NCBI GenBank assembly: GCA_049510745.1 | Contig: JBEKYR010000006.1 | Span: forward strand, 64,001 to 128,000 | Direction of reading: 5' to 3' | Length of the DNA: 64,000 bases | Source: Verrucomicrobiota bacterium | GTDB taxonomy: Bacteria > Verrucomicrobiota > Verrucomicrobiia > Limisphaerales > Palsa-1400 | Shown: piece after piece, positions 1 through 64,000 of the stretch | Position numbering within the stretch: the first letter of the stretch is position 1 | How the letters are laid out: every line of letters begins with the position of its first letter | Made by a program: the position numbers and the translations under genes | Notes under the pieces: generated by a model | The model's input: only the letters and a program-made list of their open reading frames with translations | What the model was told of the DNA's origin: nothing | Databases searched by the model: none

Positions 1-213
1 ATGGGTTGACGGAGAGGTTGTTTGCAGGCGAGAGGTTCCGGGTGTGGGTTCGCTCGCGAGGTGAGGTGGGGATCCTTTCCCGGATAGGTCCGTTTAACGC
101 TCCTGGCCCAAACTTCCTCTCCGTCGAGACTGAAACCGGCGCCGTCGTTTGAGCAGTAGCCGCCTGGAGCAAAGTGACGGGGACGGTCTGGGATTATTCC
201 TCGTCGTCCGCGT

Positions 214-243
214 TTGACATTGCGCCCTGCGGGCTTATACACT
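214..243 (+). promoter_or_regulatory. Putative sigma70 promoter of the pil operon
   Basis: TTGACA at 214-219, TACACT at 238-243 (18-bp spacer); GAAGG SD-like at 267-271 before GTG at 278. Confidence 0.5.
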
Positions 244-277
244 AATGCTAGAGCGAGCATTTGAATGAAGGTTGATT

Positions 278-1987
278 GTGGCTGCGAACGATGATTATCT
301 GATTGATTGGCTGGTGGAGATGGGGCTGGTGAGCCAAGAGCAACTGGCCTCCGCGCGGGAGGAATCCGCCGTCAACGGGGAGCGCCTGGTTGACATTCTG
401 CTCGCCAAGAAAGTCATCCGTTCGGTCGATGTCGCCCAAGCCAAAGCGGCGCATTTCGGTTACGAATTCATCAATTTGGGCGAGCTCCGCTTGTCCGACG
501 ATGTCATTGCGGCGATCCCGCCGCCCGTGGCCAAGCGGTATCGGGCCATCCCGGTGGCCAAACACGATCATACTGTGGCCGTCGCCCTGGCCGACCCCTC
601 GGACCTGGACGTGGTGGACACGCTGCAGCGGATGCTAAACGCGGACGTCGAATTGCGCGTGGCGACGGACGACGACATCGACGCGGCGCTGAACAAGTAT
701 TACCGTGCGGCGGACGACTCGGTCAACAGGATGATCCAGGACATCACCGAGCATGAAGTGGAAGTGGGCCTGCCGAACAAGGAAGTGGAGGCGGACGATC
801 ACTCGGTGGTCGAAGCCGATGCGCCGATCATCAAGCTGGTCAACACCCTGATTGTGGAAGCATTCAAGGCTCGGGCCTCGGACATTCACCTGGAGCCGCT
901 CTCCAAGAAGTTTCGCGTCCGCTACCGCATTGACGGCCTGTTGCACGAGATGAAAAGCCCGCCCAAACGATTGCAGGCCGCGATCATCAGCCGTCTGAAA
1001 ATCCAGTCCAACATGTCCATCGCCGAGCGGCGGATTCCGCAGGACGGCCGCATCCAGACCCAGGTGGTGGGCAAGCTGATCGATTTGCGCGTCTCGTGCA
1101 TCCCGACCAATCACGGGGAAAGCATCGTCATGCGTATTCTGGACAAGGAAGGATTGCGGCTGGGCCTGCCGGAATTGGGCTTTTTCACCGACGACCAGCA
1201 GACGTTCGAGCGGTTGATCGGTTTGCCCGACGGCATCTTGCTGGTGACCGGGCCAACCGGGTCGGGCAAGACGACCACGCTTTACTCGTGCCTCAATTTC
1301 ATCAACCGCCCGGACCGCAAGATCATCACGGTCGAGGACCCGGTGGAGTATCTGCTGTCGGGCATCAACCAGGTGCAGGTCAACGAGGCGGTGGGGCTGA
1401 CCTTTGCCGGCGCGCTACGCGCCATGCTCCGCCAGGCGCCCAACGTCATCATGCTGGGAGAAATCCGCGACGTGGAAACGGCCACCATCGCCATTAACGC
1501 CTCGCTCACGGGCCATTTGGTGTTTTCAACCCTGCACACCAATGACGCTCCCGGAGCGGTCACGCGGTTGATCGACATCGGCGTCAAGCCGTTCCTGGTC
1601 GCCTCCTCCACGCGGGCGTTGATGGCGCAGCGGCTGGTGCGAAAAGTGTGCAAAAAGTGCGCCGCCTCGTACCAGCCCACCGAGACCGAACTGTGCTCGC
1701 TGAACCTCGACCCGGCCAAGGTCACCGGGGCGACGTTTTTGCGCGGCAAAGGCTGCAACGACTGCAATAAAACGGGCTATCGCGGGCGCTTCGGCATCTT
1801 CGAGATATTTGTCATCGACGACGAAGCGCGTAAATTGATTTATGACCGGGTGCCAACGTCGGTCCTGCGGGCGCGGGCGCGGGAAATGGGCATGCGCACG
1901 TTGCGCGAGGACGGCGCGCGCAAAGTGCTGGCCGGCCTGACCACGGCGGACGAAGTGATTCGCGCCACAGTGGGCGACGCTGATTGA
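278..1987 (+). CDS. pilB: Type IV pilus assembly ATPase, PilB/GspE family (paralogue 1)
   Basis: ASDIHLEP, Walker [48 protein letters not shown] Zn motif; start set at GTG 278 after the SD. Confidence 0.9.
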   Translation: MAANDDYLIDWLVEMGLVSQEQLASAREESAVNGERLVDILLAKKVIRSVDVAQAKAAHFGYEFINLGELRLSDDVIAAIPPPVAKRYRAIPVAKHDHTVAVALADPSDLDVVDTLQRMLNADVELRVATDDDIDAALNKYYRAADDSVNRMIQDITEHEVEVGLPNKEVEADDHSVVEADAPIIKLVNTLIVEAFKARASDIHLEPLSKKFRVRYRIDGLLHEMKSPPKRLQAAIISRLKIQSNMSIAERRIPQDGRIQTQVVGKLIDLRVSCIPTNHGESIVMRILDKEGLRLGLPELGFFTDDQQTFERLIGLPDGILLVTGPTGSGKTTTLYSCLNFINRPDRKIITVEDPVEYLLSGINQVQVNEAVGLTFAGALRAMLRQAPNVIMLGEIRDVETATIAINASLTGHLVFSTLHTNDAPGAVTRLIDIGVKPFLVASSTRALMAQRLVRKVCKKCAASYQPTETELCSLNLDPAKVTGATFLRGKGCNDCNKTGYRGRFGIFEIFVIDDEARKLIYDRVPTSVLRARAREMGMRTLREDGARKVLAGLTTADEVIRATVGDAD

Positions 1988-2016
1988 TGAAACAGAACAT
2001 TCCATTTGCGTAGCTT

Positions 2017-3135
2017 ATGTCCTACTCCATGTCAGACCTCTTGCAGTTGGTCGTCTCGGAAGGGGCCTCCGACCTGCACATTCGCGTCGGCGTTCCCCCC
2101 GTCATTCGTGTCCACGGCACGCTCCATCGAGTCGATGGGCCGATCTTGCGGATGGAAGACACTGAGGAACTGATGCGGAGCATCACCTCCGAAGACAGCG
2201 TTCAGCACGTGCGCGAGAATGGGGGGACGGACTTCGGGTTTGCGTTTGGCGAATTGGCCCGATTCCGTGTCAGTGTGTTCAAGGAAAGAGGGAACTTCGG
2301 AGTGGTCTTGCGGCAGATTCCCAGCAAGCTCCTGACCCTGGAGGAAATCGGGATGCCGCGGCCGACGATCATGACCCTCCTGCACAAGCCGCGCGGCCTG
2401 GTGCTGGTGACCGGGCCGACCGGGTCGGGCAAGACGACCACGCTGGCCTCGATGATCAACATCATCAATGAAGAGCGCGACGACGCTCATATCATCACGG
2501 TCGAAGACCCCATCGAGTATTATCACAAACACAAAAAGGCCATCGTCACCCAGCGCGAAGTCCACGTGGATGTGCCCAGTTTTGCCGAGGCGCTGCGCCG
2601 GGCCTTGCGGCAGGACCCGGATGTCGTTCTGGTGGGCGAATTGCGCGACTTGGAAACGATGGAAGCGGCCGTGACGGCCGCGGAAACGGGCCACCTGGTC
2701 TTTGGCACCCTGCACACCACCGGGGCGGCCAAGACGATTGACCGTCTGGTCAACGCCTTCCCGATCAACCAGCAGGAAACCATCCGCATCCAGCTCTCGA
2801 CGGTCCTGCAGGCGGTCATTTCGCAATTGTTGCTGCCGCGGATCGACAAGCCGGGCCGCATTGCCGCCTTTGAAATCATGATCAACACCCCGGCCATTGC
2901 CGCGCTCATTCGCGACAACAAAACCTTCCGCATCCAATCCGATATTCAAACCGGAGGCAAATGGGGGATGGTCACCCTGGACAGCAACCTCATGGAAAAA
3001 TATCAAGCCGGCATCATTTCCCGCGAGGAAGCGGCCAACAAATCCCAAGACCCCACCACCATGCTCCAGAAACTGGCGGAATGGGAGGCGTCCCAGGCCG
3101 AGTCGGGCGGCGGGGGGCCTGAAATAACCCAATAA
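2017..3135 (+). CDS. pilT: Type IV pilus retraction ATPase PilT
   Basis: [58 protein letters not shown] (AIRNLIRE-like). Confidence 0.93.
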
Positions 3136-3138
3136 CCC

Positions 3139-4845
3139 ATGCCCACATCCGTTTCCAGTCCTCTTTTGGAGTTGATCAAGTCTCAAAACTTGCTGGACGA
3201 CCTCCAACTTGAAGAAGTCAAGGAAGAGCACAACCGCAGTGGCAAACCCATCTCCGAAATCCTCCAGGACTTTGGCTTCCTGGACATGGACGCCCAGCTC
3301 CAGGTCATTGCCAACCATCTGGGCACCGAGGTCATCCAACTGAGCCAGCGGGAAATCACCCCCGAAATCCTTTCCATCGTCCCGGCCGAGACGGCGCGCA
3401 TGTATAAATGTTTGCCGGTGGCCGTCTATGATACAACCGTGAAACTGGCCCTGGCCGACCCGCTGAACCCGACCATGGTCGATGAACTCGCCTACGTCAT
3501 CCGCAAGGAGATCATCCCGGTGGTGGCCGATCCGGCCGAAATTGAAAGTGCCGTCAACCGGTACTATGGCGATTCCCAGTCCAACGTCGCCGACATCCTC
3601 AAGGAACTGGGCCAGGACAACGAAATCGCCCGCGAGACGGCCGAAGCCGCCGCCACCGGCGCGGCCGCGGACCTGGAAAACCTGGCCAACGAAGCCCCCA
3701 TCATCCGGTTCGTCAACCTGGTCCTCTTTCAAGCCGTCCAGGACCGCGCCAGCGACATCCATTTCGAGCCGTTCGAGGATGAATTCAAAATCCGTTACCG
3801 CGTGGACGGCGCCCTTTACGAAATGTCCCCGCCGCCCAAGCACCTGGCCCTGCCGGTCATTTCCCGGTTGAAAGTCATGTCCAGCCTGGACATATCCGAG
3901 CGGCGCCTGCCGCAAGACGGGCGCATCGCCATCCAGATCGCCGGGCGCACCATCGACCTGCGCGTCTCGACCCTGCCGACGCAATTCGGCGAATCGGTCG
4001 TGTTGCGCGTGCTGGACCGGGCGGCCGTGAACCTTGATATCAAGAGCCTGGGTTTTCCCAAACCGGTGCTGGATTACGTGGCCGAAGCCATCACGCAGCC
4101 CAACGGCATCTTTGTCGTGACCGGCCCGACCGGCTGCGGCAAGACGACCACCCTCTACTCGTGCCTGCGCGCCGTCAACAACATGGACTCCAAGCTGCTG
4201 ACGGTCGAGGACCCGGTGGAATACGACATCGAGGGCATCATGCAGGTGGCGGTCAACGAGGCGGTGGGCATGACCTTCAGCAAGGCGCTGCGCGCCTTCC
4301 TGCGCCAGGACCCGGACATTATCATGCTGGGGGAAATGCGCGATTTGGAGACCTCGCAAATCGCCATCCAGGCCTCGCTCACCGGCCACCTGGTCTTGAG
4401 CACGCTGCACACCAATGACGCCCCCGGCGCGGTCACGCGCCTGATCGACATGGGGGTGGAGCCGTTTTTGATTTCCTCGACCTTGATGGCGGTGCTGGGG
4501 CAACGGTTGGTGCGCACGATGTGCAAGAAGTGCCGCACGCCCTTCGAGCCGACCGAAAGCCAGCTCTCCCTGCTCAATCTCTCCCCGCACGACGTGGGCG
4601 ACAAGGTGTTCTATTATGGCCGGGGTTGCGCGGGCTGCAACGACACCGGTTACAGGGGCCGCCGCGGCATCTTCGAGTTGTTGGTCGTCTCGGAGCAGAT
4701 TCGCGCCCTGATCAACGATAAATCCCCAACGGTGGTCGTCCGCCAAAAGGCGGTCGAACTGGGCATGGTCACCCTGCGCGAGGACGGCTTGCGCGGAATT
4801 TTCGACGGTGATACAACTATTGAGGAAGTCGTCAAATACACCTGA
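3139..4845 (+). CDS. pilB: Type IV pilus assembly ATPase, PilB/GspE family (paralogue 2)
   Basis: [36 protein letters not shown] and CAGC motifs; N-terminal MshEN-like region. Confidence 0.9.
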
Positions 4846-4850
4846 GTCTT

Positions 4851-6170
4851 ATGCCAAAATTCAACTATGTCGCCATGGACTCGAGGGGCAAGGAAACCAA
4901 GGGCACCCTCGAGGTTGCCAGCCAAAACGAAGCCATCGGGCGCATCAAGGAAATGGGCTTCTTCCCCACCAAAGTGGTCGAGGACAAGGGCGGTCCCGCC
5001 CCCGGCGCGGCCGCCAAGAAAGCCGCGGCCAAGGGCGCCAAAAAAGGCGGCATCGACCTGAATTTCCAGATCAAAATCCCCGGCCTTAGCGGCCGCGTCA
5101 AGTCGAAGGTCCTGACCACCTTCACCCGCCAACTGGCCACGCTGGTGCAAGCGGGGCTGCCGTTGTTGCGCGGCTTGCGGGTGTTGCAGAAGCAGGAGAG
5201 AAACGCCAATCTCAAGAGCATCCTGGGTGACTTGGCCACCGCCATCGAAGGGGGGAGCACCTTCTCGGAGGCCCTGGCCCAGCATCCCAAAGTCTTCAAC
5301 CGGCTCTTCGTCAACATGGTCAAGGCCGGCGAAATCGGCGGTGTGCTCGAAGTCGTCCTCAAGCGCCTCTCCGAGTTCATGGAAAAGGCGCAAAAGATCA
5401 AAGGCAAGATCGTCGCCGCCATGTTCTATCCCTGCGCCGTCATGTGCGTCGCCACCGCCATCATGGGCGTTTTGATGGTCGTCGTCATTCCGAAGTTTCG
5501 CGAAATCTTTGAAGGCACCCTCGGCAACGGACAGCAACTGCCCCCCTTCACCAGCTTCGTCCTGGGCGTCAGTGCCACCATCAAAGACCATTTCGGACGC
5601 ACCATGCTCTATCTCCTTGCCGCAGTCATAGCTTTTAACGTCGTCATTCGCACCAAGATAGGACACAAGCTCTGGGACAAATTCAAACTGACGGTGCCCG
5701 TCATCGGACCCGTCGTCAATAAAGTGGCCATCTCGCGCTTCACCCGCACCTTGGGCACCTTGGTCAGCAGCGGCGTGCCCATCCTGCAAGCCCTGACCAT
5801 CGTCAAGGAAACTTCCGGCAACGTCATCATCAGCAACGCCGTCGGCGCCGTCCACGAAAGCGTCAAAGAAGGCGAAACCATCACCGCTCCCTTGGAATCC
5901 GCCGGCATCTTTCCTCCCATGGTCGTCAGCATGGTCGATGTCGGCGAACAAACCGGCGCCTTGCCCGAAATGTTGATGAAGATTGCCGACAACTACGACG
6001 AAGAAGTCGATAACGCCGTCGCCGCCATGACTTCCCTGCTCGAACCGATCATGATCGTCTTTCTGGCGGTCGTGGTGGGCAGCATCGTTATCGCCATGTT
6101 CCTGCCGCTGATCCAACTGATGGAAACCGTCGGCGACGACCAGAAGCAAGGCGGCGGAGCCAAGGAGTAG
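4851..6170 (+). CDS. pilC: Type IV pilus inner-membrane platform protein PilC/GspF
   Basis: FTRQLATLVQAGLPLL, MVKAGEIGG, FTRTLGTLVSSGVPIL, GEQTGAL, LLEPIMIV; three TM segments. Confidence 0.93.
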   Translation: MPKFNYVAMDSRGKETKGTLEVASQNEAIGRIKEMGFFPTKVVEDKGGPAPGAAAKKAAAKGAKKGGIDLNFQIKIPGLSGRVKSKVLTTFTRQLATLVQAGLPLLRGLRVLQKQERNANLKSILGDLATAIEGGSTFSEALAQHPKVFNRLFVNMVKAGEIGGVLEVVLKRLSEFMEKAQKIKGKIVAAMFYPCAVMCVATAIMGVLMVVVIPKFREIFEGTLGNGQQLPPFTSFVLGVSATIKDHFGRTMLYLLAAVIAFNVVIRTKIGHKLWDKFKLTVPVIGPVVNKVAISRFTRTLGTLVSSGVPILQALTIVKETSGNVIISNAVGAVHESVKEGETITAPLESAGIFPPMVVSMVDVGEQTGALPEMLMKIADNYDEEVDNAVAAMTSLLEPIMIVFLAVVVGSIVIAMFLPLIQLMETVGDDQKQGGGAKE

Positions 6171-6289
6171 GAGGGACGCCTCCCGTCCGCCAGCGATCAG
6201 CCGGCCACCAACAGCCTGGCTTGTGCCGGCTGGGTTGCGGCATTTTGAATTGACACGGGGCGCGCCTCCGAAATAGAAGTGGCCCCCTT

Positions 6290-8668
6290 ATGGAATCATT
6301 CCGCCTGTTCCGGGGCCGGCATTTTCTCCTGAGCGTTCCGACGACAGTCGCCGTGTGCTTTGCCTCTGGCCGCCTTTTCGCCGCAAACGATGCTCCACCC
6401 GCTCCGCAGACTCCCCGGCCGGCAGAAACCTGGGACGGCGGCAAACTGCTCGAACAAACCAAGCGCCAGGCTGAGGAGGCCCTGGCGCGCGCGGACCTTT
6501 CCGCCTATCGAGGCTGGATTAAGTTCCTGCGTTTCGAGGCGGAAAGCGCCGTCGCAAGAACCGGCCCGGCCAGCGAGCTGTCGCGCACGAACCTTTCCCG
6601 TCTGGCCGACTGGCTGCAGCGCATCCAAGCCAACCCGGATATCCTCGGCACCCTGCGCGGGGTTCAGGAGTGGGCCTACGAATCACCCGCTGACGACAGT
6701 GGCCAGCCCTTCAGATTGAGTATTCCCACGGATTACGACCCGAAACGCCCAGCCGGGCTTTCGGTGGTTTTGCACGGGAACGGGGGGAACCACGTCGAAC
6801 AATCGGGGTGGATGCACCCGCATGAGGGAATGTTCGATCTTGCCGTGCTGGGCCGGGCGCGGGGCGGGGGCTATACGGCGTTGTCGGAGGCCGACGTTCT
6901 GCAAGCCATGAACTACGTTGAAAACCACTGGCGTGTGGATACGAACCGCATCCGGCTTTCCGGCGCCAGCATGGGTGGGGGTGGGATTTTGAACGTGGCG
7001 GCGCACCATCCGCATCTTTTCGCCTCCGCCCGGGTGGTGTGTGGTTACGCCATGTGGTCGGGCGAGGACGCCCTTCCGGTGGAGAATCTGCTGACCGTTC
7101 CGATCTACGCCATGCACAGCGCCGACGATTGGCTGGCGCCGATTCTTATTTCGCGCGCTCCCCTGGCGCGGTTGCGCGAACTGGGCGGACAGGTCATTTT
7201 CGATGAAACGAACGGTTTCGGGCATGGCGTTGGTGGAAACGCCGAAGGGAACAAGCGTGCCGATGCGTGGATCGAACACCAGGTGCGGCCGGATTCGAGG
7301 ACGGTGCGGCGGCTGAAATTCACCGCGCTATCCGGGACCGCCGCGCGGGACTGGTGGGCCGAAATCCTGGAATGGGGACCGGCCCCAAAACCGGCCCGTT
7401 TTTCACTCGTGGCCGGCGTCGAAAACACGCTCTACGCCGAACTCTCCAACATCACCCGGCTGCGGCTGCGGGTGGCGGAGTCGCCCTTTGACCGGGGACA
7501 GCCCTTGCGGGTCTCCGTCAATGGAGGCGTGGCGCTGGAAGTGCCAGCCCCGTTGCCTGAGAGCCTGGTGGTAGCCAGCACGCCGCGCGGCTGGCAGGCT
7601 GAAATGAAACCGGAGTTGCCGTCCTTCCGCCTGCATACTCCCGGAGGCCCGATGCTGCTGTACGACGGCTCGCCGTTGCTCATCGTGTATGGCACGGATG
7701 GCGACACCAATCTCTGCCAGGAGATGCGCCAAGCGGCCGAGGCGGCCGGCAAAAGCCCGAATCCGGGCTGGGCGTCCGAGGGCGCACCGGTCGGACCTGA
7801 GGCGGTGCCCAATGATCAGAATCTCTATGGACGGTTGAACGTGAAGGCTGATCGGGACGTGACCGATGCCGATATGCAAAAATGCCACTTGGTGCTCATC
7901 GGCACCGTGCAACAGAACAGCCTGGTGGCCCGCCTGGCGGGGCAGTTGCCTGTGCGATGGGCCGACGGCAAAATCTCATGCAGCGACGGATTGGAGTTGG
8001 GCGGCACCAATCAAGCGATCAGCCTGGTGCATTTCAATCCGTTGGCGCCCCAGCGTCTGCTTTATTGGGTGGCGTCGGATCTGGCCGCTTTTTACCACGG
8101 TGCCCGAGGGGCTTCCATCGTGACGGGCGCCGACTTGCTGGTCTTCGACTTGACGCAGGACAGGCTGGTCGTGGCCCGGAGCTTTGACAGCCGCTGGCAT
8201 TGGGACGCCAGCCGGGCAACCTCGCCCCTGGTTCCGGCCACGCTGCTCAGCCGGCACGAGGCCGATGTGGCCGTCGCCAGGGCGTTGCGGCGGGCAACCG
8301 GCGCGGATTTTGTGTTCGCGCGAATTGCCACGAACTTGTCTCCGACCTTTGTTTTGGGCACGACACGTCTTTCGGACGCCATTCCTTTTTGTTTTTACCA
8401 ACCCATTGGCCTGCTGGATATGTCGGGAACCGAATTGCTGGAAGCCGAACAGCGCCGGAAAGCGGACGCGAAGGAGGAGTGGCCCTGCCCGTTGTACCCG
8501 TCTCTGGACCCGGCGAAAATCGAGCCTGGGCGGCGCTACCGGGTGGCGGTTTCGGCCGATGACACCTGGTCTTTTGCCCACACGTTCAAAATCACCTCGT
8601 CTTCGTTTCGGATGACGGATCTGGAGGCCAGCGACGTTCTGGAACGTTTCCTCCTCTCGGACCAGTGA
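6290..8668 (+). CDS. Secreted alpha/beta-hydrolase (esterase/peptidase-like) with a 5'-nucleotidase-C-like C-terminal domain
   Basis: Signal peptide, VVLHGNG, nucleophile elbow GASMGG, HSADD, GFGHG; upstream TTGACA at 6250. Confidence 0.65.
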   Translation: MESFRLFRGRHFLLSVPTTVAVCFASGRLFAANDAPPAPQTPRPAETWDGGKLLEQTKRQAEEALARADLSAYRGWIKFLRFEAESAVARTGPASELSRTNLSRLADWLQRIQANPDILGTLRGVQEWAYESPADDSGQPFRLSIPTDYDPKRPAGLSVVLHGNGGNHVEQSGWMHPHEGMFDLAVLGRARGGGYTALSEADVLQAMNYVENHWRVDTNRIRLSGASMGGGGILNVAAHHPHLFASARVVCGYAMWSGEDALPVENLLTVPIYAMHSADDWLAPILISRAPLARLRELGGQVIFDETNGFGHGVGGNAEGNKRADAWIEHQVRPDSRTVRRLKFTALSGTAARDWWAEILEWGPAPKPARFSLVAGVENTLYAELSNITRLRLRVAESPFDRGQPLRVSVNGGVALEVPAPLPESLVVASTPRGWQAEMKPELPSFRLHTPGGPMLLYDGSPLLIVYGTDGDTNLCQEMRQAAEAAGKSPNPGWASEGAPVGPEAVPNDQNLYGRLNVKADRDVTDADMQKCHLVLIGTVQQNSLVARLAGQLPVRWADGKISCSDGLELGGTNQAISLVHFNPLAPQRLLYWVASDLAAFYHGARGASIVTGADLLVFDLTQDRLVVARSFDSRWHWDASRATSPLVPATLLSRHEADVAVARALRRATGADFVFARIATNLSPTFVLGTTRLSDAIPFCFYQPIGLLDMSGTELLEAEQRRKADAKEEWPCPLYPSLDPAKIEPGRRYRVAVSADDTWSFAHTFKITSSSFRMTDLEASDVLERFLLSDQ

Positions 8669-8741
8669 GGTTGAGCTTGCAGGGGATTCCAATTTCCTTG
8701 GTCGTAAAGTTTCCAACGCGTATCGTGCCAGTGGATTCATC

Positions 8742-9311
8742 ATGACGACAGTTTCAATTCCATTGATCATCGCCTGTTGGATAATTTACATGGGCTATTG
8801 GGGCGTCAGCGCGCTCGGGGCAAAGCCGGCGGCGGAACGTCAAAGCTGGCTGTCCTCTCTGGCGTACCGGGGACCCCTCGGTCTGGGCGGCATGCTGCTT
8901 TGGTTCCCGCACTTGCCCTATCCGCTGAGCCTGGCCCTCACCCCGCATCCGAACTTTGTGCGAGCCGCCGGGGCCGCCGTTTGCGCGTTTGGATTGTTTG
9001 TGGCGATATGGTCGCGCCGGACCCTGGCCGGCAATTGGAGCAGCTCGGTCACGTTCAAGCAGGGACACGAACTTATTCAAGCCGGGCCGTACCGCTTCGC
9101 GCGGCATCCCATCTATACGGGCATTCTCCTGATGTGCTTGGGAACGGCCGTCGCGCGCGGACTGCTTCACTGCTGGGTCGGATTCCTGATCTTGTGCCTT
9201 GGCTTTTGGATCAAACTCAGCCAGGAAGAATCGCTCCTGCTGCGGCATTTCCCCGACGCGTATCCTTCGTACCAAACCCGGGTAAAGGCCCTCGTCCCTT
9301 TCGTCATCTAA
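8742..9311 (+). CDS. Isoprenylcysteine carboxyl methyltransferase (ICMT/PEMT) family membrane protein
   Basis: HELIQAGPYRFARHPIYTG, EESLL..F...Y..Y motifs; several TM helices. Confidence 0.88.
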   Translation: MTTVSIPLIIACWIIYMGYWGVSALGAKPAAERQSWLSSLAYRGPLGLGGMLLWFPHLPYPLSLALTPHPNFVRAAGAAVCAFGLFVAIWSRRTLAGNWSSSVTFKQGHELIQAGPYRFARHPIYTGILLMCLGTAVARGLLHCWVGFLILCLGFWIKLSQEESLLLRHFPDAYPSYQTRVKALVPFVI

Positions 9312-9361
9312 TCCAATTCACGCGACGCGGATGCCGGCGCCGGCCGGGACTTCCTCCCGGT

Positions 9362-10258
9362 TTAACGAGGAAGGTTGTTCGTATTGCTCTGTGAATTCTG
9401 CCGGTTCATCACATCGTTTTGCAGCCACTCCCTGACCACGGCCATTTGGGGTTCGTTGAATTCGTGTCCGGTGTCTTTCAGGATGCGGCAGGACACATTG
9501 ACATTGAGCAGCTTCCAGGCGTCCTGCTGCAACTGGCTTTGCCGGATCTTTAATTCCCGCCCGAACTCCTCCTGGTCTCCGACGAGAATGAGAAACCGGC
9601 AATCCCGCGCCCAGCTTTTGTGCAGATCGGCCAGATGAAACATCCCGTGATCCACGAGACAGAAGTTGCGGAAATGGGTGAGGATGAACTCGTCGTGACT
9701 GGACACCAGGACGCCGATGGTGATCGCGCCGTTGGAGAAGCCGACCAAGGCGCTTTTCTCGCGGTCGATGTTGGGAACCCGCTCGAACAAACGGCCCAGC
9801 ATCACCCGATAGGCTTTGGAGAGGACCGCGTAATCCTCAAAACTGACGATCACCCCGCCGGCCGGCTCGCTCCGGTCGATGGACTTTTTGAACAAGGGCA
9901 GTGAGGCGGCAATCCAACCGCGCGGCCCGGCGATCGTCTCGGCGTTGGAGATGTTGCCTTTCGGCCCGCCATCGTTGCCGGGGACATAGACCAGCAGCGG
10001 ATAGGTATTCGTTGGAGTGTAATCATCGGGCAGGCGCACGGTCAAACAGGGGGTCTCGGTCGTCCCCTCCATCATCGCATGGAGAGTGAGGGGGAGATCC
10101 GCGTCGCCGAACTGGATTTCGCTTCTTTGTCCGGGTTGCCGCCATTGCGCGGGCACGTTGGTTTCGGCGGCCGGCGCAACGTCCGGCTTTGCCGCGCCGG
10201 CAACGACACAGCCGCAGAGAAGATGGGCGCAAAGTCTTGGGAACCGATTCCAATTCAT
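9362..10258 (-). CDS. Secreted alpha/beta-hydrolase fold protein
   Basis: YPLLVYVPG, GFSNG elbow, GD and TGHEF; stop/start overlap with ccsA. Confidence 0.65.
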   Translation of the reverse strand: MNWNRFPRLCAHLLCGCVVAGAAKPDVAPAAETNVPAQWRQPGQRSEIQFGDADLPLTLHAMMEGTTETPCLTVRLPDDYTPTNTYPLLVYVPGNDGGPKGNISNAETIAGPRGWIAASLPLFKKSIDRSEPAGGVIVSFEDYAVLSKAYRVMLGRLFERVPNIDREKSALVGFSNGAITIGVLVSSHDEFILTHFRNFCLVDHGMFHLADLHKSWARDCRFLILVGDQEEFGRELKIRQSQLQQDAWKLLNVNVSCRILKDTGHEFNEPQMAVVREWLQNDVMNRQNSQSNTNNLPR

Positions 10259-12165
10259 ACATTTCCGTTGCTTGCCTGCCTCGCCACGGCAATCAAAACC
10301 GGCGCTGGCGACGGAGCGCCGGACTTGAAGCTGGCCCAGAAACGAGAGGGCAGAAACGCCAGGAGAATCAGCGCCGCCTGGCTGGCATCAAACACCATCA
10401 GCCAGAAAAAGGCCTTGTCCATGAAGCCATAGGAATGCAGACCAACCCCCAGCATGTTGACTCCGAACCAGGAAAAGCTCGTCACGATGTTGCCGAACAC
10501 GGCCATGGCCATCAAGCCGCGTTCCTTGATCAGGCCGCCCCAGCGAGCGTGCAGGATGATGGCGTTCCACAGAACGATCAACAAGGCGCCATTCTCCTTG
10601 GGGTCCCATCCCCAGAAGCGGCCCCACGATTGGTCGGCCCAGATTCCCCCCAAAATGGTTCCAGTGAAACTGGTCAGCGTGGCGAAACAAATAATCCCAT
10701 AGACCATCCGCGACAAGGCGCGGGCGGTTTCCGGCGAGAGCGAGCGGGTGAAGAAACCCCGCGCGATGTAGATCACGGCCAGCAAGCCGGCGACGAACAT
10801 TGAGGAATAGCCGATGGTGATGACCACCACGTGGGTGGACAGCCACAGATTGGTATCCAACACCGCGCGCAACATTTCCATCGTGTCGCCGCTCAAGGCC
10901 AGATGGTGCGCAATGATCAGGGTGACAAATCCGATCAGGCCGGATGAAACCAAGCCGATGCCGCCTTTGAAGATGCGCTCCAGAATCATGCCCAGCGCCA
11001 CCGCGCCCCAGCCAATGAAGATGGCCGATGAATACAGGTTGGTCACCGGTGGCCGGCCTTCCAGCCACATGCGCAATCCGAGGCCAACGGTATGAATGAT
11101 AAAAGCCAGCGCCAGGAGCGCGAACCCGGTCCGCCGCACCGGCTCCGACAGGTTGATCCAGAACGCGCAGCCGAGGATCACGGCCGCAATATAGATCACC
11201 ATGCTCTTGTAAAACGGCTCGATTTGATTGAAGAAATACTCCTCGCCGCCCTTCGCCACTTCGGAAGAAAGATTGTTCTCCCGCAGCCAGACCCGATACC
11301 CCGCCACCGCCCGGTTAAAGCCGGCCGGATTCCCCTGCTGGTAAGCGGTCGAAATGGCCGCGAGAAACTCAACGGCCGGATGCAGACCGCCGGAATTGGT
11401 CAGGCTGGATCCAACACTCGTCCACGAATTGCGAGGCGCTCCGGGCAGCGGCGGCACCGCCCTGACGTAGGCCAACTCACCCGCGCGCGCGTAGCGCCGA
11501 TGGAATCCTTCGAGCAGGTGCCTCTTGTCCGCGCCGGGAGAGTTTGTCTCTCCGGCTTTTTTCACCGCGTCGCCCGCCTCGGTCGCGGTTTGCTGAAAGA
11601 CCTCCAGCTCCTTTTGGAAATCATCGGCGCCGGCGGGACCGAGGTTGTGCTTGAGACGGTCGTAGAGCACAAGGCTCTCATACAAATGCATCAGGTCCTT
11701 CTGGAAAGGATCGCGCGTTTTATCGGCATCCTCTCCCCGGCCGCTTTCCGCCTCCTCAAGTTTGAGCACCTGTGTTTCGAGGTGATCGATTTGATTGCTC
11801 AGATCGTTGAGCGAGTAATAATGAAGCCCCTGCTTTTCCGTTCCGAGCAAACCTTGCAGGTCGGGATGTTGCACACGGAAAATCTTCCTTCCATCGGCCA
11901 GGGCGGGATGAGCCATGGTCTCCAGCAGCCATTGGGTGGCGGACAGGGAATGGCCGCCGGCCAGCCGCACGGTGGAACGCCCGCTGATACTGAGCAACGT
12001 GTTGCGCGCCACTGAATCGAAGGGCTGGATGCGTCCATTGAGAAGCACCGGCAACCGTCCGAAGGCGGCCACATCGAATCCATCCACACGCTTGGGGGAT
12101 TGCGCGCCGGAGAGGAACCAGAGCGCAAAACAGCCGGCAACGATCCAGGGGAACCACTTTCTCAT
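10255..12165 (-). CDS. ccsA: Cytochrome c biogenesis protein CcsA (System II)
   Basis: WWD motif GIWADQSWGRFWGWDPKE, WLSTHV, GLHSYG, NGRIQPFDS. Confidence 0.93.
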   Translation of the reverse strand: MRKWFPWIVAGCFALWFLSGAQSPKRVDGFDVAAFGRLPVLLNGRIQPFDSVARNTLLSISGRSTVRLAGGHSLSATQWLLETMAHPALADGRKIFRVQHPDLQGLLGTEKQGLHYYSLNDLSNQIDHLETQVLKLEEAESGRGEDADKTRDPFQKDLMHLYESLVLYDRLKHNLGPAGADDFQKELEVFQQTATEAGDAVKKAGETNSPGADKRHLLEGFHRRYARAGELAYVRAVPPLPGAPRNSWTSVGSSLTNSGGLHPAVEFLAAISTAYQQGNPAGFNRAVAGYRVWLRENNLSSEVAKGGEEYFFNQIEPFYKSMVIYIAAVILGCAFWINLSEPVRRTGFALLALAFIIHTVGLGLRMWLEGRPPVTNLYSSAIFIGWGAVALGMILERIFKGGIGLVSSGLIGFVTLIIAHHLALSGDTMEMLRAVLDTNLWLSTHVVVITIGYSSMFVAGLLAVIYIARGFFTRSLSPETARALSRMVYGIICFATLTSFTGTILGGIWADQSWGRFWGWDPKENGALLIVLWNAIILHARWGGLIKERGLMAMAVFGNIVTSFSWFGVNMLGVGLHSYGFMDKAFFWLMVFDASQAALILLAFLPSRFWASFKSGAPSPAPVLIAVARQASNGNV

Positions 12166-13448
12166 GCGTCACTCCTTGTAGCGGCGAGAACAGGCTCGCC
12201 AAAAGGTTCACGGCTCTCCACCGGCCCCCGCCTGGAAGCGGAGGTTCGCGCGCGTCTTCCGGCAAAGCCAGACAAGTGCATGAGGAATTGCATGACCAAA
12301 CCGGCGGCGATGAGCGTGCAGGCAACATAGGGCGTGAAGGCCGCCGGATTGCGAACCACCTGCAAAACAGATACCCGGTCTCCCGGCTCGAAGCTGGCCT
12401 GATAATAAGATTCACCGCCGTAGCGCAACGGACTGTTCATGCGAATCACCACATCGCGGTCTTCGCCGCGCGCCGGATCGCTCAGATGAATCCGGCTGGA
12501 AAAATTGCTGGGAATATCGGTGCCCGCATAGACATCGTGCTTAAACTCCAACAGCGTGAGGGTGTAAGGTTTGTAATAACGGACCGGCCGTAGCGCGATT
12601 TCGTAATTGTGTCCGCCATAACTGAATCCCTGCGGGCCATCAAGCGGAACCCCCAAGAGCGCCCCAAACTGTTCCTGTAATGCCGCAGACCACGGCCGCT
12701 TCGTCAGCCATGTCGAAACGGTCCACTCGCCGATCGATCCCTTGTCGGAAACGACCTCGATCAGCGCCGCCGGCTTGTTTTCGTCGTCCATCCGTGCCAC
12801 CGGGGGCGCGGCCGCAAAGAGCAAGCGCCGGCCGATTCCGTTGCCTGCCTTGAGCTTTTCGCCCGCGCCAGACATCGGACCCGCCGGCAAAGAGTTGGGC
12901 AGATACCGTTTGACCCGCACTGCAAGAGGCCATCCCGGAGGGCGGATGTCCCCGCCCTGTTCCAGGGCCGATTCCGGAATCGCGGCCACCTCGTCGCGGT
13001 CCGGATGGGTGACGTCAATGACGGCCAATTCATTGCGCCGGCTGTCTTCCGCGTAGTTTTTGGATTCGCCGACTTCAATCCGCAATTGGCTTTCAATCTG
13101 CAAAACGTCGGAGAGAAAAAAACCGGCCAATAAGAGAATCAGGCCCGCATGCACGAACAAAAGGCCGGCTTTGCGGCGCTGGAATTGAAAGCGTTTAATG
13201 TGAGCGGCCAGGAGATTGACCAGCAGGACCAGCCCAATCGACCAGCCGCCGGGGAAAACGGGAATCTTCCAATGGCTTCCGCTGGGCGTCCAAAACACGA
13301 AGAAACTGCGGAAGAATTCCAATTGCACCACGTAAAGCCCCAACCGGACTTGTGCCAGGGTGCCGGCGAAGACCAACACCAGCGCCAGGCTGAGGCACAC
13401 GATGGTGAGCCGCAGCGAACTGAAGAAATGGACGAAGCGATCAATCAT
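12162..13448 (-). CDS. resB: ResB/CcsB-like cytochrome c biogenesis protein
   Basis: SSLRLT..L....VFAGTLAQ, HAGLILLL, IRMNSPLRYGG..YYQASF; 4-bp overlap with ccsA; start set at ATG 13448. Confidence 0.82.
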   Translation of the reverse strand: MIDRFVHFFSSLRLTIVCLSLALVLVFAGTLAQVRLGLYVVQLEFFRSFFVFWTPSGSHWKIPVFPGGWSIGLVLLVNLLAAHIKRFQFQRRKAGLLFVHAGLILLLAGFFLSDVLQIESQLRIEVGESKNYAEDSRRNELAVIDVTHPDRDEVAAIPESALEQGGDIRPPGWPLAVRVKRYLPNSLPAGPMSGAGEKLKAGNGIGRRLLFAAAPPVARMDDENKPAALIEVVSDKGSIGEWTVSTWLTKRPWSAALQEQFGALLGVPLDGPQGFSYGGHNYEIALRPVRYYKPYTLTLLEFKHDVYAGTDIPSNFSSRIHLSDPARGEDRDVVIRMNSPLRYGGESYYQASFEPGDRVSVLQVVRNPAAFTPYVACTLIAAGLVMQFLMHLSGFAGRRARTSASRRGPVESREPFGEPVLAATRSDA

Positions 13449-13672
13449 GGCTGGTGGCCGCCCGCGGCCCGGCAAAATGACATTCTGTTTTCACCATTGG
13501 ATTTGAATTGAATGCAATGACGGGCAGAAGGTAGCGCACGGCTTGAATCCCGCAAAAGCCGTTTCTTGGCATTGAACGAACATTTTTTGCTAAACCGCAG
13601 TTTCAGGAGGCGGATCGTTGTTCCTGGAGAATCACGCCGCCGCTGCTTTCGCAAGGAGAAGCGGGCGCCGCT

Positions 13673-15982
13673 TTACGGCTCCAAAGGAAACTGCTCCCGC
13701 TGGGCGGGCAATCCATCCAGGCAGCGCCGCACGGCGCAGAGCAGGTCTCGCGGAGTGCAGGGTTTTTGCAGGAAGTAACTGTTGGTCCGGCGAAGGAACT
13801 CGCCGCTCTCGCCCATGATCTCTCCGCCATATCCGCTCTGGAAGATGACTTTGAGGGAGGCCTTTTTTTCGCGCAGATCTTCCGCCAGCTTGCGGCCGGT
13901 GATTCCTTCCGGCATGACGACATCAGTCAAAAGCAAATCCACTTCGGGCGCGGCAGACTCCCAGATTTTGAGAGCTTCAGGGCCGGAAGCCGCCTCCAGG
14001 ACATGGTAGCCAAAGCGTTCGAGGAGGAGGCGAGTGACCGAGCGCACGGCTTCTTCATCTTCGACCAGCAGGACTGTTTCGTTGCCGCGGGGCAGCTTGC
14101 CTTCCGGCGTCCGTTGGCTCGAAGCCGGGCGGGCGCTTTCCAGGGCCGGGAGGTAAATCTTGAAGGTGGCGCCGGCGCCCACCTGACTGGACACCTCGAT
14201 CCACCCCTGGTGCTGCTTGACAATGCCATAGACTGTGGCGAGGCCCAAACCGGTGCCTTTGCCGACTTCTTTTGTGGTAAAGAAGGGGTCGAAGATGCGG
14301 GAGAGGTTTTCAGGAGAAATGCCGGTGCCGGTGTCCTTCACCGTCAGGCACACAAAAAGGCCGGGGCGGGCTTCCGGATGAGAGGGATCGCGTCCCGCTC
14401 CAAAGGTGAGCTGTTCGGTGGTGATGAGCAGTTGTCCTCCGTCCGGCATGGCGTCGCGGGCGTTGACGATGAGATTGACGAGGACCTGTTCGAGCATGCC
14501 GATGTCCGCCTGCACCAGGGGCAAGGTGGAGGTATAATGGCAACGCAACTCAATATCTTCGCCAATGATTCGCTCGAGCATTTTGCTCAGGTTCATGATG
14601 ACACGATCCAGATCCACCGGCTGCGACTGCATCATCTGTTTTCGACTGAAGGCGAGCAACTGCCGGGTCAGGTTGGCGGCCCGTTCACTGGCGGCGCTGA
14701 CTTGACTGAGGCATTCGCTGACTTCGCTGGAGAATCCCTTGGCTTCCATGCGCACCAAATCGGTGTTGCCACGAATGACCGCCAGGAGATTATTAAAGTC
14801 ATGGGCAATCCCGCCGGCCAGTTGACCGATGGCCTCCAGCTTCTGAGATTGTCTGAGGTCTTCCTGCGCCTTGCGCAAGGCTTCCTCGGTGCGAATACGG
14901 TCCAGCGCGCCGCCGCAATGATCGGCCAGGGCCTGCAACGTCTCCAGGCTTTGCTGGTTGTAGGCGTTGAGCGCATAGCTTTGGAGCGAAACGACGCCGG
15001 TCACGGCTTTGCCGTTGCGGATGGGAACGAACATGAGCGACGCAGACGGGCGCGTGGTATCTCCGAAGGGCAGTTCCCCGGGCTGCATCTCCCTGGGGTT
15101 GCTTTTCAACACCAACTGGCCGCCCTCCTGGAATGCTTTTCGCGCCAATGGCGAAGGCAGCCGGTGCTGGTAATTCGGAATGCATTCTTTCCGCTGGCCG
15201 CCAATCAAATCCGCATTCAGAACATGCGTGAGCATGTCGGTGTCCGGCGAATAGAGGTCCACCTGGCAGGCGTCCCAGCCGAGCAACCGGTCGGCCACAT
15301 CGACAATGATCTGGCCCGCCTCCCGCACCGTCCGCGCCGTGCTCAGGAGCGAGCCCAAGGTCGAAAACGCGGAAAGGAGAACTTGCGTCCGGGAGCGCTC
15401 GGCGATTTCTTGCGCCAGTTTCTCATTGGAGGCGCGCAGTTCCTGCGTGCGTTGGTTCACCATCGCATCCAAATCCGCCAGGCGCAGCTTGGCCTGCCGG
15501 GCCAAAGTCCATTTCCGGGCCAAGGTTTCGGCCAGTTGCAACACCTCCACCATGTCGAAAGGCTTCTTGAGGATGAGCAATCCGTCATTCTGGCCGAGTC
15601 TTCGGGCCATGTCGTCCCAGCTATAATCAGAATAAGCGGTGCAGATGACCACCTGGAGTTCGGGACAAACTTCCCAAAGCCTGGCCGTGGTCTCAATCCC
15701 GTCCCAGCCGGGCGGCATGCGGACATCGATGAAGGCGACGCCATAGGGTCGGCCGGCGGCGAGAGCCTCTTTGACCATCTCCAGGCCTTCCTGGCCCTGA
15801 AAGGCCGAGTCAAGCTCGAACCCGGCGAAGGTGCGTTTGGCCGGGCTTTCGCCAAAAAGATCGGCGCTCATCTCTCCATAGGCGCTCCCCTCGGCCTCGG
15901 CCGAGAGAATCTTGCGAAAGTCCTCGTGGATGGCCCGGTTGTCGTCAATGACCAGGATTCGCCGGTTTAAGTTGTCGCGCAT
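13673..15982 (-). CDS. Hybrid sensor kinase (REC-GAF-HisKA-HATPase-REC)
   Basis: ILVIDD/DVRMP, H-box AGGIAHDFNNLL, DTGTGI, FFTTK..GKGTGLGL, C-terminal REC with LLTDVVMP. Confidence 0.92.
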   Translation of the reverse strand: MRDNLNRRILVIDDNRAIHEDFRKILSAEAEGSAYGEMSADLFGESPAKRTFAGFELDSAFQGQEGLEMVKEALAAGRPYGVAFIDVRMPPGWDGIETTARLWEVCPELQVVICTAYSDYSWDDMARRLGQNDGLLILKKPFDMVEVLQLAETLARKWTLARQAKLRLADLDAMVNQRTQELRASNEKLAQEIAERSRTQVLLSAFSTLGSLLSTARTVREAGQIIVDVADRLLGWDACQVDLYSPDTDMLTHVLNADLIGGQRKECIPNYQHRLPSPLARKAFQEGGQLVLKSNPREMQPGELPFGDTTRPSASLMFVPIRNGKAVTGVVSLQSYALNAYNQQSLETLQALADHCGGALDRIRTEEALRKAQEDLRQSQKLEAIGQLAGGIAHDFNNLLAVIRGNTDLVRMEAKGFSSEVSECLSQVSAASERAANLTRQLLAFSRKQMMQSQPVDLDRVIMNLSKMLERIIGEDIELRCHYTSTLPLVQADIGMLEQVLVNLIVNARDAMPDGGQLLITTEQLTFGAGRDPSHPEARPGLFVCLTVKDTGTGISPENLSRIFDPFFTTKEVGKGTGLGLATVYGIVKQHQGWIEVSSQVGAGATFKIYLPALESARPASSQRTPEGKLPRGNETVLLVEDEEAVRSVTRLLLERFGYHVLEAASGPEALKIWESAAPEVDLLLTDVVMPEGITGRKLAEDLREKKASLKVIFQSGYGGEIMGESGEFLRRTNSYFLQKPCTPRDLLCAVRRCLDGLPAQREQFPLEP

Positions 15983-18108
15983 TTGGTTGCTTGGGGAGTG
16001 GCAGGGCGGTTCCGCTGCCGGTCTTGAGCGATGACGGTTTGACGGTCAGCGGGGGGCTGACAGGGCAGTTCCAGGGTGAAAACAGCGCCGAGACCCCGGC
16101 CTTCGCTGTGGGCGCTGAGAGACCCGCCCAATTCCTTGGCGGCCAGGGCGCCGCTGTGCAGTCCGAAGCCATGTCCGTTCTTTCGGGTCGTAAACCCATG
16201 ATTGAAAATCCGGGTGAGGTTTTCCGGCGGGATGCCAACGCCGTTATCAATCACGGCGATGCTCACCCGGCCTTCGCCGTTGGTCGCGCGCAGGATAACC
16301 TGTTTGTCGCTCCGGCCCGATTCATCACAGGCATACTTGGCGTTGCGCACCAAGTTGATGAGAATCTGCAGCACCTTGTGCTTGTCGGTGCAGATGCGGG
16401 GCAGAACGCTGTACTCGCGCACCACGGTGACTTCGTGGCGCGCGAACGACGCCGCGTTCATGCGCAAGGTGTCTTCCAGCAGTTCGGTCACTTCGATGTC
16501 TTCGAACACGCCGGCGACCCGGGCGTAGCTTTGCTGCATGGCGACGATTTCCTTGATGTGCTCCACGTTCCGGCGGAGGGACGCCAATTCCTCCAGGACC
16601 GCCGCTTGTTCGGCGCCGAGTCTTTCCGCCAGATGGCCGAGAAAGTCCGGCACCTTTCGTCCCTTCGGATCGCTGGTCAAAAAGGCGGTGCGGTCCCCGG
16701 CATGTTCCTCCAGCAATTGGGCCAGCCGGCGCAGATCGGCCACTCGCGACTTCCTGACTCGCTCGTCCACCAAGGTGGCGGCGACATTGATGCTGTTCAA
16801 GACGTTGCCGACGTTGTGCAGGACGCTGGTCGCCACTTCCGCCATGCCAGCCTGGCGGGAGATGGTGACCAACTCTTGGTGCGCGGCCTCCAGGTCAGCC
16901 TCAGCTTTCCTGCGTTCGGTGATATCTCGCAGGAAGATGGTGAAGATGGAGCTTTCGCCAACGCGGATGGGCGTCAGCGTCACTTCGACCGGCAGTTCCC
17001 GGCCATCGCGGCGTACCGCAGTGGTTTCGACCAGCCGGTTGAGATCAGGCCATTCCCCCGTGGCGCGGAATCGCACCAGATCGGCGCGGCGCGCCTGCCG
17101 GCGCCTGGGCGGGATGACCGTCTCAAGGAGAAGGCAGCCCAGGATGTCCGCGCGGGACCATCCCAGCTTTTCTTCCGCCTGCCGGTTCCAGCCGATGATC
17201 CTGAAGTCCTGGTCTGTCGTGATGACGGCGTCGAAGGCCTGGTCAATGATCATCCGGGTGCGTTCCTCCTGGGAGCGAAGCGTCTCCTCGGCCTGCTTGC
17301 GTTCGAGATTCTCTTTCTGGAGGGCGGCGTTCGCATCGGCAAGTTCGGCCGTTCGTTCCTGCACACGCATTTCCAGGACGTCTTTGGCTTCCTGTAGTTC
17401 CATGTCCCGATGCTGGATTTGCGCCAGCATCCCGTTGAAGCCGTCAATCAACACGCCGATTTCGTCCGGATTGTGCTTTTCGACACGGATGGAGTAATCC
17501 TGATTTTGTCCGACGGCCCTGGTCGCGCGGGCGAGCTGCTGGATCGGTTGGGAGATGAAGTGCTGCAATTTACTGGATAGTGCCAGCGCGACGAAGAGTG
17601 TCAACGCCAATACGGCCGCGATGATGGCCGCATATTGGCCCAGCCGCGAATACAACTCGCGCATGTCCGAGACAAGGTAAACGGTGCCGACGTCGTCGCC
17701 TTTGGAGACGATGGGACGCGAGAGGGTCAGGTCGCCGTTGCGAAAAGAATGGTCCTGGGCCGGAGGTTGCGCCGGGGGTGTGAAGGCAGCGTCGGCGGTG
17801 GGACGCCGATAAGTGGCAAACACCTTGCGATCCGCCGTATAAACGCACGCCCCAACGATGTGGGATTCGGCCTTGAGGGCGGAAAGGGTTTCCTGGGCGG
17901 CTTTGGAGTCATTAAAGTCCAGGGCGCCGGCGGTGTTGTTGCCGATGATCTCGGCCAGGGTGGAGAGGTTTCTCACCATGGCCGAGCGAAACGTCACGAC
18001 CTCGTAGGCGGTGAAACCGGCGCAGGCCAGCAGCAGCGCCACAGTGGTGATGACCATGATGATCAGCACCTGCTTGCGTTTGATGGAGGCTTTCCGGAAA
18101 AAATTCAT
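15967..18108 (-). CDS. Membrane sensor histidine kinase (YfiN-like periplasmic sensor, HAMP, PAS, kinase)
   Basis: Two TMs flanking GALDFNDSKAAQETL, HAMP DEIGVL..FNGM, PAS, H-box SVLHNVGN, GHGFGL. Confidence 0.9.
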   Translation of the reverse strand: MNFFRKASIKRKQVLIIMVITTVALLLACAGFTAYEVVTFRSAMVRNLSTLAEIIGNNTAGALDFNDSKAAQETLSALKAESHIVGACVYTADRKVFATYRRPTADAAFTPPAQPPAQDHSFRNGDLTLSRPIVSKGDDVGTVYLVSDMRELYSRLGQYAAIIAAVLALTLFVALALSSKLQHFISQPIQQLARATRAVGQNQDYSIRVEKHNPDEIGVLIDGFNGMLAQIQHRDMELQEAKDVLEMRVQERTAELADANAALQKENLERKQAEETLRSQEERTRMIIDQAFDAVITTDQDFRIIGWNRQAEEKLGWSRADILGCLLLETVIPPRRRQARRADLVRFRATGEWPDLNRLVETTAVRRDGRELPVEVTLTPIRVGESSIFTIFLRDITERRKAEADLEAAHQELVTISRQAGMAEVATSVLHNVGNVLNSINVAATLVDERVRKSRVADLRRLAQLLEEHAGDRTAFLTSDPKGRKVPDFLGHLAERLGAEQAAVLEELASLRRNVEHIKEIVAMQQSYARVAGVFEDIEVTELLEDTLRMNAASFARHEVTVVREYSVLPRICTDKHKVLQILINLVRNAKYACDESGRSDKQVILRATNGEGRVSIAVIDNGVGIPPENLTRIFNHGFTTRKNGHGFGLHSGALAAKELGGSLSAHSEGRGLGAVFTLELPCQPPADRQTVIAQDRQRNRPATPQATKCATT

Positions 18109-18112
18109 AGGC

Positions 18113-18709
18113 TCATCGCGGTTTGCCCCGCACGGCGTCGGCCAGACTCAACAATTTGGAACTGATTTGCAGCCGCGCCTGGCTGGCGGCGGCCAGATCA
18201 ATGTCAAACCGGACCTTGTTGCTCCGGACAGCGAAGCAGATGATCCCCCCTGCCTGGGCGAACGACCCGTCTTCTCCAACGGTCAAGACGGGGCTTGATT
18301 TAACCGGCTGGAGAATTTCCTCCAGGCGCTTGTTTTCCGAGGAACTGACAAAGAGAACGTGGCACTTGCGGCCGTCTTCCTCCGCTTTGAGCGGCTGGAT
18401 GGAGATGGGGTGTCCGTTGATGGCTTTGCTCTTCACCACAGTCTTGAGGGTATCGACAAATTCATTGTTCCCAATCACGCCGATGCAGATCGGCGTCTTC
18501 GCCTCCGGGAAGGCGTCCGCCGGCCATTCCACATACTTGGCAAAGTTGTAGAGGCACAGGGCCTTGACCTGATACTCCGACAGGGACTCATCAGCACGCC
18601 CGACCCGACAGTCCCCCCACCAAAGGCCCAGGAACACGCTCGCCGCGATGACCTTCGCCAATCGGCGCCTTCTTCCCAGCCGGCAGCGTCTATGCTTGGA
18701 GGCGTTCAT
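18113..18709 (-). CDS. YfiR (DUF4154) family periplasmic protein
   Basis: EYQVKALCLYNFAKYVEWP, PVLTVGE, ISSKLLSLA. Confidence 0.88.
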   Translation of the reverse strand: MNASKHRRCRLGRRRRLAKVIAASVFLGLWWGDCRVGRADESLSEYQVKALCLYNFAKYVEWPADAFPEAKTPICIGVIGNNEFVDTLKTVVKSKAINGHPISIQPLKAEEDGRKCHVLFVSSSENKRLEEILQPVKSSPVLTVGEDGSFAQAGGIICFAVRSNKVRFDIDLAAASQARLQISSKLLSLADAVRGKPR

Positions 18710-18720
18710 GGATTCCAGTT

Positions 18721-20811
18721 CTAAAATCGCCAGGTGATTTTGCCCATCACGCCGCGGGGCACGTCGGTAATCAGAGAAGTCTTGTAACTGGTAAACTCGG
18801 CGTGTCGGCCATCAACCAGGTTCTGCCCCCAAATCCCCAGTTCCAGCGACTTCCACGGGTGCCAAACCAGACCGAGGTCCAGGTCCACATAGGAGGGGAT
18901 GGTCATCTGGCCGGTTCCGTAGGGCGACTGGATTTGATCGACGTAATAGACCGCCGCATTGAATTGAAGGTTGCCTGGAAGGCTCAATACGGAGCGCACC
19001 TGGAATTGCTGCTCCGGCGAACTTCCCAGCGAAACAGATGCCTCGGGGGTGTGGGCTTCGAACCAGGTCCAGCTTGCCGCCAGCTTCCAGCAATCGCACA
19101 CGTCCCAGCGGCCAGACAGCTCAAGCCCGTAGGTTTGGGCAGGGCCGACGTTCTCAGTCGTGCTGGGAACCAGGAAATACGGCAACGGCGGTCCCGCTTC
19201 AAACTGCGGTGTGCCGGGGACGGCTTCGATCAGCCGGTTGTATTGGTTGTAGAATCCGGCCAGGTCAAACGAGCACCGTTTGGTCGGCTCGACCCGGTAC
19301 CCCAGTTCGTAGGCAAGCAGTTCCTCGGACTCCAGGTGCGGGTTGCCGAGCGTCGCCAGCAGGACGGGCAGAGGGGTTGTTTGCGAGGGGGGAAGGACCT
19401 GGAAATTGACGCGCTCATCCGACTCGTAGATCGAGGGGGTTCTCACGGCGCGCGAGACTGAGGCCCAGAGGGTTTGCCGGTCCGTTGGCGTCCAAAGCAG
19501 CCGGGCACTGGGCTGAACTTCAAAGCCGGTGAAATCGTTGTGCTCGAATTTCGAGCCGAGCGTCAGCTTGAGCCGGTCCGGCGCCAGCGTGACTTCATCT
19601 TGCACGAAAAAACTGGCCAGTTGTTCGTGCAGTTCCGCCGGGTTGAAAGCCAGGAAATAGCTGGGGATGAGTTTGGAATTGATATAGCGATAGCCCGCGC
19701 CCCAAACAACGTCATTGCGGGAGCCGAGGGCAAACCGGTGTTGCGCGTCGAGGTCGATGGTGTCAGAGGTATAGGCAACCCCGATTTGTTCGGGGCTGAA
19801 GTGGTCATAATATGCCTGGACGATAAGCCCTGCGTCTTCCGAAAAGTCGCGCGTCCAGCGGCCCAGCAGGTTCCCGCCGGAGTCGTGGTTGAGCACATCG
19901 CTGTTCTGCGCGAACGGAGGCAGAAGGCTTGGGATCGACTGGCTCTCGCCCATTTGGTGGCTGTAGAAGTCCCCCTGCAAAGTCAGTTTGTTCTGCACGG
20001 ACGGTTCCCAATCCAGGCGCATCCCTCCCTGAACGCCGCTCCACGTGTCCGGCGCGTCGGCGCCGTTTGTTTTCACCAGATCATCCCGGTTGAAGTACTT
20101 TATGTAAACCCGATAGTAAAGATTGGTGGCGAGCAGGCCGCCATACCGCACCACGGTGGAAGGCTGGTCTTCGGTGCCAAAGGAAGTGGAAACCAGCAGG
20201 CCTTGAGTCTCCTTGGCGCTCTTGCTGATGATGTTAATCACCCCATCGACGGCGTTGGCGCCCCAGAGTGTGCCGCCAGGCCCCCGAATCACTTCGATCC
20301 GGTCCAGGTCTTCCATCACGACGTCTTCCGTGCTCCAGATCACTCCACCGAAGCCGGTCGTATAGACGGAGCGACCGTCAATCAGGACTAACATCTTGTT
20401 GGCAAACTCAGAGTTGAAACCGCGCGCGCTGATCGCCCAATCATGCGAGTTGATGCGCGCCACATCCATGCCGGGAACCAGGCGCAGAGCCTCCGGCAGT
20501 GTCGTAATGCCGAACTGATCGAGGTCATCCGGCGTCACGACCGTCACTGCGGCCGGAGAATCTTCCAAGGTGGTCTCCTTTTTGGCCACGGAAGTCACTT
20601 TGATGTTAATCAATTGGTCCAGGCTCAGTTCCGTCGAATCCTTGGCCGCATTGGTGGAAACGTCGCCGGCCCTGGCCTCGCTGCCGGCGGGACCGTTCAT
20701 CATCGCCGCGACAATAAATGGGAACGCTTGCAGAGGCAGCAGGCGCCGCAATGCGGCGAATGACCTGGCCGGCGCTTTTCGGCGCTGGGCGAAAATCGTT
20801 TCTACATTCAT
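18721..20811 (-). CDS. TonB-dependent outer-membrane receptor
   Basis: Plug motifs LPEALRLVPG, LVLIDGR, DRIEVIRGPGGTLWGANAVDGVINI; C-terminal Phe. Confidence 0.92.
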   Translation of the reverse strand: MNVETIFAQRRKAPARSFAALRRLLPLQAFPFIVAAMMNGPAGSEARAGDVSTNAAKDSTELSLDQLINIKVTSVAKKETTLEDSPAAVTVVTPDDLDQFGITTLPEALRLVPGMDVARINSHDWAISARGFNSEFANKMLVLIDGRSVYTTGFGGVIWSTEDVVMEDLDRIEVIRGPGGTLWGANAVDGVINIISKSAKETQGLLVSTSFGTEDQPSTVVRYGGLLATNLYYRVYIKYFNRDDLVKTNGADAPDTWSGVQGGMRLDWEPSVQNKLTLQGDFYSHQMGESQSIPSLLPPFAQNSDVLNHDSGGNLLGRWTRDFSEDAGLIVQAYYDHFSPEQIGVAYTSDTIDLDAQHRFALGSRNDVVWGAGYRYINSKLIPSYFLAFNPAELHEQLASFFVQDEVTLAPDRLKLTLGSKFEHNDFTGFEVQPSARLLWTPTDRQTLWASVSRAVRTPSIYESDERVNFQVLPPSQTTPLPVLLATLGNPHLESEELLAYELGYRVEPTKRCSFDLAGFYNQYNRLIEAVPGTPQFEAGPPLPYFLVPSTTENVGPAQTYGLELSGRWDVCDCWKLAASWTWFEAHTPEASVSLGSSPEQQFQVRSVLSLPGNLQFNAAVYYVDQIQSPYGTGQMTIPSYVDLDLGLVWHPWKSLELGIWGQNLVDGRHAEFTSYKTSLITDVPRGVMGKITWRF

Positions 20812-21027
20812 ACGGTGCGATTTGGCCCTTTTGCGGCCTTAAAAGGTTATCGGAAGCATGGCTCATTCCGTTTAGGCCAAAACTTGACCATTTTCTGTCA
20901 CTTGAGGGCAAAAGCCGCGCTGATCTAAAGCCCGTCCCCAAACCTGCCGATGAAATGGTATGAGGTCTGCACATAGACTGAGATCGCATTTGCACCGTGT
21001 AAGGAATCTTACGAACATTAAGAACGG

Positions 21028-22839
21028 ATGAACAATCCCGCCACTGCGAGAAATTCCCGCCTGTTGATTGTTGACGACAACCACGCGATCCATGACGACT
21101 TCCGCAAGATTCTGAGCCGGCATGAACCGTTGTCCGGCCAGATTGAGAAAGCGGAAGCGGTGTTGTTTGGGGAGGTTGCAGGCAATGGATCCGCCTGCAC
21201 AGGCTCTTTCCAACTGGACTCAGCCTATCAGGGCAAGGACGGGCTGCGTCTGGTCCAGGAAGCCTTGCAGCAAGGCCGGCCCTATGCCATGGCCTTTGTG
21301 GATGTGCGGATGCCGCCCGGTTGGGACGGCGTGGAAACCACCGCCAGAATCTGGGAGATTGATCCCGATCTTCAGGTCGTCATCTGCACCGCCTATTCGG
21401 ACTGTTCCTGGGGCGAGATGCTGGAAAGGCTGGGCAGATCCGACCGGCTGGTCATTCTCCGAAAGCCCTTCGACAACGTCGAAGTCCTGCAACTGGCCAA
21501 CAGCCTCACCCGTAAATGGCAGTTGCTGCAGGAGTCAAAAGGAAAAATGACCGGGCTGGAGGAGATGGTCGTGGCCCGCACGGCGCAAATGGTGCAGGAG
21601 CAGGAAAAGTTCAAGGCCATTTTCGAAAACTCGCCGGAGGGCATCTTTCAGACCACCCTCGAGGGCCGCATCCTGACCGCCAACCCCGCCCTGGCCGGGA
21701 TATTCGGTTATGCCTCGCCCAAAGAACTGATGGAGCAACTGACCGACATGCATCGGCAGCTCTATGTGGACGCGGGGCGGCTGGCGGAATTTCAAACGCG
21801 CCTGCAGCGGGAAAAGATCGTGCGGGAATTTCAATCGGAAATAAAATGCAAGGATGGCTCCAGGAAATGGATCAGTGAAACGGCTTGCGAAGTCACCAAG
21901 CTGGATGGGTCGCTTTTGCATTATCAGGGGTTCGTGGTGGACATCACCGCGCAAAAAAGCGCGCAAAAAGAGCGGGATTTGATCGAGACGCAGTTGCGCC
22001 AGGCGCAAAAGCTCGAATCGGTCGGCCAACTGGCCGCCGGGATTGCGCATGAAATCAACACGCCCATCCAATATATCGGGGATAACATCCATTTCATCGA
22101 GGAATCTTTCGCCGCGCTGAGCGGGTTGCTCCAGGAGTACCAGAAACTGGCCGCCGCGGTTCGAACCAACACGGTCACGCCCGCAGTGCTCTCGGCGGTG
22201 GAATCCTCCATCCAGAAGACCGATCTTGATTATTTGAGCAAGGAAATTCCGCTGGCCGTCGAGCAATCCCTCCAAGGGGTCAGCCACGTTTCCCACATTG
22301 TCAACGCCATGAAAGAGTTCTCGCATCCCGGCAGCCGGGAAAAGGTGGCGTTGGACCTCAATCACGCCATCGAAATGACCGTCACGGTCGCGCGCGGCGA
22401 ATGGAAATACGTCGCCGAGATGGTGACCGATTTTGCCCCGGGGTTGCCGCCGGTCCCGTGTCTGCCCGGTGAATTCAACCAAGTCATCCTCAATCTCATC
22501 ATCAACGCCGCTCACGCCATTGGCGAGGTGGTCAAGCCGGTCAATGGGAGCAAGGGAACCATCCGCATCAGCACCCGGCTGGACGGCGCCTGGGTGGAAA
22601 TCAGAATCTCAGACACCGGCACGGGTATTCCCGAGGAGATCCGCGACCGGATTTTCGACCCGTTTTTCACCACCAAAGAAGTGGGCAAGGGGACCGGCCA
22701 GGGGCTGACCATCGCGCGCTCGGTGATCGTGGACAAACACGGCGGCGCCCTCACCTTTGAAAGTGAAGTGGGCCGCGGCACAACTTTCATTATTCGCCTG
22801 CCGGCGACCGGCAGCGCCGTGGCGGGAAAGAAGACATGA
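21028..22839 (+). CDS. Hybrid histidine kinase (REC-PAS-HisKA-HATPase)
   Basis: LLIVDD/DVRMP, PAS, AAGIAHEINTP, FFTTKEVGKGTGQGL. Confidence 0.92.
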   Translation: MNNPATARNSRLLIVDDNHAIHDDFRKILSRHEPLSGQIEKAEAVLFGEVAGNGSACTGSFQLDSAYQGKDGLRLVQEALQQGRPYAMAFVDVRMPPGWDGVETTARIWEIDPDLQVVICTAYSDCSWGEMLERLGRSDRLVILRKPFDNVEVLQLANSLTRKWQLLQESKGKMTGLEEMVVARTAQMVQEQEKFKAIFENSPEGIFQTTLEGRILTANPALAGIFGYASPKELMEQLTDMHRQLYVDAGRLAEFQTRLQREKIVREFQSEIKCKDGSRKWISETACEVTKLDGSLLHYQGFVVDITAQKSAQKERDLIETQLRQAQKLESVGQLAAGIAHEINTPIQYIGDNIHFIEESFAALSGLLQEYQKLAAAVRTNTVTPAVLSAVESSIQKTDLDYLSKEIPLAVEQSLQGVSHVSHIVNAMKEFSHPGSREKVALDLNHAIEMTVTVARGEWKYVAEMVTDFAPGLPPVPCLPGEFNQVILNLIINAAHAIGEVVKPVNGSKGTIRISTRLDGAWVEIRISDTGTGIPEEIRDRIFDPFFTTKEVGKGTGQGLTIARSVIVDKHGGALTFESEVGRGTTFIIRLPATGSAVAGKKT

Positions 22840-24056
22840 AAAAAAGAATTCTTTTCGTGGATGACGACCCCTTTGTGTTGGCGGCGTTGCAACGCATGCT
22901 GCACGGCCAGCGCGGGGAATGGGACATGGAATTCGTCGCCGGCGGCGCGCAGGCTTTGGAGCGGATGGCGCGGGCGCCGTTTGATGTGGTGGTGACCGAC
23001 ATGCGGATGCCCGGCATGAACGGCGCGGAGTTGCTCGACGAAGTGATGCGCCGTCATCCCAAGACCATTCGCATTGTCTTATCTGGCCACGCGGACACGG
23101 ACCTCCTTCTCACGTGCGTCAACTCCACCCATCAATACCTCTCCAAACCGTGCGATTCCCAGGCCATCAAAGCCACCGTGCAACGGGCGTGCGGCCTGGA
23201 AAACGCGGCGGAGAACGAAAGGCTCAAACAATTGGTCGGGCAGATGGCGCGCCTGCCCAGCCTGCCCTCGCTCTACGTGCAAATGGTGGAAGAATTGAAC
23301 GATTCGTCCGCGACCATCGAACACATCGGCGAGATCGTCAGCCAGGATATGGCCATGACCGCGCAGTTTTTGAAGCTGGTCAATTCGGTGTATTTCGGCC
23401 TTTCCCGCCCGGTGAGCAACCCATCCGAAGCGGCGCTGTATTTGGGCATTGATACCATCAAGGCTCTGGTCCTTTCCATCCACACCTTCTCCCAGTTTGA
23501 GGATCTCATTAGTTGCGGATTCAACCTGGAGGCGCTCATGCACCACAGCCTGAGGACGGCCGGGCGCGCCGGGCGGATCGCCAAGCTGGAAGGCTCCACC
23601 CCAAAAATCGTCAACGAATGTTTCGTCGGCGGCATGTTGCATGACATCGGCAAGTTGCTGATGGCCGCCAATTTTCCCAAGGATTACGACCAGGTGACGC
23701 GGCTTGTCGGCAAGGAAGGACTCTCGCACTGCGCCGCTGAAAAAGAAATCTTTGGGGTCAATCACGCCAGCGTGGGCGGCTACCTGCTGGGCCTGTGGGG
23801 ATTGCCCGTCCCGGTGGTTGAAGCCATCGCGTTGCACCATTGCCCGCGCCAAACCACCAGTCCCGCTTTTGGCGCGCTCACGGCGGTCCACGCCGCCAAC
23901 GTGTTCGAGCACGAGCGCGCCGCCGGTTCCCACCCCGCCGCGGATAATGAGCTGGATGGCCTGTACCTTGCCGCGCTCGGCCTGACGCACCGCCTGGCGG
24001 CGTGGCGTCAAACCGGCCAGACCGCCGAAACCACGGGAGACCACGCACACGCATGA
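22836..24056 (+). CDS. Response regulator with HDOD output domain
   Basis: REC (ILFVDD, TDMRMP) plus LPSLP, LKLVNS, GMLHDIGKL, HASVGGYLLGLWGLP. Confidence 0.9.
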   Translation: MKKRILFVDDDPFVLAALQRMLHGQRGEWDMEFVAGGAQALERMARAPFDVVVTDMRMPGMNGAELLDEVMRRHPKTIRIVLSGHADTDLLLTCVNSTHQYLSKPCDSQAIKATVQRACGLENAAENERLKQLVGQMARLPSLPSLYVQMVEELNDSSATIEHIGEIVSQDMAMTAQFLKLVNSVYFGLSRPVSNPSEAALYLGIDTIKALVLSIHTFSQFEDLISCGFNLEALMHHSLRTAGRAGRIAKLEGSTPKIVNECFVGGMLHDIGKLLMAANFPKDYDQVTRLVGKEGLSHCAAEKEIFGVNHASVGGYLLGLWGLPVPVVEAIALHHCPRQTTSPAFGALTAVHAANVFEHERAAGSHPAADNELDGLYLAALGLTHRLAAWRQTGQTAETTGDHAHA

Positions 24057-25204
24057 ACACAAAAATTCTTTTCGTTGACGACGAACCCAACGTGCTGAGC
24101 GGATTCCAGCGCAAACTGCGCAAAGACTTCCCGTTGGACATTGCCCTGAGCGGCGAGCAGGCCCTGGCCATGATGCAGGAGCAGGGGCCTTACGCGATCA
24201 TCGTGTCCGACATGCAGATGCCCGGAATGAACGGACTGGAGCTTCTCGCCAAAGTCGAAGCCAGCGCGCCGGACACCGTCCGCATGATGCTCACGGGCAA
24301 TGCCGATCAAAAAACCGCCGTGGACGCGGTCAACCGGGGACATATCTTCCGTTTCATGAGCAAGCCGTGCGAACCGGAGTTGCTGGCGGGAATGCTCAAG
24401 GCGGGTCTCAAGCAATACGGGCTGATCACCGCCGAACGCGAGTTGCTGGAAAAAACCCTGCACGGCAGCGTTAAAGTGCTCACTGACATTCTCTCCATGC
24501 TCGACCCCCAATCGTTCAGCCGGGCGCAACGCTTGCGCAATTACATGAGCGCGTGTGCCCGGGCGTTCGACATTTCCCAGCCGTGGGAACTGGAAATGGC
24601 CGCCATGCTTTCCCAAATCGGCTTCGTCACCATTCCGGCGGACGTGCTGAAAAAAACCCACTCCAATCAAGATTTGTCCGGCCTGGAAAGCGACCTGCTG
24701 GCCCACGTGCCGGAAATCGGCTCTAATCTGCTGTCCAATATCCCGCGCCTGGAAGCGGTCGCCAACATCGTCCGCTATCAAGCCAAAAACTTTGACGGCT
24801 CCGGTTTCCCGGCCGATGCCGTGGCCGGGGAGAACATTCCCATTGGCGCGCGGATTTTGCGCGTGCTCTCCGATTTGATTCTGCTCGAGGACCACCACGT
24901 GGCCAAAGTCAAAGCCTTGGCCAAAATGCAGCAGTGTCCGGGCCGTTACGATCCCAATGTCCTGAACTTCGTCGCCGCGGCTTTCGATGTTTTTGTTCCC
25001 GCGCCCTCCAAAGAAACCGCCGCGGGCCGGCCTGTCCTGTTCAAAGACCTGCGCGCCGGTCAGGTGCTGATGTCCGACGTGCTGACCCGGGACGGCATGA
25101 AAATAATCATGGCGGGAGCGCCGGTGACTTCAGTTCTGCTGGCCAAGCTGCGGAACTTCGCCGCCCTCAGCGGCATCCAGGAACCCATCCTCGTGGCGGG
25201 ATAG
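24053..25204 (+). CDS. Response regulator with degenerate HD-GYP-like domain
   Basis: REC (ILFVDDE, SDMQMP); AAMLSQIG, FDGSGFP, IPIGARIL; ATGA overlap at 24053. Confidence 0.85.
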   Translation: MNTKILFVDDEPNVLSGFQRKLRKDFPLDIALSGEQALAMMQEQGPYAIIVSDMQMPGMNGLELLAKVEASAPDTVRMMLTGNADQKTAVDAVNRGHIFRFMSKPCEPELLAGMLKAGLKQYGLITAERELLEKTLHGSVKVLTDILSMLDPQSFSRAQRLRNYMSACARAFDISQPWELEMAAMLSQIGFVTIPADVLKKTHSNQDLSGLESDLLAHVPEIGSNLLSNIPRLEAVANIVRYQAKNFDGSGFPADAVAGENIPIGARILRVLSDLILLEDHHVAKVKALAKMQQCPGRYDPNVLNFVAAAFDVFVPAPSKETAAGRPVLFKDLRAGQVLMSDVLTRDGMKIIMAGAPVTSVLLAKLRNFAALSGIQEPILVAG

Positions 25205-25210
25205 TCAAAG

Positions 25211-25258
25211 CCCGCCGCCAAAAAGAGGGCACATTTCGCTTTTTTGGCTGGCGGTTTT
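25211..25258 (+). terminator. Possible intrinsic terminator hairpin
   Basis: CCGCCGCCAAAAAG pairs imperfectly with TTTTTGGCTGGCGG, followed by a T run, just after the stop codon. Confidence 0.4.
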
Positions 25259-25263
25259 TGATT

Positions 25264-25338
25264 CCTAATCTTAATCTTAATCATAATCCTGCTCCACCTT
25301 TCGGCAAGACCGGGATTACGATTACAATTACGATTAGG
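25264..25338. repeat. Palindromic element built of TAATCN / NGATTA hexamers
   Basis: Left arm CCTAATCTTAATCTTAATCATAATCC, right arm GGATTACGATTACAATTACGATTAGG. Confidence 0.75.
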
Positions 25339-25507
25339 AGGGGCTGCTCAAAAAGACCGTTTCGCGAAATGGATTTGCCAAGCGGGGCGGGGATGATTTA
25401 ATTTCCATGATGGCGCGGCTGTTTTGCTGATATTCAGGCCCGTCGGATGACAAGGACCGGCCAATTGGCCCGGCATCAAAAAACCGTTTGGACTGCCGCA
25501 AGTAATT

Positions 25508-28500
25508 ATGTTTGACTTTGATTGCCGTCCTCGTGGAAGAATCGCCGCCGCTTCGGCCGGACGCGAAGTTTGGACCGCCCTCTCCGCTCTGTTGCTCCTC
25601 CTGGCAGTTCCGTTCGCGCGGGCCGGGGAACGGCAGGTTTTGCGCGGGCATGTGCCGCGGGCGGCGGCGCAGTCGCGGGCGGTCCGCCGTCTGGAGGAGA
25701 CAAATGTGCTGCGGCTGGCCATCGGGCTGCCCCTGCGGAATCAGGCGAAATTGGACCAGTTGCTCCAGGACCTCTACGACCCGGCCAGCCCGAATTTCCG
25801 GCGCTACCTGGAGGCGGACGAGTTTGCCGGCCGCTTTGGGCCGACGCCACAGGATTACCAGGCAGTCCTGGCGTTCGCGGGTTCGAACCATCTCACCGTG
25901 ACCGCGCAACACCCGAACCGGATGTTGGTGGACGTGGTGGGATCGGTGGCGGACATCGAAAGAGCGTTCCACTTGAAGATGCAGGTTTATGCGCACCCGA
26001 CGGAGTCCCGTGAGTTTTATGCGCCGGACGGGGAGCCGCAACTGGACCTGGCCGTGCCGGTGCTGCACATCAGCGGGCTGGATAATTACGCGGCGCCGCG
26101 CGCCTTGTGCCATGAAGTAACCGCGCCCATGCGGGCCGCCCAGGCAATGCCGGCGGCGGGTTCGGGGCCGTCAGGCAATTATGCCGGAAGGGATTTTCGC
26201 GCCGCTTACGCTCCGGGAGTGACCAATACGGGCGTGGGGCAGTCGGTGGGCCTGCTGGAATATCAGGGGTACGCGGCGAGCGACATTCTAAATTACGAAA
26301 CCAATTACTCGCTGCCGAACGTGCCGCTGAACAACGTGTTGTTGGACGGCATTGCCAGCATTACCAGCGACGATGGCGGGGCGGAGGTGCCGCTGGACAT
26401 CGAGATGGCGATCTCGATGGCGCCCGGAATCACGCAGGTGATCGTGTACTACGGCTCGGTGGCGGACGACATTCTCAACAGCATGGCGACGGCCAATGTG
26501 GCCAAACAGTTGAGCGCCTCGTGGACCTTCGGCATCGACGCCACCACCTTGCAGATCTATCAGCAGTTTGCCGCGCAGGGACAATCTTATTTCAACGCTT
26601 CCGGAGATGCCGATGCCTATACCACTTCCGTTCCCACGCCGACCGATGCCCCTTACATCACCAGTGTGGGCGGTACCTTTTTGTCAACGACCGGGCCGGG
26701 CGGGACATGGGTGTCGGAAACGGTCTGGAACCGGGGGAACGGCACCGGGAGCAGCGGCGGGATCAGTTTGACCTACAGCATCCCGCTCTGGCAGCAGGGA
26801 CTGAGCATGGATGCCAACCAAGGCTCGGCCTTCATGCGGAACATCCCGGATGTCGCGATGGTGGCGGAAAACGTCTGGGTTCTCTACAACAACGGGAGCA
26901 GCGGCGCTTATGGGGGCACCAGTTGCGCCACGCCGTTGTGGGCGGGGTTCATTGCGCTGGTCAACCAGCAGGCCGCCGCAAACGGTCAGCGGCCCATTGG
27001 GTTTATCAATCCCACCATTTATGCTCTCGGCAAAAGCGCGGGCTATTCCGCGGCCTTTCACGATATAACGGTCGGGAACAACACCCTCAGCACCTGCCCC
27101 AACAAGTACTACGCCGTCGCGGGTTATGATCTCTGCACCGGTTGGGGCACGCCGTCAGGCTCGAAGCTGCTCAACACCCTGGCGCTTTCTGCCTTCAACC
27201 CGTTGGTCGTCACGCCGACCAACGGACTCACCGTAGCCGGACCGCAAGGAGGTCCATTGGCTCCGACCTCCGGCACTTTTACACTGGCCAATTACGGGGG
27301 CAGCTCGCTGGGTTGGTCCCTGGCCAATACTTCATCGTGGTTCACAGTTTCGCCCGCTAGCGGCTCCCTGGCCTCAGGCGCCACGGCCAATGTGACCGTG
27401 ACGGTCGCCGCCGCCGCCAATAGTTTGACCCCCGGGTATTATGCCGCAAATCTCCTCTTCACCAACAAAACCAATTCGGCGGTGTTGAGCCGCCCGCTCA
27501 CCATCGTGGTGGGGTTGGGGCTGACTTGGGACAGCAGCGCGGGCGGTGGCGCGCCGCAGGATGGCGGCGGGGTTTGGGCCGACGAAAGCTCCGCCAACGG
27601 CGCTACCAACTGGTACAACGGTGTGGCCGATTCCTTCTGGACCAACGGCAATCCGGACTTGGCGGTTTTCGGGGCAAATTCCGGTGCGGCGGGCACGGTG
27701 ACGCTGGGCAGCGCTGTCACCGCCGCAGGCATTACCTTCGCCACTCCCGGCAGTGGCACTTACACCATCGCGGGCGGTGGATACACGCTGACGCTGAACG
27801 GCAACATTGCCGCCAATACATCGGCCGCCATCAGCGCGCCTGTGACCTTGGGCCTGCCCGCGACCTTCTCCGCCGCCAGCGGACAAACGCTGGCGGTCAG
27901 CGGACTGTTGTCCGGCGCGGGCGGCAACAACCTGACTGTGATCGGACCCGGCGCCGTAAATTTGACGGGGCAGAACAACGCCAGCCCCGCCAGCGGCATG
28001 GCTGGCACTGTGACCGTCAGTTCCGGCACGTTGTCGTTGGACGGTGGCGGCAGCCTCTACGGCGTTTTGGGGAACGTGGCCGGCATTACCATCAGTTCCG
28101 GAGCCACGCTGACTTTGCTCGACAACAACGATATTTCCGGGGCGAGCGGTGTTCCGCGGAACATTACCCTCAACGGGGGCGCTTTGAGCGATGCGGGACT
28201 CAACCAAGCCATTGGGAGCCTCACCCTGAACGGGGGGACCGTTTCCGGCAACGGCGGCTACAATTTGAACGGCGATTGTTTCGTCACGGCCAACACGACC
28301 CTTGGGGCGCAAAATATCACAATGGCGGCAAACTCGACTTTTTATGTCAACGGCGCCGCTACCCTCACCTTCACAGGAACGATGATCGGCGGCGGCGGTT
28401 TGAATTTCGCGGGACCCGGCAAAATGATCATGGCCAGCGCCAACAACACCTACACCGGCACGACCACAATCACCGGCGGAACGCTGCAACTCGGCAACGG

Positions 28501-31500
28501 CGGGGCCGGCGGCGGGGTCGGCCCCGGTCCGGTGGTCAACACCGGGTTGCTTCAGTTTAACCGCAGCGATAATTTCTCCTGGACCACCCCGGTCACCGAT
28601 CCTGGAAACAGCGGCGCCTTTATTAAAACGAATTCTGACACCGTGACCCTGCTGTCCACCAACGCCTTCCTGGCCACCAGCGGCGGAGCGGCGCAGGTCA
28701 ATGGCGGCACGCTTCTTCTTAATACACCGGGGATGCTGGTTTGTGGCGGGGAATACTGGGTGGGGGAGAATTCGACGGCCACCAGCACCATCAACGGCGG
28801 GACACTGATTGTCAGCAATTGGATTGCGGTCGGAAGGAACAGTTCCACCGCCTCGGGCACGCTCACACTCAATTCCGGCTCGATCCAGAAATTCAGCACC
28901 AACGGCAACATCATCCTGGGTTCGCTGGGCGGCACCGGCACGATGACGGTCAACGGCGGGAGCGTTTCCAACACCTCCGCCATCTATCTGGGAGAGAATT
29001 CCACCGGGAAGGGAACGCTCAACTTGAACGGCGGACTGGTGCAGGCGACCCAGGTCACCCGCGCCCCTTCGCCGGGGCTTAGCGCCATTCTCAATCTCAA
29101 CGGAGGCACCTTGCAAGCCACCGCCAACCAGCCAAACTTCCTGGCCGTTGACCAGGCCAGCGTGCAAGCCGGCAATGTCGTGCTCGACGACGGCGGCAAC
29201 GCCATTGTCGTCAATCAGGTTCTTCTCAATGGCGGCGGCGGGGGGGGACTCATCAAGAACGGCAGCGGCACCCTGACGCTCACGGCCAGCAACACCTACA
29301 CGGGCGCCACCACCGTCAACCTCGGCACGCTCAGGGTGAGTCCCGATCCGGTGCTGCACCTTTCATTTGACAACGTCAGCGGCGGCACGGTGCTCAATGA
29401 CGGCACCGGCGGGGCGGCGATGAACGGCGTCTTGACCGGCGCGGGAGCGGCCATTGTCAGCGGCGGCCGCTACGGCAAGGCGCTCAGCCTCAATGGCGCG
29501 GCCTCCTATGTCGTTGTCAGCAACAAAGTGACGGCGTTGGACTGCAACGCCGGAGGGGCCAGTTGGACTTATGCCGTTTGGATCAAGACCGCGACCGGAG
29601 GCGCCACCTATGGGTACCAGGGAAACGGGAGCTGGAACTCCGGCGAACAGACCACCTTCTATTTGAATAACAACGGCGCCAGCGCGGGCGGGACCAAGGC
29701 CGGCGGTGTTCGTTATGCGGACAATTGGCTGACGGGCACCAAGGCGCTCAACGACAACAACTGGCATTTTGTCGTCATCACCGTCAACTCCGGGACCAAG
29801 ACTATTTATGTCGATGGAGCCGTAGATGCCAAAACCGGGAGCACAGGCTGGGTGGCCGCCGGCTCGACCTCCGCCAACCAGTTCTGGATCGGCGGAAGTC
29901 CGGACACCGGCGACGGCGACACTTATATGAACGGCCTGATTGACGAAGTCTATGTGTTCGCCCGCGCGATCAGCCTGGCTGAAGTGCAGTCGTTGATGTC
30001 GTCCAACAAGCTGGGGAACCACCAAGTGCTCCCGCAGGCGACGGCCCTCACCCTGGCCGCGGGCGCAACGCTGGATATGAGCAGTTTGTCACAGACGATC
30101 GGTTCGCTTTCCGGCGCCAGCGGCAGCAGCGTTCTCTTGGCCGGCGGGACCAACAGCAGCGCGCTGACCTTCGGCAATTCCTCCAACACGACTTTTGCCG
30201 GGACAATCAGTGGAAACGGTTCGGTCACAAAGAACGGCGCCGGCGCGATCACGGTTTCCGGCGTGAACACTTTTACCGGACCGACCGCCATCAACGCCGG
30301 GACGGTGAGTTTTGGCCAGAGCAACAACAGCAACTATGTGGCTTTGCTCCAGCCCGTTCTCTGGCTCAACTTCGATCAAGTTGGAGGCGGCGTGGTGACG
30401 AATCTTGGGACCGGCGGGGCGGCGATGAATGGCACAATCATCGGCTCGGGCGCCACCATTGTCGGCAACGGACGATACGGAAACGCCTTGAGCATTAACG
30501 GCGTCGGCGGTTCCTCCTTCCAGAACCTGGTGGTGGTCAGCAACAAGGTCGTTCAGACCGACGCCGGTGGTTCCTGGACGGTGGCGCTATGGATCAAAAC
30601 GAGCGAGGCCGGAGCCGCCTACCTGTATCAGGGCGACGGCGGCTGGGATTCAGGCGATACCATGTACTATCTCAACTCGGGTTCCACCGCTTCGGGCGGA
30701 ACCCGGGCCGGCGCGGTCCGCTATGCCGGCCTCTGGCTGACCGGAACGACGGCGCTCAATAATAACGCCTGGCATTTCATCACGCTGGTGGACACTGCCG
30801 GCACGGAGTCCATCTACGTGGATGGGAAAGTGGATGCTGTGACCGCCACCATGAACAATCCCCTCGCCAGCGGGGCCAACCAGGTGTGGATCGGCGGTTC
30901 GGCCGACTCCGGCGACGGAGAGGCGAAGTTCAACGGACTGATTGACGAGGTCTATATGTTCAATCGCGCGTTGAGCCAGACCGAAATAACAAATCTCATG
31001 GCCAACCAGAACGTGGACTCCATTACCAACCACACCGGCCAATTGCCCGCGGCCTCGCCGGTGAGCCTCGCTGCGGCTGCGACGCTGGACCTTGCCGGCA
31101 CTTCCCAGAATATCGCTTCACTCTCTGACCTCAGCGGCGGCGGACTGGTGACCAACAGTTCCGGCACAACGGCCGCGCTCGTCATTTCCAACAATACCGC
31201 CGCCACCGCCACTTTCAGCGGGCACATTAACGACGCCTCTCCCGCCAACGCCATCAGTCTCTCCCTGTCCGGCAACTCCACGCAGGTCCTGGCCGGCGCC
31301 AGCGGTTATTGCGGCCCGACCACCATCTCGGGCGGGAGTTTGCTGGTGAACGGCTCGCTTGGGACCAACACCGTGACGGTCAACGGCGGGATGCTCGGCG
31401 GTGTTGGTGTCATCAACGGTCCGGTCTTCGTCCAATCCGGCGGAACGCTCATCACCAGCCCGGCCGCCATTGGAACCTTCACATTCAATGCCGGTCTGAC

Positions 31501-32008
31501 CCTGGCGGCGGGCGGCACGAATGTTATGAAAATCAACAAATCCTTGCAGACGAACGATCAATTGGCCGTCGCCGGCGCGCTCGGTTACGGCGGAAGCCTT
31601 GTGGTGACCAACCTGGCCGGCACGTTGGTGGCGGGGGACAGCTTCCCGTTGTTCAACGCCGGGAGCTACACCGGTTCGTTTGCCGGCCTTTCTCCGGCCA
31701 CGCCCGGTCCGGGGCTGATTTGGAACACCGGCACGCTCGCCGCCGACGGCACGTTGCGGGTCATGGCGGCGGGGCCGCCGGACTTTGGCAGCTTCGGCCT
31801 CTCGGGAACCAATTTTATCCTGAGTGTGACCGGCGGCCCGCCCGGTTCGCCCTATCGGGTGGTCACATCCACCAATTTGACCCTGCCGCTGACGAACTGG
31901 ACCCCGGTCTGGACCAACTCGTTTGACGCCAACGGAAACGGCCAGCCGCTTACCAACGCCTTGGACCCCGCGGCCCAGCAGCAATTCTTTGACATTTTGG
32001 TTCCGTGA
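25508..32008 (+). CDS. Giant secreted S53 (sedolisin/kumamolisin) protease with BACON-like domain, autotransporter-associated beta-strand repeats and two LamG-like domains
   Basis: Prodomain LAIGLPLRN; catalytic AEVPLDIE, ASGD, GGTSCATP; Ca site GYDLCTGWGTP; repeats KNGSGTLTLTASNTYTGATTVNLGTL; LamG NNWHFV/GLIDEVY twice. Confidence 0.88.
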   Translation: MFDFDCRPRGRIAAASAGREVWTALSALLLLLAVPFARAGERQVLRGHVPRAAAQSRAVRRLEETNVLRLAIGLPLRNQAKLDQLLQDLYDPASPNFRRYLEADEFAGRFGPTPQDYQAVLAFAGSNHLTVTAQHPNRMLVDVVGSVADIERAFHLKMQVYAHPTESREFYAPDGEPQLDLAVPVLHISGLDNYAAPRALCHEVTAPMRAAQAMPAAGSGPSGNYAGRDFRAAYAPGVTNTGVGQSVGLLEYQGYAASDILNYETNYSLPNVPLNNVLLDGIASITSDDGGAEVPLDIEMAISMAPGITQVIVYYGSVADDILNSMATANVAKQLSASWTFGIDATTLQIYQQFAAQGQSYFNASGDADAYTTSVPTPTDAPYITSVGGTFLSTTGPGGTWVSETVWNRGNGTGSSGGISLTYSIPLWQQGLSMDANQGSAFMRNIPDVAMVAENVWVLYNNGSSGAYGGTSCATPLWAGFIALVNQQAAANGQRPIGFINPTIYALGKSAGYSAAFHDITVGNNTLSTCPNKYYAVAGYDLCTGWGTPSGSKLLNTLALSAFNPLVVTPTNGLTVAGPQGGPLAPTSGTFTLANYGGSSLGWSLANTSSWFTVSPASGSLASGATANVTVTVAAAANSLTPGYYAANLLFTNKTNSAVLSRPLTIVVGLGLTWDSSAGGGAPQDGGGVWADESSANGATNWYNGVADSFWTNGNPDLAVFGANSGAAGTVTLGSAVTAAGITFATPGSGTYTIAGGGYTLTLNGNIAANTSAAISAPVTLGLPATFSAASGQTLAVSGLLSGAGGNNLTVIGPGAVNLTGQNNASPASGMAGTVTVSSGTLSLDGGGSLYGVLGNVAGITISSGATLTLLDNNDISGASGVPRNITLNGGALSDAGLNQAIGSLTLNGGTVSGNGGYNLNGDCFVTANTTLGAQNITMAANSTFYVNGAATLTFTGTMIGGGGLNFAGPGKMIMASANNTYTGTTTITGGTLQLGNGGAGGGVGPGPVVNTGLLQFNRSDNFSWTTPVTDPGNSGAFIKTNSDTVTLLSTNAFLATSGGAAQVNGGTLLLNTPGMLVCGGEYWVGENSTATSTINGGTLIVSNWIAVGRNSSTASGTLTLNSGSIQKFSTNGNIILGSLGGTGTMTVNGGSVSNTSAIYLGENSTGKGTLNLNGGLVQATQVTRAPSPGLSAILNLNGGTLQATANQPNFLAVDQASVQAGNVVLDDGGNAIVVNQVLLNGGGGGGLIKNGSGTLTLTASNTYTGATTVNLGTLRVSPDPVLHLSFDNVSGGTVLNDGTGGAAMNGVLTGAGAAIVSGGRYGKALSLNGAASYVVVSNKVTALDCNAGGASWTYAVWIKTATGGATYGYQGNGSWNSGEQTTFYLNNNGASAGGTKAGGVRYADNWLTGTKALNDNNWHFVVITVNSGTKTIYVDGAVDAKTGSTGWVAAGSTSANQFWIGGSPDTGDGDTYMNGLIDEVYVFARAISLAEVQSLMSSNKLGNHQVLPQATALTLAAGATLDMSSLSQTIGSLSGASGSSVLLAGGTNSSALTFGNSSNTTFAGTISGNGSVTKNGAGAITVSGVNTFTGPTAINAGTVSFGQSNNSNYVALLQPVLWLNFDQVGGGVVTNLGTGGAAMNGTIIGSGATIVGNGRYGNALSINGVGGSSFQNLVVVSNKVVQTDAGGSWTVALWIKTSEAGAAYLYQGDGGWDSGDTMYYLNSGSTASGGTRAGAVRYAGLWLTGTTALNNNAWHFITLVDTAGTESIYVDGKVDAVTATMNNPLASGANQVWIGGSADSGDGEAKFNGLIDEVYMFNRALSQTEITNLMANQNVDSITNHTGQLPAASPVSLAAAATLDLAGTSQNIASLSDLSGGGLVTNSSGTTAALVISNNTAATATFSGHINDASPANAISLSLSGNSTQVLAGASGYCGPTTISGGSLLVNGSLGTNTVTVNGGMLGGVGVINGPVFVQSGGTLITSPAAIGTFTFNAGLTLAAGGTNVMKINKSLQTNDQLAVAGALGYGGSLVVTNLAGTLVAGDSFPLFNAGSYTGSFAGLSPATPGPGLIWNTGTLAADGTLRVMAAGPPDFGSFGLSGTNFILSVTGGPPGSPYRVVTSTNLTLPLTNWTPVWTNSFDANGNGQPLTNALDPAAQQQFFDILVP

Positions 32009-32629
32009 AAAGTTTCAGATTGCAATTGAAAGCGAGATAGAGGATATTCAGGCAGGTCACCATGGCCGCAGGCTTTCAGCGGACTTTCCCAGTCTGCGAG
32101 GCATCTCGCGAGTCGTCGTGGCGTTATGAAGGCGCGGGTGCGATGCCCGCGCCGAATTGTTTGTTCCCGGAGGAGAATCAGGCTGGAGCGCCCGGTTTTC
32201 ATTAGACACCCAGGAAACTGAAATTGTCCTGGCGCGCGAAAATGTTGGTGGATTTGTCTTCAAGATTTTGCGCGAACAACCGATACCCATTGTGGAAGAC
32301 GCACCGGCCCTTGTGCGATTGTTCTTTGGAAAAGACACGGAATTTTACCCTGCCATGTTCGTGATTATTAACCTAGTCCTTGAACCGGAAATTAGTCCCA
32401 AGGGAGCCTTAACCTCGGTTGTGGCCGACAGACCTTGACTGGAAGTCGAAAGCAATCGACTCGGCTCTGCCTGTTCCTAAAAACGTTCAAAAGCACCGTT
32501 GGTACACGGCATTACGGCAGGGTGTTTTTTTGGGGGGGCTGATGTGAACTCAAGAATACCGGGAATCCGGGCGTTGGAGGGTTGTCTCAATTCTGCGATG
32601 GCAAGGCACCTGCTTCAAAGGGCTGCAAC

Positions 32630-33043
32630 ATGGAAGCTCAACCTGAACCGCTCCGCGGCAAGCGCATCCTGTTGGTGGAGGACGAACGATCCGTCCGGGA
32701 CACCCTCCAGCGACTCTTGCGTTGCGACAATCATACTGTCATCGAGGCCAACAACGGGGCCGAAGCTTTGGGCCTGTTTACTCAAAATCGATTTGATGTA
32801 GTGCTGACCGACTACGTCATGCCCTTCATCACTGGCAGCGAACTGGCCGCTCGCATCAAGCGGTTGGTGCCCGACCAGCCGATCCTCATGATCACGGGAT
32901 ACGAACTGAGGCCCAGCCGGCACAATCCCGTCGAGAGGATATTGCGAAAACCGTTCGACCTTGACGACTTGCGGTCCGCCCTGGTGGAAGTCATGCGGTC
33001 GAAAAACTCGAATCCATTGGCTTGCAACGATTTAGGGAGGTGA
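32630..33043 (+). CDS. Single-domain response regulator (CheY-like)
   Basis: ILLVEDE, LTDYVMP, MITG, KPF; start set at ATG 32630. Confidence 0.88.
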   Translation: MEAQPEPLRGKRILLVEDERSVRDTLQRLLRCDNHTVIEANNGAEALGLFTQNRFDVVLTDYVMPFITGSELAARIKRLVPDQPILMITGYELRPSRHNPVERILRKPFDLDDLRSALVEVMRSKNSNPLACNDLGR

Positions 33044-33114
33044 ACCAAGACTTGATGATTGAAATGAGTTGTGAATAAGCTGTTGCTCCGGCGGTTTACG
33101 GCTATTATAGGAAA

Positions 33115-34977
33115 TCAAGCTGTCTCCGCCATCAGCCGCTTTTCCGCTTCCTCGTTCCCCAGCTTGTGGCGCACCCGCATCACGGAAACCCCGACCACCG
33201 GCGGATAGGCTTGGTCGGCTTTCATCCGCGGCTCCACGTATTCGATCACTTCAAAGAGAAGTTTATTGGCCGACGTGTAATCCAGGCCTGTGAGCCGCTG
33301 GATGTAGCGTGTCGAGCGGTCGATGAGCTTGAGGTTGCTCGGCACAACCCAGATCATGTAATTGCCCATCACTCTGCCCAACCGCACCATCGTGCAGGTT
33401 GAGAGCGCGTTGAGCATCATCTTCAGCCCCGCCCTCGTGACCCCATCCAGCAGGAAGTCTGTCTTCGGCACGGGCGCCAGCACGGCCACGCACTTCGGAT
33501 TCCACCTGGCCAAAAAATCATTGATCTTCTTGAATGTATCCTTTTGCCCAACGTAGATCACCCCGGCTTGGGCGCCGGCCCTTTGCGCGGCCTCCAGTTG
33601 CTTCCGGACAAATCCCTTCGCCGAGAGCAACGATTCCTGCTCGGTCTCTGAAACAATTCCCACCGCGCTGTCACCCTTGCCCAGCGGCCGGTGCTTCAGT
33701 CCATCCAGCCCCACCTTGAAGCGCATCAACTCCGCCGCGCTGATTTTACGCACAATCTCGTTGGTGCGCGCCACTTTGTCCTCGCTCACCAGCGCGCGCA
33801 CTTCAGGCTCGCTCCATTCCACGCACTTGGGTTGGCGCTTGAGGATCCGCACCCACGCCTTCGGCGTCTGCGCGCAAGGCATGAACAAAAACGACCATGA
33901 CTCCGTGGCCGCCGGGTCGTCGAACTTGCGGAACGGCGGCGAGCAATACGTGGGCGAGCGCTCGGTCGTGTCCGTCAGCACATCTATCCCAAACCGGTCG
34001 GCAAAGTAACTGTTCTTGTGCCCGGACCGGTAAACGGATTCCTCCAGCGAAACCGCTTTCGCAAGCTGCGCGCGAAATTCTTGCGACCTCAGGCTGCCAT
34101 GCATCTCCGTCAACCGCTGCAGAAACTCCGCCGGCACCGTCGCCGAGTCCAATGAGCCGGGGCCTTTGGGATCAAGCTCCTTCATCAGATCGCGCAACAC
34201 CATCTCCAACACCGTCAGCAGCACACACAGTTGGATCGTCGTCGCTTGCATCCGCGTCGAGCCGGTGATCGACATCGGCCCGGTCGTCAGGTTGATCTTC
34301 CCGATGCGCGCCTCCTGGATCACCTCCCGGCTTCGCTGGACGTGTCGGCACAAAATGTCATCCGGGTTGTTATACACGAAATAGACTTTCGCCCCCGCTT
34401 CCAGACCTTTCCAGGCCGTGCCGATGACAAACGACGTCTCCCCGCCCTCGGTGATGGCAAACACCACGTCTCTGGCTCCCACTCCCAAATCCCCAATCTG
34501 CTTCTTGCCAAACTCTGTGAAGTCCTCAAACCCTTCCACTGACTTGACGAGCGCGAAATCCCCGCCCGCCATGACGCTGAACGCGCGGTGCTCGAACTCC
34601 TCCGGCTTGGGCGAACTGGCCAGTCCCCGCGCCCGCTGCTGCTGCCAGAAATCGCGCCAGATGGAAACCAATTGGATGCTCAGGCGCCCGGTCGAGCCGC
34701 ACCCGGTGAAAAACAGCTTCCCCCCGCGGCGCAACGACCGCAGCATCGCTTCCTTGATGCCTGCCGCCCGGCCCGATTCGGCGAACTCCTTATACTTGCG
34801 CACCACGTCGCCATCCGCCTCGAACAGCAGCCCCAGTGCCGCGCTCACGTCGCCCCTGGCTGTTTCGCTCAGGTTGGCGGTGACAGGGTGGGAGGACTCG
34901 GTCGTCAGGACGCCGAGCTGAAATTGATCGCTGATTTTGAGAAATTCATCTGATCGGCGGTTGGATGTTTCGCTCAT
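33115..34977 (-). CDS. SIS-domain protein, MurQ / glucokinase-regulatory-protein-like
   Basis: TGCGSTGRLS, VEGFED, TEGGETSFVIG, GSTRMQA, KMMLNALST, GRVMGNYM..V.PSNLKLIDR. Confidence 0.78.
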   Translation of the reverse strand: MSETSNRRSDEFLKISDQFQLGVLTTESSHPVTANLSETARGDVSAALGLLFEADGDVVRKYKEFAESGRAAGIKEAMLRSLRRGGKLFFTGCGSTGRLSIQLVSIWRDFWQQQRARGLASSPKPEEFEHRAFSVMAGGDFALVKSVEGFEDFTEFGKKQIGDLGVGARDVVFAITEGGETSFVIGTAWKGLEAGAKVYFVYNNPDDILCRHVQRSREVIQEARIGKINLTTGPMSITGSTRMQATTIQLCVLLTVLEMVLRDLMKELDPKGPGSLDSATVPAEFLQRLTEMHGSLRSQEFRAQLAKAVSLEESVYRSGHKNSYFADRFGIDVLTDTTERSPTYCSPPFRKFDDPAATESWSFLFMPCAQTPKAWVRILKRQPKCVEWSEPEVRALVSEDKVARTNEIVRKISAAELMRFKVGLDGLKHRPLGKGDSAVGIVSETEQESLLSAKGFVRKQLEAAQRAGAQAGVIYVGQKDTFKKINDFLARWNPKCVAVLAPVPKTDFLLDGVTRAGLKMMLNALSTCTMVRLGRVMGNYMIWVVPSNLKLIDRSTRYIQRLTGLDYTSANKLLFEVIEYVEPRMKADQAYPPVVGVSVMRVRHKLGNEEAEKRLMAETA

Positions 34978-35016
34978 AAAGGCTGGATTATTGTTGGGGG
35001 TCTTGGTTGCCGGACA

Positions 35017-35553
35017 CTACTTCATCTTTGACCTGAGCTTGATCTTTTCACCGGCAATCATGAAATTGCCGCGTCCAAGATGATGAATCGTCCGCGGGTT
35101 TTTCACGGCGGGGTCGATCCATGCTTTGACGACTTCAAGAACAAACAAGCAATAGCTGGCCACCATCCTTGTGTCGGCCACCCGGCATTCGAGATTGGCA
35201 TAGCATTCCTCGATGAGAGGCGCGCCAACTCGCGCGGCCGGCTTGGGCGTGAGGCCAAACGTCTTGAACTTGTCCGTGTTCGCGCCCGACGTATTGCCGC
35301 AGCCCACGACCTTTTCCGCTATCTCCACTGTGGGGATGTTAATGACACATTCATTGGTTGCCTGCAACAGGCCGAAGGAATAGTTGCGATTGCTGATGAC
35401 GCAACCCACCAGCGGCGGCTCAAACTCGATCATGGTGTGCCACGACATGGTCATGATGTTGGGGCGCCCGGCGCGCGCCGTCGTGACCATGACGACCGGC
35501 CCCGGCTCGAGCAAGCCATAGACCTTGGACAGAGGAAAGGATTTCTTAGCCAT
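35017..35553 (-). CDS. Flavin reductase family protein
   Basis: GPVVMVT, NIMTMSW, CGNTSG...DKF, APLIEECYANLEC. Confidence 0.88.
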   Translation of the reverse strand: MAKKSFPLSKVYGLLEPGPVVMVTTARAGRPNIMTMSWHTMIEFEPPLVGCVISNRNYSFGLLQATNECVINIPTVEIAEKVVGCGNTSGANTDKFKTFGLTPKPAARVGAPLIEECYANLECRVADTRMVASYCLFVLEVVKAWIDPAVKNPRTIHHLGRGNFMIAGEKIKLRSKMK

Positions 35554-35700
35554 GTTGGTTCTGCGTTTCGAGAACAATTGACCTCGTCATTCGCCGCCCC
35601 AAATGCCTGATTAATATCTGTCGCCGTCAGCACCCAAAATCAAGCCTTTAACGCGATTATCTCCAACCGGCGCGGCGCGTCACCTCCTCATTTGCCCCGC

Positions 35701-35745
35701 ACATGCCCAGAATTATTTCTCTGCCGCGCGGTAGCGATACTTCAT
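35701..35745 (-). pseudogene. Stub of a translationally coupled toxin-like gene (MKYRYRAAEK*FW)
   Basis: ATG overlaps the upstream TGA (ATGA); TAA after 10 codons; start resembles a RelE/ParE N-terminus. Confidence 0.4.
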
Positions 35746-35939
35746 TGCAAGCGCGCGGGCGGCGTCTCGAATAAGGCTGTTTCCATGTCCACGCAACGCC
35801 CCGCTTCGGCATCCTTCATTGCTTCCTTGAATTCATCTGGAATCCAGGAATCATCCTGTTCGACAACGAATTTGGCCACCGCAGCCCGCTCCATCGGAGG
35901 CAGCGATTTAATCTGTTCAATGATTTCCTGTGCGCTCAT
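35742..35939 (-). CDS. Small acidic protein, putative antitoxin / addiction-module component
   Basis: MSAQEIIEQIKSLPPMERAAV...EFKEAMKDAEAGR pattern, 65 aa. Confidence 0.6.
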   Translation of the reverse strand: MSAQEIIEQIKSLPPMERAAVAKFVVEQDDSWIPDEFKEAMKDAEAGRCVDMETALFETPPARLQ

Positions 35940-36092
35940 GCCTTTGAATACTATACGCAAAATTCCGTTAAAATGCGCTTTCAAAGTGACCACAGACATG
36001 GATTCAGGATAGTTTCAGACCGTTTGAACCGCAAGAGATTTGACGCTCTTTTTATCGGCACAGGTTTTCCCGCTACGCGTTCCGGTGTTGCC

Positions 36093-36216
36093 TGTCCTCC
36101 GACTTGTCCCGCCATAGCGCCCAGCGCGACGGCGGAAGCCTTGGCGAAGGCGGACCTTTCCCGCCGTCTTGTCCGCCGAAGTTTTAACAGAGGCGGAAGT
36201 CTTGACGAAGGCGGAT
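36093..36216. repeat. Tandem REP-like palindromic units
   Basis: Two related units, each TGTCC(C)GCC ... GGCGGAAG(C/T)CTTG(G/A)CGAAGGCGGA, at 36105-36154 and 36170-36215. Confidence 0.7.
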
Positions 36217-36444
36217 CCCCAGAATTGCGCCCCGGCTGCCCTCGCAACCCTGGGGCCAATGCCGCCACCACCAGGGAGGGCTTGCGCCATTGGAATCATT
36301 CCGCTTCGCTCCATTATGGGCATCCGTGCCAGAAACCCAACCAGTCACACAACACGGTTGTCGCAAATAAAGTATTGCGAATTGGCTTGGAATTTGCCAA
36401 GCTGTGACGCTGTGGAAGCAAAATCGGTCTCCATTTCACTTCGA

Positions 36445-36954
36445 GTGGTAAAAACGATTATTTTCGGCGTCGCTGTCTCGTGCTCACTTATGGCGCTCGC
36501 CGGATGTTCGAGGCAAGCGTTGCCAAAGCCAATTGTTTCCGGCGTGAACCAAAACGATTCTGAGAAAGCATTAGCTCAACGTTACGGTTGCCCCGTGCTG
36601 GGATGTCCGAAATCTGACTGTTATTCAATTCAAATTCAGCAAATGCTGGCCACGAGCAATCGTTTTGTAGCAGAGGGATGGTTGTTAGACGTGGCTGAGT
36701 CGCATGGCAGTGTGGAAGCCGTGTTTGATCTTCCCATTATGGCAGGCGTAGGCAACAAGTGCATTGCAAGGCTTGAATGTCCAACGAATTTGGTTGCAAC
36801 ATTAACGTCCGTCCAAAGGGAGGGATGGTGCTTCGTGTTTGATGCTGGTGAAAACAGCCAAGACTTGATCCCAAGCAAAGACAACGATGAGCCTTTCGCC
36901 GTGGAAAGCCTGTTGACAATCAAGGGCAAATTGATTGACGCAGTGATTTGGTGA
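36445..36954 (+). CDS. Hypothetical lipoprotein
   Basis: KTIIFGVAVSCSLMALAGC lipobox; start set at GTG 36445. Confidence 0.6.
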   Translation: MVKTIIFGVAVSCSLMALAGCSRQALPKPIVSGVNQNDSEKALAQRYGCPVLGCPKSDCYSIQIQQMLATSNRFVAEGWLLDVAESHGSVEAVFDLPIMAGVGNKCIARLECPTNLVATLTSVQREGWCFVFDAGENSQDLIPSKDNDEPFAVESLLTIKGKLIDAVIW

Positions 36955-36975
36955 TGTTACCGACCGACTCAGCGT

Positions 36976-37368
36976 ATGGATGACGACACCCGCGAAGCCA
37001 ACAGAAAGTCGCGTATCGAAAGCATAGGCAAGGGCTGGCTCCGAAATCGAATCACCGTGGAGCAGGCCGAAGCCAAGCACCTGGTCGATTTTAGTTTGGG
37101 AGACGACGCAAGCGAAGCCGCGCAACGGCTGCACGCACGCCGGTTGCAACTAGCCCGCGCCGGAGGGCTTCGCTTGGACGGGAAACCGGTTCCTTTCGGG
37201 CTTGGGAATCGTCAATGGCACGAATTTCTTGCTTCCATGCAAGAAGGCGATGAACTGTGGGAGTTTTGCAGTTCAGAATTTTCATGGGAGCACTTGGCTG
37301 GCCGGGCAGGAATTGCGCTCGTTCGCAACGGCGAAATCTTTGACTGTATGCTTACGTCGATGAGTTAA
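36976..37368 (+). CDS. Hypothetical protein
   Basis: 130-aa ORF, GDELWEF...SW..LAGRAGIALVRNG motif. Confidence 0.65.
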   Translation: MDDDTREANRKSRIESIGKGWLRNRITVEQAEAKHLVDFSLGDDASEAAQRLHARRLQLARAGGLRLDGKPVPFGLGNRQWHEFLASMQEGDELWEFCSSEFSWEHLAGRAGIALVRNGEIFDCMLTSMS

Positions 37369-37450
37369 GATAAGCTGTCATTCTCTTGGGGAAACTGGCT
37401 CGTTGGTGGATTGAAGCATTGGATTCCCCTATTGCGGCCTTTGCACCCGA

Positions 37451-38485
37451 CTAAAGTCCCAGTTTTCGCAGCTCAACTTCCAGTGCAGCTTGAAATTCCT
37501 GCAAATCGGCAGCAGGAGGTTTGTATCCCTTTGGGGGCACCAAGCCCAAACGGCCCGCTTCATCCAAAATCCATTCAGCCAATCTACCATCGCTGAAACT
37601 GACTTTGCCGCTAAGGAGGGCACCCGGACGCGCCAACGGGTCTATGCTAATGCTCATTTTGGCGCCTGGGGCATCAGCCGGAAACAGGGACAACTCTTTC
37701 TGGTATTCGGGACGCAAACCCTCTGCCGAATACTTCTCAACCTCATATCGAAGATGTTCGTCAAAGAACTGCTCCGGGAACTTCTCATGGCACTGGAGGA
37801 AATACAGAACGATGCGGTTTAATAAGAGAGCCGGAATCCTCTCACCTCGTCGCTCGGATGCGTCACGGAATGCTTTGCAAACACGGGAGTAAACTTCAAT
37901 GATCTTTTCGTCGGACATCGTCATCGAAGGAGCGCAGCCTTGTGCGGCTGCAATCCTACGGAAGCCGCTGATGATAACAGTGCCCCCCGAATCGAGAGCG
38001 GCCTCCAAAACGCTGCCTGATCTTGGTGCCTTTTCCTCAACTTGGATTGGAACCTTGGTTTGGCCTTGTTCATCTGCCGCTGCCTTTCCTTCCACCTGTT
38101 TGAAGCCCCAGCCGCATTCCTCAAAAGCAACTTCCAAGGGATTTTTTAAAACCGTCCACGCTAGGGAAAGCTCACTTGCGAATTTTGCACGGGCTGCCAA
38201 ACTGACTAAACCATCCAGGACCATAGCGCACATGGCGAACCTTTGGATATCTGAGAGCGTTCTAAACTCAGGAATCCAGTCAGCAAGATTTTTGTCGCCT
38301 ATCGTTTTGGGCAAGAGCCAGCCAACAACAGCGCGTTTGACGAATATCTTGGCGGTGGCAGTCCCGACGCTGACAACCAAGACTTCGCCAGAGGGAATTA
38401 CGAGAGTGGCAACACGCCCGGTCTCGTAATGGCGTAAGACTGAACCATGCTTTGCACAGAGGGTCTTGGCTTCCTCGGTTGTCAT
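37451..38485 (-). CDS. Hypothetical multi-domain protein
   Basis: Long ORF; ATG 38485 preceded by GGAAGGAAG. Confidence 0.65.
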   Translation of the reverse strand: MTTEEAKTLCAKHGSVLRHYETGRVATLVIPSGEVLVVSVGTATAKIFVKRAVVGWLLPKTIGDKNLADWIPEFRTLSDIQRFAMCAMVLDGLVSLAARAKFASELSLAWTVLKNPLEVAFEECGWGFKQVEGKAAADEQGQTKVPIQVEEKAPRSGSVLEAALDSGGTVIISGFRRIAAAQGCAPSMTMSDEKIIEVYSRVCKAFRDASERRGERIPALLLNRIVLYFLQCHEKFPEQFFDEHLRYEVEKYSAEGLRPEYQKELSLFPADAPGAKMSISIDPLARPGALLSGKVSFSDGRLAEWILDEAGRLGLVPPKGYKPPAADLQEFQAALEVELRKLGL

Positions 38486-38706
38486 GCGCTTCCTTCCGCA
38501 TCGGTCCGTGCCACTTCCCGGACGAGTTGCACGCAGGCAGGGTCTTCGGGATTTGGCAGGTTTGGAAAAACCAGCGAGTAAACGCCAATCGCGCAAACAT
38601 CGCCAGCACGATACCAACGCACGCCCTGGACCAGACAATGGAGGAGGCAAGCGAACAAGCCGACTTCAAGTAATGTGGGATGCGCGTCCATCGCCTCAAT
38701 TACCCG

Positions 38707-39183
38707 TTATTTCACGCCCAAGTCCTTCTTTGCTAGTGACCGAATCTCGAGAAGGGCCCGCTTGTATGCCTCAAAGTCCGAATACATTATCTCGAACATC
38801 GAGGTCCTCCCGCCGTCCGGGTCAAGCCTGGGGCGCGCTTCGAGCGTCGCCAGAACAGCGGCCACCTCGTCCGAAACAATGTAGGCCCCAATGCCTGTAG
38901 CTTTCCGCAATTCTAGGTACGCCCTATGACATTCGTCGCCCAACTCCTTCTGGCGTTCCTCGCTGTACCGCACCCCCTGCTCAACATCGGCCATCGTGGA
39001 GCAGTACTCCACAAGTGCGTGCAAGGCATCCACAATTCGGGAGTACGCTTCCGCCTTCCTCTCCCACCAACGCTCTGCGCGGTAACGCCTCAGCGCCAGC
39101 CTCACGGAAATAATCGCCGTGCAGACGCCGACAACTATCGACGGCACAGCGTTGGTCAAGAAGATTGAGAGCCATTGGAGCAT
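38707..39183 (-). CDS. Hypothetical protein with an N-terminal TM helix
   Basis: Hydrophobic N-terminus, then ERWWERKAEAY helical domain. Confidence 0.7.
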   Translation of the reverse strand: MLQWLSIFLTNAVPSIVVGVCTAIISVRLALRRYRAERWWERKAEAYSRIVDALHALVEYCSTMADVEQGVRYSEERQKELGDECHRAYLELRKATGIGAYIVSDEVAAVLATLEARPRLDPDGGRTSMFEIMYSDFEAYKRALLEIRSLAKKDLGVK

Positions 39184-39503
39184 AACTCAGGCGATATTCC
39201 GACGATCTCAAAAGATTCACGTTTCATTTGCCGCCGAAGATGTCACCGCCAGCACCCAAAGTCAAACCTCTAGCGCGCTTACCACGTAGTGGGGCGAACA
39301 CCGCAGGGGCGGCGTCTCGGACTATCCATCGTTCAATTCCATCGGGTCATAGTTCATCTTCAATTTGGTTAGGGACTCTTTTGCCCAGCGACAAATCAAC
39401 TTGCCCGGCAGGCTGAATCTGGCATAGTGGATTGGCCAGCAGTCGGAAAAGTCAGAGTGGCGGGAGCAAAAAGTGCGATTTCGCCAATAAAATCAACGCG
39501 CGC

Positions 39504-39593
39504 GGAAGGGTGGCTGAGTGGTTGAAGGCACCTGACTCGAAATCAGGCTTAGGGGAAACCCTAACGTGGGTTCGAATCCCACCCCTTCCGCCA
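39504..39593 (+). tRNA. tRNA-Ser(CGA)
   Basis: Acceptor GGAAGGG/CCCTTCC, G discriminator, encoded CCA; anticodon arm CCTGA-CTCGAAA-TCAGG; long variable arm; GTTCGAATCC. Confidence 0.96.
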
Positions 39594-39697
39594 ATTTTCT
39601 CTAATCGCAATCATCATCAGAACTACTTTAAAAATCGTGTCTGATTGCATGTGCCAAATTCATGGAAACCGTCGATTCTATCGGTGTTTCTTGACAT

Positions 39698-39728
39698 TTG
39701 AGCGGGTGAATGGAATCGCGCTTTCGTC
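39698..39728 (-). repeat. Degenerate copy of a tRNA-Gly 3' end (inner att-like site)
   Basis: 25 of 31 nt identical to 53020-53050, same orientation. Confidence 0.7.
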
Positions 39729-39910
39729 ACTCTCCCGCAACTGTTTCGCGCGCTCTCAGCGGAGCCGGTAAAACCGCGGCGGCAATGACAGGAAATTGCT
39801 TTTCACAGGGTCGCCGGTTTATGGACGCTGCGCGGGTGATCCCCACCATCAGTCGCGTGTTGAATTGGGCCGGGGCGTTGACCATCGTGGCGCCAGCATA
39901 CACCGCCGCG

Positions 39911-41146
39911 TCAGGGCCTGGGCACGGCCAGGCTGGAATGCAGAATCAAAACAAGGCCGTCTGCGTCATACGGTTCGGGGATGACCCAACGCGAGCCGAA
40001 AACCAGTTTGGGGACGGCGTTGCCGCTCCGGAGGGTGTCGCCGTAAATCCGAATGGAGGTTTGCAGATACCGGCCGATCCAGGGGTCGGCCTGGGCGGCA
40101 TCGAACTTCGCCTGGCCGACCAATTCGACCGCTTTGGCCCTGGCGGCGTCAAGGCTTCGCGGGCGCCAGCGGTCACCGGACTCAAGCAAGAACATCCAGC
40201 GGTCAAAGAAAGGAAACGCCTCGCGCTTGGCCACCCAAACCGCCAGGCCAACTTTGGCCAGTTCGCAGGAGTCCTTGAATTCATCCACGTCCCGGGGGAT
40301 GTAGGGGTTGCATTGGCTGTTCAAGGGCGTCGGACAAAGGGCAAAGGCCAGCTTGCCGCGGTAGCGGCGGACTGCCTCATCGAGCATGAAATGCAGTTGC
40401 TGGCAATGGGGGCACTTATAATCAAAGAGCAGGGTAACGACGTAGAGGGCATCCGGCGAACCGACCAGTGGCGCGGCATGGGGATCAATGGCGGGCAGGT
40501 TCTGCTGCGACTCGCCGCCGCGATAGACGGCTGGAGGAGTAAAGCGGACCTGGCAGACCGCCAGAATGCCAGCCAGGGCCAGACCGACCAAGGTCAGGCC
40601 GATCGCGGGCAAAGGGCGAATAACGCGCCCTGGCGCGGCGCCCGTGGTGGCATTCGGCGCGGGATTCGACAGCGCGACATCGATTGAATCGTCGTCGAGT
40701 TGCATGGGCGCCCGCCAGAGGACCAAAGCCGCCAGCAGCAGGCCGGTGATGTGCGTGGCCATGCAATAGGGGCAAAAGGCCCCAATGAACGATTTCTGCA
40801 CGATGGTGAACCACACGGCACTTCCGGCGGCCGCCCCGACCAGAACCAGCATCGCGCGCCAGGCCAGCCGTCGGATCGGTGCCGCCGTGGCCGGACCAAC
40901 GAAAAGACCGGCTGCCAGCATCGCCAGGTACGCCCCCGCCGCCAGACCGCTGACGGGCAACACCCCTCCCACCGTGGACCACCGGCTGTTGAGCACCTGG
41001 TCACACGGGCTTCCGCCGCCGCAGCCGATTACCGACCCGCCCACCAGATAATGCCAGCCCAGGTAGGCGCTCAACGCCAAAGCCAGCCCGCTCAAACCCG
41101 TCAACACCCAGCGCCACCAAGGCCAGGACCGGCGAAATCGAGACAT
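39911..41146 (-). CDS. Vitamin K epoxide reductase (VKOR) fused to a DsbA/thioredoxin domain
   Basis: CGGGSPCDQVLNSRWS loop, FCPYCMATH, FDYKCPHC; start set at ATG 41146. Confidence 0.88.
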   Translation of the reverse strand: MSRFRRSWPWWRWVLTGLSGLALALSAYLGWHYLVGGSVIGCGGGSPCDQVLNSRWSTVGGVLPVSGLAAGAYLAMLAAGLFVGPATAAPIRRLAWRAMLVLVGAAAGSAVWFTIVQKSFIGAFCPYCMATHITGLLLAALVLWRAPMQLDDDSIDVALSNPAPNATTGAAPGRVIRPLPAIGLTLVGLALAGILAVCQVRFTPPAVYRGGESQQNLPAIDPHAAPLVGSPDALYVVTLLFDYKCPHCQQLHFMLDEAVRRYRGKLAFALCPTPLNSQCNPYIPRDVDEFKDSCELAKVGLAVWVAKREAFPFFDRWMFLLESGDRWRPRSLDAARAKAVELVGQAKFDAAQADPWIGRYLQTSIRIYGDTLRSGNAVPKLVFGSRWVIPEPYDADGLVLILHSSLAVPRP

Positions 41147-41153
41147 TTCTCCG

Positions 41154-44100
41154 CTAATACTGGTTGGGCGCACCGGGTGTGGGAACGCTGCCGGCGACCT
41201 GCGCCCCCCTGTCATGCGCCCGGGTCAATGCAGTGGTGAGGGTGATGCCGGTGCCGGAGACCTGGGCACCCACCGCGTGCGCAATTGTGAGCGGCGCGGC
41301 AACGGTGATTGAGGCGCCACCAGCGCCGCCTCTGCCACCTCTGCCACCGCCGGTGACGGAGGCCACAACCGCCGTCTCGAGGTTCGTGCCACTGTCAATG
41401 GTGATGGTCTGGCCCGCGCCAAAACCCGCCGCGCTGGCGACAGGGATAACGGTCGCGCTCACCTCGGTGGCAGTGCCTACCGTGCTGCCTCCCGCCGTGC
41501 CAACCGTCGCGATGACGGCGGTCTCGAGGTTCGCGCCCGCATCAACAATAATCGTCTTGCCGGCGCCGAAGTCTGCCACGCTGGCGACTTTTATATTGCT
41601 CGCGCCCGCGACCGATTCGGTCGATAGGGTGGTGGCGGTCTGCAACAGGAAATCATTGTGGTTGTTGCCGGTGTCGAGGCCGTCCGGAAAGCGTCCCGCG
41701 CTCCTATGGGGCGCGCTGGCGACCGGAGCGGCCGGCCCGCCGAAACCGCCACGGCCGGCGCCGGGCGTGGCCACGAAGTTGCCACTCGCCCCTCCTCCGG
41801 AGGCGGCTTGGTAACCCTCAGCCGCCCACGGGTCAACGACGCCGCCGTAGTTGAGGCTGTCGGCGACCAGGCCAGCGGCGTCACGCAGCACCATGCTGCC
41901 GGCGCTTGGGGAGAGAGCGGGTCCGCCGAACCACTGGTTTGGCGCCGGTGGCCCTTGGTAACCTGCGGTCGTAACCGCGGCGTCACGCACCACCGCGTTG
42001 ATCGCGTGGTCTTTGGCCAGGGGACTGTCAAGCGTGATGCCGGCGCCGAGCGGCTGGAGGGGCTCGTTGCTCGAGTGGGCAAAGGCCGTCGCCGGCTGGA
42101 AGCTGATCCCCGTTCCCCTGACGCTGAAGGGGAGGTTGCTCGCATGGTTGAACTTCAGCGGGGCGGACAGTTCGATTTCAGCGCCGCCGCCGCGGCGACC
42201 ACCGCCCGCGGGGGCTCCCGCCACCGCGCCGATGCTCTTGACCGTGACGGCCTCAATCCCGTGGTCCTTGCTGTCGATGTCCAACCTGATCTTGTCACCA
42301 ACCGAAATGTTGGCGGCGTTCCGCACCCTGATAGAGGTGTCGCCGGCTTTCGCGCCCGCCGCCAGGTAGGTTTGCGTGCCCGGCTTGCCGACCTCAGTAA
42401 CCGTGACCACCTCGTACTTTTCCACGTCCCTCCCGACAGCGGGATAGGTGGCACCGTAACCGATGCCGATCTTCTCGCCAACCTCGACCGCGAAGCCGCC
42501 ACCGCCGCCGAAGCCGCCCCCGCCGAAACCACCACCCGCGCCAGTGAAAGGCACGTTGGTCGAGCCGGCTGGAATCGTGATCACCGGTCCGTCGGGGAGG
42601 GGCTGCCACAGCGTCGTGCTGTTGCCTGCCGCCGTCCCGAGGCTGGCGATCTTGCGGGTTTCCACGCCGGAGCCGGTGTCAATTTCAATCGTATCACCGG
42701 CCGACATGCCGTTCGTGCTCCTGACGTGGATGGTGGTATCACCCTTGTGCGCGGGAACCGCCAGCCCGGAGTTGGCGAGGCCGAGCAGGTAGAAGCTTTT
42801 GGCCGCGAGTTTCGTTCCAGCCGGAATCTTGACCGACGAAAAGATGGCCTGCTGGGCGGCGTGCTCGATCAGTGTCCAGCCGGAGATGTCCACGGAACTG
42901 GCGTCAGCGTTGTAGAGCTCGATGAAGGAGTTCGCCGGGTCAACAGCGAACTCGTTGATCTTGATCGGGCTGACGTTCCGCACCTTCTCGACCATTTTCT
43001 CGGATTGCGTCTGGCCGCTTGTCGGGTTCGTCCACGAGGCGTTGGCGACCAGGTCGCCATTGAAGGCCACCCGCCCCGAGGTGATCTTGAAGGTCGCGCT
43101 CACGCTCGCACCCGGCGCGACCGGATCCGTGAACGTCTTTGAGGTCCCGGAGGCGCCGGAGACCACGGAGGTCCACCCCTTGGGCGCGGCAATGCTCAAC
43201 TTGACTCCCACGGCGGGCGCCCCTGTGGTATTCATGAATGTCACGGTGGTGTCCTGCGAGGACCCCGGTGAGAACGTCTGGAGTCCCGGCGGCGCGGCCG
43301 TGGCCGACGCCGGCGCCAGGCCCAACGTCTGCACGTCGTATTTGGCCGCCACAACGTTGGCCTGCACCTTCTGGTCGGTGGCGTCTGTTGGGAAGGTTCC
43401 TCCAGCCGTCATCGCGCCTTCATAAAAGGTGCCCTGCGAGCCGTTGCTGTTGTCCCCGCCGTTGCCCAGGAGGATGGCTCCCTGCTTGCGCATCGGGTCA
43501 TAGGATCTGTTGACGCGGGGTCCGTTGAACATGATTTTCAGTTCGCCGCTCTGCGAGTCGCCGCCCAAGGTAGTCCAGTGGTGCGGTTCGCCCTTGGCCA
43601 TCGCCGTCACGAATCGCCAGGTGATGTTCGGCAGGTCTCCGCAGAGTTTGGATCCATCCGGGTTGACACAACCCACCAGGTTGTTCTCCTGGTCGGTCAT
43701 GATCCACGGGCCGGGAGGCGGGCCATGATACCAAGGGGTGGCGTTTCCGAAGTAGGTAGTTTCCATGGTGCCGTTCCCGTCGTCGCGGCTGTCCGTCTCG
43801 GCGTTGCCGTAGTCGAAGCAGCAGCCGCCGTTGTAGTGATGGCCGTTCACGACCCAGTACTGCCCCTCCGCCTGGTCGTCCACTGCGGTGCCCTTCGCGT
43901 CGTCCCAGCGGAGGCCCATGCCCGGAGCGATGAAGACGCCGTAGGCCTTGTGGCCCATGACTGTAATCGGCGCCCAGTCGGCGACCGGGACGTTGTTAAA
44001 CCCACCCAAGGCATGGCCGCTGAATCCGCCGCGGGGCGCCTGGACGAGGTGGTTGCCCTTGCCGGACTGGTCGTAGAGGGTGGTGATCCAGCAGTAAGTG

Positions 44101-44429
44101 TTGGCGCAGAAGGCGTCCTGCGCGGCCGCGTTGGCGTATCCGCCCGCATCCGTCGCGGAGGGCCGGACGACGCCGATGTCCAAGGTCTTGCCGTCCGACT
44201 GGCGCATGACCTGGTAGAGCGGGCCGTTGTAAGAGGCGTACAGCGCGCGCGTGGAACTGTGGGCGGCCACGCAAGGGGTGCCGCCGGCGGCGTAGATGTC
44301 ACATGGGCCTTCTGGCCTGGGCGGAGGAAAATTGCGTCCCGCCCCGGCCGCTTTGGCCATAAACATCGTGGCTACAGGCAGCGTAAGCGCCAGTGCGAGT
44401 ATTATCACAAGACCGATTTTCGTTTTCAT
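41154..44429 (-). CDS. Secreted alpha-L-arabinofuranosidase B (GH54) with NPCBM-associated-like, lamin-tail-like and repeat domains
   Basis: GPCDIYAAGGTPCVAAHS, GCCFDYGNAE, GTMET, KQGAILLGNGGDNS..QGTFYEG; INEF..FIELYN lamin-tail motif; start set at ATG 44429. Confidence 0.88.
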   Translation of the reverse strand: MKTKIGLVIILALALTLPVATMFMAKAAGAGRNFPPPRPEGPCDIYAAGGTPCVAAHSSTRALYASYNGPLYQVMRQSDGKTLDIGVVRPSATDAGGYANAAAQDAFCANTYCWITTLYDQSGKGNHLVQAPRGGFSGHALGGFNNVPVADWAPITVMGHKAYGVFIAPGMGLRWDDAKGTAVDDQAEGQYWVVNGHHYNGGCCFDYGNAETDSRDDGNGTMETTYFGNATPWYHGPPPGPWIMTDQENNLVGCVNPDGSKLCGDLPNITWRFVTAMAKGEPHHWTTLGGDSQSGELKIMFNGPRVNRSYDPMRKQGAILLGNGGDNSNGSQGTFYEGAMTAGGTFPTDATDQKVQANVVAAKYDVQTLGLAPASATAAPPGLQTFSPGSSQDTTVTFMNTTGAPAVGVKLSIAAPKGWTSVVSGASGTSKTFTDPVAPGASVSATFKITSGRVAFNGDLVANASWTNPTSGQTQSEKMVEKVRNVSPIKINEFAVDPANSFIELYNADASSVDISGWTLIEHAAQQAIFSSVKIPAGTKLAAKSFYLLGLANSGLAVPAHKGDTTIHVRSTNGMSAGDTIEIDTGSGVETRKIASLGTAAGNSTTLWQPLPDGPVITIPAGSTNVPFTGAGGGFGGGGFGGGGGFAVEVGEKIGIGYGATYPAVGRDVEKYEVVTVTEVGKPGTQTYLAAGAKAGDTSIRVRNAANISVGDKIRLDIDSKDHGIEAVTVKSIGAVAGAPAGGGRRGGGAEIELSAPLKFNHASNLPFSVRGTGISFQPATAFAHSSNEPLQPLGAGITLDSPLAKDHAINAVVRDAAVTTAGYQGPPAPNQWFGGPALSPSAGSMVLRDAAGLVADSLNYGGVVDPWAAEGYQAASGGGASGNFVATPGAGRGGFGGPAAPVASAPHRSAGRFPDGLDTGNNHNDFLLQTATTLSTESVAGASNIKVASVADFGAGKTIIVDAGANLETAVIATVGTAGGSTVGTATEVSATVIPVASAAGFGAGQTITIDSGTNLETAVVASVTGGGRGGRGGAGGASITVAAPLTIAHAVGAQVSGTGITLTTALTRAHDRGAQVAGSVPTPGAPNQY

Positions 44430-44551
44430 ATCTATGCGATTCTCTAAACGGAGATTTCCAATTTGGCTTTCTGCCAGTAACCGCCAGGAAAAAGCAAGGA
44501 GCAGTCTAACCCGCCAACCCAGTGGGGTGCATTTCAGATTTTTAGGTTCCC

Positions 44552-44628
44552 CTCCTGATCTTGCTCCTAATGTCAATCTCTTCGCCTTCCTGCATTCGGA
44601 TTAAGAGCGAGATTACGATTACGATTAA
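44552..44628. repeat. Second, more degenerate TAATCN/NGATTA palindromic element
   Basis: CTCCTGATCTTGCTCCTAAT ... GATTAAGAGCGAGATTACGATTACGATTAAG. Confidence 0.6.
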
Positions 44629-44858
44629 GCAAATCAACCCAAAAATGCGATCACTGCCGGCAGACGCCCGGTGTTTTGAAGAATATGCCGCCTTGATCAA
44701 AATGATTTCGCAACGGAAGAAGCGACGATAGCGGCCCACTTGCGTTACGCCCGTGATCCCTCCGTCGGGGCGGCGCCGGGAGATTATACTCTTGAGCCGC
44801 TGTGAGGCGGAACGGGGCGGCGCTCTTCATTCATTGGAACATGAATCCCCGGCTCGCA

Positions 44859-45092
44859 TCACTCAATGGCATCCAGCGGAATGCGGTGGTCCGGCTTGTG
44901 GCCCTCAAAACGCAGAATCAACTCGACGTCTTTGAGGCCGCGGCCGAGGCAGGTGTTGATGGCGTTCAATAGATTGGGAAAATTAGACGCCGCCTCAGCC
45001 CGCTTGACCCAACGACCGGCGGGACTCAAGAACTTGTTGAGAGAAACGTGCCGCACCAAAAGCTTGCTGGGCAGTGGATCATTCGTTTGCAT
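44859..45092 (-). CDS. Small hypothetical protein
   Basis: 77-aa ATG ORF downstream of the oxidoreductase, same strand. Confidence 0.55.
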   Translation of the reverse strand: MQTNDPLPSKLLVRHVSLNKFLSPAGRWVKRAEAASNFPNLLNAINTCLGRGLKDVELILRFEGHKPDHRIPLDAIE

Positions 45093-45151
45093 GATATAAA
45101 ATTACACACGTTGGAGGGCAATGCCAATCGGTGGAAACCCTGTTTCGCCAC

Positions 45152-46165
45152 TCAGGCGGAAGCCGATTGTGACGGATCTTTCTCCACAGCCCATTGAGGG
45201 CCATCTGGATGGCCGGTGTCAGGATCAATAGTCAAGACGATCTTGCCTCGGACGTGGCCGCGCCGGCTCATTTCCAGGGCCTCGGGCGCGCGGACCAACG
45301 GGAGGACCTTGTCCACCATGGCTTTGATCTCACCGTTGGCAATCAGGTCACCCATCAGGGTCAATTCATCGGCGCGCGTTCGCGTCTGCATCTTGCGCGC
45401 CCGCACTCCGCACAGCAGGGCCTTAGTCTGCGACGGTACCGAAACGGTCGAAACCAGGCGGCCGTCAGTTCTGAGGACCTTCCAGGAACGATCCTGCGTC
45501 TGGCCGCCAACCAAGTCCAAAACCACATCCACGCGCTTGACCACGTCTTCAAAGCGGGTCGCGGTGTGGTCGATGACTTGTTGGGCGCCGAGCCGGCGCA
45601 GAAAAGAAAGGTTGCGGCTGGAGGCGGTGGCGATGACCCAGGCGCCGTGGCGGAGGGCCAATTGCACGGCAAACGAGCCGACTCCCCCTGCGGCGCCATG
45701 AATAAGAATCTTCTGGCCGGGCCGAATGTCCGCCGCGTCGAACAGTGCCTGCCAGGCCGTCAGGGCGCACAAGGGCGTGGCGGCGGCGTCGATGTCGTCC
45801 ACCGACGGGGGCTTTGCCGCCAGGCCGCCGACCGGCGCCGCGATCAATTCGGCAAAGGCACCGCCGTAACCGGAATGTCCGAAGACCGATTGACCGACAA
45901 AGAAATCGGTCACGTCCGGCCCCAGGGCCTCCACCATGCCGGAAAAATCACAGCCCAAGGTGTGGGGCATCGGCAACGGTCCGAGCAGTCCTTCGCGCAC
46001 TTGCCAGTCGAAGGGATTGACGCCGGCGGCGTGAACGCGAACCAGAACCTCACCCGGCGCCGGTTCCGGCGCCAGCACATCCTCGAAACAAAGCGATTCC
46101 GGGCCGCCGAAGTAATGGATACAAACGGCCTTGATCGTCCCTGATTCACGCAAAAGTGTATTCAT
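45152..46165 (-). CDS. NADP-dependent oxidoreductase (MDR / quinone oxidoreductase-like)
   Basis: VLVRVHAAGVNPFD, LTAWQAL, ILIHGAAGGVGSFAVQLA, RGKIVL. Confidence 0.92.
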   Translation of the reverse strand: MNTLLRESGTIKAVCIHYFGGPESLCFEDVLAPEPAPGEVLVRVHAAGVNPFDWQVREGLLGPLPMPHTLGCDFSGMVEALGPDVTDFFVGQSVFGHSGYGGAFAELIAAPVGGLAAKPPSVDDIDAAATPLCALTAWQALFDAADIRPGQKILIHGAAGGVGSFAVQLALRHGAWVIATASSRNLSFLRRLGAQQVIDHTATRFEDVVKRVDVVLDLVGGQTQDRSWKVLRTDGRLVSTVSVPSQTKALLCGVRARKMQTRTRADELTLMGDLIANGEIKAMVDKVLPLVRAPEALEMSRRGHVRGKIVLTIDPDTGHPDGPQWAVEKDPSQSASA

Positions 46166-46273
46166 TGGATTCCTTTCCTCTTACAGGCAATTTCGCAGGC
46201 TCGGGAACATTGTAAATCAGGCGCGAACCCCGACCGAGCCTAGGGGAATTGCCGAGTCGCGAGTTTTGCGCGG

Positions 46274-47902
46274 CTACGGGTTGGCTTGCGCCGTGGCGGC
46301 CTCGCGCGCGGCTTCGGCGGGTCCGATCCGGTTGGCCACATTGACGCCGTTGACATCATCGTAATTGATGGTCAGGCGCTGGCCGAGCCGCAGCTTGATG
46401 AACGGGGCGTCCGTGCGGCCATCCAGGACGATGGAACAATTGTCGGCCAGATTGAATTGTTTGACTCCGAAGAGAATATTGAAGCCGACGGGGAAATTCG
46501 CATCGGATGGATCAACCAAAACCACGTCGTCAATCCTGGATTCGGGGACGACACCGAGGATGCGGTCAATCAAATCGCCGTGCGGATCAAGGACACCCAC
46601 GCCATCGCCGTTTTCGATGTCCTGGCGGATGAGATTAAATAATAGTGTTGACTTTCCGGTGTCTGTGGCTCCGATGATGTGGGTGTGCTGCACCCGTTGG
46701 TCGGGCGTCAGTCGGACTTCAACGGATTCGCCGACGTGAACATTGTCACCGAGCAAGAGGCCGTGCGCGTGTCGAACGGAGGCCGGAGCGGCCTTCGTCC
46801 TGCCGGCGTCGCGCTCCAACACGGGTGAGCGGACGGCGCTCGACGGCAGGTGGACAAAGCCGATCAATTCATCGCTGTTGAGAAGCATCCCCGTGCGCCG
46901 CGTTTGCCGGAGCAATACGTCTTCGATGTGGTCTTCTGGGGTGGGGTAGTCATCATTGTGAAGGGGAATGAGCGCATTGCCCTGCGGATGGGTGAACACC
47001 CGCAATGAGCCCGCAAGGTCGCGCCCCAGTTGAAGCATTCGTTCACGCCGTTGGGTCTTGATCGCGATACGCACAACGGCGGCGAACAACGGACGGGCGA
47101 CTTTGGTTTTGGCCGCGTCGGCCAGTTCGGGCACATCGACAAAGAATGGCCTTCCGTCTGCACCCGTCACGGAATTGGTGATACTTTCCGCCCAGGGATT
47201 GTGCGCTGGTTGAAAGAGAACCTGGAACAAGGCAAGCTCGCCCATCCGTAATTCGCTCAATGCGCCGATGATGCCGATGAATGGGTCAATTTTGCCGCTG
47301 GCCAGCGGAAGCATGAATTCATGCTCCAAGCCGAATTCAGCAGCGAATTCTGCCGGCCCTTCAAAATGGCGCCACGCGTTCTCCAGCGTGCCCTGGCGCT
47401 GTTGAAACAGGACTTCGGGGAAGTATGCCTGCAATTGCCGCCGCACGAGCGGAGCATCATCCTCATGGGCCGCGAATTGGGCGACGACACGGTTGGGAAT
47501 ACCGAGCAATTCAAAGGCAATCGGCTCACGGCAGAGCGACAGATTCAAAAGGAACTGCTCGAATGTCTCCTTGGAGACGTCGAGCTTGGCGGGCAGGGAG
47601 GTTTGAAGTTCGATGAGCGGGTCACGGTAGAGCGGTTCCGGTTCGGGTTCCTCCTCCTCGGCCGGCGCCAGTGCAGGTTCCGGCGGCGCGGTTGAGAGCT
47701 TTCGGCTCAATTTCTGAACGAAGGAACTGAGAAGCGTCGGCTTGCGACCGTCGTCCACAGCGGGGGTGTCGGACAGGTGATGGCCGTAAAATGGGCGGAA
47801 GGGCGGCTCCGGGCAGATCGGTTCGTCGAAGACCTGCCAGCCACGACCGCGCCGCTCCCATTTGTAAAATTGTTCGGAGAATTGTTCGTGTGCCCCGCTC
47901 AT
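46274..47902 (-). pseudogene. Truncated VirD4/TrwB/HerA-like ATPase fused in frame to an unrelated C-terminal fragment
   Basis: HTHIIGATDTGKST Walker A variant, VLDPHGDL, GFNIL, then an abrupt switch near 46472; no Walker B. Confidence 0.7.
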
Positions 47903-47907
47903 GCCCT

Positions 47908-48354
47908 TCAAGCCTTCTGCTCAGGGCGGGTCGAAGGCACCGGCGGCTTGTGCAAATCGCCCAAAATCGGAGCGGACTCATACTGTCTCACCAACCCGCT
48001 TCGGGCCCGGCAATCAACACGGGCCAAAGGGCACGTGGCAAACGCGAAGCTTCCCTTCGCGGAACGAACCGGAAATGCAAGCAGTTTCGCCTCGCCAAAG
48101 GAGATCTTGCCGGCGCTAAAGTTGTCCGACCCGCTTCCGAAGCCTTCGCCGAACATATCATTGACATGCTGTTTGGTTTCATTATCGCGTGAAGCCGCAT
48201 CGCGGAGCACGCCCTTTAGGCTGGTCCCTGGAATAATTGGGAAGCCCGTGTGACGTTCGCGGACGATGGGTTGATCAATGGCACCCACGCTTGCCCCCGC
48301 GCCAACATGGAGCGGCGTACGGGTGAACAGATATAGAATTTTTGATTTGCTCAT
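47908..48354 (-). pseudogene. cmr4: Truncated type III-B RAMP Cmr4
   Basis: TPLHVGAG, AIDQPIVRERHTGFPIIPGTSLKGVLR, LLAFPVRS; similarity ends at ATCPLA (~48022). Confidence 0.85.
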
Positions 48355-48385
48355 GATTCCTTTATGAATTGTTCATTGTTCAAAG

Positions 48386-49786
48386 TCACTTCCCCAAACG
48401 TCCGGCGACGTTCTTGTAAAATTGCCAAGTGCCGCAAACGCCGAGGCCGAAGCCTTTTTCACCCAGAAGCGTACTGCGACGGTTTTTGATGGCGGTGGGG
48501 TTCGACTCACAGCCGTGCCAGTTGAGAACAGCGGCGAGTTTGCGAGCTTCATCAGCCGAGTCGGCCTCGAAATAGTAAACCGCGCCGGCAGGAACGGCGA
48601 CATGGGTGCTCTGTGCGCCGCCCGACTCGCCCGCGGCTTCATCGGGCAACGCCCAACCGGTAACGACGAGAGGTTTCGGAATGATGGCGGCGACGAGCTT
48701 GGCGGAAATGCTCTTTTGTTGACGGACGCGCCGCCGCCAAGTCTCTCGCCCCTCCCTTTTTTCGCGTGCAGCATCTCCAAACTTAAGAAGAACTTCACCA
48801 GTTTGAGGGCAAATCCAGTTGGGCAACCAACCTCCGGGATGAGCGGTGATGTGGCGCGTCGCATCTGCTTCGATTGCTGGCCACACTGCGGGACTCAGGA
48901 GAACCCACTTCACAGAAGATTTGCCGTCTCGTCGTTGGAAGCCATCGACTAGTCCGCGTGGCAGGGGTGGTGCTGAGTCCGGCATTCGCAATGCAGAGCA
49001 GATTCGTTGCTGACCGCCAACAATGATCTGGTGATGGCCGCCGTTGAGAAGGGTTTTGACGAGGTCGCTCCCATGCTGCGGATGTCTGAATTCCTTGTCC
49101 TCCGCAGAAGCGCAAACGCCGAGTTGCCAGGCTTCACGGAGACGGAGATAATGGGCCGAGTAAATTTTGCCGGTCGCTTCGCGCTGGCCCGCAGTGCCGG
49201 TGTCAGGATCAATTGCGATGCCGATGGTATGCTCGCAGTCGAAGAGGTCGTCGTCGGCGACAGCGTGTTCGGCCATCTGTGTGGATGTCACGCTGGAGTT
49301 GGCGGCGCCGAGATAAGTTTGGAATGCCTCCCTCGACAACCAGGGTTTCGCGGGAGATTCCTTGTCGGGCGGCAGGCGGTTCGCAACGGCGTATTCGAGC
49401 GGGTCGGGAAGACTGGATTGAACGGGGTCAAATGAATCCGTAGGCAGGAGCGCCGGTTGGAGTGTCGCGTCTTGAAGGTCGTGGGGGCGGGGGAAAAACC
49501 AGGTTGCGCCGTTCTTCACCGGAAAGGGACCAGCAGTGATGAGCGAGCCGAACTTGCGGTCGCGGTGCGCGTCTTCAGCGTAAACGCCATGTGCGCCGCG
49601 ACGATGGGCGTGGAGCTTATTGGAACCATCTGCATCAAGTTTTGCCCGGTGCAACGCGGCATGGAACGCACCGTTGATGACATTGGGCATCGGCCAGGCG
49701 GCGCCGTGGCCGGCGAGCGAGCCTGTCATGGGCCGGCCATCGCGGAAGAACATTATGTCTGTGGGTTGAAGCAGAATGGTGTTCAT
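48386..49786 (-). CDS. cmr3: Type III-B CRISPR-associated protein Cmr3
   Basis: LQPTDIMFFRDGRP, GPF, IGIAID, GGQQR, AVPAGAVYYF, GEKGFGL G-loop; ATGA overlap with cas10. Confidence 0.9.
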   Translation of the reverse strand: MNTILLQPTDIMFFRDGRPMTGSLAGHGAAWPMPNVINGAFHAALHRAKLDADGSNKLHAHRRGAHGVYAEDAHRDRKFGSLITAGPFPVKNGATWFFPRPHDLQDATLQPALLPTDSFDPVQSSLPDPLEYAVANRLPPDKESPAKPWLSREAFQTYLGAANSSVTSTQMAEHAVADDDLFDCEHTIGIAIDPDTGTAGQREATGKIYSAHYLRLREAWQLGVCASAEDKEFRHPQHGSDLVKTLLNGGHHQIIVGGQQRICSALRMPDSAPPLPRGLVDGFQRRDGKSSVKWVLLSPAVWPAIEADATRHITAHPGGWLPNWICPQTGEVLLKFGDAAREKREGRETWRRRVRQQKSISAKLVAAIIPKPLVVTGWALPDEAAGESGGAQSTHVAVPAGAVYYFEADSADEARKLAAVLNWHGCESNPTAIKNRRSTLLGEKGFGLGVCGTWQFYKNVAGRLGK

Positions 49787-52566
49787 GGCTGGGTTTGCTT
49801 TGCAGCGGCAGGCGTGACTGCGACTGACGCGGATTGAGAATCGGTGTCGCGGGTGCGATGGGCGAAGGCAACGGTCTGGCAGAGGCCGATGACATCACGG
49901 AGTTTCTTCTCCGCTTTATCCAGTCGGCCGACGTAATCAGCTAACAGGCTGAGCAGTTGGTCCGTCACTTCATGCGACCAGGCCGGGCCACGCTGGCGAC
50001 CGCAGACAACAGCAAATTCCCGCTGGATGATTACGTCCGAGACAGCTTCAAATTCGGGCGTCGGCGTCGTTGTCGCCAGACCTGTATGCTGCGTCAAATA
50101 AGGGTCGAGCAACTCAATTACGCGATACGGAAACTTGCTGCTGAGTTGATCCAATGCCAGCGCTGCGGCGATGGCACGATAGAGGTCCAATCCCCCGCTA
50201 TCCCATTTGCAACCCCACTCGATGGTCTCGCCTGAGCGTTTGAAAAGGGTAGCCGCCAAGGCGCTGCGACCAAGTTGCTTCTTCCCGCGTTTCTCGGCGG
50301 CATGAGCGGCGCGGACGACGTCCTGTAGCGGTGCCTTGAAGTGCGCGATGGCAATGCCGACGGAACAATCCGCTGCTGGGCCGGGGACAAGGAAGGGAAT
50401 GGATCGTCCACGGCCATGATCATCCCGCCACCGGTCTGATGAGAGGAATCCTGGTTGTGGGCTAAGGAACAGCGCTTCCCCTTTCATTGCCTTCACCTTG
50501 CGTCCGGTGAAAGCCAACCTCAAAGCCTCTGAACACGCCAACGCGTTGTCGGCAGGCAGGAGCGCAACCACATCATCTCCGCCGGCGTAGATAAGGCGTC
50601 CGTCGAAGGCTTCGACAATGGGCCGGGCGCAGAGCAACGCAAAGTTGCTCAGGGCTTCGCTGAATTGGAGGTGGTAGCTGGGCGAAAGCGGACGAGGGGC
50701 ATTGAGGAAGTTCCCGAATTCAGATTTCTCAAAATAGGGCTTCGATCCAAATCGCTGGGTGTGGGACCCGTCGTGATAATCTGCCAATTGGCTCGCAAAC
50801 GGTGGTGTCTTCTCGCCGCTCACCCACTTGCCAATCTCATCGCCATCGCAGGTAAGCACGGCAAAATATTTTTCCGACGAGTCCATTTCTTCTGCCAGCT
50901 CGTTCTCGGCATCATCATCTCTGCCAAACGGATCGTGTGCCGCCAAACTGCGGGTGTTCGGCATCGGGAAGTGGTCGGAGCCGGTCTCCAAACTCCATGG
51001 ATACTTGGCGAGATAGGCGAAGTGCCACAATCGCTTCACCAACGTGGCTGCGCCCAGCCAATCGTCGTGCTTGAAAAAAGACTTCCAGGGGCCACGATGA
51101 GTCCTGGCGTGATCCTCGGCACGCTTCGTCCAAACCTGTCCGCCACCCACGGTTTCATCCCGTCCGGTCAGGGCGTCTTTGTTGTTGAACGTGCCGGTTT
51201 GCCAACCGCCTGTACTCGCGGCGCCGAAGTGGCGCGTTTGTCGAACAGCATCGAGCGCCCAACTGTTGAAGGCAAGAATGACGGACCAGGCAAGGCCGAT
51301 GTTGTTGAGCTTGTCCTTGGGGCCGTCTTTACCGCCAACGTAGTAACGTCCATCCCGATGTTCGACTGGCATCTGCCGAGTCGCCATGTCCACAATGGTC
51401 TGAACACGGTCGCGAGCCTTTTGAATCGGCATATCGGGATCGAAGCCATCGGCGAGTTTCAAGGCATCTTCCAAGGAGTTCGGCCAGGGCGTAGCCTGCC
51501 AGGTGAGCGAGAGGAACCGGGCGATCTGGGCGTCGAAGCGGGCCTTGCGGTCAAGCGCGGTGATGCCAATTTCGTCATTAGTCAGACCGGCCTCCTGGCA
51601 GGCGGACCAAACGGCTCCGGCGATGCGCTTCCATTCATCCTCGATGGCCTTCTTAACCGTCTCACCAAGTTCGGCTGCACGTTCTGCCGACACCACGGCG
51701 AGGAAAACATGCGGAAGGTTGGGCGTGAGCAGATCACGGGGCTGCCAGTTGAGCGACTCCCATACGGTCTCATCGCCGATTTTCACCTTACTCCAAAGCT
51801 CGTCGCGCCACTGGAGGTCGAAGAGCGGTTGTCCGCGCAGGTTCGGAAAGATCACCGCATCGGGACCGACTTCGGCGGCAAGCGCCTTAATTCCAGCGGC
51901 CATGAGCCACGAGAGGAGGTAGCTGCCGCTCCAAAGGTCACGAATACTTCGGGCAGCGGCGATGAAGTCCTGTACAGGGCCGATCTGGAACTTGAGAAAG
52001 GCCGGACGCCAGACTTTGTCATCGCCGCATCCATCAAGCGCCGAAACCACCTGCATGTGTGTCCAGATGGAGTGATCAGGGATACGGGTGTCTGCTGGCA
52101 ACCAAGCGAGGCGATAGTCCTTTTCCACGGCGTGCTTCGACCAGAGACGCCAGTGGGCAAAGAACCGCGCACGCCATCGAAGACTCTCCTCCGGCAGGCT
52201 GGCGAGCGATTCGGCGGTGAGCAGCGGCTGGACGGATTCCTCGCCTTCGATGCCTTGCTCGGCGGATTTGAATTCCGCATGGAAAGGCAGTTTGATGCCG
52301 TCAAGCGGATGAAGAAATCCATTGCGAATTCCGTCAAACGCGCAGTGAAGGCCACTGGCCTGAGATGCCGGAAACGGCAGCCGGTCAGCAGCAGCACCGG
52401 TGTGGTCAGCCAGTTTGAAGTAATCTCCGATTTCGGTGTCAATGAACCCCGCGCGGTGAAAAGCAGTGTCGGACCGTTCCCCATGGGTTTTGATGTCCAG
52501 CGCTTTGCTGGGCGGGTCATGCAGGTAGGCGGCGAGCTTGCGTTTCCAGAAATTCGTGTCGCTCAT
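49783..52566 (-). CDS. cas10: Type III-B Cas10/Cmr2
   Basis: LHDPP, PADTRIPDHSIW, IGPVQDFIAAARSIRDLWSGSYLLS, DGDEIG, LIYAGGDDV; start set at ATG 52566. Confidence 0.94.
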   Translation of the reverse strand: MSDTNFWKRKLAAYLHDPPSKALDIKTHGERSDTAFHRAGFIDTEIGDYFKLADHTGAAADRLPFPASQASGLHCAFDGIRNGFLHPLDGIKLPFHAEFKSAEQGIEGEESVQPLLTAESLASLPEESLRWRARFFAHWRLWSKHAVEKDYRLAWLPADTRIPDHSIWTHMQVVSALDGCGDDKVWRPAFLKFQIGPVQDFIAAARSIRDLWSGSYLLSWLMAAGIKALAAEVGPDAVIFPNLRGQPLFDLQWRDELWSKVKIGDETVWESLNWQPRDLLTPNLPHVFLAVVSAERAAELGETVKKAIEDEWKRIAGAVWSACQEAGLTNDEIGITALDRKARFDAQIARFLSLTWQATPWPNSLEDALKLADGFDPDMPIQKARDRVQTIVDMATRQMPVEHRDGRYYVGGKDGPKDKLNNIGLAWSVILAFNSWALDAVRQTRHFGAASTGGWQTGTFNNKDALTGRDETVGGGQVWTKRAEDHARTHRGPWKSFFKHDDWLGAATLVKRLWHFAYLAKYPWSLETGSDHFPMPNTRSLAAHDPFGRDDDAENELAEEMDSSEKYFAVLTCDGDEIGKWVSGEKTPPFASQLADYHDGSHTQRFGSKPYFEKSEFGNFLNAPRPLSPSYHLQFSEALSNFALLCARPIVEAFDGRLIYAGGDDVVALLPADNALACSEALRLAFTGRKVKAMKGEALFLSPQPGFLSSDRWRDDHGRGRSIPFLVPGPAADCSVGIAIAHFKAPLQDVVRAAHAAEKRGKKQLGRSALAATLFKRSGETIEWGCKWDSGGLDLYRAIAAALALDQLSSKFPYRVIELLDPYLTQHTGLATTTPTPEFEAVSDVIIQREFAVVCGRQRGPAWSHEVTDQLLSLLADYVGRLDKAEKKLRDVIGLCQTVAFAHRTRDTDSQSASVAVTPAAAKQTQP

Positions 52567-52844
52567 ATTCACGTGCCAGTCTGGCTCCAATCATCCCACA
52601 CGTCGATCTTGGGAACGTCCACAGACGTTCTTGAAAAGGCAAGTCCACCTCGCCAATGTGCGCTTGGCTTCGCGCGATAACTACCCGGTATCACAAATTG
52701 TGCTCATTGCACAAGCCAATTCTGCTCTCCAAGAACGCGAGCGTTGACGCGCATTCTTTGCGTGGCCACACGACGTGCGGTCCGCAAGGACCAGACTCTC
52801 GCGGAAATCCGCGCTCCACATTCATCCCGGTGCAACCGAGCCTC

Positions 52845-52956
52845 TTATTCTCACCTTCATTGGTCAAGACAAACACTGGAACCTACTGAAAACAAAGGGT
52901 TTCAATGCACATTACCCCATGAATTCCGTGGCTGTTATTCTCACTTTTATTCTCAT
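52845..52956. repeat. Three copies of TTATTCTCAY, resembling integrase arm sites
   Basis: 52845-52854, 52935-52944, 52947-52956 in an AT-rich stretch next to the tRNA-Gly fragment. Confidence 0.6.
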
Positions 52957-53019
52957 TCTGTGAGATTTGGGAATGTGTGAATTGCGTAAGTAATTGAATA
53001 TCAACGTACTGAGTTATGT

Positions 53020-53062
53020 TGGAGCGGGTGAAGGGAATCGAACCCTCGTCTCAGGCTTGGAA
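53020..53062 (-). pseudogene. 3' half of tRNA-Gly (att remnant)
   Basis: Minus strand TTCCAAGCCTGAGACGAGGGTTCGATTCCCTTCACCCGCTCCA: T arm, acceptor 3' strand, U discriminator, CCA; 5' half absent. Confidence 0.85.
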
Positions 53063-53104
53063 AGATTCGACTCGATCAAGCCGGATGATTCGGGCGGAAC
53101 CCGA

Positions 53105-53350
53105 TCATGCGCCTCCGAGAAATTGATGGATTTGAGGCCAGAGAGACTTGGCGGGCTTGTTGCGGTCGTGTTCCCAGTTTTTGAGCGTTCTCGCGCTGAC
53201 GTCAAACCTCGCTGCAACCACTTTTTGCGTCGCACCGACAGCCAATCGCTTATCCAGCAGCAACTTGCTCAGTGGCCCTTGCTGACTATCGAAAGGGGGC
53301 GAATCCTGTCTTATGGCCTTGATCAACAGATGGCAAAAGGGGCGCAGAAA
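53105..53350 (-). pseudogene. XRE-family helix-turn-helix fragment or small protein at the island end
   Basis: KRLAVGATQKVVAARFDVSARTLKNWEHDRNKP; start uncertain, frame runs through the att repeat. Confidence 0.6.
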
Positions 53351-53372
53351 GGACCCCTTCCGCCAATTTTTT

Positions 53373-53405
53373 GAAACCCCTGGTTTTTCAGGGGTTTCCT
53401 CTTTT
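53373..53405 (+). terminator. Intrinsic terminator, probably the original tRNA-Ser terminator
   Basis: Perfect 10-bp stem GAAACCCCTG/CAGGGGTTTC, 6-nt loop, then CTCTTTT. Confidence 0.8.
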
Positions 53406-53447
53406 GTATTTGACGCTTCTTTGGCAATTGTGTAACGACAGTGGCGG

Positions 53448-55448
53448 ATGAGCGCGCCACACCAAACCGCCGTGACCATCAGCCGGAGGCGCTTCCTGCA
53501 ATCGACCGCCCTCGCGGCTGGGGCGGCGCCCGTGTTCGGTTGGCCCGCCTCGGCTGAAGCGGAAGAGCCTGCGGCCTTCGGTTTTCATCGTTGGTTTCCG
53601 CAATTCCCCGCTCCCCGCCAGCTTTGGATCGTGCCCTATGCCGGCGACGCCGAGGAGGGGATGATTCTGGAATCCATCGCCGGCCTGACCGCGCTCGGAG
53701 TTTTGCAGGGCCACGGTGACACCTTGATTTTCGAAGACGTGCAGAATGACGGTTACCAGCGATGGTTTGCGGCCTATTGCGGCGCAAATTCGCCGAAACT
53801 GACGCGGATGAGTCTCGACGAGGCCGTCGCGCGCTTGCTGCTTGCGGGGGTCGTGCGGGGCTACATTTTGTTCCGGTTCGAGCAATCCGACAGACCCTTG
53901 CATTCGGCGGGCAAACTTGACCAAAGCGCCAACGTGGCGACCTCGCTGGTTTCAGCTTGGAAGTCCTTGGCGGTTTCCGAGCGCTTGGCCGGGCATGTCG
54001 AAAAGCTCGGCCTTAAACGATTGCTCGACGTGCGCGAACGCAGCGAACTGTGGTGCCTGTCGCAACAGGAATTCTCCCGCAGCGTGCTGGGAACCGCCGA
54101 CCCGAAAACGCGCCAGGCCCGCTCGCTCATGATCGCGCTCAACGCCTTCGTCTGCTCCGGCACGGGCGACGCGTATCAAAAAGGACTCGCCCGCTGTGAG
54201 GAGGATGTGCCGGTGCTGGGCTGGGGGTGTGACGCGGAAGACCGGCAGACCCTGTCGTCCTCGCGCTGGGGACTCTTTCAGACGGCGACGAACTGGTGCC
54301 ACAATCTTCCAGTGTTCGCCAGTGATGTCGTGGACAAATCCATTCCCGCGGACCAGTTGCGCGTCCGATTTGCTCCGCCCTGGTCAACCCTCGACTGGGG
54401 CGATGGCTTTCATCACGTGAACTTCACGTTGAGCGACGGCGACAACGTCCAGTGGATCATGGGCAACTTCACCGGCGGCAACGAAGCGCCCAGCTACTAC
54501 GGGAACCCGAAACGGGGCAGCATTCCTTTCACGTGGGGCCTTCCGGTGCCGTCGCTCTATCAACTGTCGCCGCGCACACTGGCTGAAATCCTGGCCAAAG
54601 CAACGGCGAACGACGACTTCGTACAGTTCCACGCCGGCGGTTACTTCTATCCTGACATGTATGGGCAAGCGCGCGGCACAACCCGTGCGCTTGAGCTTCA
54701 CGCCGAGCGCCTGCGCGCTTACATGGACCTGACCAACATTCGCATTATCGCGTTTAACTTCCAGGACTGGGACGGGGCCGCGGCGCATGCAGCCTGTGAA
54801 ATTTTCGCGTCAAAGTTACCCGGACTGCTCGGTATTCTCGCGTTCCAGTATTATCCCTATTCGGCGGGCCAAGGTGCCATCCGTTGGGTCAAAGGTGTCG
54901 GGGGCGACGAAGTCCCAATCGTCTCCTGCCGGCTGACGATCTGGGCGCAAACCGGACGGCCTCGCGACACAACCCCCGCCGCCGTTGCCGCGCACCTGAA
55001 TCGGCTGCCCACGGCCGGTGAAAAGGCAACCGATGATTCCTTCTCGTGGGTGATCGCGCATGCCTGGTCGCGTTTTCGCCGTGCCGGAAAGGAGGCGCCC
55101 CTCGACGCCGAAGAAACGGGCGTGGCGCAAGACAAGGCAGCTCCAGACACCGCGCGCGCATACGAACCCGTAGTGTGGGCGGTCGCTCGACTCGGACCGC
55201 AAGTAAAGCCAGTGACCGCGCGCGAACTGCTGTTGCGCGTGCGCTTGCGTCTTCGTCCTTATTGGACCCTGTCGCGCTGGCTGGCCGAAATTGGAGATGA
55301 AGCCAATCCGGGGACGCGGCCGCCCGCCTCCGCCAAGATAGCCGCCGAAGCCCGCGCCTTGCTTCCCCAGACGAGCCATGATGCCACGGCGGCCCGTCGT
55401 TGCTTTGAATTGCTTAAGCTTGCAGGCAGGGGACGGCGCCTCTTCTAG
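53448..55448 (+). CDS. Tat-exported GxGYxYP-family putative glycoside hydrolase
   Basis: SRRRFLQ Tat signal, PVLGWG, SDGDNVQW, GGYFYP. Confidence 0.75.
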   Translation: MSAPHQTAVTISRRRFLQSTALAAGAAPVFGWPASAEAEEPAAFGFHRWFPQFPAPRQLWIVPYAGDAEEGMILESIAGLTALGVLQGHGDTLIFEDVQNDGYQRWFAAYCGANSPKLTRMSLDEAVARLLLAGVVRGYILFRFEQSDRPLHSAGKLDQSANVATSLVSAWKSLAVSERLAGHVEKLGLKRLLDVRERSELWCLSQQEFSRSVLGTADPKTRQARSLMIALNAFVCSGTGDAYQKGLARCEEDVPVLGWGCDAEDRQTLSSSRWGLFQTATNWCHNLPVFASDVVDKSIPADQLRVRFAPPWSTLDWGDGFHHVNFTLSDGDNVQWIMGNFTGGNEAPSYYGNPKRGSIPFTWGLPVPSLYQLSPRTLAEILAKATANDDFVQFHAGGYFYPDMYGQARGTTRALELHAERLRAYMDLTNIRIIAFNFQDWDGAAAHAACEIFASKLPGLLGILAFQYYPYSAGQGAIRWVKGVGGDEVPIVSCRLTIWAQTGRPRDTTPAAVAAHLNRLPTAGEKATDDSFSWVIAHAWSRFRRAGKEAPLDAEETGVAQDKAAPDTARAYEPVVWAVARLGPQVKPVTARELLLRVRLRLRPYWTLSRWLAEIGDEANPGTRPPASAKIAAEARALLPQTSHDATAARRCFELLKLAGRGRRLF

Positions 55449-56914
55449 GCGGCCACGGGAGACGCCGACGAAACGGCGCGCGAAGCCGCCAGATCGACTT
55501 TCCGCTGGCGCAGGCTTCTGAAGAATTCGTAGCCTTCGCGGCAACGGCGGACAAACACGTCCTTGTCCTCGAGCATCGTCTTGATGATGCGCAGAATCGG
55601 CTTGGGGCGCAGATAATAGGCGCGGTAGAAGCGGTCCACCGCCGCGAAAATCTCGTCCTTCCCCAGGTTCGGGTACTCCAACGAGCTTTGCTGGAAGCCG
55701 TCGTCATGCACGATGTCGGTCTTGTCCTTTTTGGCAAACCAGCCGTTTTGCCGGGCCATTTCAAATAGTTCGGTGCCCGGATACGGAGCGGCCAGGGAAA
55801 CCTGGATGCTGAAAACATCCAGCTCCATGGCGAACCGAATGGTCTCCTCGATGGTCTGGGCCGTTTCCACCGGCAAGCCGAGAATGAAAGTACCGTGGAT
55901 GACGACGCCCGCTTCGTGACAGGCTTTGGTGAAACGCCGCGCTTCGTCCAATTGAATACCTTTTTTGATCCGGTTCAGGATTTCCTGGTTCCCGCTTTCG
56001 TAGCCGACCAGCAACAGCCGCAGGCCGGAATCCTTGAACGATTTAATCGTGTCGTAATCCAGATTGGCCCGGCTGTTGCACGACCATGTCAGGCCGAGCG
56101 GGGCGAGCTTCCTGGCGATTTCGCGCGCGCGCGGCAAATTGGCGGTGAAGGTGTCGTCGTCAAAGAAAAACTCGCGCACCTGCGGGAACAGCTTCCGGGC
56201 GTAGGCCATTTCGGCGGCCACGTTTTCCGGGGAGCGGACGCGGTATTTGTGGCCGCCGATGGTCTGCGGCCAGAGACAGAAGGTGCATTGCGCCGGGCAA
56301 CCGCGCCCGGTGTAGAGGCTCAGGTACGGGTGCAGTAAGTAGCCGATGAAATAGCGTTCAATCTGCAAATCGCGCTTGTAGGTATCGACGACCCACGGGA
56401 GGACATCCATGTTGGAAATCATCTCGCGCTCGCGATTGTGGATGATCTTGCCATCCGGAGCGCGGTAGGAAAGGCCGTCGATTTTCGACAAAGGGCGTCC
56501 TTCGGCGACTTCCTTGCAGGTGAAATCAAACTCCTTGCGCCCGACCCAATCGATGGACGGGGAGGCCTTAAGGGTCTCGGCCGGCAGCACGGCCGCGTGG
56601 GCGCCGACAAACCCGATGGTCGTGGCCGGATTTTGTTTCTTGATCGCCTCGGCTACTTTGCAGTCGTTTTTGAGCGAGGGGGTCGAGGTATTGATGATGA
56701 CGTGCTCGAAATCGCGCGCGATTTCCAGGCATTGCTTGACGCCGATGTCATGGGGCGGGCAATCGAGCAACCTGCTGTTGGGCACCAGGGCAGCGGGTTG
56801 CGCCAGCCAGGTCGGGTACCAATAGGAGGTGACCTCGCGCCGCGCCTGGTAGCGCGAGCCGGCCCCGCCGTCAAAACCATCGAAACTCGGTGGAGATAGG
56901 AATAAGGTTCTCAA
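55445..56914 (-). CDS. hpnJ: Hopanoid biosynthesis radical SAM protein HpnJ
   Basis: PPSFDGFDGGAGSRYQARRE..SYWYPTWLAQPAAL, CPAQCTFC; TTG start overlapping the hpnH stop. Confidence 0.93.
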   Translation of the reverse strand: MRTLFLSPPSFDGFDGGAGSRYQARREVTSYWYPTWLAQPAALVPNSRLLDCPPHDIGVKQCLEIARDFEHVIINTSTPSLKNDCKVAEAIKKQNPATTIGFVGAHAAVLPAETLKASPSIDWVGRKEFDFTCKEVAEGRPLSKIDGLSYRAPDGKIIHNREREMISNMDVLPWVVDTYKRDLQIERYFIGYLLHPYLSLYTGRGCPAQCTFCLWPQTIGGHKYRVRSPENVAAEMAYARKLFPQVREFFFDDDTFTANLPRAREIARKLAPLGLTWSCNSRANLDYDTIKSFKDSGLRLLLVGYESGNQEILNRIKKGIQLDEARRFTKACHEAGVVIHGTFILGLPVETAQTIEETIRFAMELDVFSIQVSLAAPYPGTELFEMARQNGWFAKKDKTDIVHDDGFQQSSLEYPNLGKDEIFAAVDRFYRAYYLRPKPILRIIKTMLEDKDVFVRRCREGYEFFRSLRQRKVDLAASRAVSSASPVAA

Positions 56915-58254
56915 GGCGTTTTCTTCTGGGCTATCTTCGTCAGCAATTCATCCCGTTGCGCGCTGTCGCCCGCGCCGCAGCCGCCGGCCTTGGCGTTAAT
57001 CGCCGCTTTGGCTTCCGCCAGGTGGCCCTTGCCGATGGAGAAGCCGTTGAAGGCGTTGACCGAGCGGCCTTCGTAATAGGGCTTGGGCTTGGCGCTGAAA
57101 TTGTAGGCCATGTTCTTCCAATTGTCCCGCGGGCTGCTGCTCAGGGCGCCGCTGGGATCGTAGCCGCAATGCACCATGCAACTCTCGCAGCGCGGGTCGC
57201 GCGCCACCCCGTCCACCACGCCGTATTTGTTCCAATCCACCTTCTCCAGCATCTCCTGGTAACGCGGATAATGGCCGTCGGTCATCAGGTAGCAGGGCGC
57301 TTTCCAGCCGCGGACATTGCGCGTGGGGATGGCCCAGGCCGTGCAGGTCAACTCGCGTTTGCCCGCCAGAAATTCCTGGTAAACCCGCGTGCCGATGATC
57401 GTGAAACGGTCGCCCCATTTCTCCATGTCCTTGAATTTCTCCGTCGTCATCTTCCGTGTCAGGAAGAAATCCTCCGGCTTTTTGCCCAGCCGTTTCATCA
57501 TGTCTTTCTTGGCCGCGTCATATTCATATCCCGGCGAAATGGTGTGCGCGTCCACTTCCAGGGACGAGAAAAACTCGAACATCTCCTCGATTTCCTTGAC
57601 TTGCGTTTCCTTGTAGACCGTCGTGTTGGTCGCCACCTGGTAGCCGAGGATTTTCGCCATTTTGACCGCTTCGACGCATTCCTTGAACACCCCTTCCCGT
57701 TCCACGATCAAGTCGTGGGTGTATTCCAGCCCGTCGATATGGACATTCCAATACATCCAGCGCGAGGGGCCAATGACCGGGCGGGCGTCCGATTTGCCTT
57801 TGCGGATGGTTTCCGCCTCCTTTTCCGTGACCAGTTTCTCGTCCAGCAACCGCTTCAGCACCGGCTCCTGTTTCCGGTTGTAAATGGCGGCCAGATAATC
57901 CCGCATTTTTCTGCGCATGAACATCCCGTTGGTGCAGATATAGACAATGCGGCCCTGCTTGAGCAAACCGGCCGTCAACTCCTCGATCTTGGGATAAATC
58001 AACGGCTCGCCGCCGCAAACGGACACCATCGGCGCGTCGCACTCCTCGGCCGCGCCCAGGCAATCCTCCAGCGGCATCATGTCTTTGAGGCTGGTGGAGT
58101 ATTCGCGGATGCGCCCGCAGCCGGTGCAAGTGAGGTTGCAGGTGTGGAGCGGCTCCAGTTGGAGCACCAAGGCAAACTTCGGCGTGCGCAACAACACCTT
58201 GTGTTTAACAATATGGGCGGCGATCTTCGCCGTCAGCGCGAGTGGAAATCGCAT
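56911..58254 (-). CDS. hpnH: Radical SAM adenosyl-hopene transferase HpnH (DUF3463)
   Basis: LVLQLEPLHTCNLTCTGCG, GGEPL, PCYL, RCESCMVHCG. Confidence 0.87.
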   Translation of the reverse strand: MRFPLALTAKIAAHIVKHKVLLRTPKFALVLQLEPLHTCNLTCTGCGRIREYSTSLKDMMPLEDCLGAAEECDAPMVSVCGGEPLIYPKIEELTAGLLKQGRIVYICTNGMFMRRKMRDYLAAIYNRKQEPVLKRLLDEKLVTEKEAETIRKGKSDARPVIGPSRWMYWNVHIDGLEYTHDLIVEREGVFKECVEAVKMAKILGYQVATNTTVYKETQVKEIEEMFEFFSSLEVDAHTISPGYEYDAAKKDMMKRLGKKPEDFFLTRKMTTEKFKDMEKWGDRFTIIGTRVYQEFLAGKRELTCTAWAIPTRNVRGWKAPCYLMTDGHYPRYQEMLEKVDWNKYGVVDGVARDPRCESCMVHCGYDPSGALSSSPRDNWKNMAYNFSAKPKPYYEGRSVNAFNGFSIGKGHLAEAKAAINAKAGGCGAGDSAQRDELLTKIAQKKTP

Positions 58255-58261
58255 AATAATT

Positions 58262-58504
58262 TCAGTCTAATAGAGCCAATTCCCGGTCGAACGCAACCGG
58301 CGGCGGTTGAATGGGTTGAGGGGAAATTGTTTTGGTTTCAGCGAAACCCGGCAGGAGGAACATCAAGGGCGAGATACTTTGGGACGTGGAGATGCCCGCG
58401 CACCCGGCGCCGATCAACACAATGACCGACCCCAAAGCCAAGCACCTGAAGATGGAACGAACCTTCACTGGGCCAAATCTAAGGGGTCTTGATGGTCTTG
58501 GCAA
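58262..58504 (-). CDS. Small putative lipoprotein
   Basis: Hydrophobic stretch ending GAGC; start uncertain. Confidence 0.45.
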   Translation of the reverse strand: MPRPSRPLRFGPVKVRSIFRCLALGSVIVLIGAGCAGISTSQSISPLMFLLPGFAETKTISPQPIQPPPVAFDRELALLD

Positions 58505-58618
58505 CCTTTTATTGTCGGCCTGAAACTGTAAGGGGAACCCCTACACTGGGCGCTGGCGGGCAGGCGGGCCAAGCCCCCGTGGGATTGACAAGCCGCTGAC
58601 CTGGGGCAAACATGAGAC

Positions 58619-58888
58619 GTGGACATTCACGAACTCGTCATCGAAATGAAGCTGCTGGAACGCCGCTTGACCCTTTACGAGGAGAAGTACGGGGTGTTGA
58701 GCGCTGATTTCTACGCTGCCCTCATGGGCGGCCAGTTGGCCAGCTACGATGCTTTCGATGAAAGTCGCACAGACTTCAGCCGTTGGAAGGGAATTTACGA
58801 GACGTGGCTGCGGCGCAAGGAAGCCTATGCGCGACAACTCCAGGAGCGGGGTTTGGCGGAAACTCTGCGTGTGCAACCAGCCTACTGA
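58619..58888 (+). CDS. Putative antitoxin, TumA-like (DUF6516-associated type)
   Basis: L..YEEKYG..S..FY....G.L.......DF..W pattern; TTGACA at 58585. Confidence 0.6.
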   Translation: MDIHELVIEMKLLERRLTLYEEKYGVLSADFYAALMGGQLASYDAFDESRTDFSRWKGIYETWLRRKEAYARQLQERGLAETLRVQPAY

Positions 58889-58890
58889 GG

Positions 58891-58980
58891 ATGAGCGAAG
58901 CTCCGCTCACATCCTTGGCGGAATACAGCCGCTTTCTGGCCTCTAATTGGCAAAGTCCCGCTAAGATTGCGACGGAGTGA
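58891..58980 (+). pseudogene. Truncated cognate toxin-like ORF (MSEAPLTSLAEYSRFLA...)
   Basis: ATG 2 nt after the antitoxin stop; only 29 codons, running into the convergent Yip1 gene. Confidence 0.45.
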
Positions 58981-59740
58981 ATAGTACGGTGAAAAGAATG
59001 CGGAAGCCGTACCAGATGCCAAAAGTGATGAACGCCGCGGTCCGATAGCGAATGGACGCGACCTTGCTTATGCCGAAGCTCAACACGGCCAGCCACCAAA
59101 AATCGACCACGTCAATCATGGACAAAAAGAGATGCGCCTTGTTGGTCGTGCTGGGATTGGCGAGAAAGAGGGTCGGGCTGGCGGTGGCCAGCAGGTTCTC
59201 TTTCCACAAGACGAGCCAGATGCGGAGGATTTTTTGCGGAACATCAATCACCAGCGCCAATCCGCAGACTTCGATCACTTTCATGTAATCAAGCCAGGCC
59301 CCCGTGCAAGCCTTCAGCGCCAGCCAAATCCCCAAACCCATCAGAAAAAGGCCGGCCACGGATCCCAGGATGGCCCCGCCGGTCCCGAAGATTTTCATGA
59401 TCGTCGGTGTCATGAACCGCTCGGTCATGGCCGCAGCCTGGTCTGCTTGCGCCTGGGTTAGTTTGCCCGCCGCAACTTGTTTCTGCACCGCCTTTGCCCG
59501 TTGCTCCTGCATGCCGAGCAAAATGGCCGGCTGCGAGAACGCGACGCTGATATAGACAGCCGTGGCGATGCAGGCCAGGATCAACGGCACCAGCCAGTTG
59601 GAGGCGCGCACGGGCGCGTTCTTGATTTCCTCAAAGACTTCGCCGGGCGCGGCGATGACGTTGGTGAGCCGGTCCGTGAGCGACGAAGGCTCGGACGGGG
59701 CGCCCTCGGGCGGCGGGGGAGGATTGGGTTCGGCATCCAT
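58961..59740 (-). CDS. Yip1 family membrane protein
   Basis: RLTNVIAAPGEVFEEIK, NWLVPL, five TM segments. Confidence 0.82.
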   Translation of the reverse strand: MDAEPNPPPPPEGAPSEPSSLTDRLTNVIAAPGEVFEEIKNAPVRASNWLVPLILACIATAVYISVAFSQPAILLGMQEQRAKAVQKQVAAGKLTQAQADQAAAMTERFMTPTIMKIFGTGGAILGSVAGLFLMGLGIWLALKACTGAWLDYMKVIEVCGLALVIDVPQKILRIWLVLWKENLLATASPTLFLANPSTTNKAHLFLSMIDVVDFWWLAVLSFGISKVASIRYRTAAFITFGIWYGFRILFTVLFTPSQS

Positions 59741-59807
59741 AGAGATTTTATTGATACGCTTTTACCACTTTGGCCCGCCAACGCAACATGTTTCACCGAC
59801 ACATAGT

Positions 59808-61007
59808 TCACCGATTTCCCAACTGGCTATGCTCGTCCCGTTCCCAAAACTTGAGGTCGTCGGCGCAGCCCAGCGAGCGCACATAGGCGCCGTTCCAGTC
59901 CGGCGGCGGACACGGGTCGGGCGGACATTTGCGGGTGGCGATGTGGTCGGCAATATAAAGGGCGGAGGCAAGCGAAAAGCCCGTCGCGCCTTCCTTTTCC
60001 GGCTGATCCAGAAAAGACACGGCGGCGACCACGTTGTCGGGCATTCCCCACAAGTCCAGCAGGTAGGCGCCGATTTGCGCCGGAGTCGCCTGGAAGGCCT
60101 GGCGCAGGCAGGGAGTCAGGGGCGATTCGGCCCGGCAGGCGGCGTCGCAGGCGGCCTGGAATTGGTCCGGGAAGTTGTCAATAAGAATCAGGCGGCCCGT
60201 CTCGTGCAGCAGGCCGGCCAGGAAGGCCTCATCGCCGGTGGCGCGCGGCAGCCCTTGTTCGCGGCAATAAGCCTGCGCCAGCCCGGCCGTTTCCCAGCAA
60301 TGGTTCCAGAGGCGCGGCAGGTCCAGGGCCGGATGGGTGTTGGAGTCGAAGTGTTTGAAGAGCGTTTGGGCCAGGACCACGGCGGCGATCATGCTGGTGC
60401 CCAGGCAGAGCACCGCCTCCGCCGGACTGGTCACCAGATAATCGCGCCCAAAGAGAGGCGAATTGGCCAATTGCAGCACTTTGGCCGAGAGGCCGGCGTC
60501 CTGGGCCACCATCTGGCCAATGGCCGCGCTGGCGCCGCGGCTGTCCTCCAGCTCCGCCAGCAAGGAATGAAGCACCTGCGGCAGCGAGGGCAGCGAGCGG
60601 AGCGCCGTCACGACCGTTTTCAATCCGCTGTCGGCCATCCGCTCCTGGGCGGCAAAGGTCCGCCGCAACAACTCTTTGAGTTTTATCGCGTCAAATGGCT
60701 TGGCCACGTACTGGTGGGCGGAGGTGATCACCGTCAGTTTGTCCAGCGCGACAAAGCCGGACATGATGATGCGCAGCGTGCCCGGCGCGGCCCGGCGCAC
60801 CTCTTCGAGCAATTCGCCGCCCTGCATGTCCGGCATGAGATGGTCGGACAGGATCAAATCCGGCGGGCGGGCCTTGACCGCGGCCAGGGCCGGGCGGGGA
60901 TGGGTGAAGCCGGTCACCTCCGCCCCCGGCGCCAGCGAGCGCACCACCAGGACGGCGGTTTCCAGCACCTCCGGCTGATCGTCAACGATATAAATAGTTC
61001 TCTTCAT
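59808..61007 (-). CDS. Response regulator with HDOD domain
   Basis: IYIVDD, SDHLMP; LPSLP, KVLQLANS, GLLHETG, IGAYLLDLWGMP; start set at ATG 61007. Confidence 0.88.
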   Translation of the reverse strand: MKRTIYIVDDQPEVLETAVLVVRSLAPGAEVTGFTHPRPALAAVKARPPDLILSDHLMPDMQGGELLEEVRRAAPGTLRIIMSGFVALDKLTVITSAHQYVAKPFDAIKLKELLRRTFAAQERMADSGLKTVVTALRSLPSLPQVLHSLLAELEDSRGASAAIGQMVAQDAGLSAKVLQLANSPLFGRDYLVTSPAEAVLCLGTSMIAAVVLAQTLFKHFDSNTHPALDLPRLWNHCWETAGLAQAYCREQGLPRATGDEAFLAGLLHETGRLILIDNFPDQFQAACDAACRAESPLTPCLRQAFQATPAQIGAYLLDLWGMPDNVVAAVSFLDQPEKEGATGFSLASALYIADHIATRKCPPDPCPPPDWNGAYVRSLGCADDLKFWERDEHSQLGNR

Positions 61008-61210
61008 TCTTGCCGGGCAAGGCGGGCAGTATGTCCTGTCCAACGCCGCTTTAGAAGCGCAATCCGCCGGAAATCGTCACGAGGCAGGACGCCGGCGTTG
61101 GCGCAAAATCAACGGGCCTGCCGGACGCGCAGACGCACGGGGCGGAGGGGATGGGCTTGCGTTGCGGCATGAATTGGCTTTATGCTGTGCCTCGCCTTGA
61201 GGCGAATGCC

Positions 61211-62875
61211 GTGAAGATCATTGAGTATCTCAATCAAAGGTCCCGCACCACACTGGTTTTAATCGGCCTGGTGCTGGTGGTCTATATCGGCGAGTTGGAT
61301 TACGTGTCGGGGCCGATGGTCGCGTTGATGGTGTTTTATCTCATCCCGATTTGCTTTGTCGCCTGGTTCGCGGGACGCCGGCCCGGCCTCTTCATCGCCC
61401 TGGTGGCCGCCGCCATCTGGTTCGGGGCCAAATACCTGGATCCCGGATCAATTGACAACCATCCGCTGCTGCTCTGGAATACGGTGCAACGGCTGGGGGC
61501 GTTTGCCCTTTCGGCGGTCCTGACCACCGAAGTGGCCGAGCGCAAGCGGGTGGAGCAGGCCTTGCGGCGGGCGCAGGAGGGTCTGGAACTGCGCGTGCGC
61601 GAGCGCACCCAGGAACTGGCGCGCGCCAACGAAACGTTGCAGAAAGAGGTGCTGGAACGCACCGAGGCGCAAATGCAATCGCGGCTGCTCAACGACACCC
61701 TGGAGCAGCGGGTGGCCGAGCGCAGCGCCGCCGCCGAGCAGCGCGCGCAAGAACTGGCCCGCTCCGAGGCCGCGTTGCGGCAGCAGACCAGCATTCTCCA
61801 ATCCATTTTGAACAGCATGGGTGACGGCGTGATCGTGGCCGACGCCCAAGGGAAAATCCTCCTGTTCAATCCCGCCGCCGGGCGGCTCATTCAGGCGGGG
61901 CTGGGAACGACGGCTCCGGGCGAAACCAGCGACCGTTTCCAGACTTATTTGCCCGACACCCTGAGGACGTATCCGACCTACGAACACCCGTTGGTGCGGG
62001 CCATCCGCGGCGAGGTCATTGACGGGGCGGAAATCTTTTTGCGGCGCTCGGATTCCTCGGAAGGGTTGTGGTTGAGCGCGACGGGCCGTCCCCTGGTCGA
62101 TGAGCACGGGCGCATCCAGGGCGGGGTGGTGGTCTATACGGACATGAGCACGCGCAAGCTGATGGAGAAGCAAGTGGCGGAGATCAGCGACCGGGAACAG
62201 CGCCGCATCGGGCAGGATTTGCATGACAGCCTCTGCCAGCACCTGGTCAGCATCGGCTTTGCGGCGGAATTGTTGCGCGAGAAGCTGGAGCGCCACAAAA
62301 TGCCCGAGGCGGCCCAGGCGGAAGTCATCGCCGAAATGGTCAACGAAGGCATTTCCCAGGCCCGCCATCTGGCCCGCGGGCTTTATCCGGTGCGGCTGGA
62401 ACTGGACGGCCTGGCCTCCGCGTTGGAGGAACTGGCCGAAACGGTCCAGGCCCGCGGCAATGTCGCCTGCCATTTCTCCGGCGAGGAGCAGGTTCTTATT
62501 TACGACGAAGTGGCGGGGAACAACTTGTACCGCATCGCGCAGGAAGCCATCAACAACGCGATCAAACACGGGCATTGCCGCAACATCTCCGTGGGGTTGG
62601 GCGCGGTGGACGATGAAGTGATCCTGACGGTCAAAGACGACGGGGTGGGGTTCGCGGGCGTGCCGGAATCCAGCACCGGCATGGGCCTCCATATCATGAA
62701 CTACCGGGCCAAGATGATCGGCGCGTCGCTGGACATTCGCCGCGGAGCGGGCGGCGGAACCATCGTGCTTTGTTCCTTTCATAATGAGCGCGTGCCGGGC
62801 AAAGGAGCCGGCCCGGCGCCCCGGGCGGAACCCCTGCCCGCGCCGAAACCGACGTTGCTGGGTTCGGCTTCCTGA
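61211..62875 (+). CDS. Membrane PAS sensor histidine kinase, HisKA_3 (NarX/UhpB type)
   Basis: N-terminal TMs, PAS, EQRRIGQDLHDSLCQ, YRIAQEAINNAIKH, DDGVGF, GMGL; GTG start assumed. Confidence 0.9.
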   Translation: MKIIEYLNQRSRTTLVLIGLVLVVYIGELDYVSGPMVALMVFYLIPICFVAWFAGRRPGLFIALVAAAIWFGAKYLDPGSIDNHPLLLWNTVQRLGAFALSAVLTTEVAERKRVEQALRRAQEGLELRVRERTQELARANETLQKEVLERTEAQMQSRLLNDTLEQRVAERSAAAEQRAQELARSEAALRQQTSILQSILNSMGDGVIVADAQGKILLFNPAAGRLIQAGLGTTAPGETSDRFQTYLPDTLRTYPTYEHPLVRAIRGEVIDGAEIFLRRSDSSEGLWLSATGRPLVDEHGRIQGGVVVYTDMSTRKLMEKQVAEISDREQRRIGQDLHDSLCQHLVSIGFAAELLREKLERHKMPEAAQAEVIAEMVNEGISQARHLARGLYPVRLELDGLASALEELAETVQARGNVACHFSGEEQVLIYDEVAGNNLYRIAQEAINNAIKHGHCRNISVGLGAVDDEVILTVKDDGVGFAGVPESSTGMGLHIMNYRAKMIGASLDIRRGAGGGTIVLCSFHNERVPGKGAGPAPRAEPLPAPKPTLLGSAS

Positions 62876-62925
62876 ACGGCAATTAATTTGTTCCATTATT
62901 GGCCGCCACTTGGTAAATAGAAAAC

Positions 62926-63606
62926 ATGTCCGCGCACGTTAAAGCTGAACCGGCAAAGCACAAAGTCTTCCTGGTCGATGATCATCCCCTGGTGCGCGAA
63001 TGGCTGACGCAGTTGATCCAGCGCGAAAGTGACTTGACTGTCTGCGGGGAAGCGGAGGACACGCAGGACGCGCTGGAAGGGATAGAAGAAAGCAAGCCGG
63101 ACATTGTCATTGCGGATATTTCCCTCAAGAGCACGCATGGACTGGAGTTGGTCAAAGACTTGCAGGCGCGGCATCCGGCCCTGCCGGTGCTGGTGCTCTC
63201 GATGCACGATGAATCCCTTTACGCCGAGCGCGTCTTGCGCGCGGGGGCCAAGGGTTACATTACCAAGCAGGAGGCGACCAAGAAGATTCTCATGGCCATT
63301 CGCCAGGTCATCGCCGGCCAAATCTACATCAGCGAGAAGATGGCCTCGCGCATGGTGCATAAAATGGTCCTGGGCCGCGCCGAGGACCAGAAGTCTCCCA
63401 TCGAGCGCCTGACGGACCGGGAACTGGAGGTCTTTCAACTCATTGGCCGCGGCCAGGGCACCCGGCGCATTGCGGCGGAGTTGCATCTGGGCATTAAAAC
63501 GGTCGAATCCTATCGCGCCCGCATCAAAGAAAAACTCAAGCTGGAGGACGGCACCCAATTGCTCCAACACGCCATCCAGTGGGTCCACAGTTTGCAGGAC
63601 CGTTAA
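62926..63606 (+). CDS. NarL/LuxR family response regulator
   Basis: VFLVDDHPLVR, LTDRELEVF, KTVESYRARIKEKL. Confidence 0.93.
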   Translation: MSAHVKAEPAKHKVFLVDDHPLVREWLTQLIQRESDLTVCGEAEDTQDALEGIEESKPDIVIADISLKSTHGLELVKDLQARHPALPVLVLSMHDESLYAERVLRAGAKGYITKQEATKKILMAIRQVIAGQIYISEKMASRMVHKMVLGRAEDQKSPIERLTDRELEVFQLIGRGQGTRRIAAELHLGIKTVESYRARIKEKLKLEDGTQLLQHAIQWVHSLQDR

Positions 63607-64000
63607 TGCGATTGTTTCCGGCGTCGTTTGATCTCCGGTCCTTTGGCTGGCGGGAGTATTCCCGCCTGCTATTGGCTCTGTGCCTGCTCGGGGCGATGGC
63701 CTGGCTTTGCTGGAAGGGCGCGCGGGACCCGGCGATTCCTTTGCTGCCCCGGGGTCCGGCCGCTTGGATTGTCTATCCGTCCCCGCCCCAGGCCGGGATC
63801 AATCCGTGCCGCGAGGTGCCGGCTGATTTCGTGCGTCAATTCGTCCTGGCCGCCCCGCCCGCGCGGGCCGGACTTTCGTGGCGGGCCTTCCGCCGATCCG
63901 GGCTTTCCATCAATGGGGTCGCCCTGCCGCAGACCGCGCAACCGGGCGGGAATTGGAAAGACGTTTCCCGGATCAATGCGGCCCCGTATCTCCGCGCCGG
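63606..64000 (+). CDS. Partial membrane-anchored protein running off the window (not in the ORF track)
   Basis: ATG overlapping the upstream TAA; open to the end: MRLFPASFDL...LLLALCLLGAMAWLCW...AAWIVYP...FVRQFVL...SING...NWK. Confidence 0.7.
   Translation, partial: MRLFPASFDLRSFGWREYSRLLLALCLLGAMAWLCWKGARDPAIPLLPRGPAAWIVYPSPPQAGINPCREVPADFVRQFVLAAPPARAGLSWRAFRRSGLSINGVALPQTAQPGGNWKDVSRINAAPYLRA

Follow-up and report, generated by a model that had tools for sequence, protein, structure and literature searches.

A probable deletion-collapsed composite island with a secondary tRNA-Gly site at tRNA-Ser(CGA) in a Verrucomicrobiota genome

In a stretch of Verrucomicrobiota DNA of 64,000 nucleotides (hereinafter the window), a segment of 13.8 kb adjoins the 3′ end of a tRNA-Ser(CGA) gene. 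We consider it moderately probable that this segment is a composite island that collapsed through deletions and carries a secondary tRNA-Gly site; the island is probably now fixed. Its best reading is as a variant of known tandem accretion and thus as ordinary in kind, a product of decay and accretion. The features concerned are as follows, with arm names being labels of this analysis:

39504..39593, plus strand: tRNA-Ser(CGA), the chromosomal target (ARAGORN; Rfam RF00005, 60.7 bits)
39581..39598, plus strand: left copy of the 18-bp Ser repeat, identical to 53353–53370
39599..39652, plus strand: AT-rich tRNA-proximal arm, the "ATTAG arm" (alignment)
39653..39697, minus strand: apparent truncated left arm of an older tRNA-Gly element
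39698..39730, minus strand: degenerate tRNA-Gly 3′ end (25/31; 26/33), marking an old Gly junction whose inner side lacks a right arm
39911..41215, minus strand: VKOR-thioredoxin oxidoreductase, cargo (Pfam PF07884, PF13462; 94% in L053)
41154..44429, minus strand: GH54 arabinofuranosidase-domain protein, cargo (Pfam PF09206; 89% in L053, from which the gene start is inferred)
44525..44650, no strand: dispersed repeat with three further genome copies (85–94% to C7, C23, C34)
45152..46165, minus strand: zinc-binding dehydrogenase, cargo (Pfam PF13602, PF08240)
46469..47902, minus strand: 5′ half of an ICE coupling-protein-like gene (aa 1–472 of 1023)
47917..47994, minus strand: final codons of the ICE gene that lies upstream of the coupling protein, in frame with and fused to the truncated cmr4
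48025..52590, minus strand: truncated type III-B cas operon with cas10/cmr2, cmr3 and the 5′ third of cmr4 (Pfam)
52843..53019, minus strand: left arm of a tRNA-Gly element family, "arm B" (71–87% to C15, C50, C69, C79)
53020..53062, minus strand: tRNA-Gly 3′ half up to the anticodon loop, apparently a reused secondary Gly site
53105..53365, minus strand: XRE-HTH reading frame, 86 aa, the putative C-terminal tail of a large serine recombinase, LSR (77% to the C-terminus of P0001)
53328..53352, plus strand: attP-derived P arm of the LSR, with the 14-bp inverted-repeat motif
53353..53370, plus strand: second (right) copy of the 18-bp Ser repeat, the LSR element's attR
53373..53398, plus strand: terminator-like hairpin lying outside the island (L017, L127 and L252 have comparable hairpins after their Ser cores)

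A previous sequence-only reading had described nested repeat pairs, Ser outside and Gly inside, with Gly-to-Ser spacings of 99 bp and 290 bp. Both the nesting and the spacings are borne out by the coordinates, the Ser repeats being identical and the Gly half and its 25/31 copy both being present. The Ser repeat covers the 3′ end of tRNA-Ser(CGA); no duplicate of the tRNA-Ser 5′ end is found on the contig (C6) at a threshold of at least 16/22, and between 36000 and 56000 the tRNA-Ser alone rises above the Rfam gathering score. The degenerate Gly copy, which is common to the window and the related locus L053 in the same context, withstands a shuffling test: the best of 500 dinucleotide shuffles of 39600–53019 reaches 22/31. 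The adjoining 39653–39697 matches the arm behind tRNA-Gly(TCC) in L179 at 30/45 and L064 at 25/45, with 0 of 5000 shuffles reaching 30. When the inner flank of the copy was compared with sequences upstream of 39 Gly-like fragments, none of these apart from L053 beat shuffles, at 27 versus a shuffled mean of 27.3.

The XRE-HTH frame is, by all appearances, the severed C-terminal tail of an LSR whose recombination at tRNA-Ser(CGA) takes place within the LSR gene itself, which would make the LSR its real upstream partner. The two are fused in P0001 and in an ORF of L163, and the N-terminal part of P0001 is 93–97% identical to the LSR of G002. An LSR gene is present at tRNA-Ser(CGA) in the relatives G002, G012 and G464 (tblastn), the latter two having the same left end as G002 (tblastn). 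Contig C92 of G002 displays the arrangement in full, with the tRNA-Ser, a 500-aa LSR ending inside the tRNA and a coupling gene; the next Ser core, 56 kb away, sits at an XRE arm of the window's clade. The ORF that the sequence-only reading had called an XRE-HTH fragment is itself intact, starting at the Ser core, and has a median dN/dS of 0.21. The XRE alignment matched 38 of 401 genomes of the order, including the window's own (G000), some of these being distant HTH paralogues, and an XRE query yielded zero matches at E ≤ 1e-8 in 400 other genomes of the phylum. Three LSR queries recovered no full LSR in G000, matching the tail only. Within the island, a search for an LSR gene, with its Resolvase and Recombinase domains, gave no match better than E 1.2, and no integrase was found. 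Separately, we rejected the idea that the XRE frame gains a start codon from the left arm on circularization: the window does have an in-frame ATG, yet L053 has a break in this frame and L013 a stop.

In attP junctions, a 14-bp inverted repeat flanks a 24-bp center. The motif at 53328–53341 is the inverted repeat of the LSR-side arm in such junctions, indicating that an attP-derived attR arm is present. The left Ser end, in contrast, scores 6/14 against the P′ arm motif versus 8–12/14 for all seven true attL/attP junctions, and seven other ATTAG-type ends score 2–6/14. As no LSR P′ arm follows 39598, the left Ser repeat is attB-like, and the window would thus keep only the right LSR site, opposite a left end that lacks a matching P′ arm. 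Positions 39599–39652 appear to resemble, weakly and over a short stretch of about 6–11 nt, the left ends of other integrase-less Ser segments. Consequently, the self-contained miniature outer element of about 0.4 kb that had been suggested is not sustained, its right end being the attR scar of a 50-kb-class LSR element and its left end the 6/14 match. Nor does the outer remainder, joined in silico, make one unit: it is a mosaic in which 45 of the 99 bp are the truncated arm of an older Gly element, and the unit in G008 differs from it in spacer and arm.

As for the Gly half (43 nt), the intact gene whose existence elsewhere in the genome had been anticipated is tRNA-Gly(CCC) at C9:132177–132250 of G000, which agrees at 44/45 positions over 53020–53064 with the sole mismatch in the anticodon loop. 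Three tRNA-Gly genes of G000 carry this 3′ end, as do 8 further orphan copies at 28/31 or better. The half is found at the homologous position in L011, L012, L014, L053, L054, L056 and L057. Within one XRE lineage, it precedes the left arms of three kinds of Gly elements, namely B (window), A (L011, L057) and D (L012, L056), which are 7–13/45 alike between types and each of which also occurs behind genuine tRNA-Gly genes. A single origin of the Gly sites next to the LSR tail is rejected (p-AU 0.0004), so that they seem to have appeared repeatedly. The earlier concept of a portable Gly landing pad survives in part: three arm types do occupy the homologous position and an empty form of the unit exists in relatives (see below), but the unit is not self-contained, its left end having no P′ arm. 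We also tried and discarded a whole decayed tRNA-Gly gene behind the XRE, as at 9 of 9 loci the 30 nt upstream of the half resemble the 5′ part of the tRNA no more than shuffles do (p 0.21–0.997).

The inner 13.3 kb, previously proposed to be a second element inserted at the Gly pad, is not a clean element, possessing a left arm but neither a right arm nor an integrase, along with a mosaic of truncated cargo. The arm-B repeat motif has two copies at 52843–53019 and none elsewhere in the island. A complete arm-B element with a tyrosine integrase is found in the same genome (G000 C15:1877–32474), and C15, L174 and L227 have a right arm with repeat motifs and an adjacent tyrosine integrase, both of which are absent at 39729–40000. 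Among the cargo, the coupling-protein half shares 69.6% amino acid identity with the gene next to the LSR in G002 (Pfam PF10412 and PF01935 below cut-off only), and a gene of this kind normally lies just before the recombinase. The short stretch at 47917–47994 was recognized by tblastn (48% over 27 aa, E 3.6e-4, 600-bp subject). A longer version of the cas operon exists in G007 (~70%); the queries used did not find the remaining operon in G000, and a rough scan for repeats gave no CRISPR-like array there, where it should be borne in mind that arrays often fail to assemble. The island has lost the genes for integration and transfer, with no integrase and the coupling protein cut at aa 472 of 1023. 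Among the coupling homologues fetched, 15 of 20 precede an LSR, whereas in one of the 20 (L227) a tyrosine integrase of arm-B type and a Gly attR come next. L227 undoes the use of the coupling protein as proof that the inner DNA belongs to a Ser element, and the tree does not resolve the matter; that this half cannot tell its element of origin counts against the composite island.

We posit the following history. As seen in the relatives, and by extension here, an ICE-like LSR element would have integrated at the 3′ end of tRNA-Ser(CGA). With attP inside the LSR gene, the LSR at attL would read into the antisense strand of the tRNA, leaving its 86-aa HTH tail stranded at attR. In an ancestor of the lineage, a tyrosine-integrase element may then have entered off-target about 45 bp behind the tail, leaving the tRNA-Gly 3′ half. 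The diversity of arms indicates that other Gly-site elements reused this half, and the resulting tandem pile-up would push older ones toward the tRNA. Finally, deletions, whose truncations are visible and whose order is inferred, would have taken the LSR and its left arm, the Gly integrase and its right arm, half of the coupling protein, the greater part of the cas operon and all but a remnant of the older Gly element. The outcome would be two unmatched site pairs around mixed cargo.

An unlikely alternative, which refines the model of the sequence-only reading, is that the segment is a non-autonomous Ser element, with an AT-rich left arm and an LSR-derived right arm plus HTH tail, still moved in trans by a relaxed LSR, the Gly half being the place where Gly integrases load cargo. 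It draws support from an empty Ser-to-Ser unit of 538 bp, with one Gly fragment and no insert, in G008 (L012) and L054, and from integrase-less ATTAG-to-XRE segments that span 0.5–13.8 kb, some in tandem. All eight short segments with an ATTAG-type left arm end in the XRE arm (three not being the segment used for retrieval), which looks like a mobile unit and counts against the composite island; yet segments with other left arms do so in 7 of 9 cases, and the sample was gathered through the XRE. Further, 6 of 70 clusters have a Gly 3′ end no more than 450 bp behind the XRE arm, versus ~0.09 expected (by our own arithmetic from the density in G000, with kin not independent). The rejected single origin of the Gly sites, the arm-B integrase available in trans at C15 and the permuted junction of L053 (see below) point the same way. 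Against it stand the left site lacking the P′ motif and, in the passages of PMC3783163 drawn on here, the statement that canonical serine integrases do not recombine other site pairings. Moreover, the empty unit has another spacer and another type of arm than the window, G006 combines the pad with a differing left arm and lacks the second Gly copy, the Gly-then-Ser pattern occurs in just 2 of 401 genomes of the order (G000 included) and the three queries found no full LSR in G000. A generalized form, which we regard as improbable, holds that split-LSR elements repeatedly gained a Gly site behind the tail and became LSR-less two-site shuttles of 0.5–14 kb, loaded with cargo by Gly integrases and moved as units in trans by a relaxed LSR, the HTH tail possibly acting as a switch. 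If true, this would be a natural platform for cross-integrase cargo capture.

Quite doubtful is a two-site circle, with one Ser attR junction and two Gly junctions, which a Gly integrase excised from a composite island and which then entered tRNA-Ser again via the short Ser core, so that the window would be a moved piece of a Gly tandem array. L053 is central to it, presenting in order a degenerate Gly end, 99 bp, a Ser core, the XRE and a Gly piece ending at the T-loop. Through a single Ser core it links the nearest relatives of the two window ends (94% and 82%), and it looks like a circular permutation of those ends. A circular intermediate explains this junction as well as a tandem array does, which again counts against the composite island; equally, a plain tandem at tRNA-Ser yields the same junction, ATTAG-type arms following 12 of 79 XRE junctions. 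Upstream of its GH54 gene, L053 lacks the second Gly junction and arm B, having an acyl-carrier/ketosynthase cluster instead. The previously suggested capture of a Gly island and its move to a Ser site may have occurred, L053 having a permuted look. G520 lends the circle support: a Gly site bearing an arm-B-like arm lies 160 bp from an LSR junction in attP form, and a search of this contig gave no exact Ser(CGA) core.

That the 39698 copy is due to chance or the junctions to misassembly is very improbable and largely refuted: the Gly repeat, present in many copies in the genome, is where unitigs of run X3 end, but 0 of 500 shuffles exceed 22/31, a Gly-type arm follows the copy and both junctions are present in L052 and L053, which differ from the window at a few places. 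Misassembly at the junctions is unlikely, given that the metagenome contig L052 spans 51358–53955 at 99.85%, L051 (which may be the window's own source) spans 46971–63365 at 100% and L053 holds 39581–41150 contiguously at 94%. Read depth over 44804–52741 is 14–20, like the 13–18 of the flanks, in run X3, which may also be the window's own source. Excision junctions, which the sequence-only reading had recommended seeking, were searched for in contigs of four runs, leaving out runs with small word shares; among the joints listed (15 of 18), none represents a circle or a Ser or Gly site without its insert. This is weak evidence as contigs drop rare variants. A joint of 39598 to 53315 in run X7 was not counted as excision, since one of its sides has no more than 26 letters and the sequence in the middle is unknown. 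No empty chromosomal Ser site can be demonstrated because the flanking host genes were not found beside tRNA-Ser in the fetched relatives.

Returning to the composite island, its closest parallels, as far as the cited passages of each source describe them, lie among several known systems. Like cis-mobilizable elements (CIMEs) and the products of tandem accretion of ICEs and IMEs (PMC5704250), it is decayed, devoid of integration and transfer genes and stacked at a shared site through site-specific integration. However, a CIME keeps attL and attR, whereas the window, with site function judged by sequence alone, has a Ser pair without P′ and a Gly pair without a right arm; unlike CIMEs, it also interleaves two recombinase classes and two tRNA specificities in opposite orientation. 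The tripartite ICEs of Mesorhizobium (PMC8627217) similarly place att sites for several integrases on one mobile entity, but they encode three integrases with demonstrated ordered excision, whereas no integrase was found in this island and nothing in it points to a working or ordered system of two integrases.

Tyrosine-integrase islands of the Islander type (PMC4383910), whose crossovers fall into classes at the anticodon loop or T-stem region, likewise have ends marked by a displaced tRNA 3′ fragment and form tandem arrays, and the arm-B family (G000 C15, G587) fits this type. In contrast, the Gly "target" of the window is a fragment inside another island, with neither a tRNA-Gly gene nor an integrase. 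tRNA fragments stranded in one island appear to serve as targets for unrelated integrases, and island finders that need an intact tRNA and an integrase would miss them. The same 2014 source states that serine recombinases were not known to target tRNA genes; the outer LSR parent of the window does target one. A literature search at title and abstract level returned no Gly pad beside a split LSR tail, and the supplements of PMC3146451 may bear on this novelty. If the recurring Gly site is selected rather than accidental, it would be a new route of cargo exchange between serine- and tyrosine-recombinase elements.

Finally, the ssrA-specific islands of Dehalococcoides with the serine recombinase DsiB (McMurdie et al. 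2011, PMC3146451) have an LSR on the reverse strand that overlaps attL with its 3′ end and continues into the target RNA gene, as here, and they too occur in tandem, many without an integration module. They differ in targeting tmRNA rather than tRNA-Ser(CGA) and in having a complete tRNA-Gly-like locus of 76 bp about 4.4 kb from attL, as opposed to a 3′ half beside attR with evidence of reuse. Unlike in DsiB islands, the part cut off here is an HTH domain, fused in P0001 and L163. The authors raised the possibility that DsiB is whole only in the circular form or when it lies behind a neighboring island. The LSR family at tRNA-Ser in peat Verrucomicrobiota, with its HTH attached only at the circle or tandem junction, would be a concrete case of this idea.

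The island is delimited by a duplicated tRNA-Ser(CGA) 3′ end, its features lying where the sequence-only reading had placed them:

39504-39593: tRNA-Ser(CGA)
39581-39598 and 53353-53370: identical 18-mers from its 3′ end (the Ser core)
39698: start of the left tRNA-Gly 3′-end copy
53020-53062: tRNA-Gly 3′ half (Gly half)
53105-53365, minus strand: 86-aa HTH frame (XRE)

Up to the anticodon loop, the Gly half agrees with the intact tRNA-Gly(CCC) on contig C9 of the source genome (G000) at 44 of 45 positions. The 39698 copy is above chance, matching at 25/31 as against a maximum of 22 in 500 dinucleotide shuffles of the island. G000 holds eight further orphan copies of the Gly 3′ end at 28/31 or better.

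The right-end frame was earlier called an XRE-HTH fragment; the HTH assignment stands, but the frame is intact, with its first codon exactly at the Ser core, and represents the severed tail of a recombinase. A search with a six-sequence alignment recovered 26 loci in genomes and 79 in metagenomes, most with the Ser core at the first codons. In the related genome G002, a large serine recombinase (LSR) of 500 aa runs through the Ser core into the tRNA-Ser antisense strand; the following Ser core on this contig, at a distance of 56 kb, sits at an XRE arm grouping with the window's XRE. The left end looks the same in G012 and G464. Where both arms meet, LSR and HTH form a single frame: the fused frame of L163 combines Pfam Recombinase and HTH_3 domains, and protein P0001 shares 93–97% identity with the G002 LSR in its front part and 77% with the window's XRE in its rear part. 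These junctions display a 14-bp inverted repeat flanking 24 bp, a geometry agreeing with serine-integrase attP sites as described in PMC3783163, and pairwise dN/dS for the HTH tail has a median of 0.21 (21 pairs, 7 sequences). These results clearly mark 53328-53370 as an attR and XRE as the severed tail.

A tRNA-Ser-targeting LSR family can be delineated in which the att core splits the gene, the HTH tail being fused only at attP-form junctions:

L211:106-1608: member in G002
L214:18358-19896: member in G012
L163:3758-5179, L231 and L241: further loci
P0001-P0003: proteins

One member targets tRNA-Ser(GCT), and related LSRs downstream of the same coupling gene have ends at other, non-tRNA sites. 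The G464 Ser-LSR element carries, just inside its XRE end (L165:2175-8275), a repeat array and, by eye, a 1050-aa Cas9-like ORF.

The proposal that the Gly half serves as a landing pad is supported because three arm types follow the Gly site and 538-bp Ser-to-Ser units with a single Gly fragment exist (L012, L054). Within the XRE clade that includes the window (9 rows, support 98/92), a Gly piece occupies the homologous position in six rows (one partial); the arm after it is B in the window, A in L011 and L057, and D in L012 and L056 (these names, like ATTAG, being our own labels). Arm types share 7–13/45 positions with each other, whereas A and D share 23–34/45 with arms behind real tRNA-Gly genes. 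The 175-bp arm B is common to four of the eight other orphan Gly copies in G000, and a complete arm-B element on contig C15 (1877-32474, 30.6 kb) includes both a right arm and a tyrosine integrase of 389 aa; on the right it joins non-tRNA sequence, with a tRNA-Gly 3′-end piece about 20 bp further on. The Gly site has evidently been reused by different arms, and the Gly half is inferred to be of off-target origin. Three other Gly-bearing rows (L064, L123, L169) fall outside this clade. A single origin of Gly sites beside XRE is rejected (p-AU 0.0004, L169 being a long branch), and the starred branches of the XRE tree, from which 12 of 81 rows were excluded for broken frames, require at least three changes of Gly-site state. 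A Gly end lies within 450 bp of XRE in 6 of 70 clusters with enough flank, a sample biased to the window's kin.

Other tRNA loci of G000 were also recorded. tRNA-Gly(GCC) at 152470 (C6:149726-159812) lies between two 3′-end fragments, one 2.7 kb downstream, the other 7.3 kb upstream; the small contigs C73, C74 and C75 bear tRNA gene arrays (11, 8 and 4 genes), with a TTA anticodon in one; and C6 has two copies of tRNA-Ala(CGC).

The outer Ser pair had been regarded as the two ends of one element, which does not hold: the left end is not the partner of the right attR, scoring 6/14 against the LSR arm motif versus 8–12/14 at true attL/attP junctions (7/7). Three queries found no full LSR in G000 (94% complete). 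The 99 bp between the left Ser core and the Gly copy comprise two pieces: the 45 bp adjoining the copy resemble the arm behind the real tRNA-Gly of L179 (30/45; 0/5000 shuffles; pool of 34), and the remainder is weakly similar to AT-rich left ends seen in other Ser segments that lack an integrase. Some integrase-less segments at tRNA-Ser (3.5–3.8 kb, ending in an XRE arm) encode an AEP-TOTE primase-helicase (L028:10001-13636, L037, L089, L097), several also holding a PIN toxin-antitoxin-like pair. Several relatives have a tyrosine integrase gene or fragment just upstream of the tRNA-Ser(CGA) 5′ end (L065:7371-8477, L218, L016); in the window, 35000-39500 upstream of tRNA-Ser is a stretch of lower GC with unannotated ORFs and, as at 44525-44650, dispersed repeats, several in all, that are present on many contigs.

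Nor is the inner DNA one clean inserted element: the arm-B motif is confined to the 53020 side, no right arm matched the inward flank of the 39698 copy, and the island has no integrase. Its cargo, with plain truncations, begins with cas10/cmr2, cmr3 and one third of cmr4, which is joined to the final codons of an ICE gene; half a coupling-protein-like gene and a dehydrogenase follow, and then a GH54-VKOR pair. Among 20 coupling-gene homologues fetched, 15 precede an LSR, one precedes an arm-B integrase with a Gly attR, two reach a contig end and two have neither recombinase; their tree gives the window's copy no placement. The type III-B operon (48025-52590), cut inside cmr4, is probably non-functional, since searches of G000 turned up neither its remainder nor a CRISPR array; in G007 the operon extends further, at about 70%. 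The GH54 arabinofuranosidase gene lies directly upstream of the VKOR-thioredoxin gene (39911-44429), a pair also present in L053, and of which the metagenome runs examined contain many variants.

We consider the island probably a collapsed composite, whose order of events we infer, and which is likely immobile at present. A mini-element that carries a loading site and is still mobile through an LSR appears unlikely; the 538-bp units speak for it, the mismatched left end and the failure of three queries to find a full LSR in G000 against it. Neither an empty Ser site, nor an empty Gly site, nor a circle was represented among the 15 joints, out of 18, that were listed (contigs, four runs), which is weak evidence because contigs drop rare forms; island depth in metagenome run X3 is level with its flanks.

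A two-site circle that moved is quite improbable. L053 bears on it: there a Ser core links a GH54-VKOR-Gly-99 bp block to the XRE most closely related to that of the window, and the genes past both sides are different. This arrangement represents either a tandem junction or a permuted circle. The module behind XRE in L053 is 91% identical over 4.5 kb to a G000 two-component-system island with an XRE remnant (C1:280728-293636), which adjoins what we take to be comM/yifB pieces.

An artefact is scarcely credible, with the two junctions carried by L052 (99.85% over 51358-53955) and L053 (94% over 39581-41150). L051, 100% identical, may be the window's source. Named relatives are titled Verrucomicrobiota, one Limisphaerales, and the metagenome runs containing window sequence are from peat and wetland.

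Nothing on a Gly site next to the tail of a split LSR turned up in the literature searched, which lacks most subscription papers. Like the LSR of G002, DsiB of Dehalococcoides overlaps attL (PMC3146451). As neither site pair is complete, the island falls outside the CIMEs, yet its mode of working is like CIME accretion as PMC5704250 portrays it.
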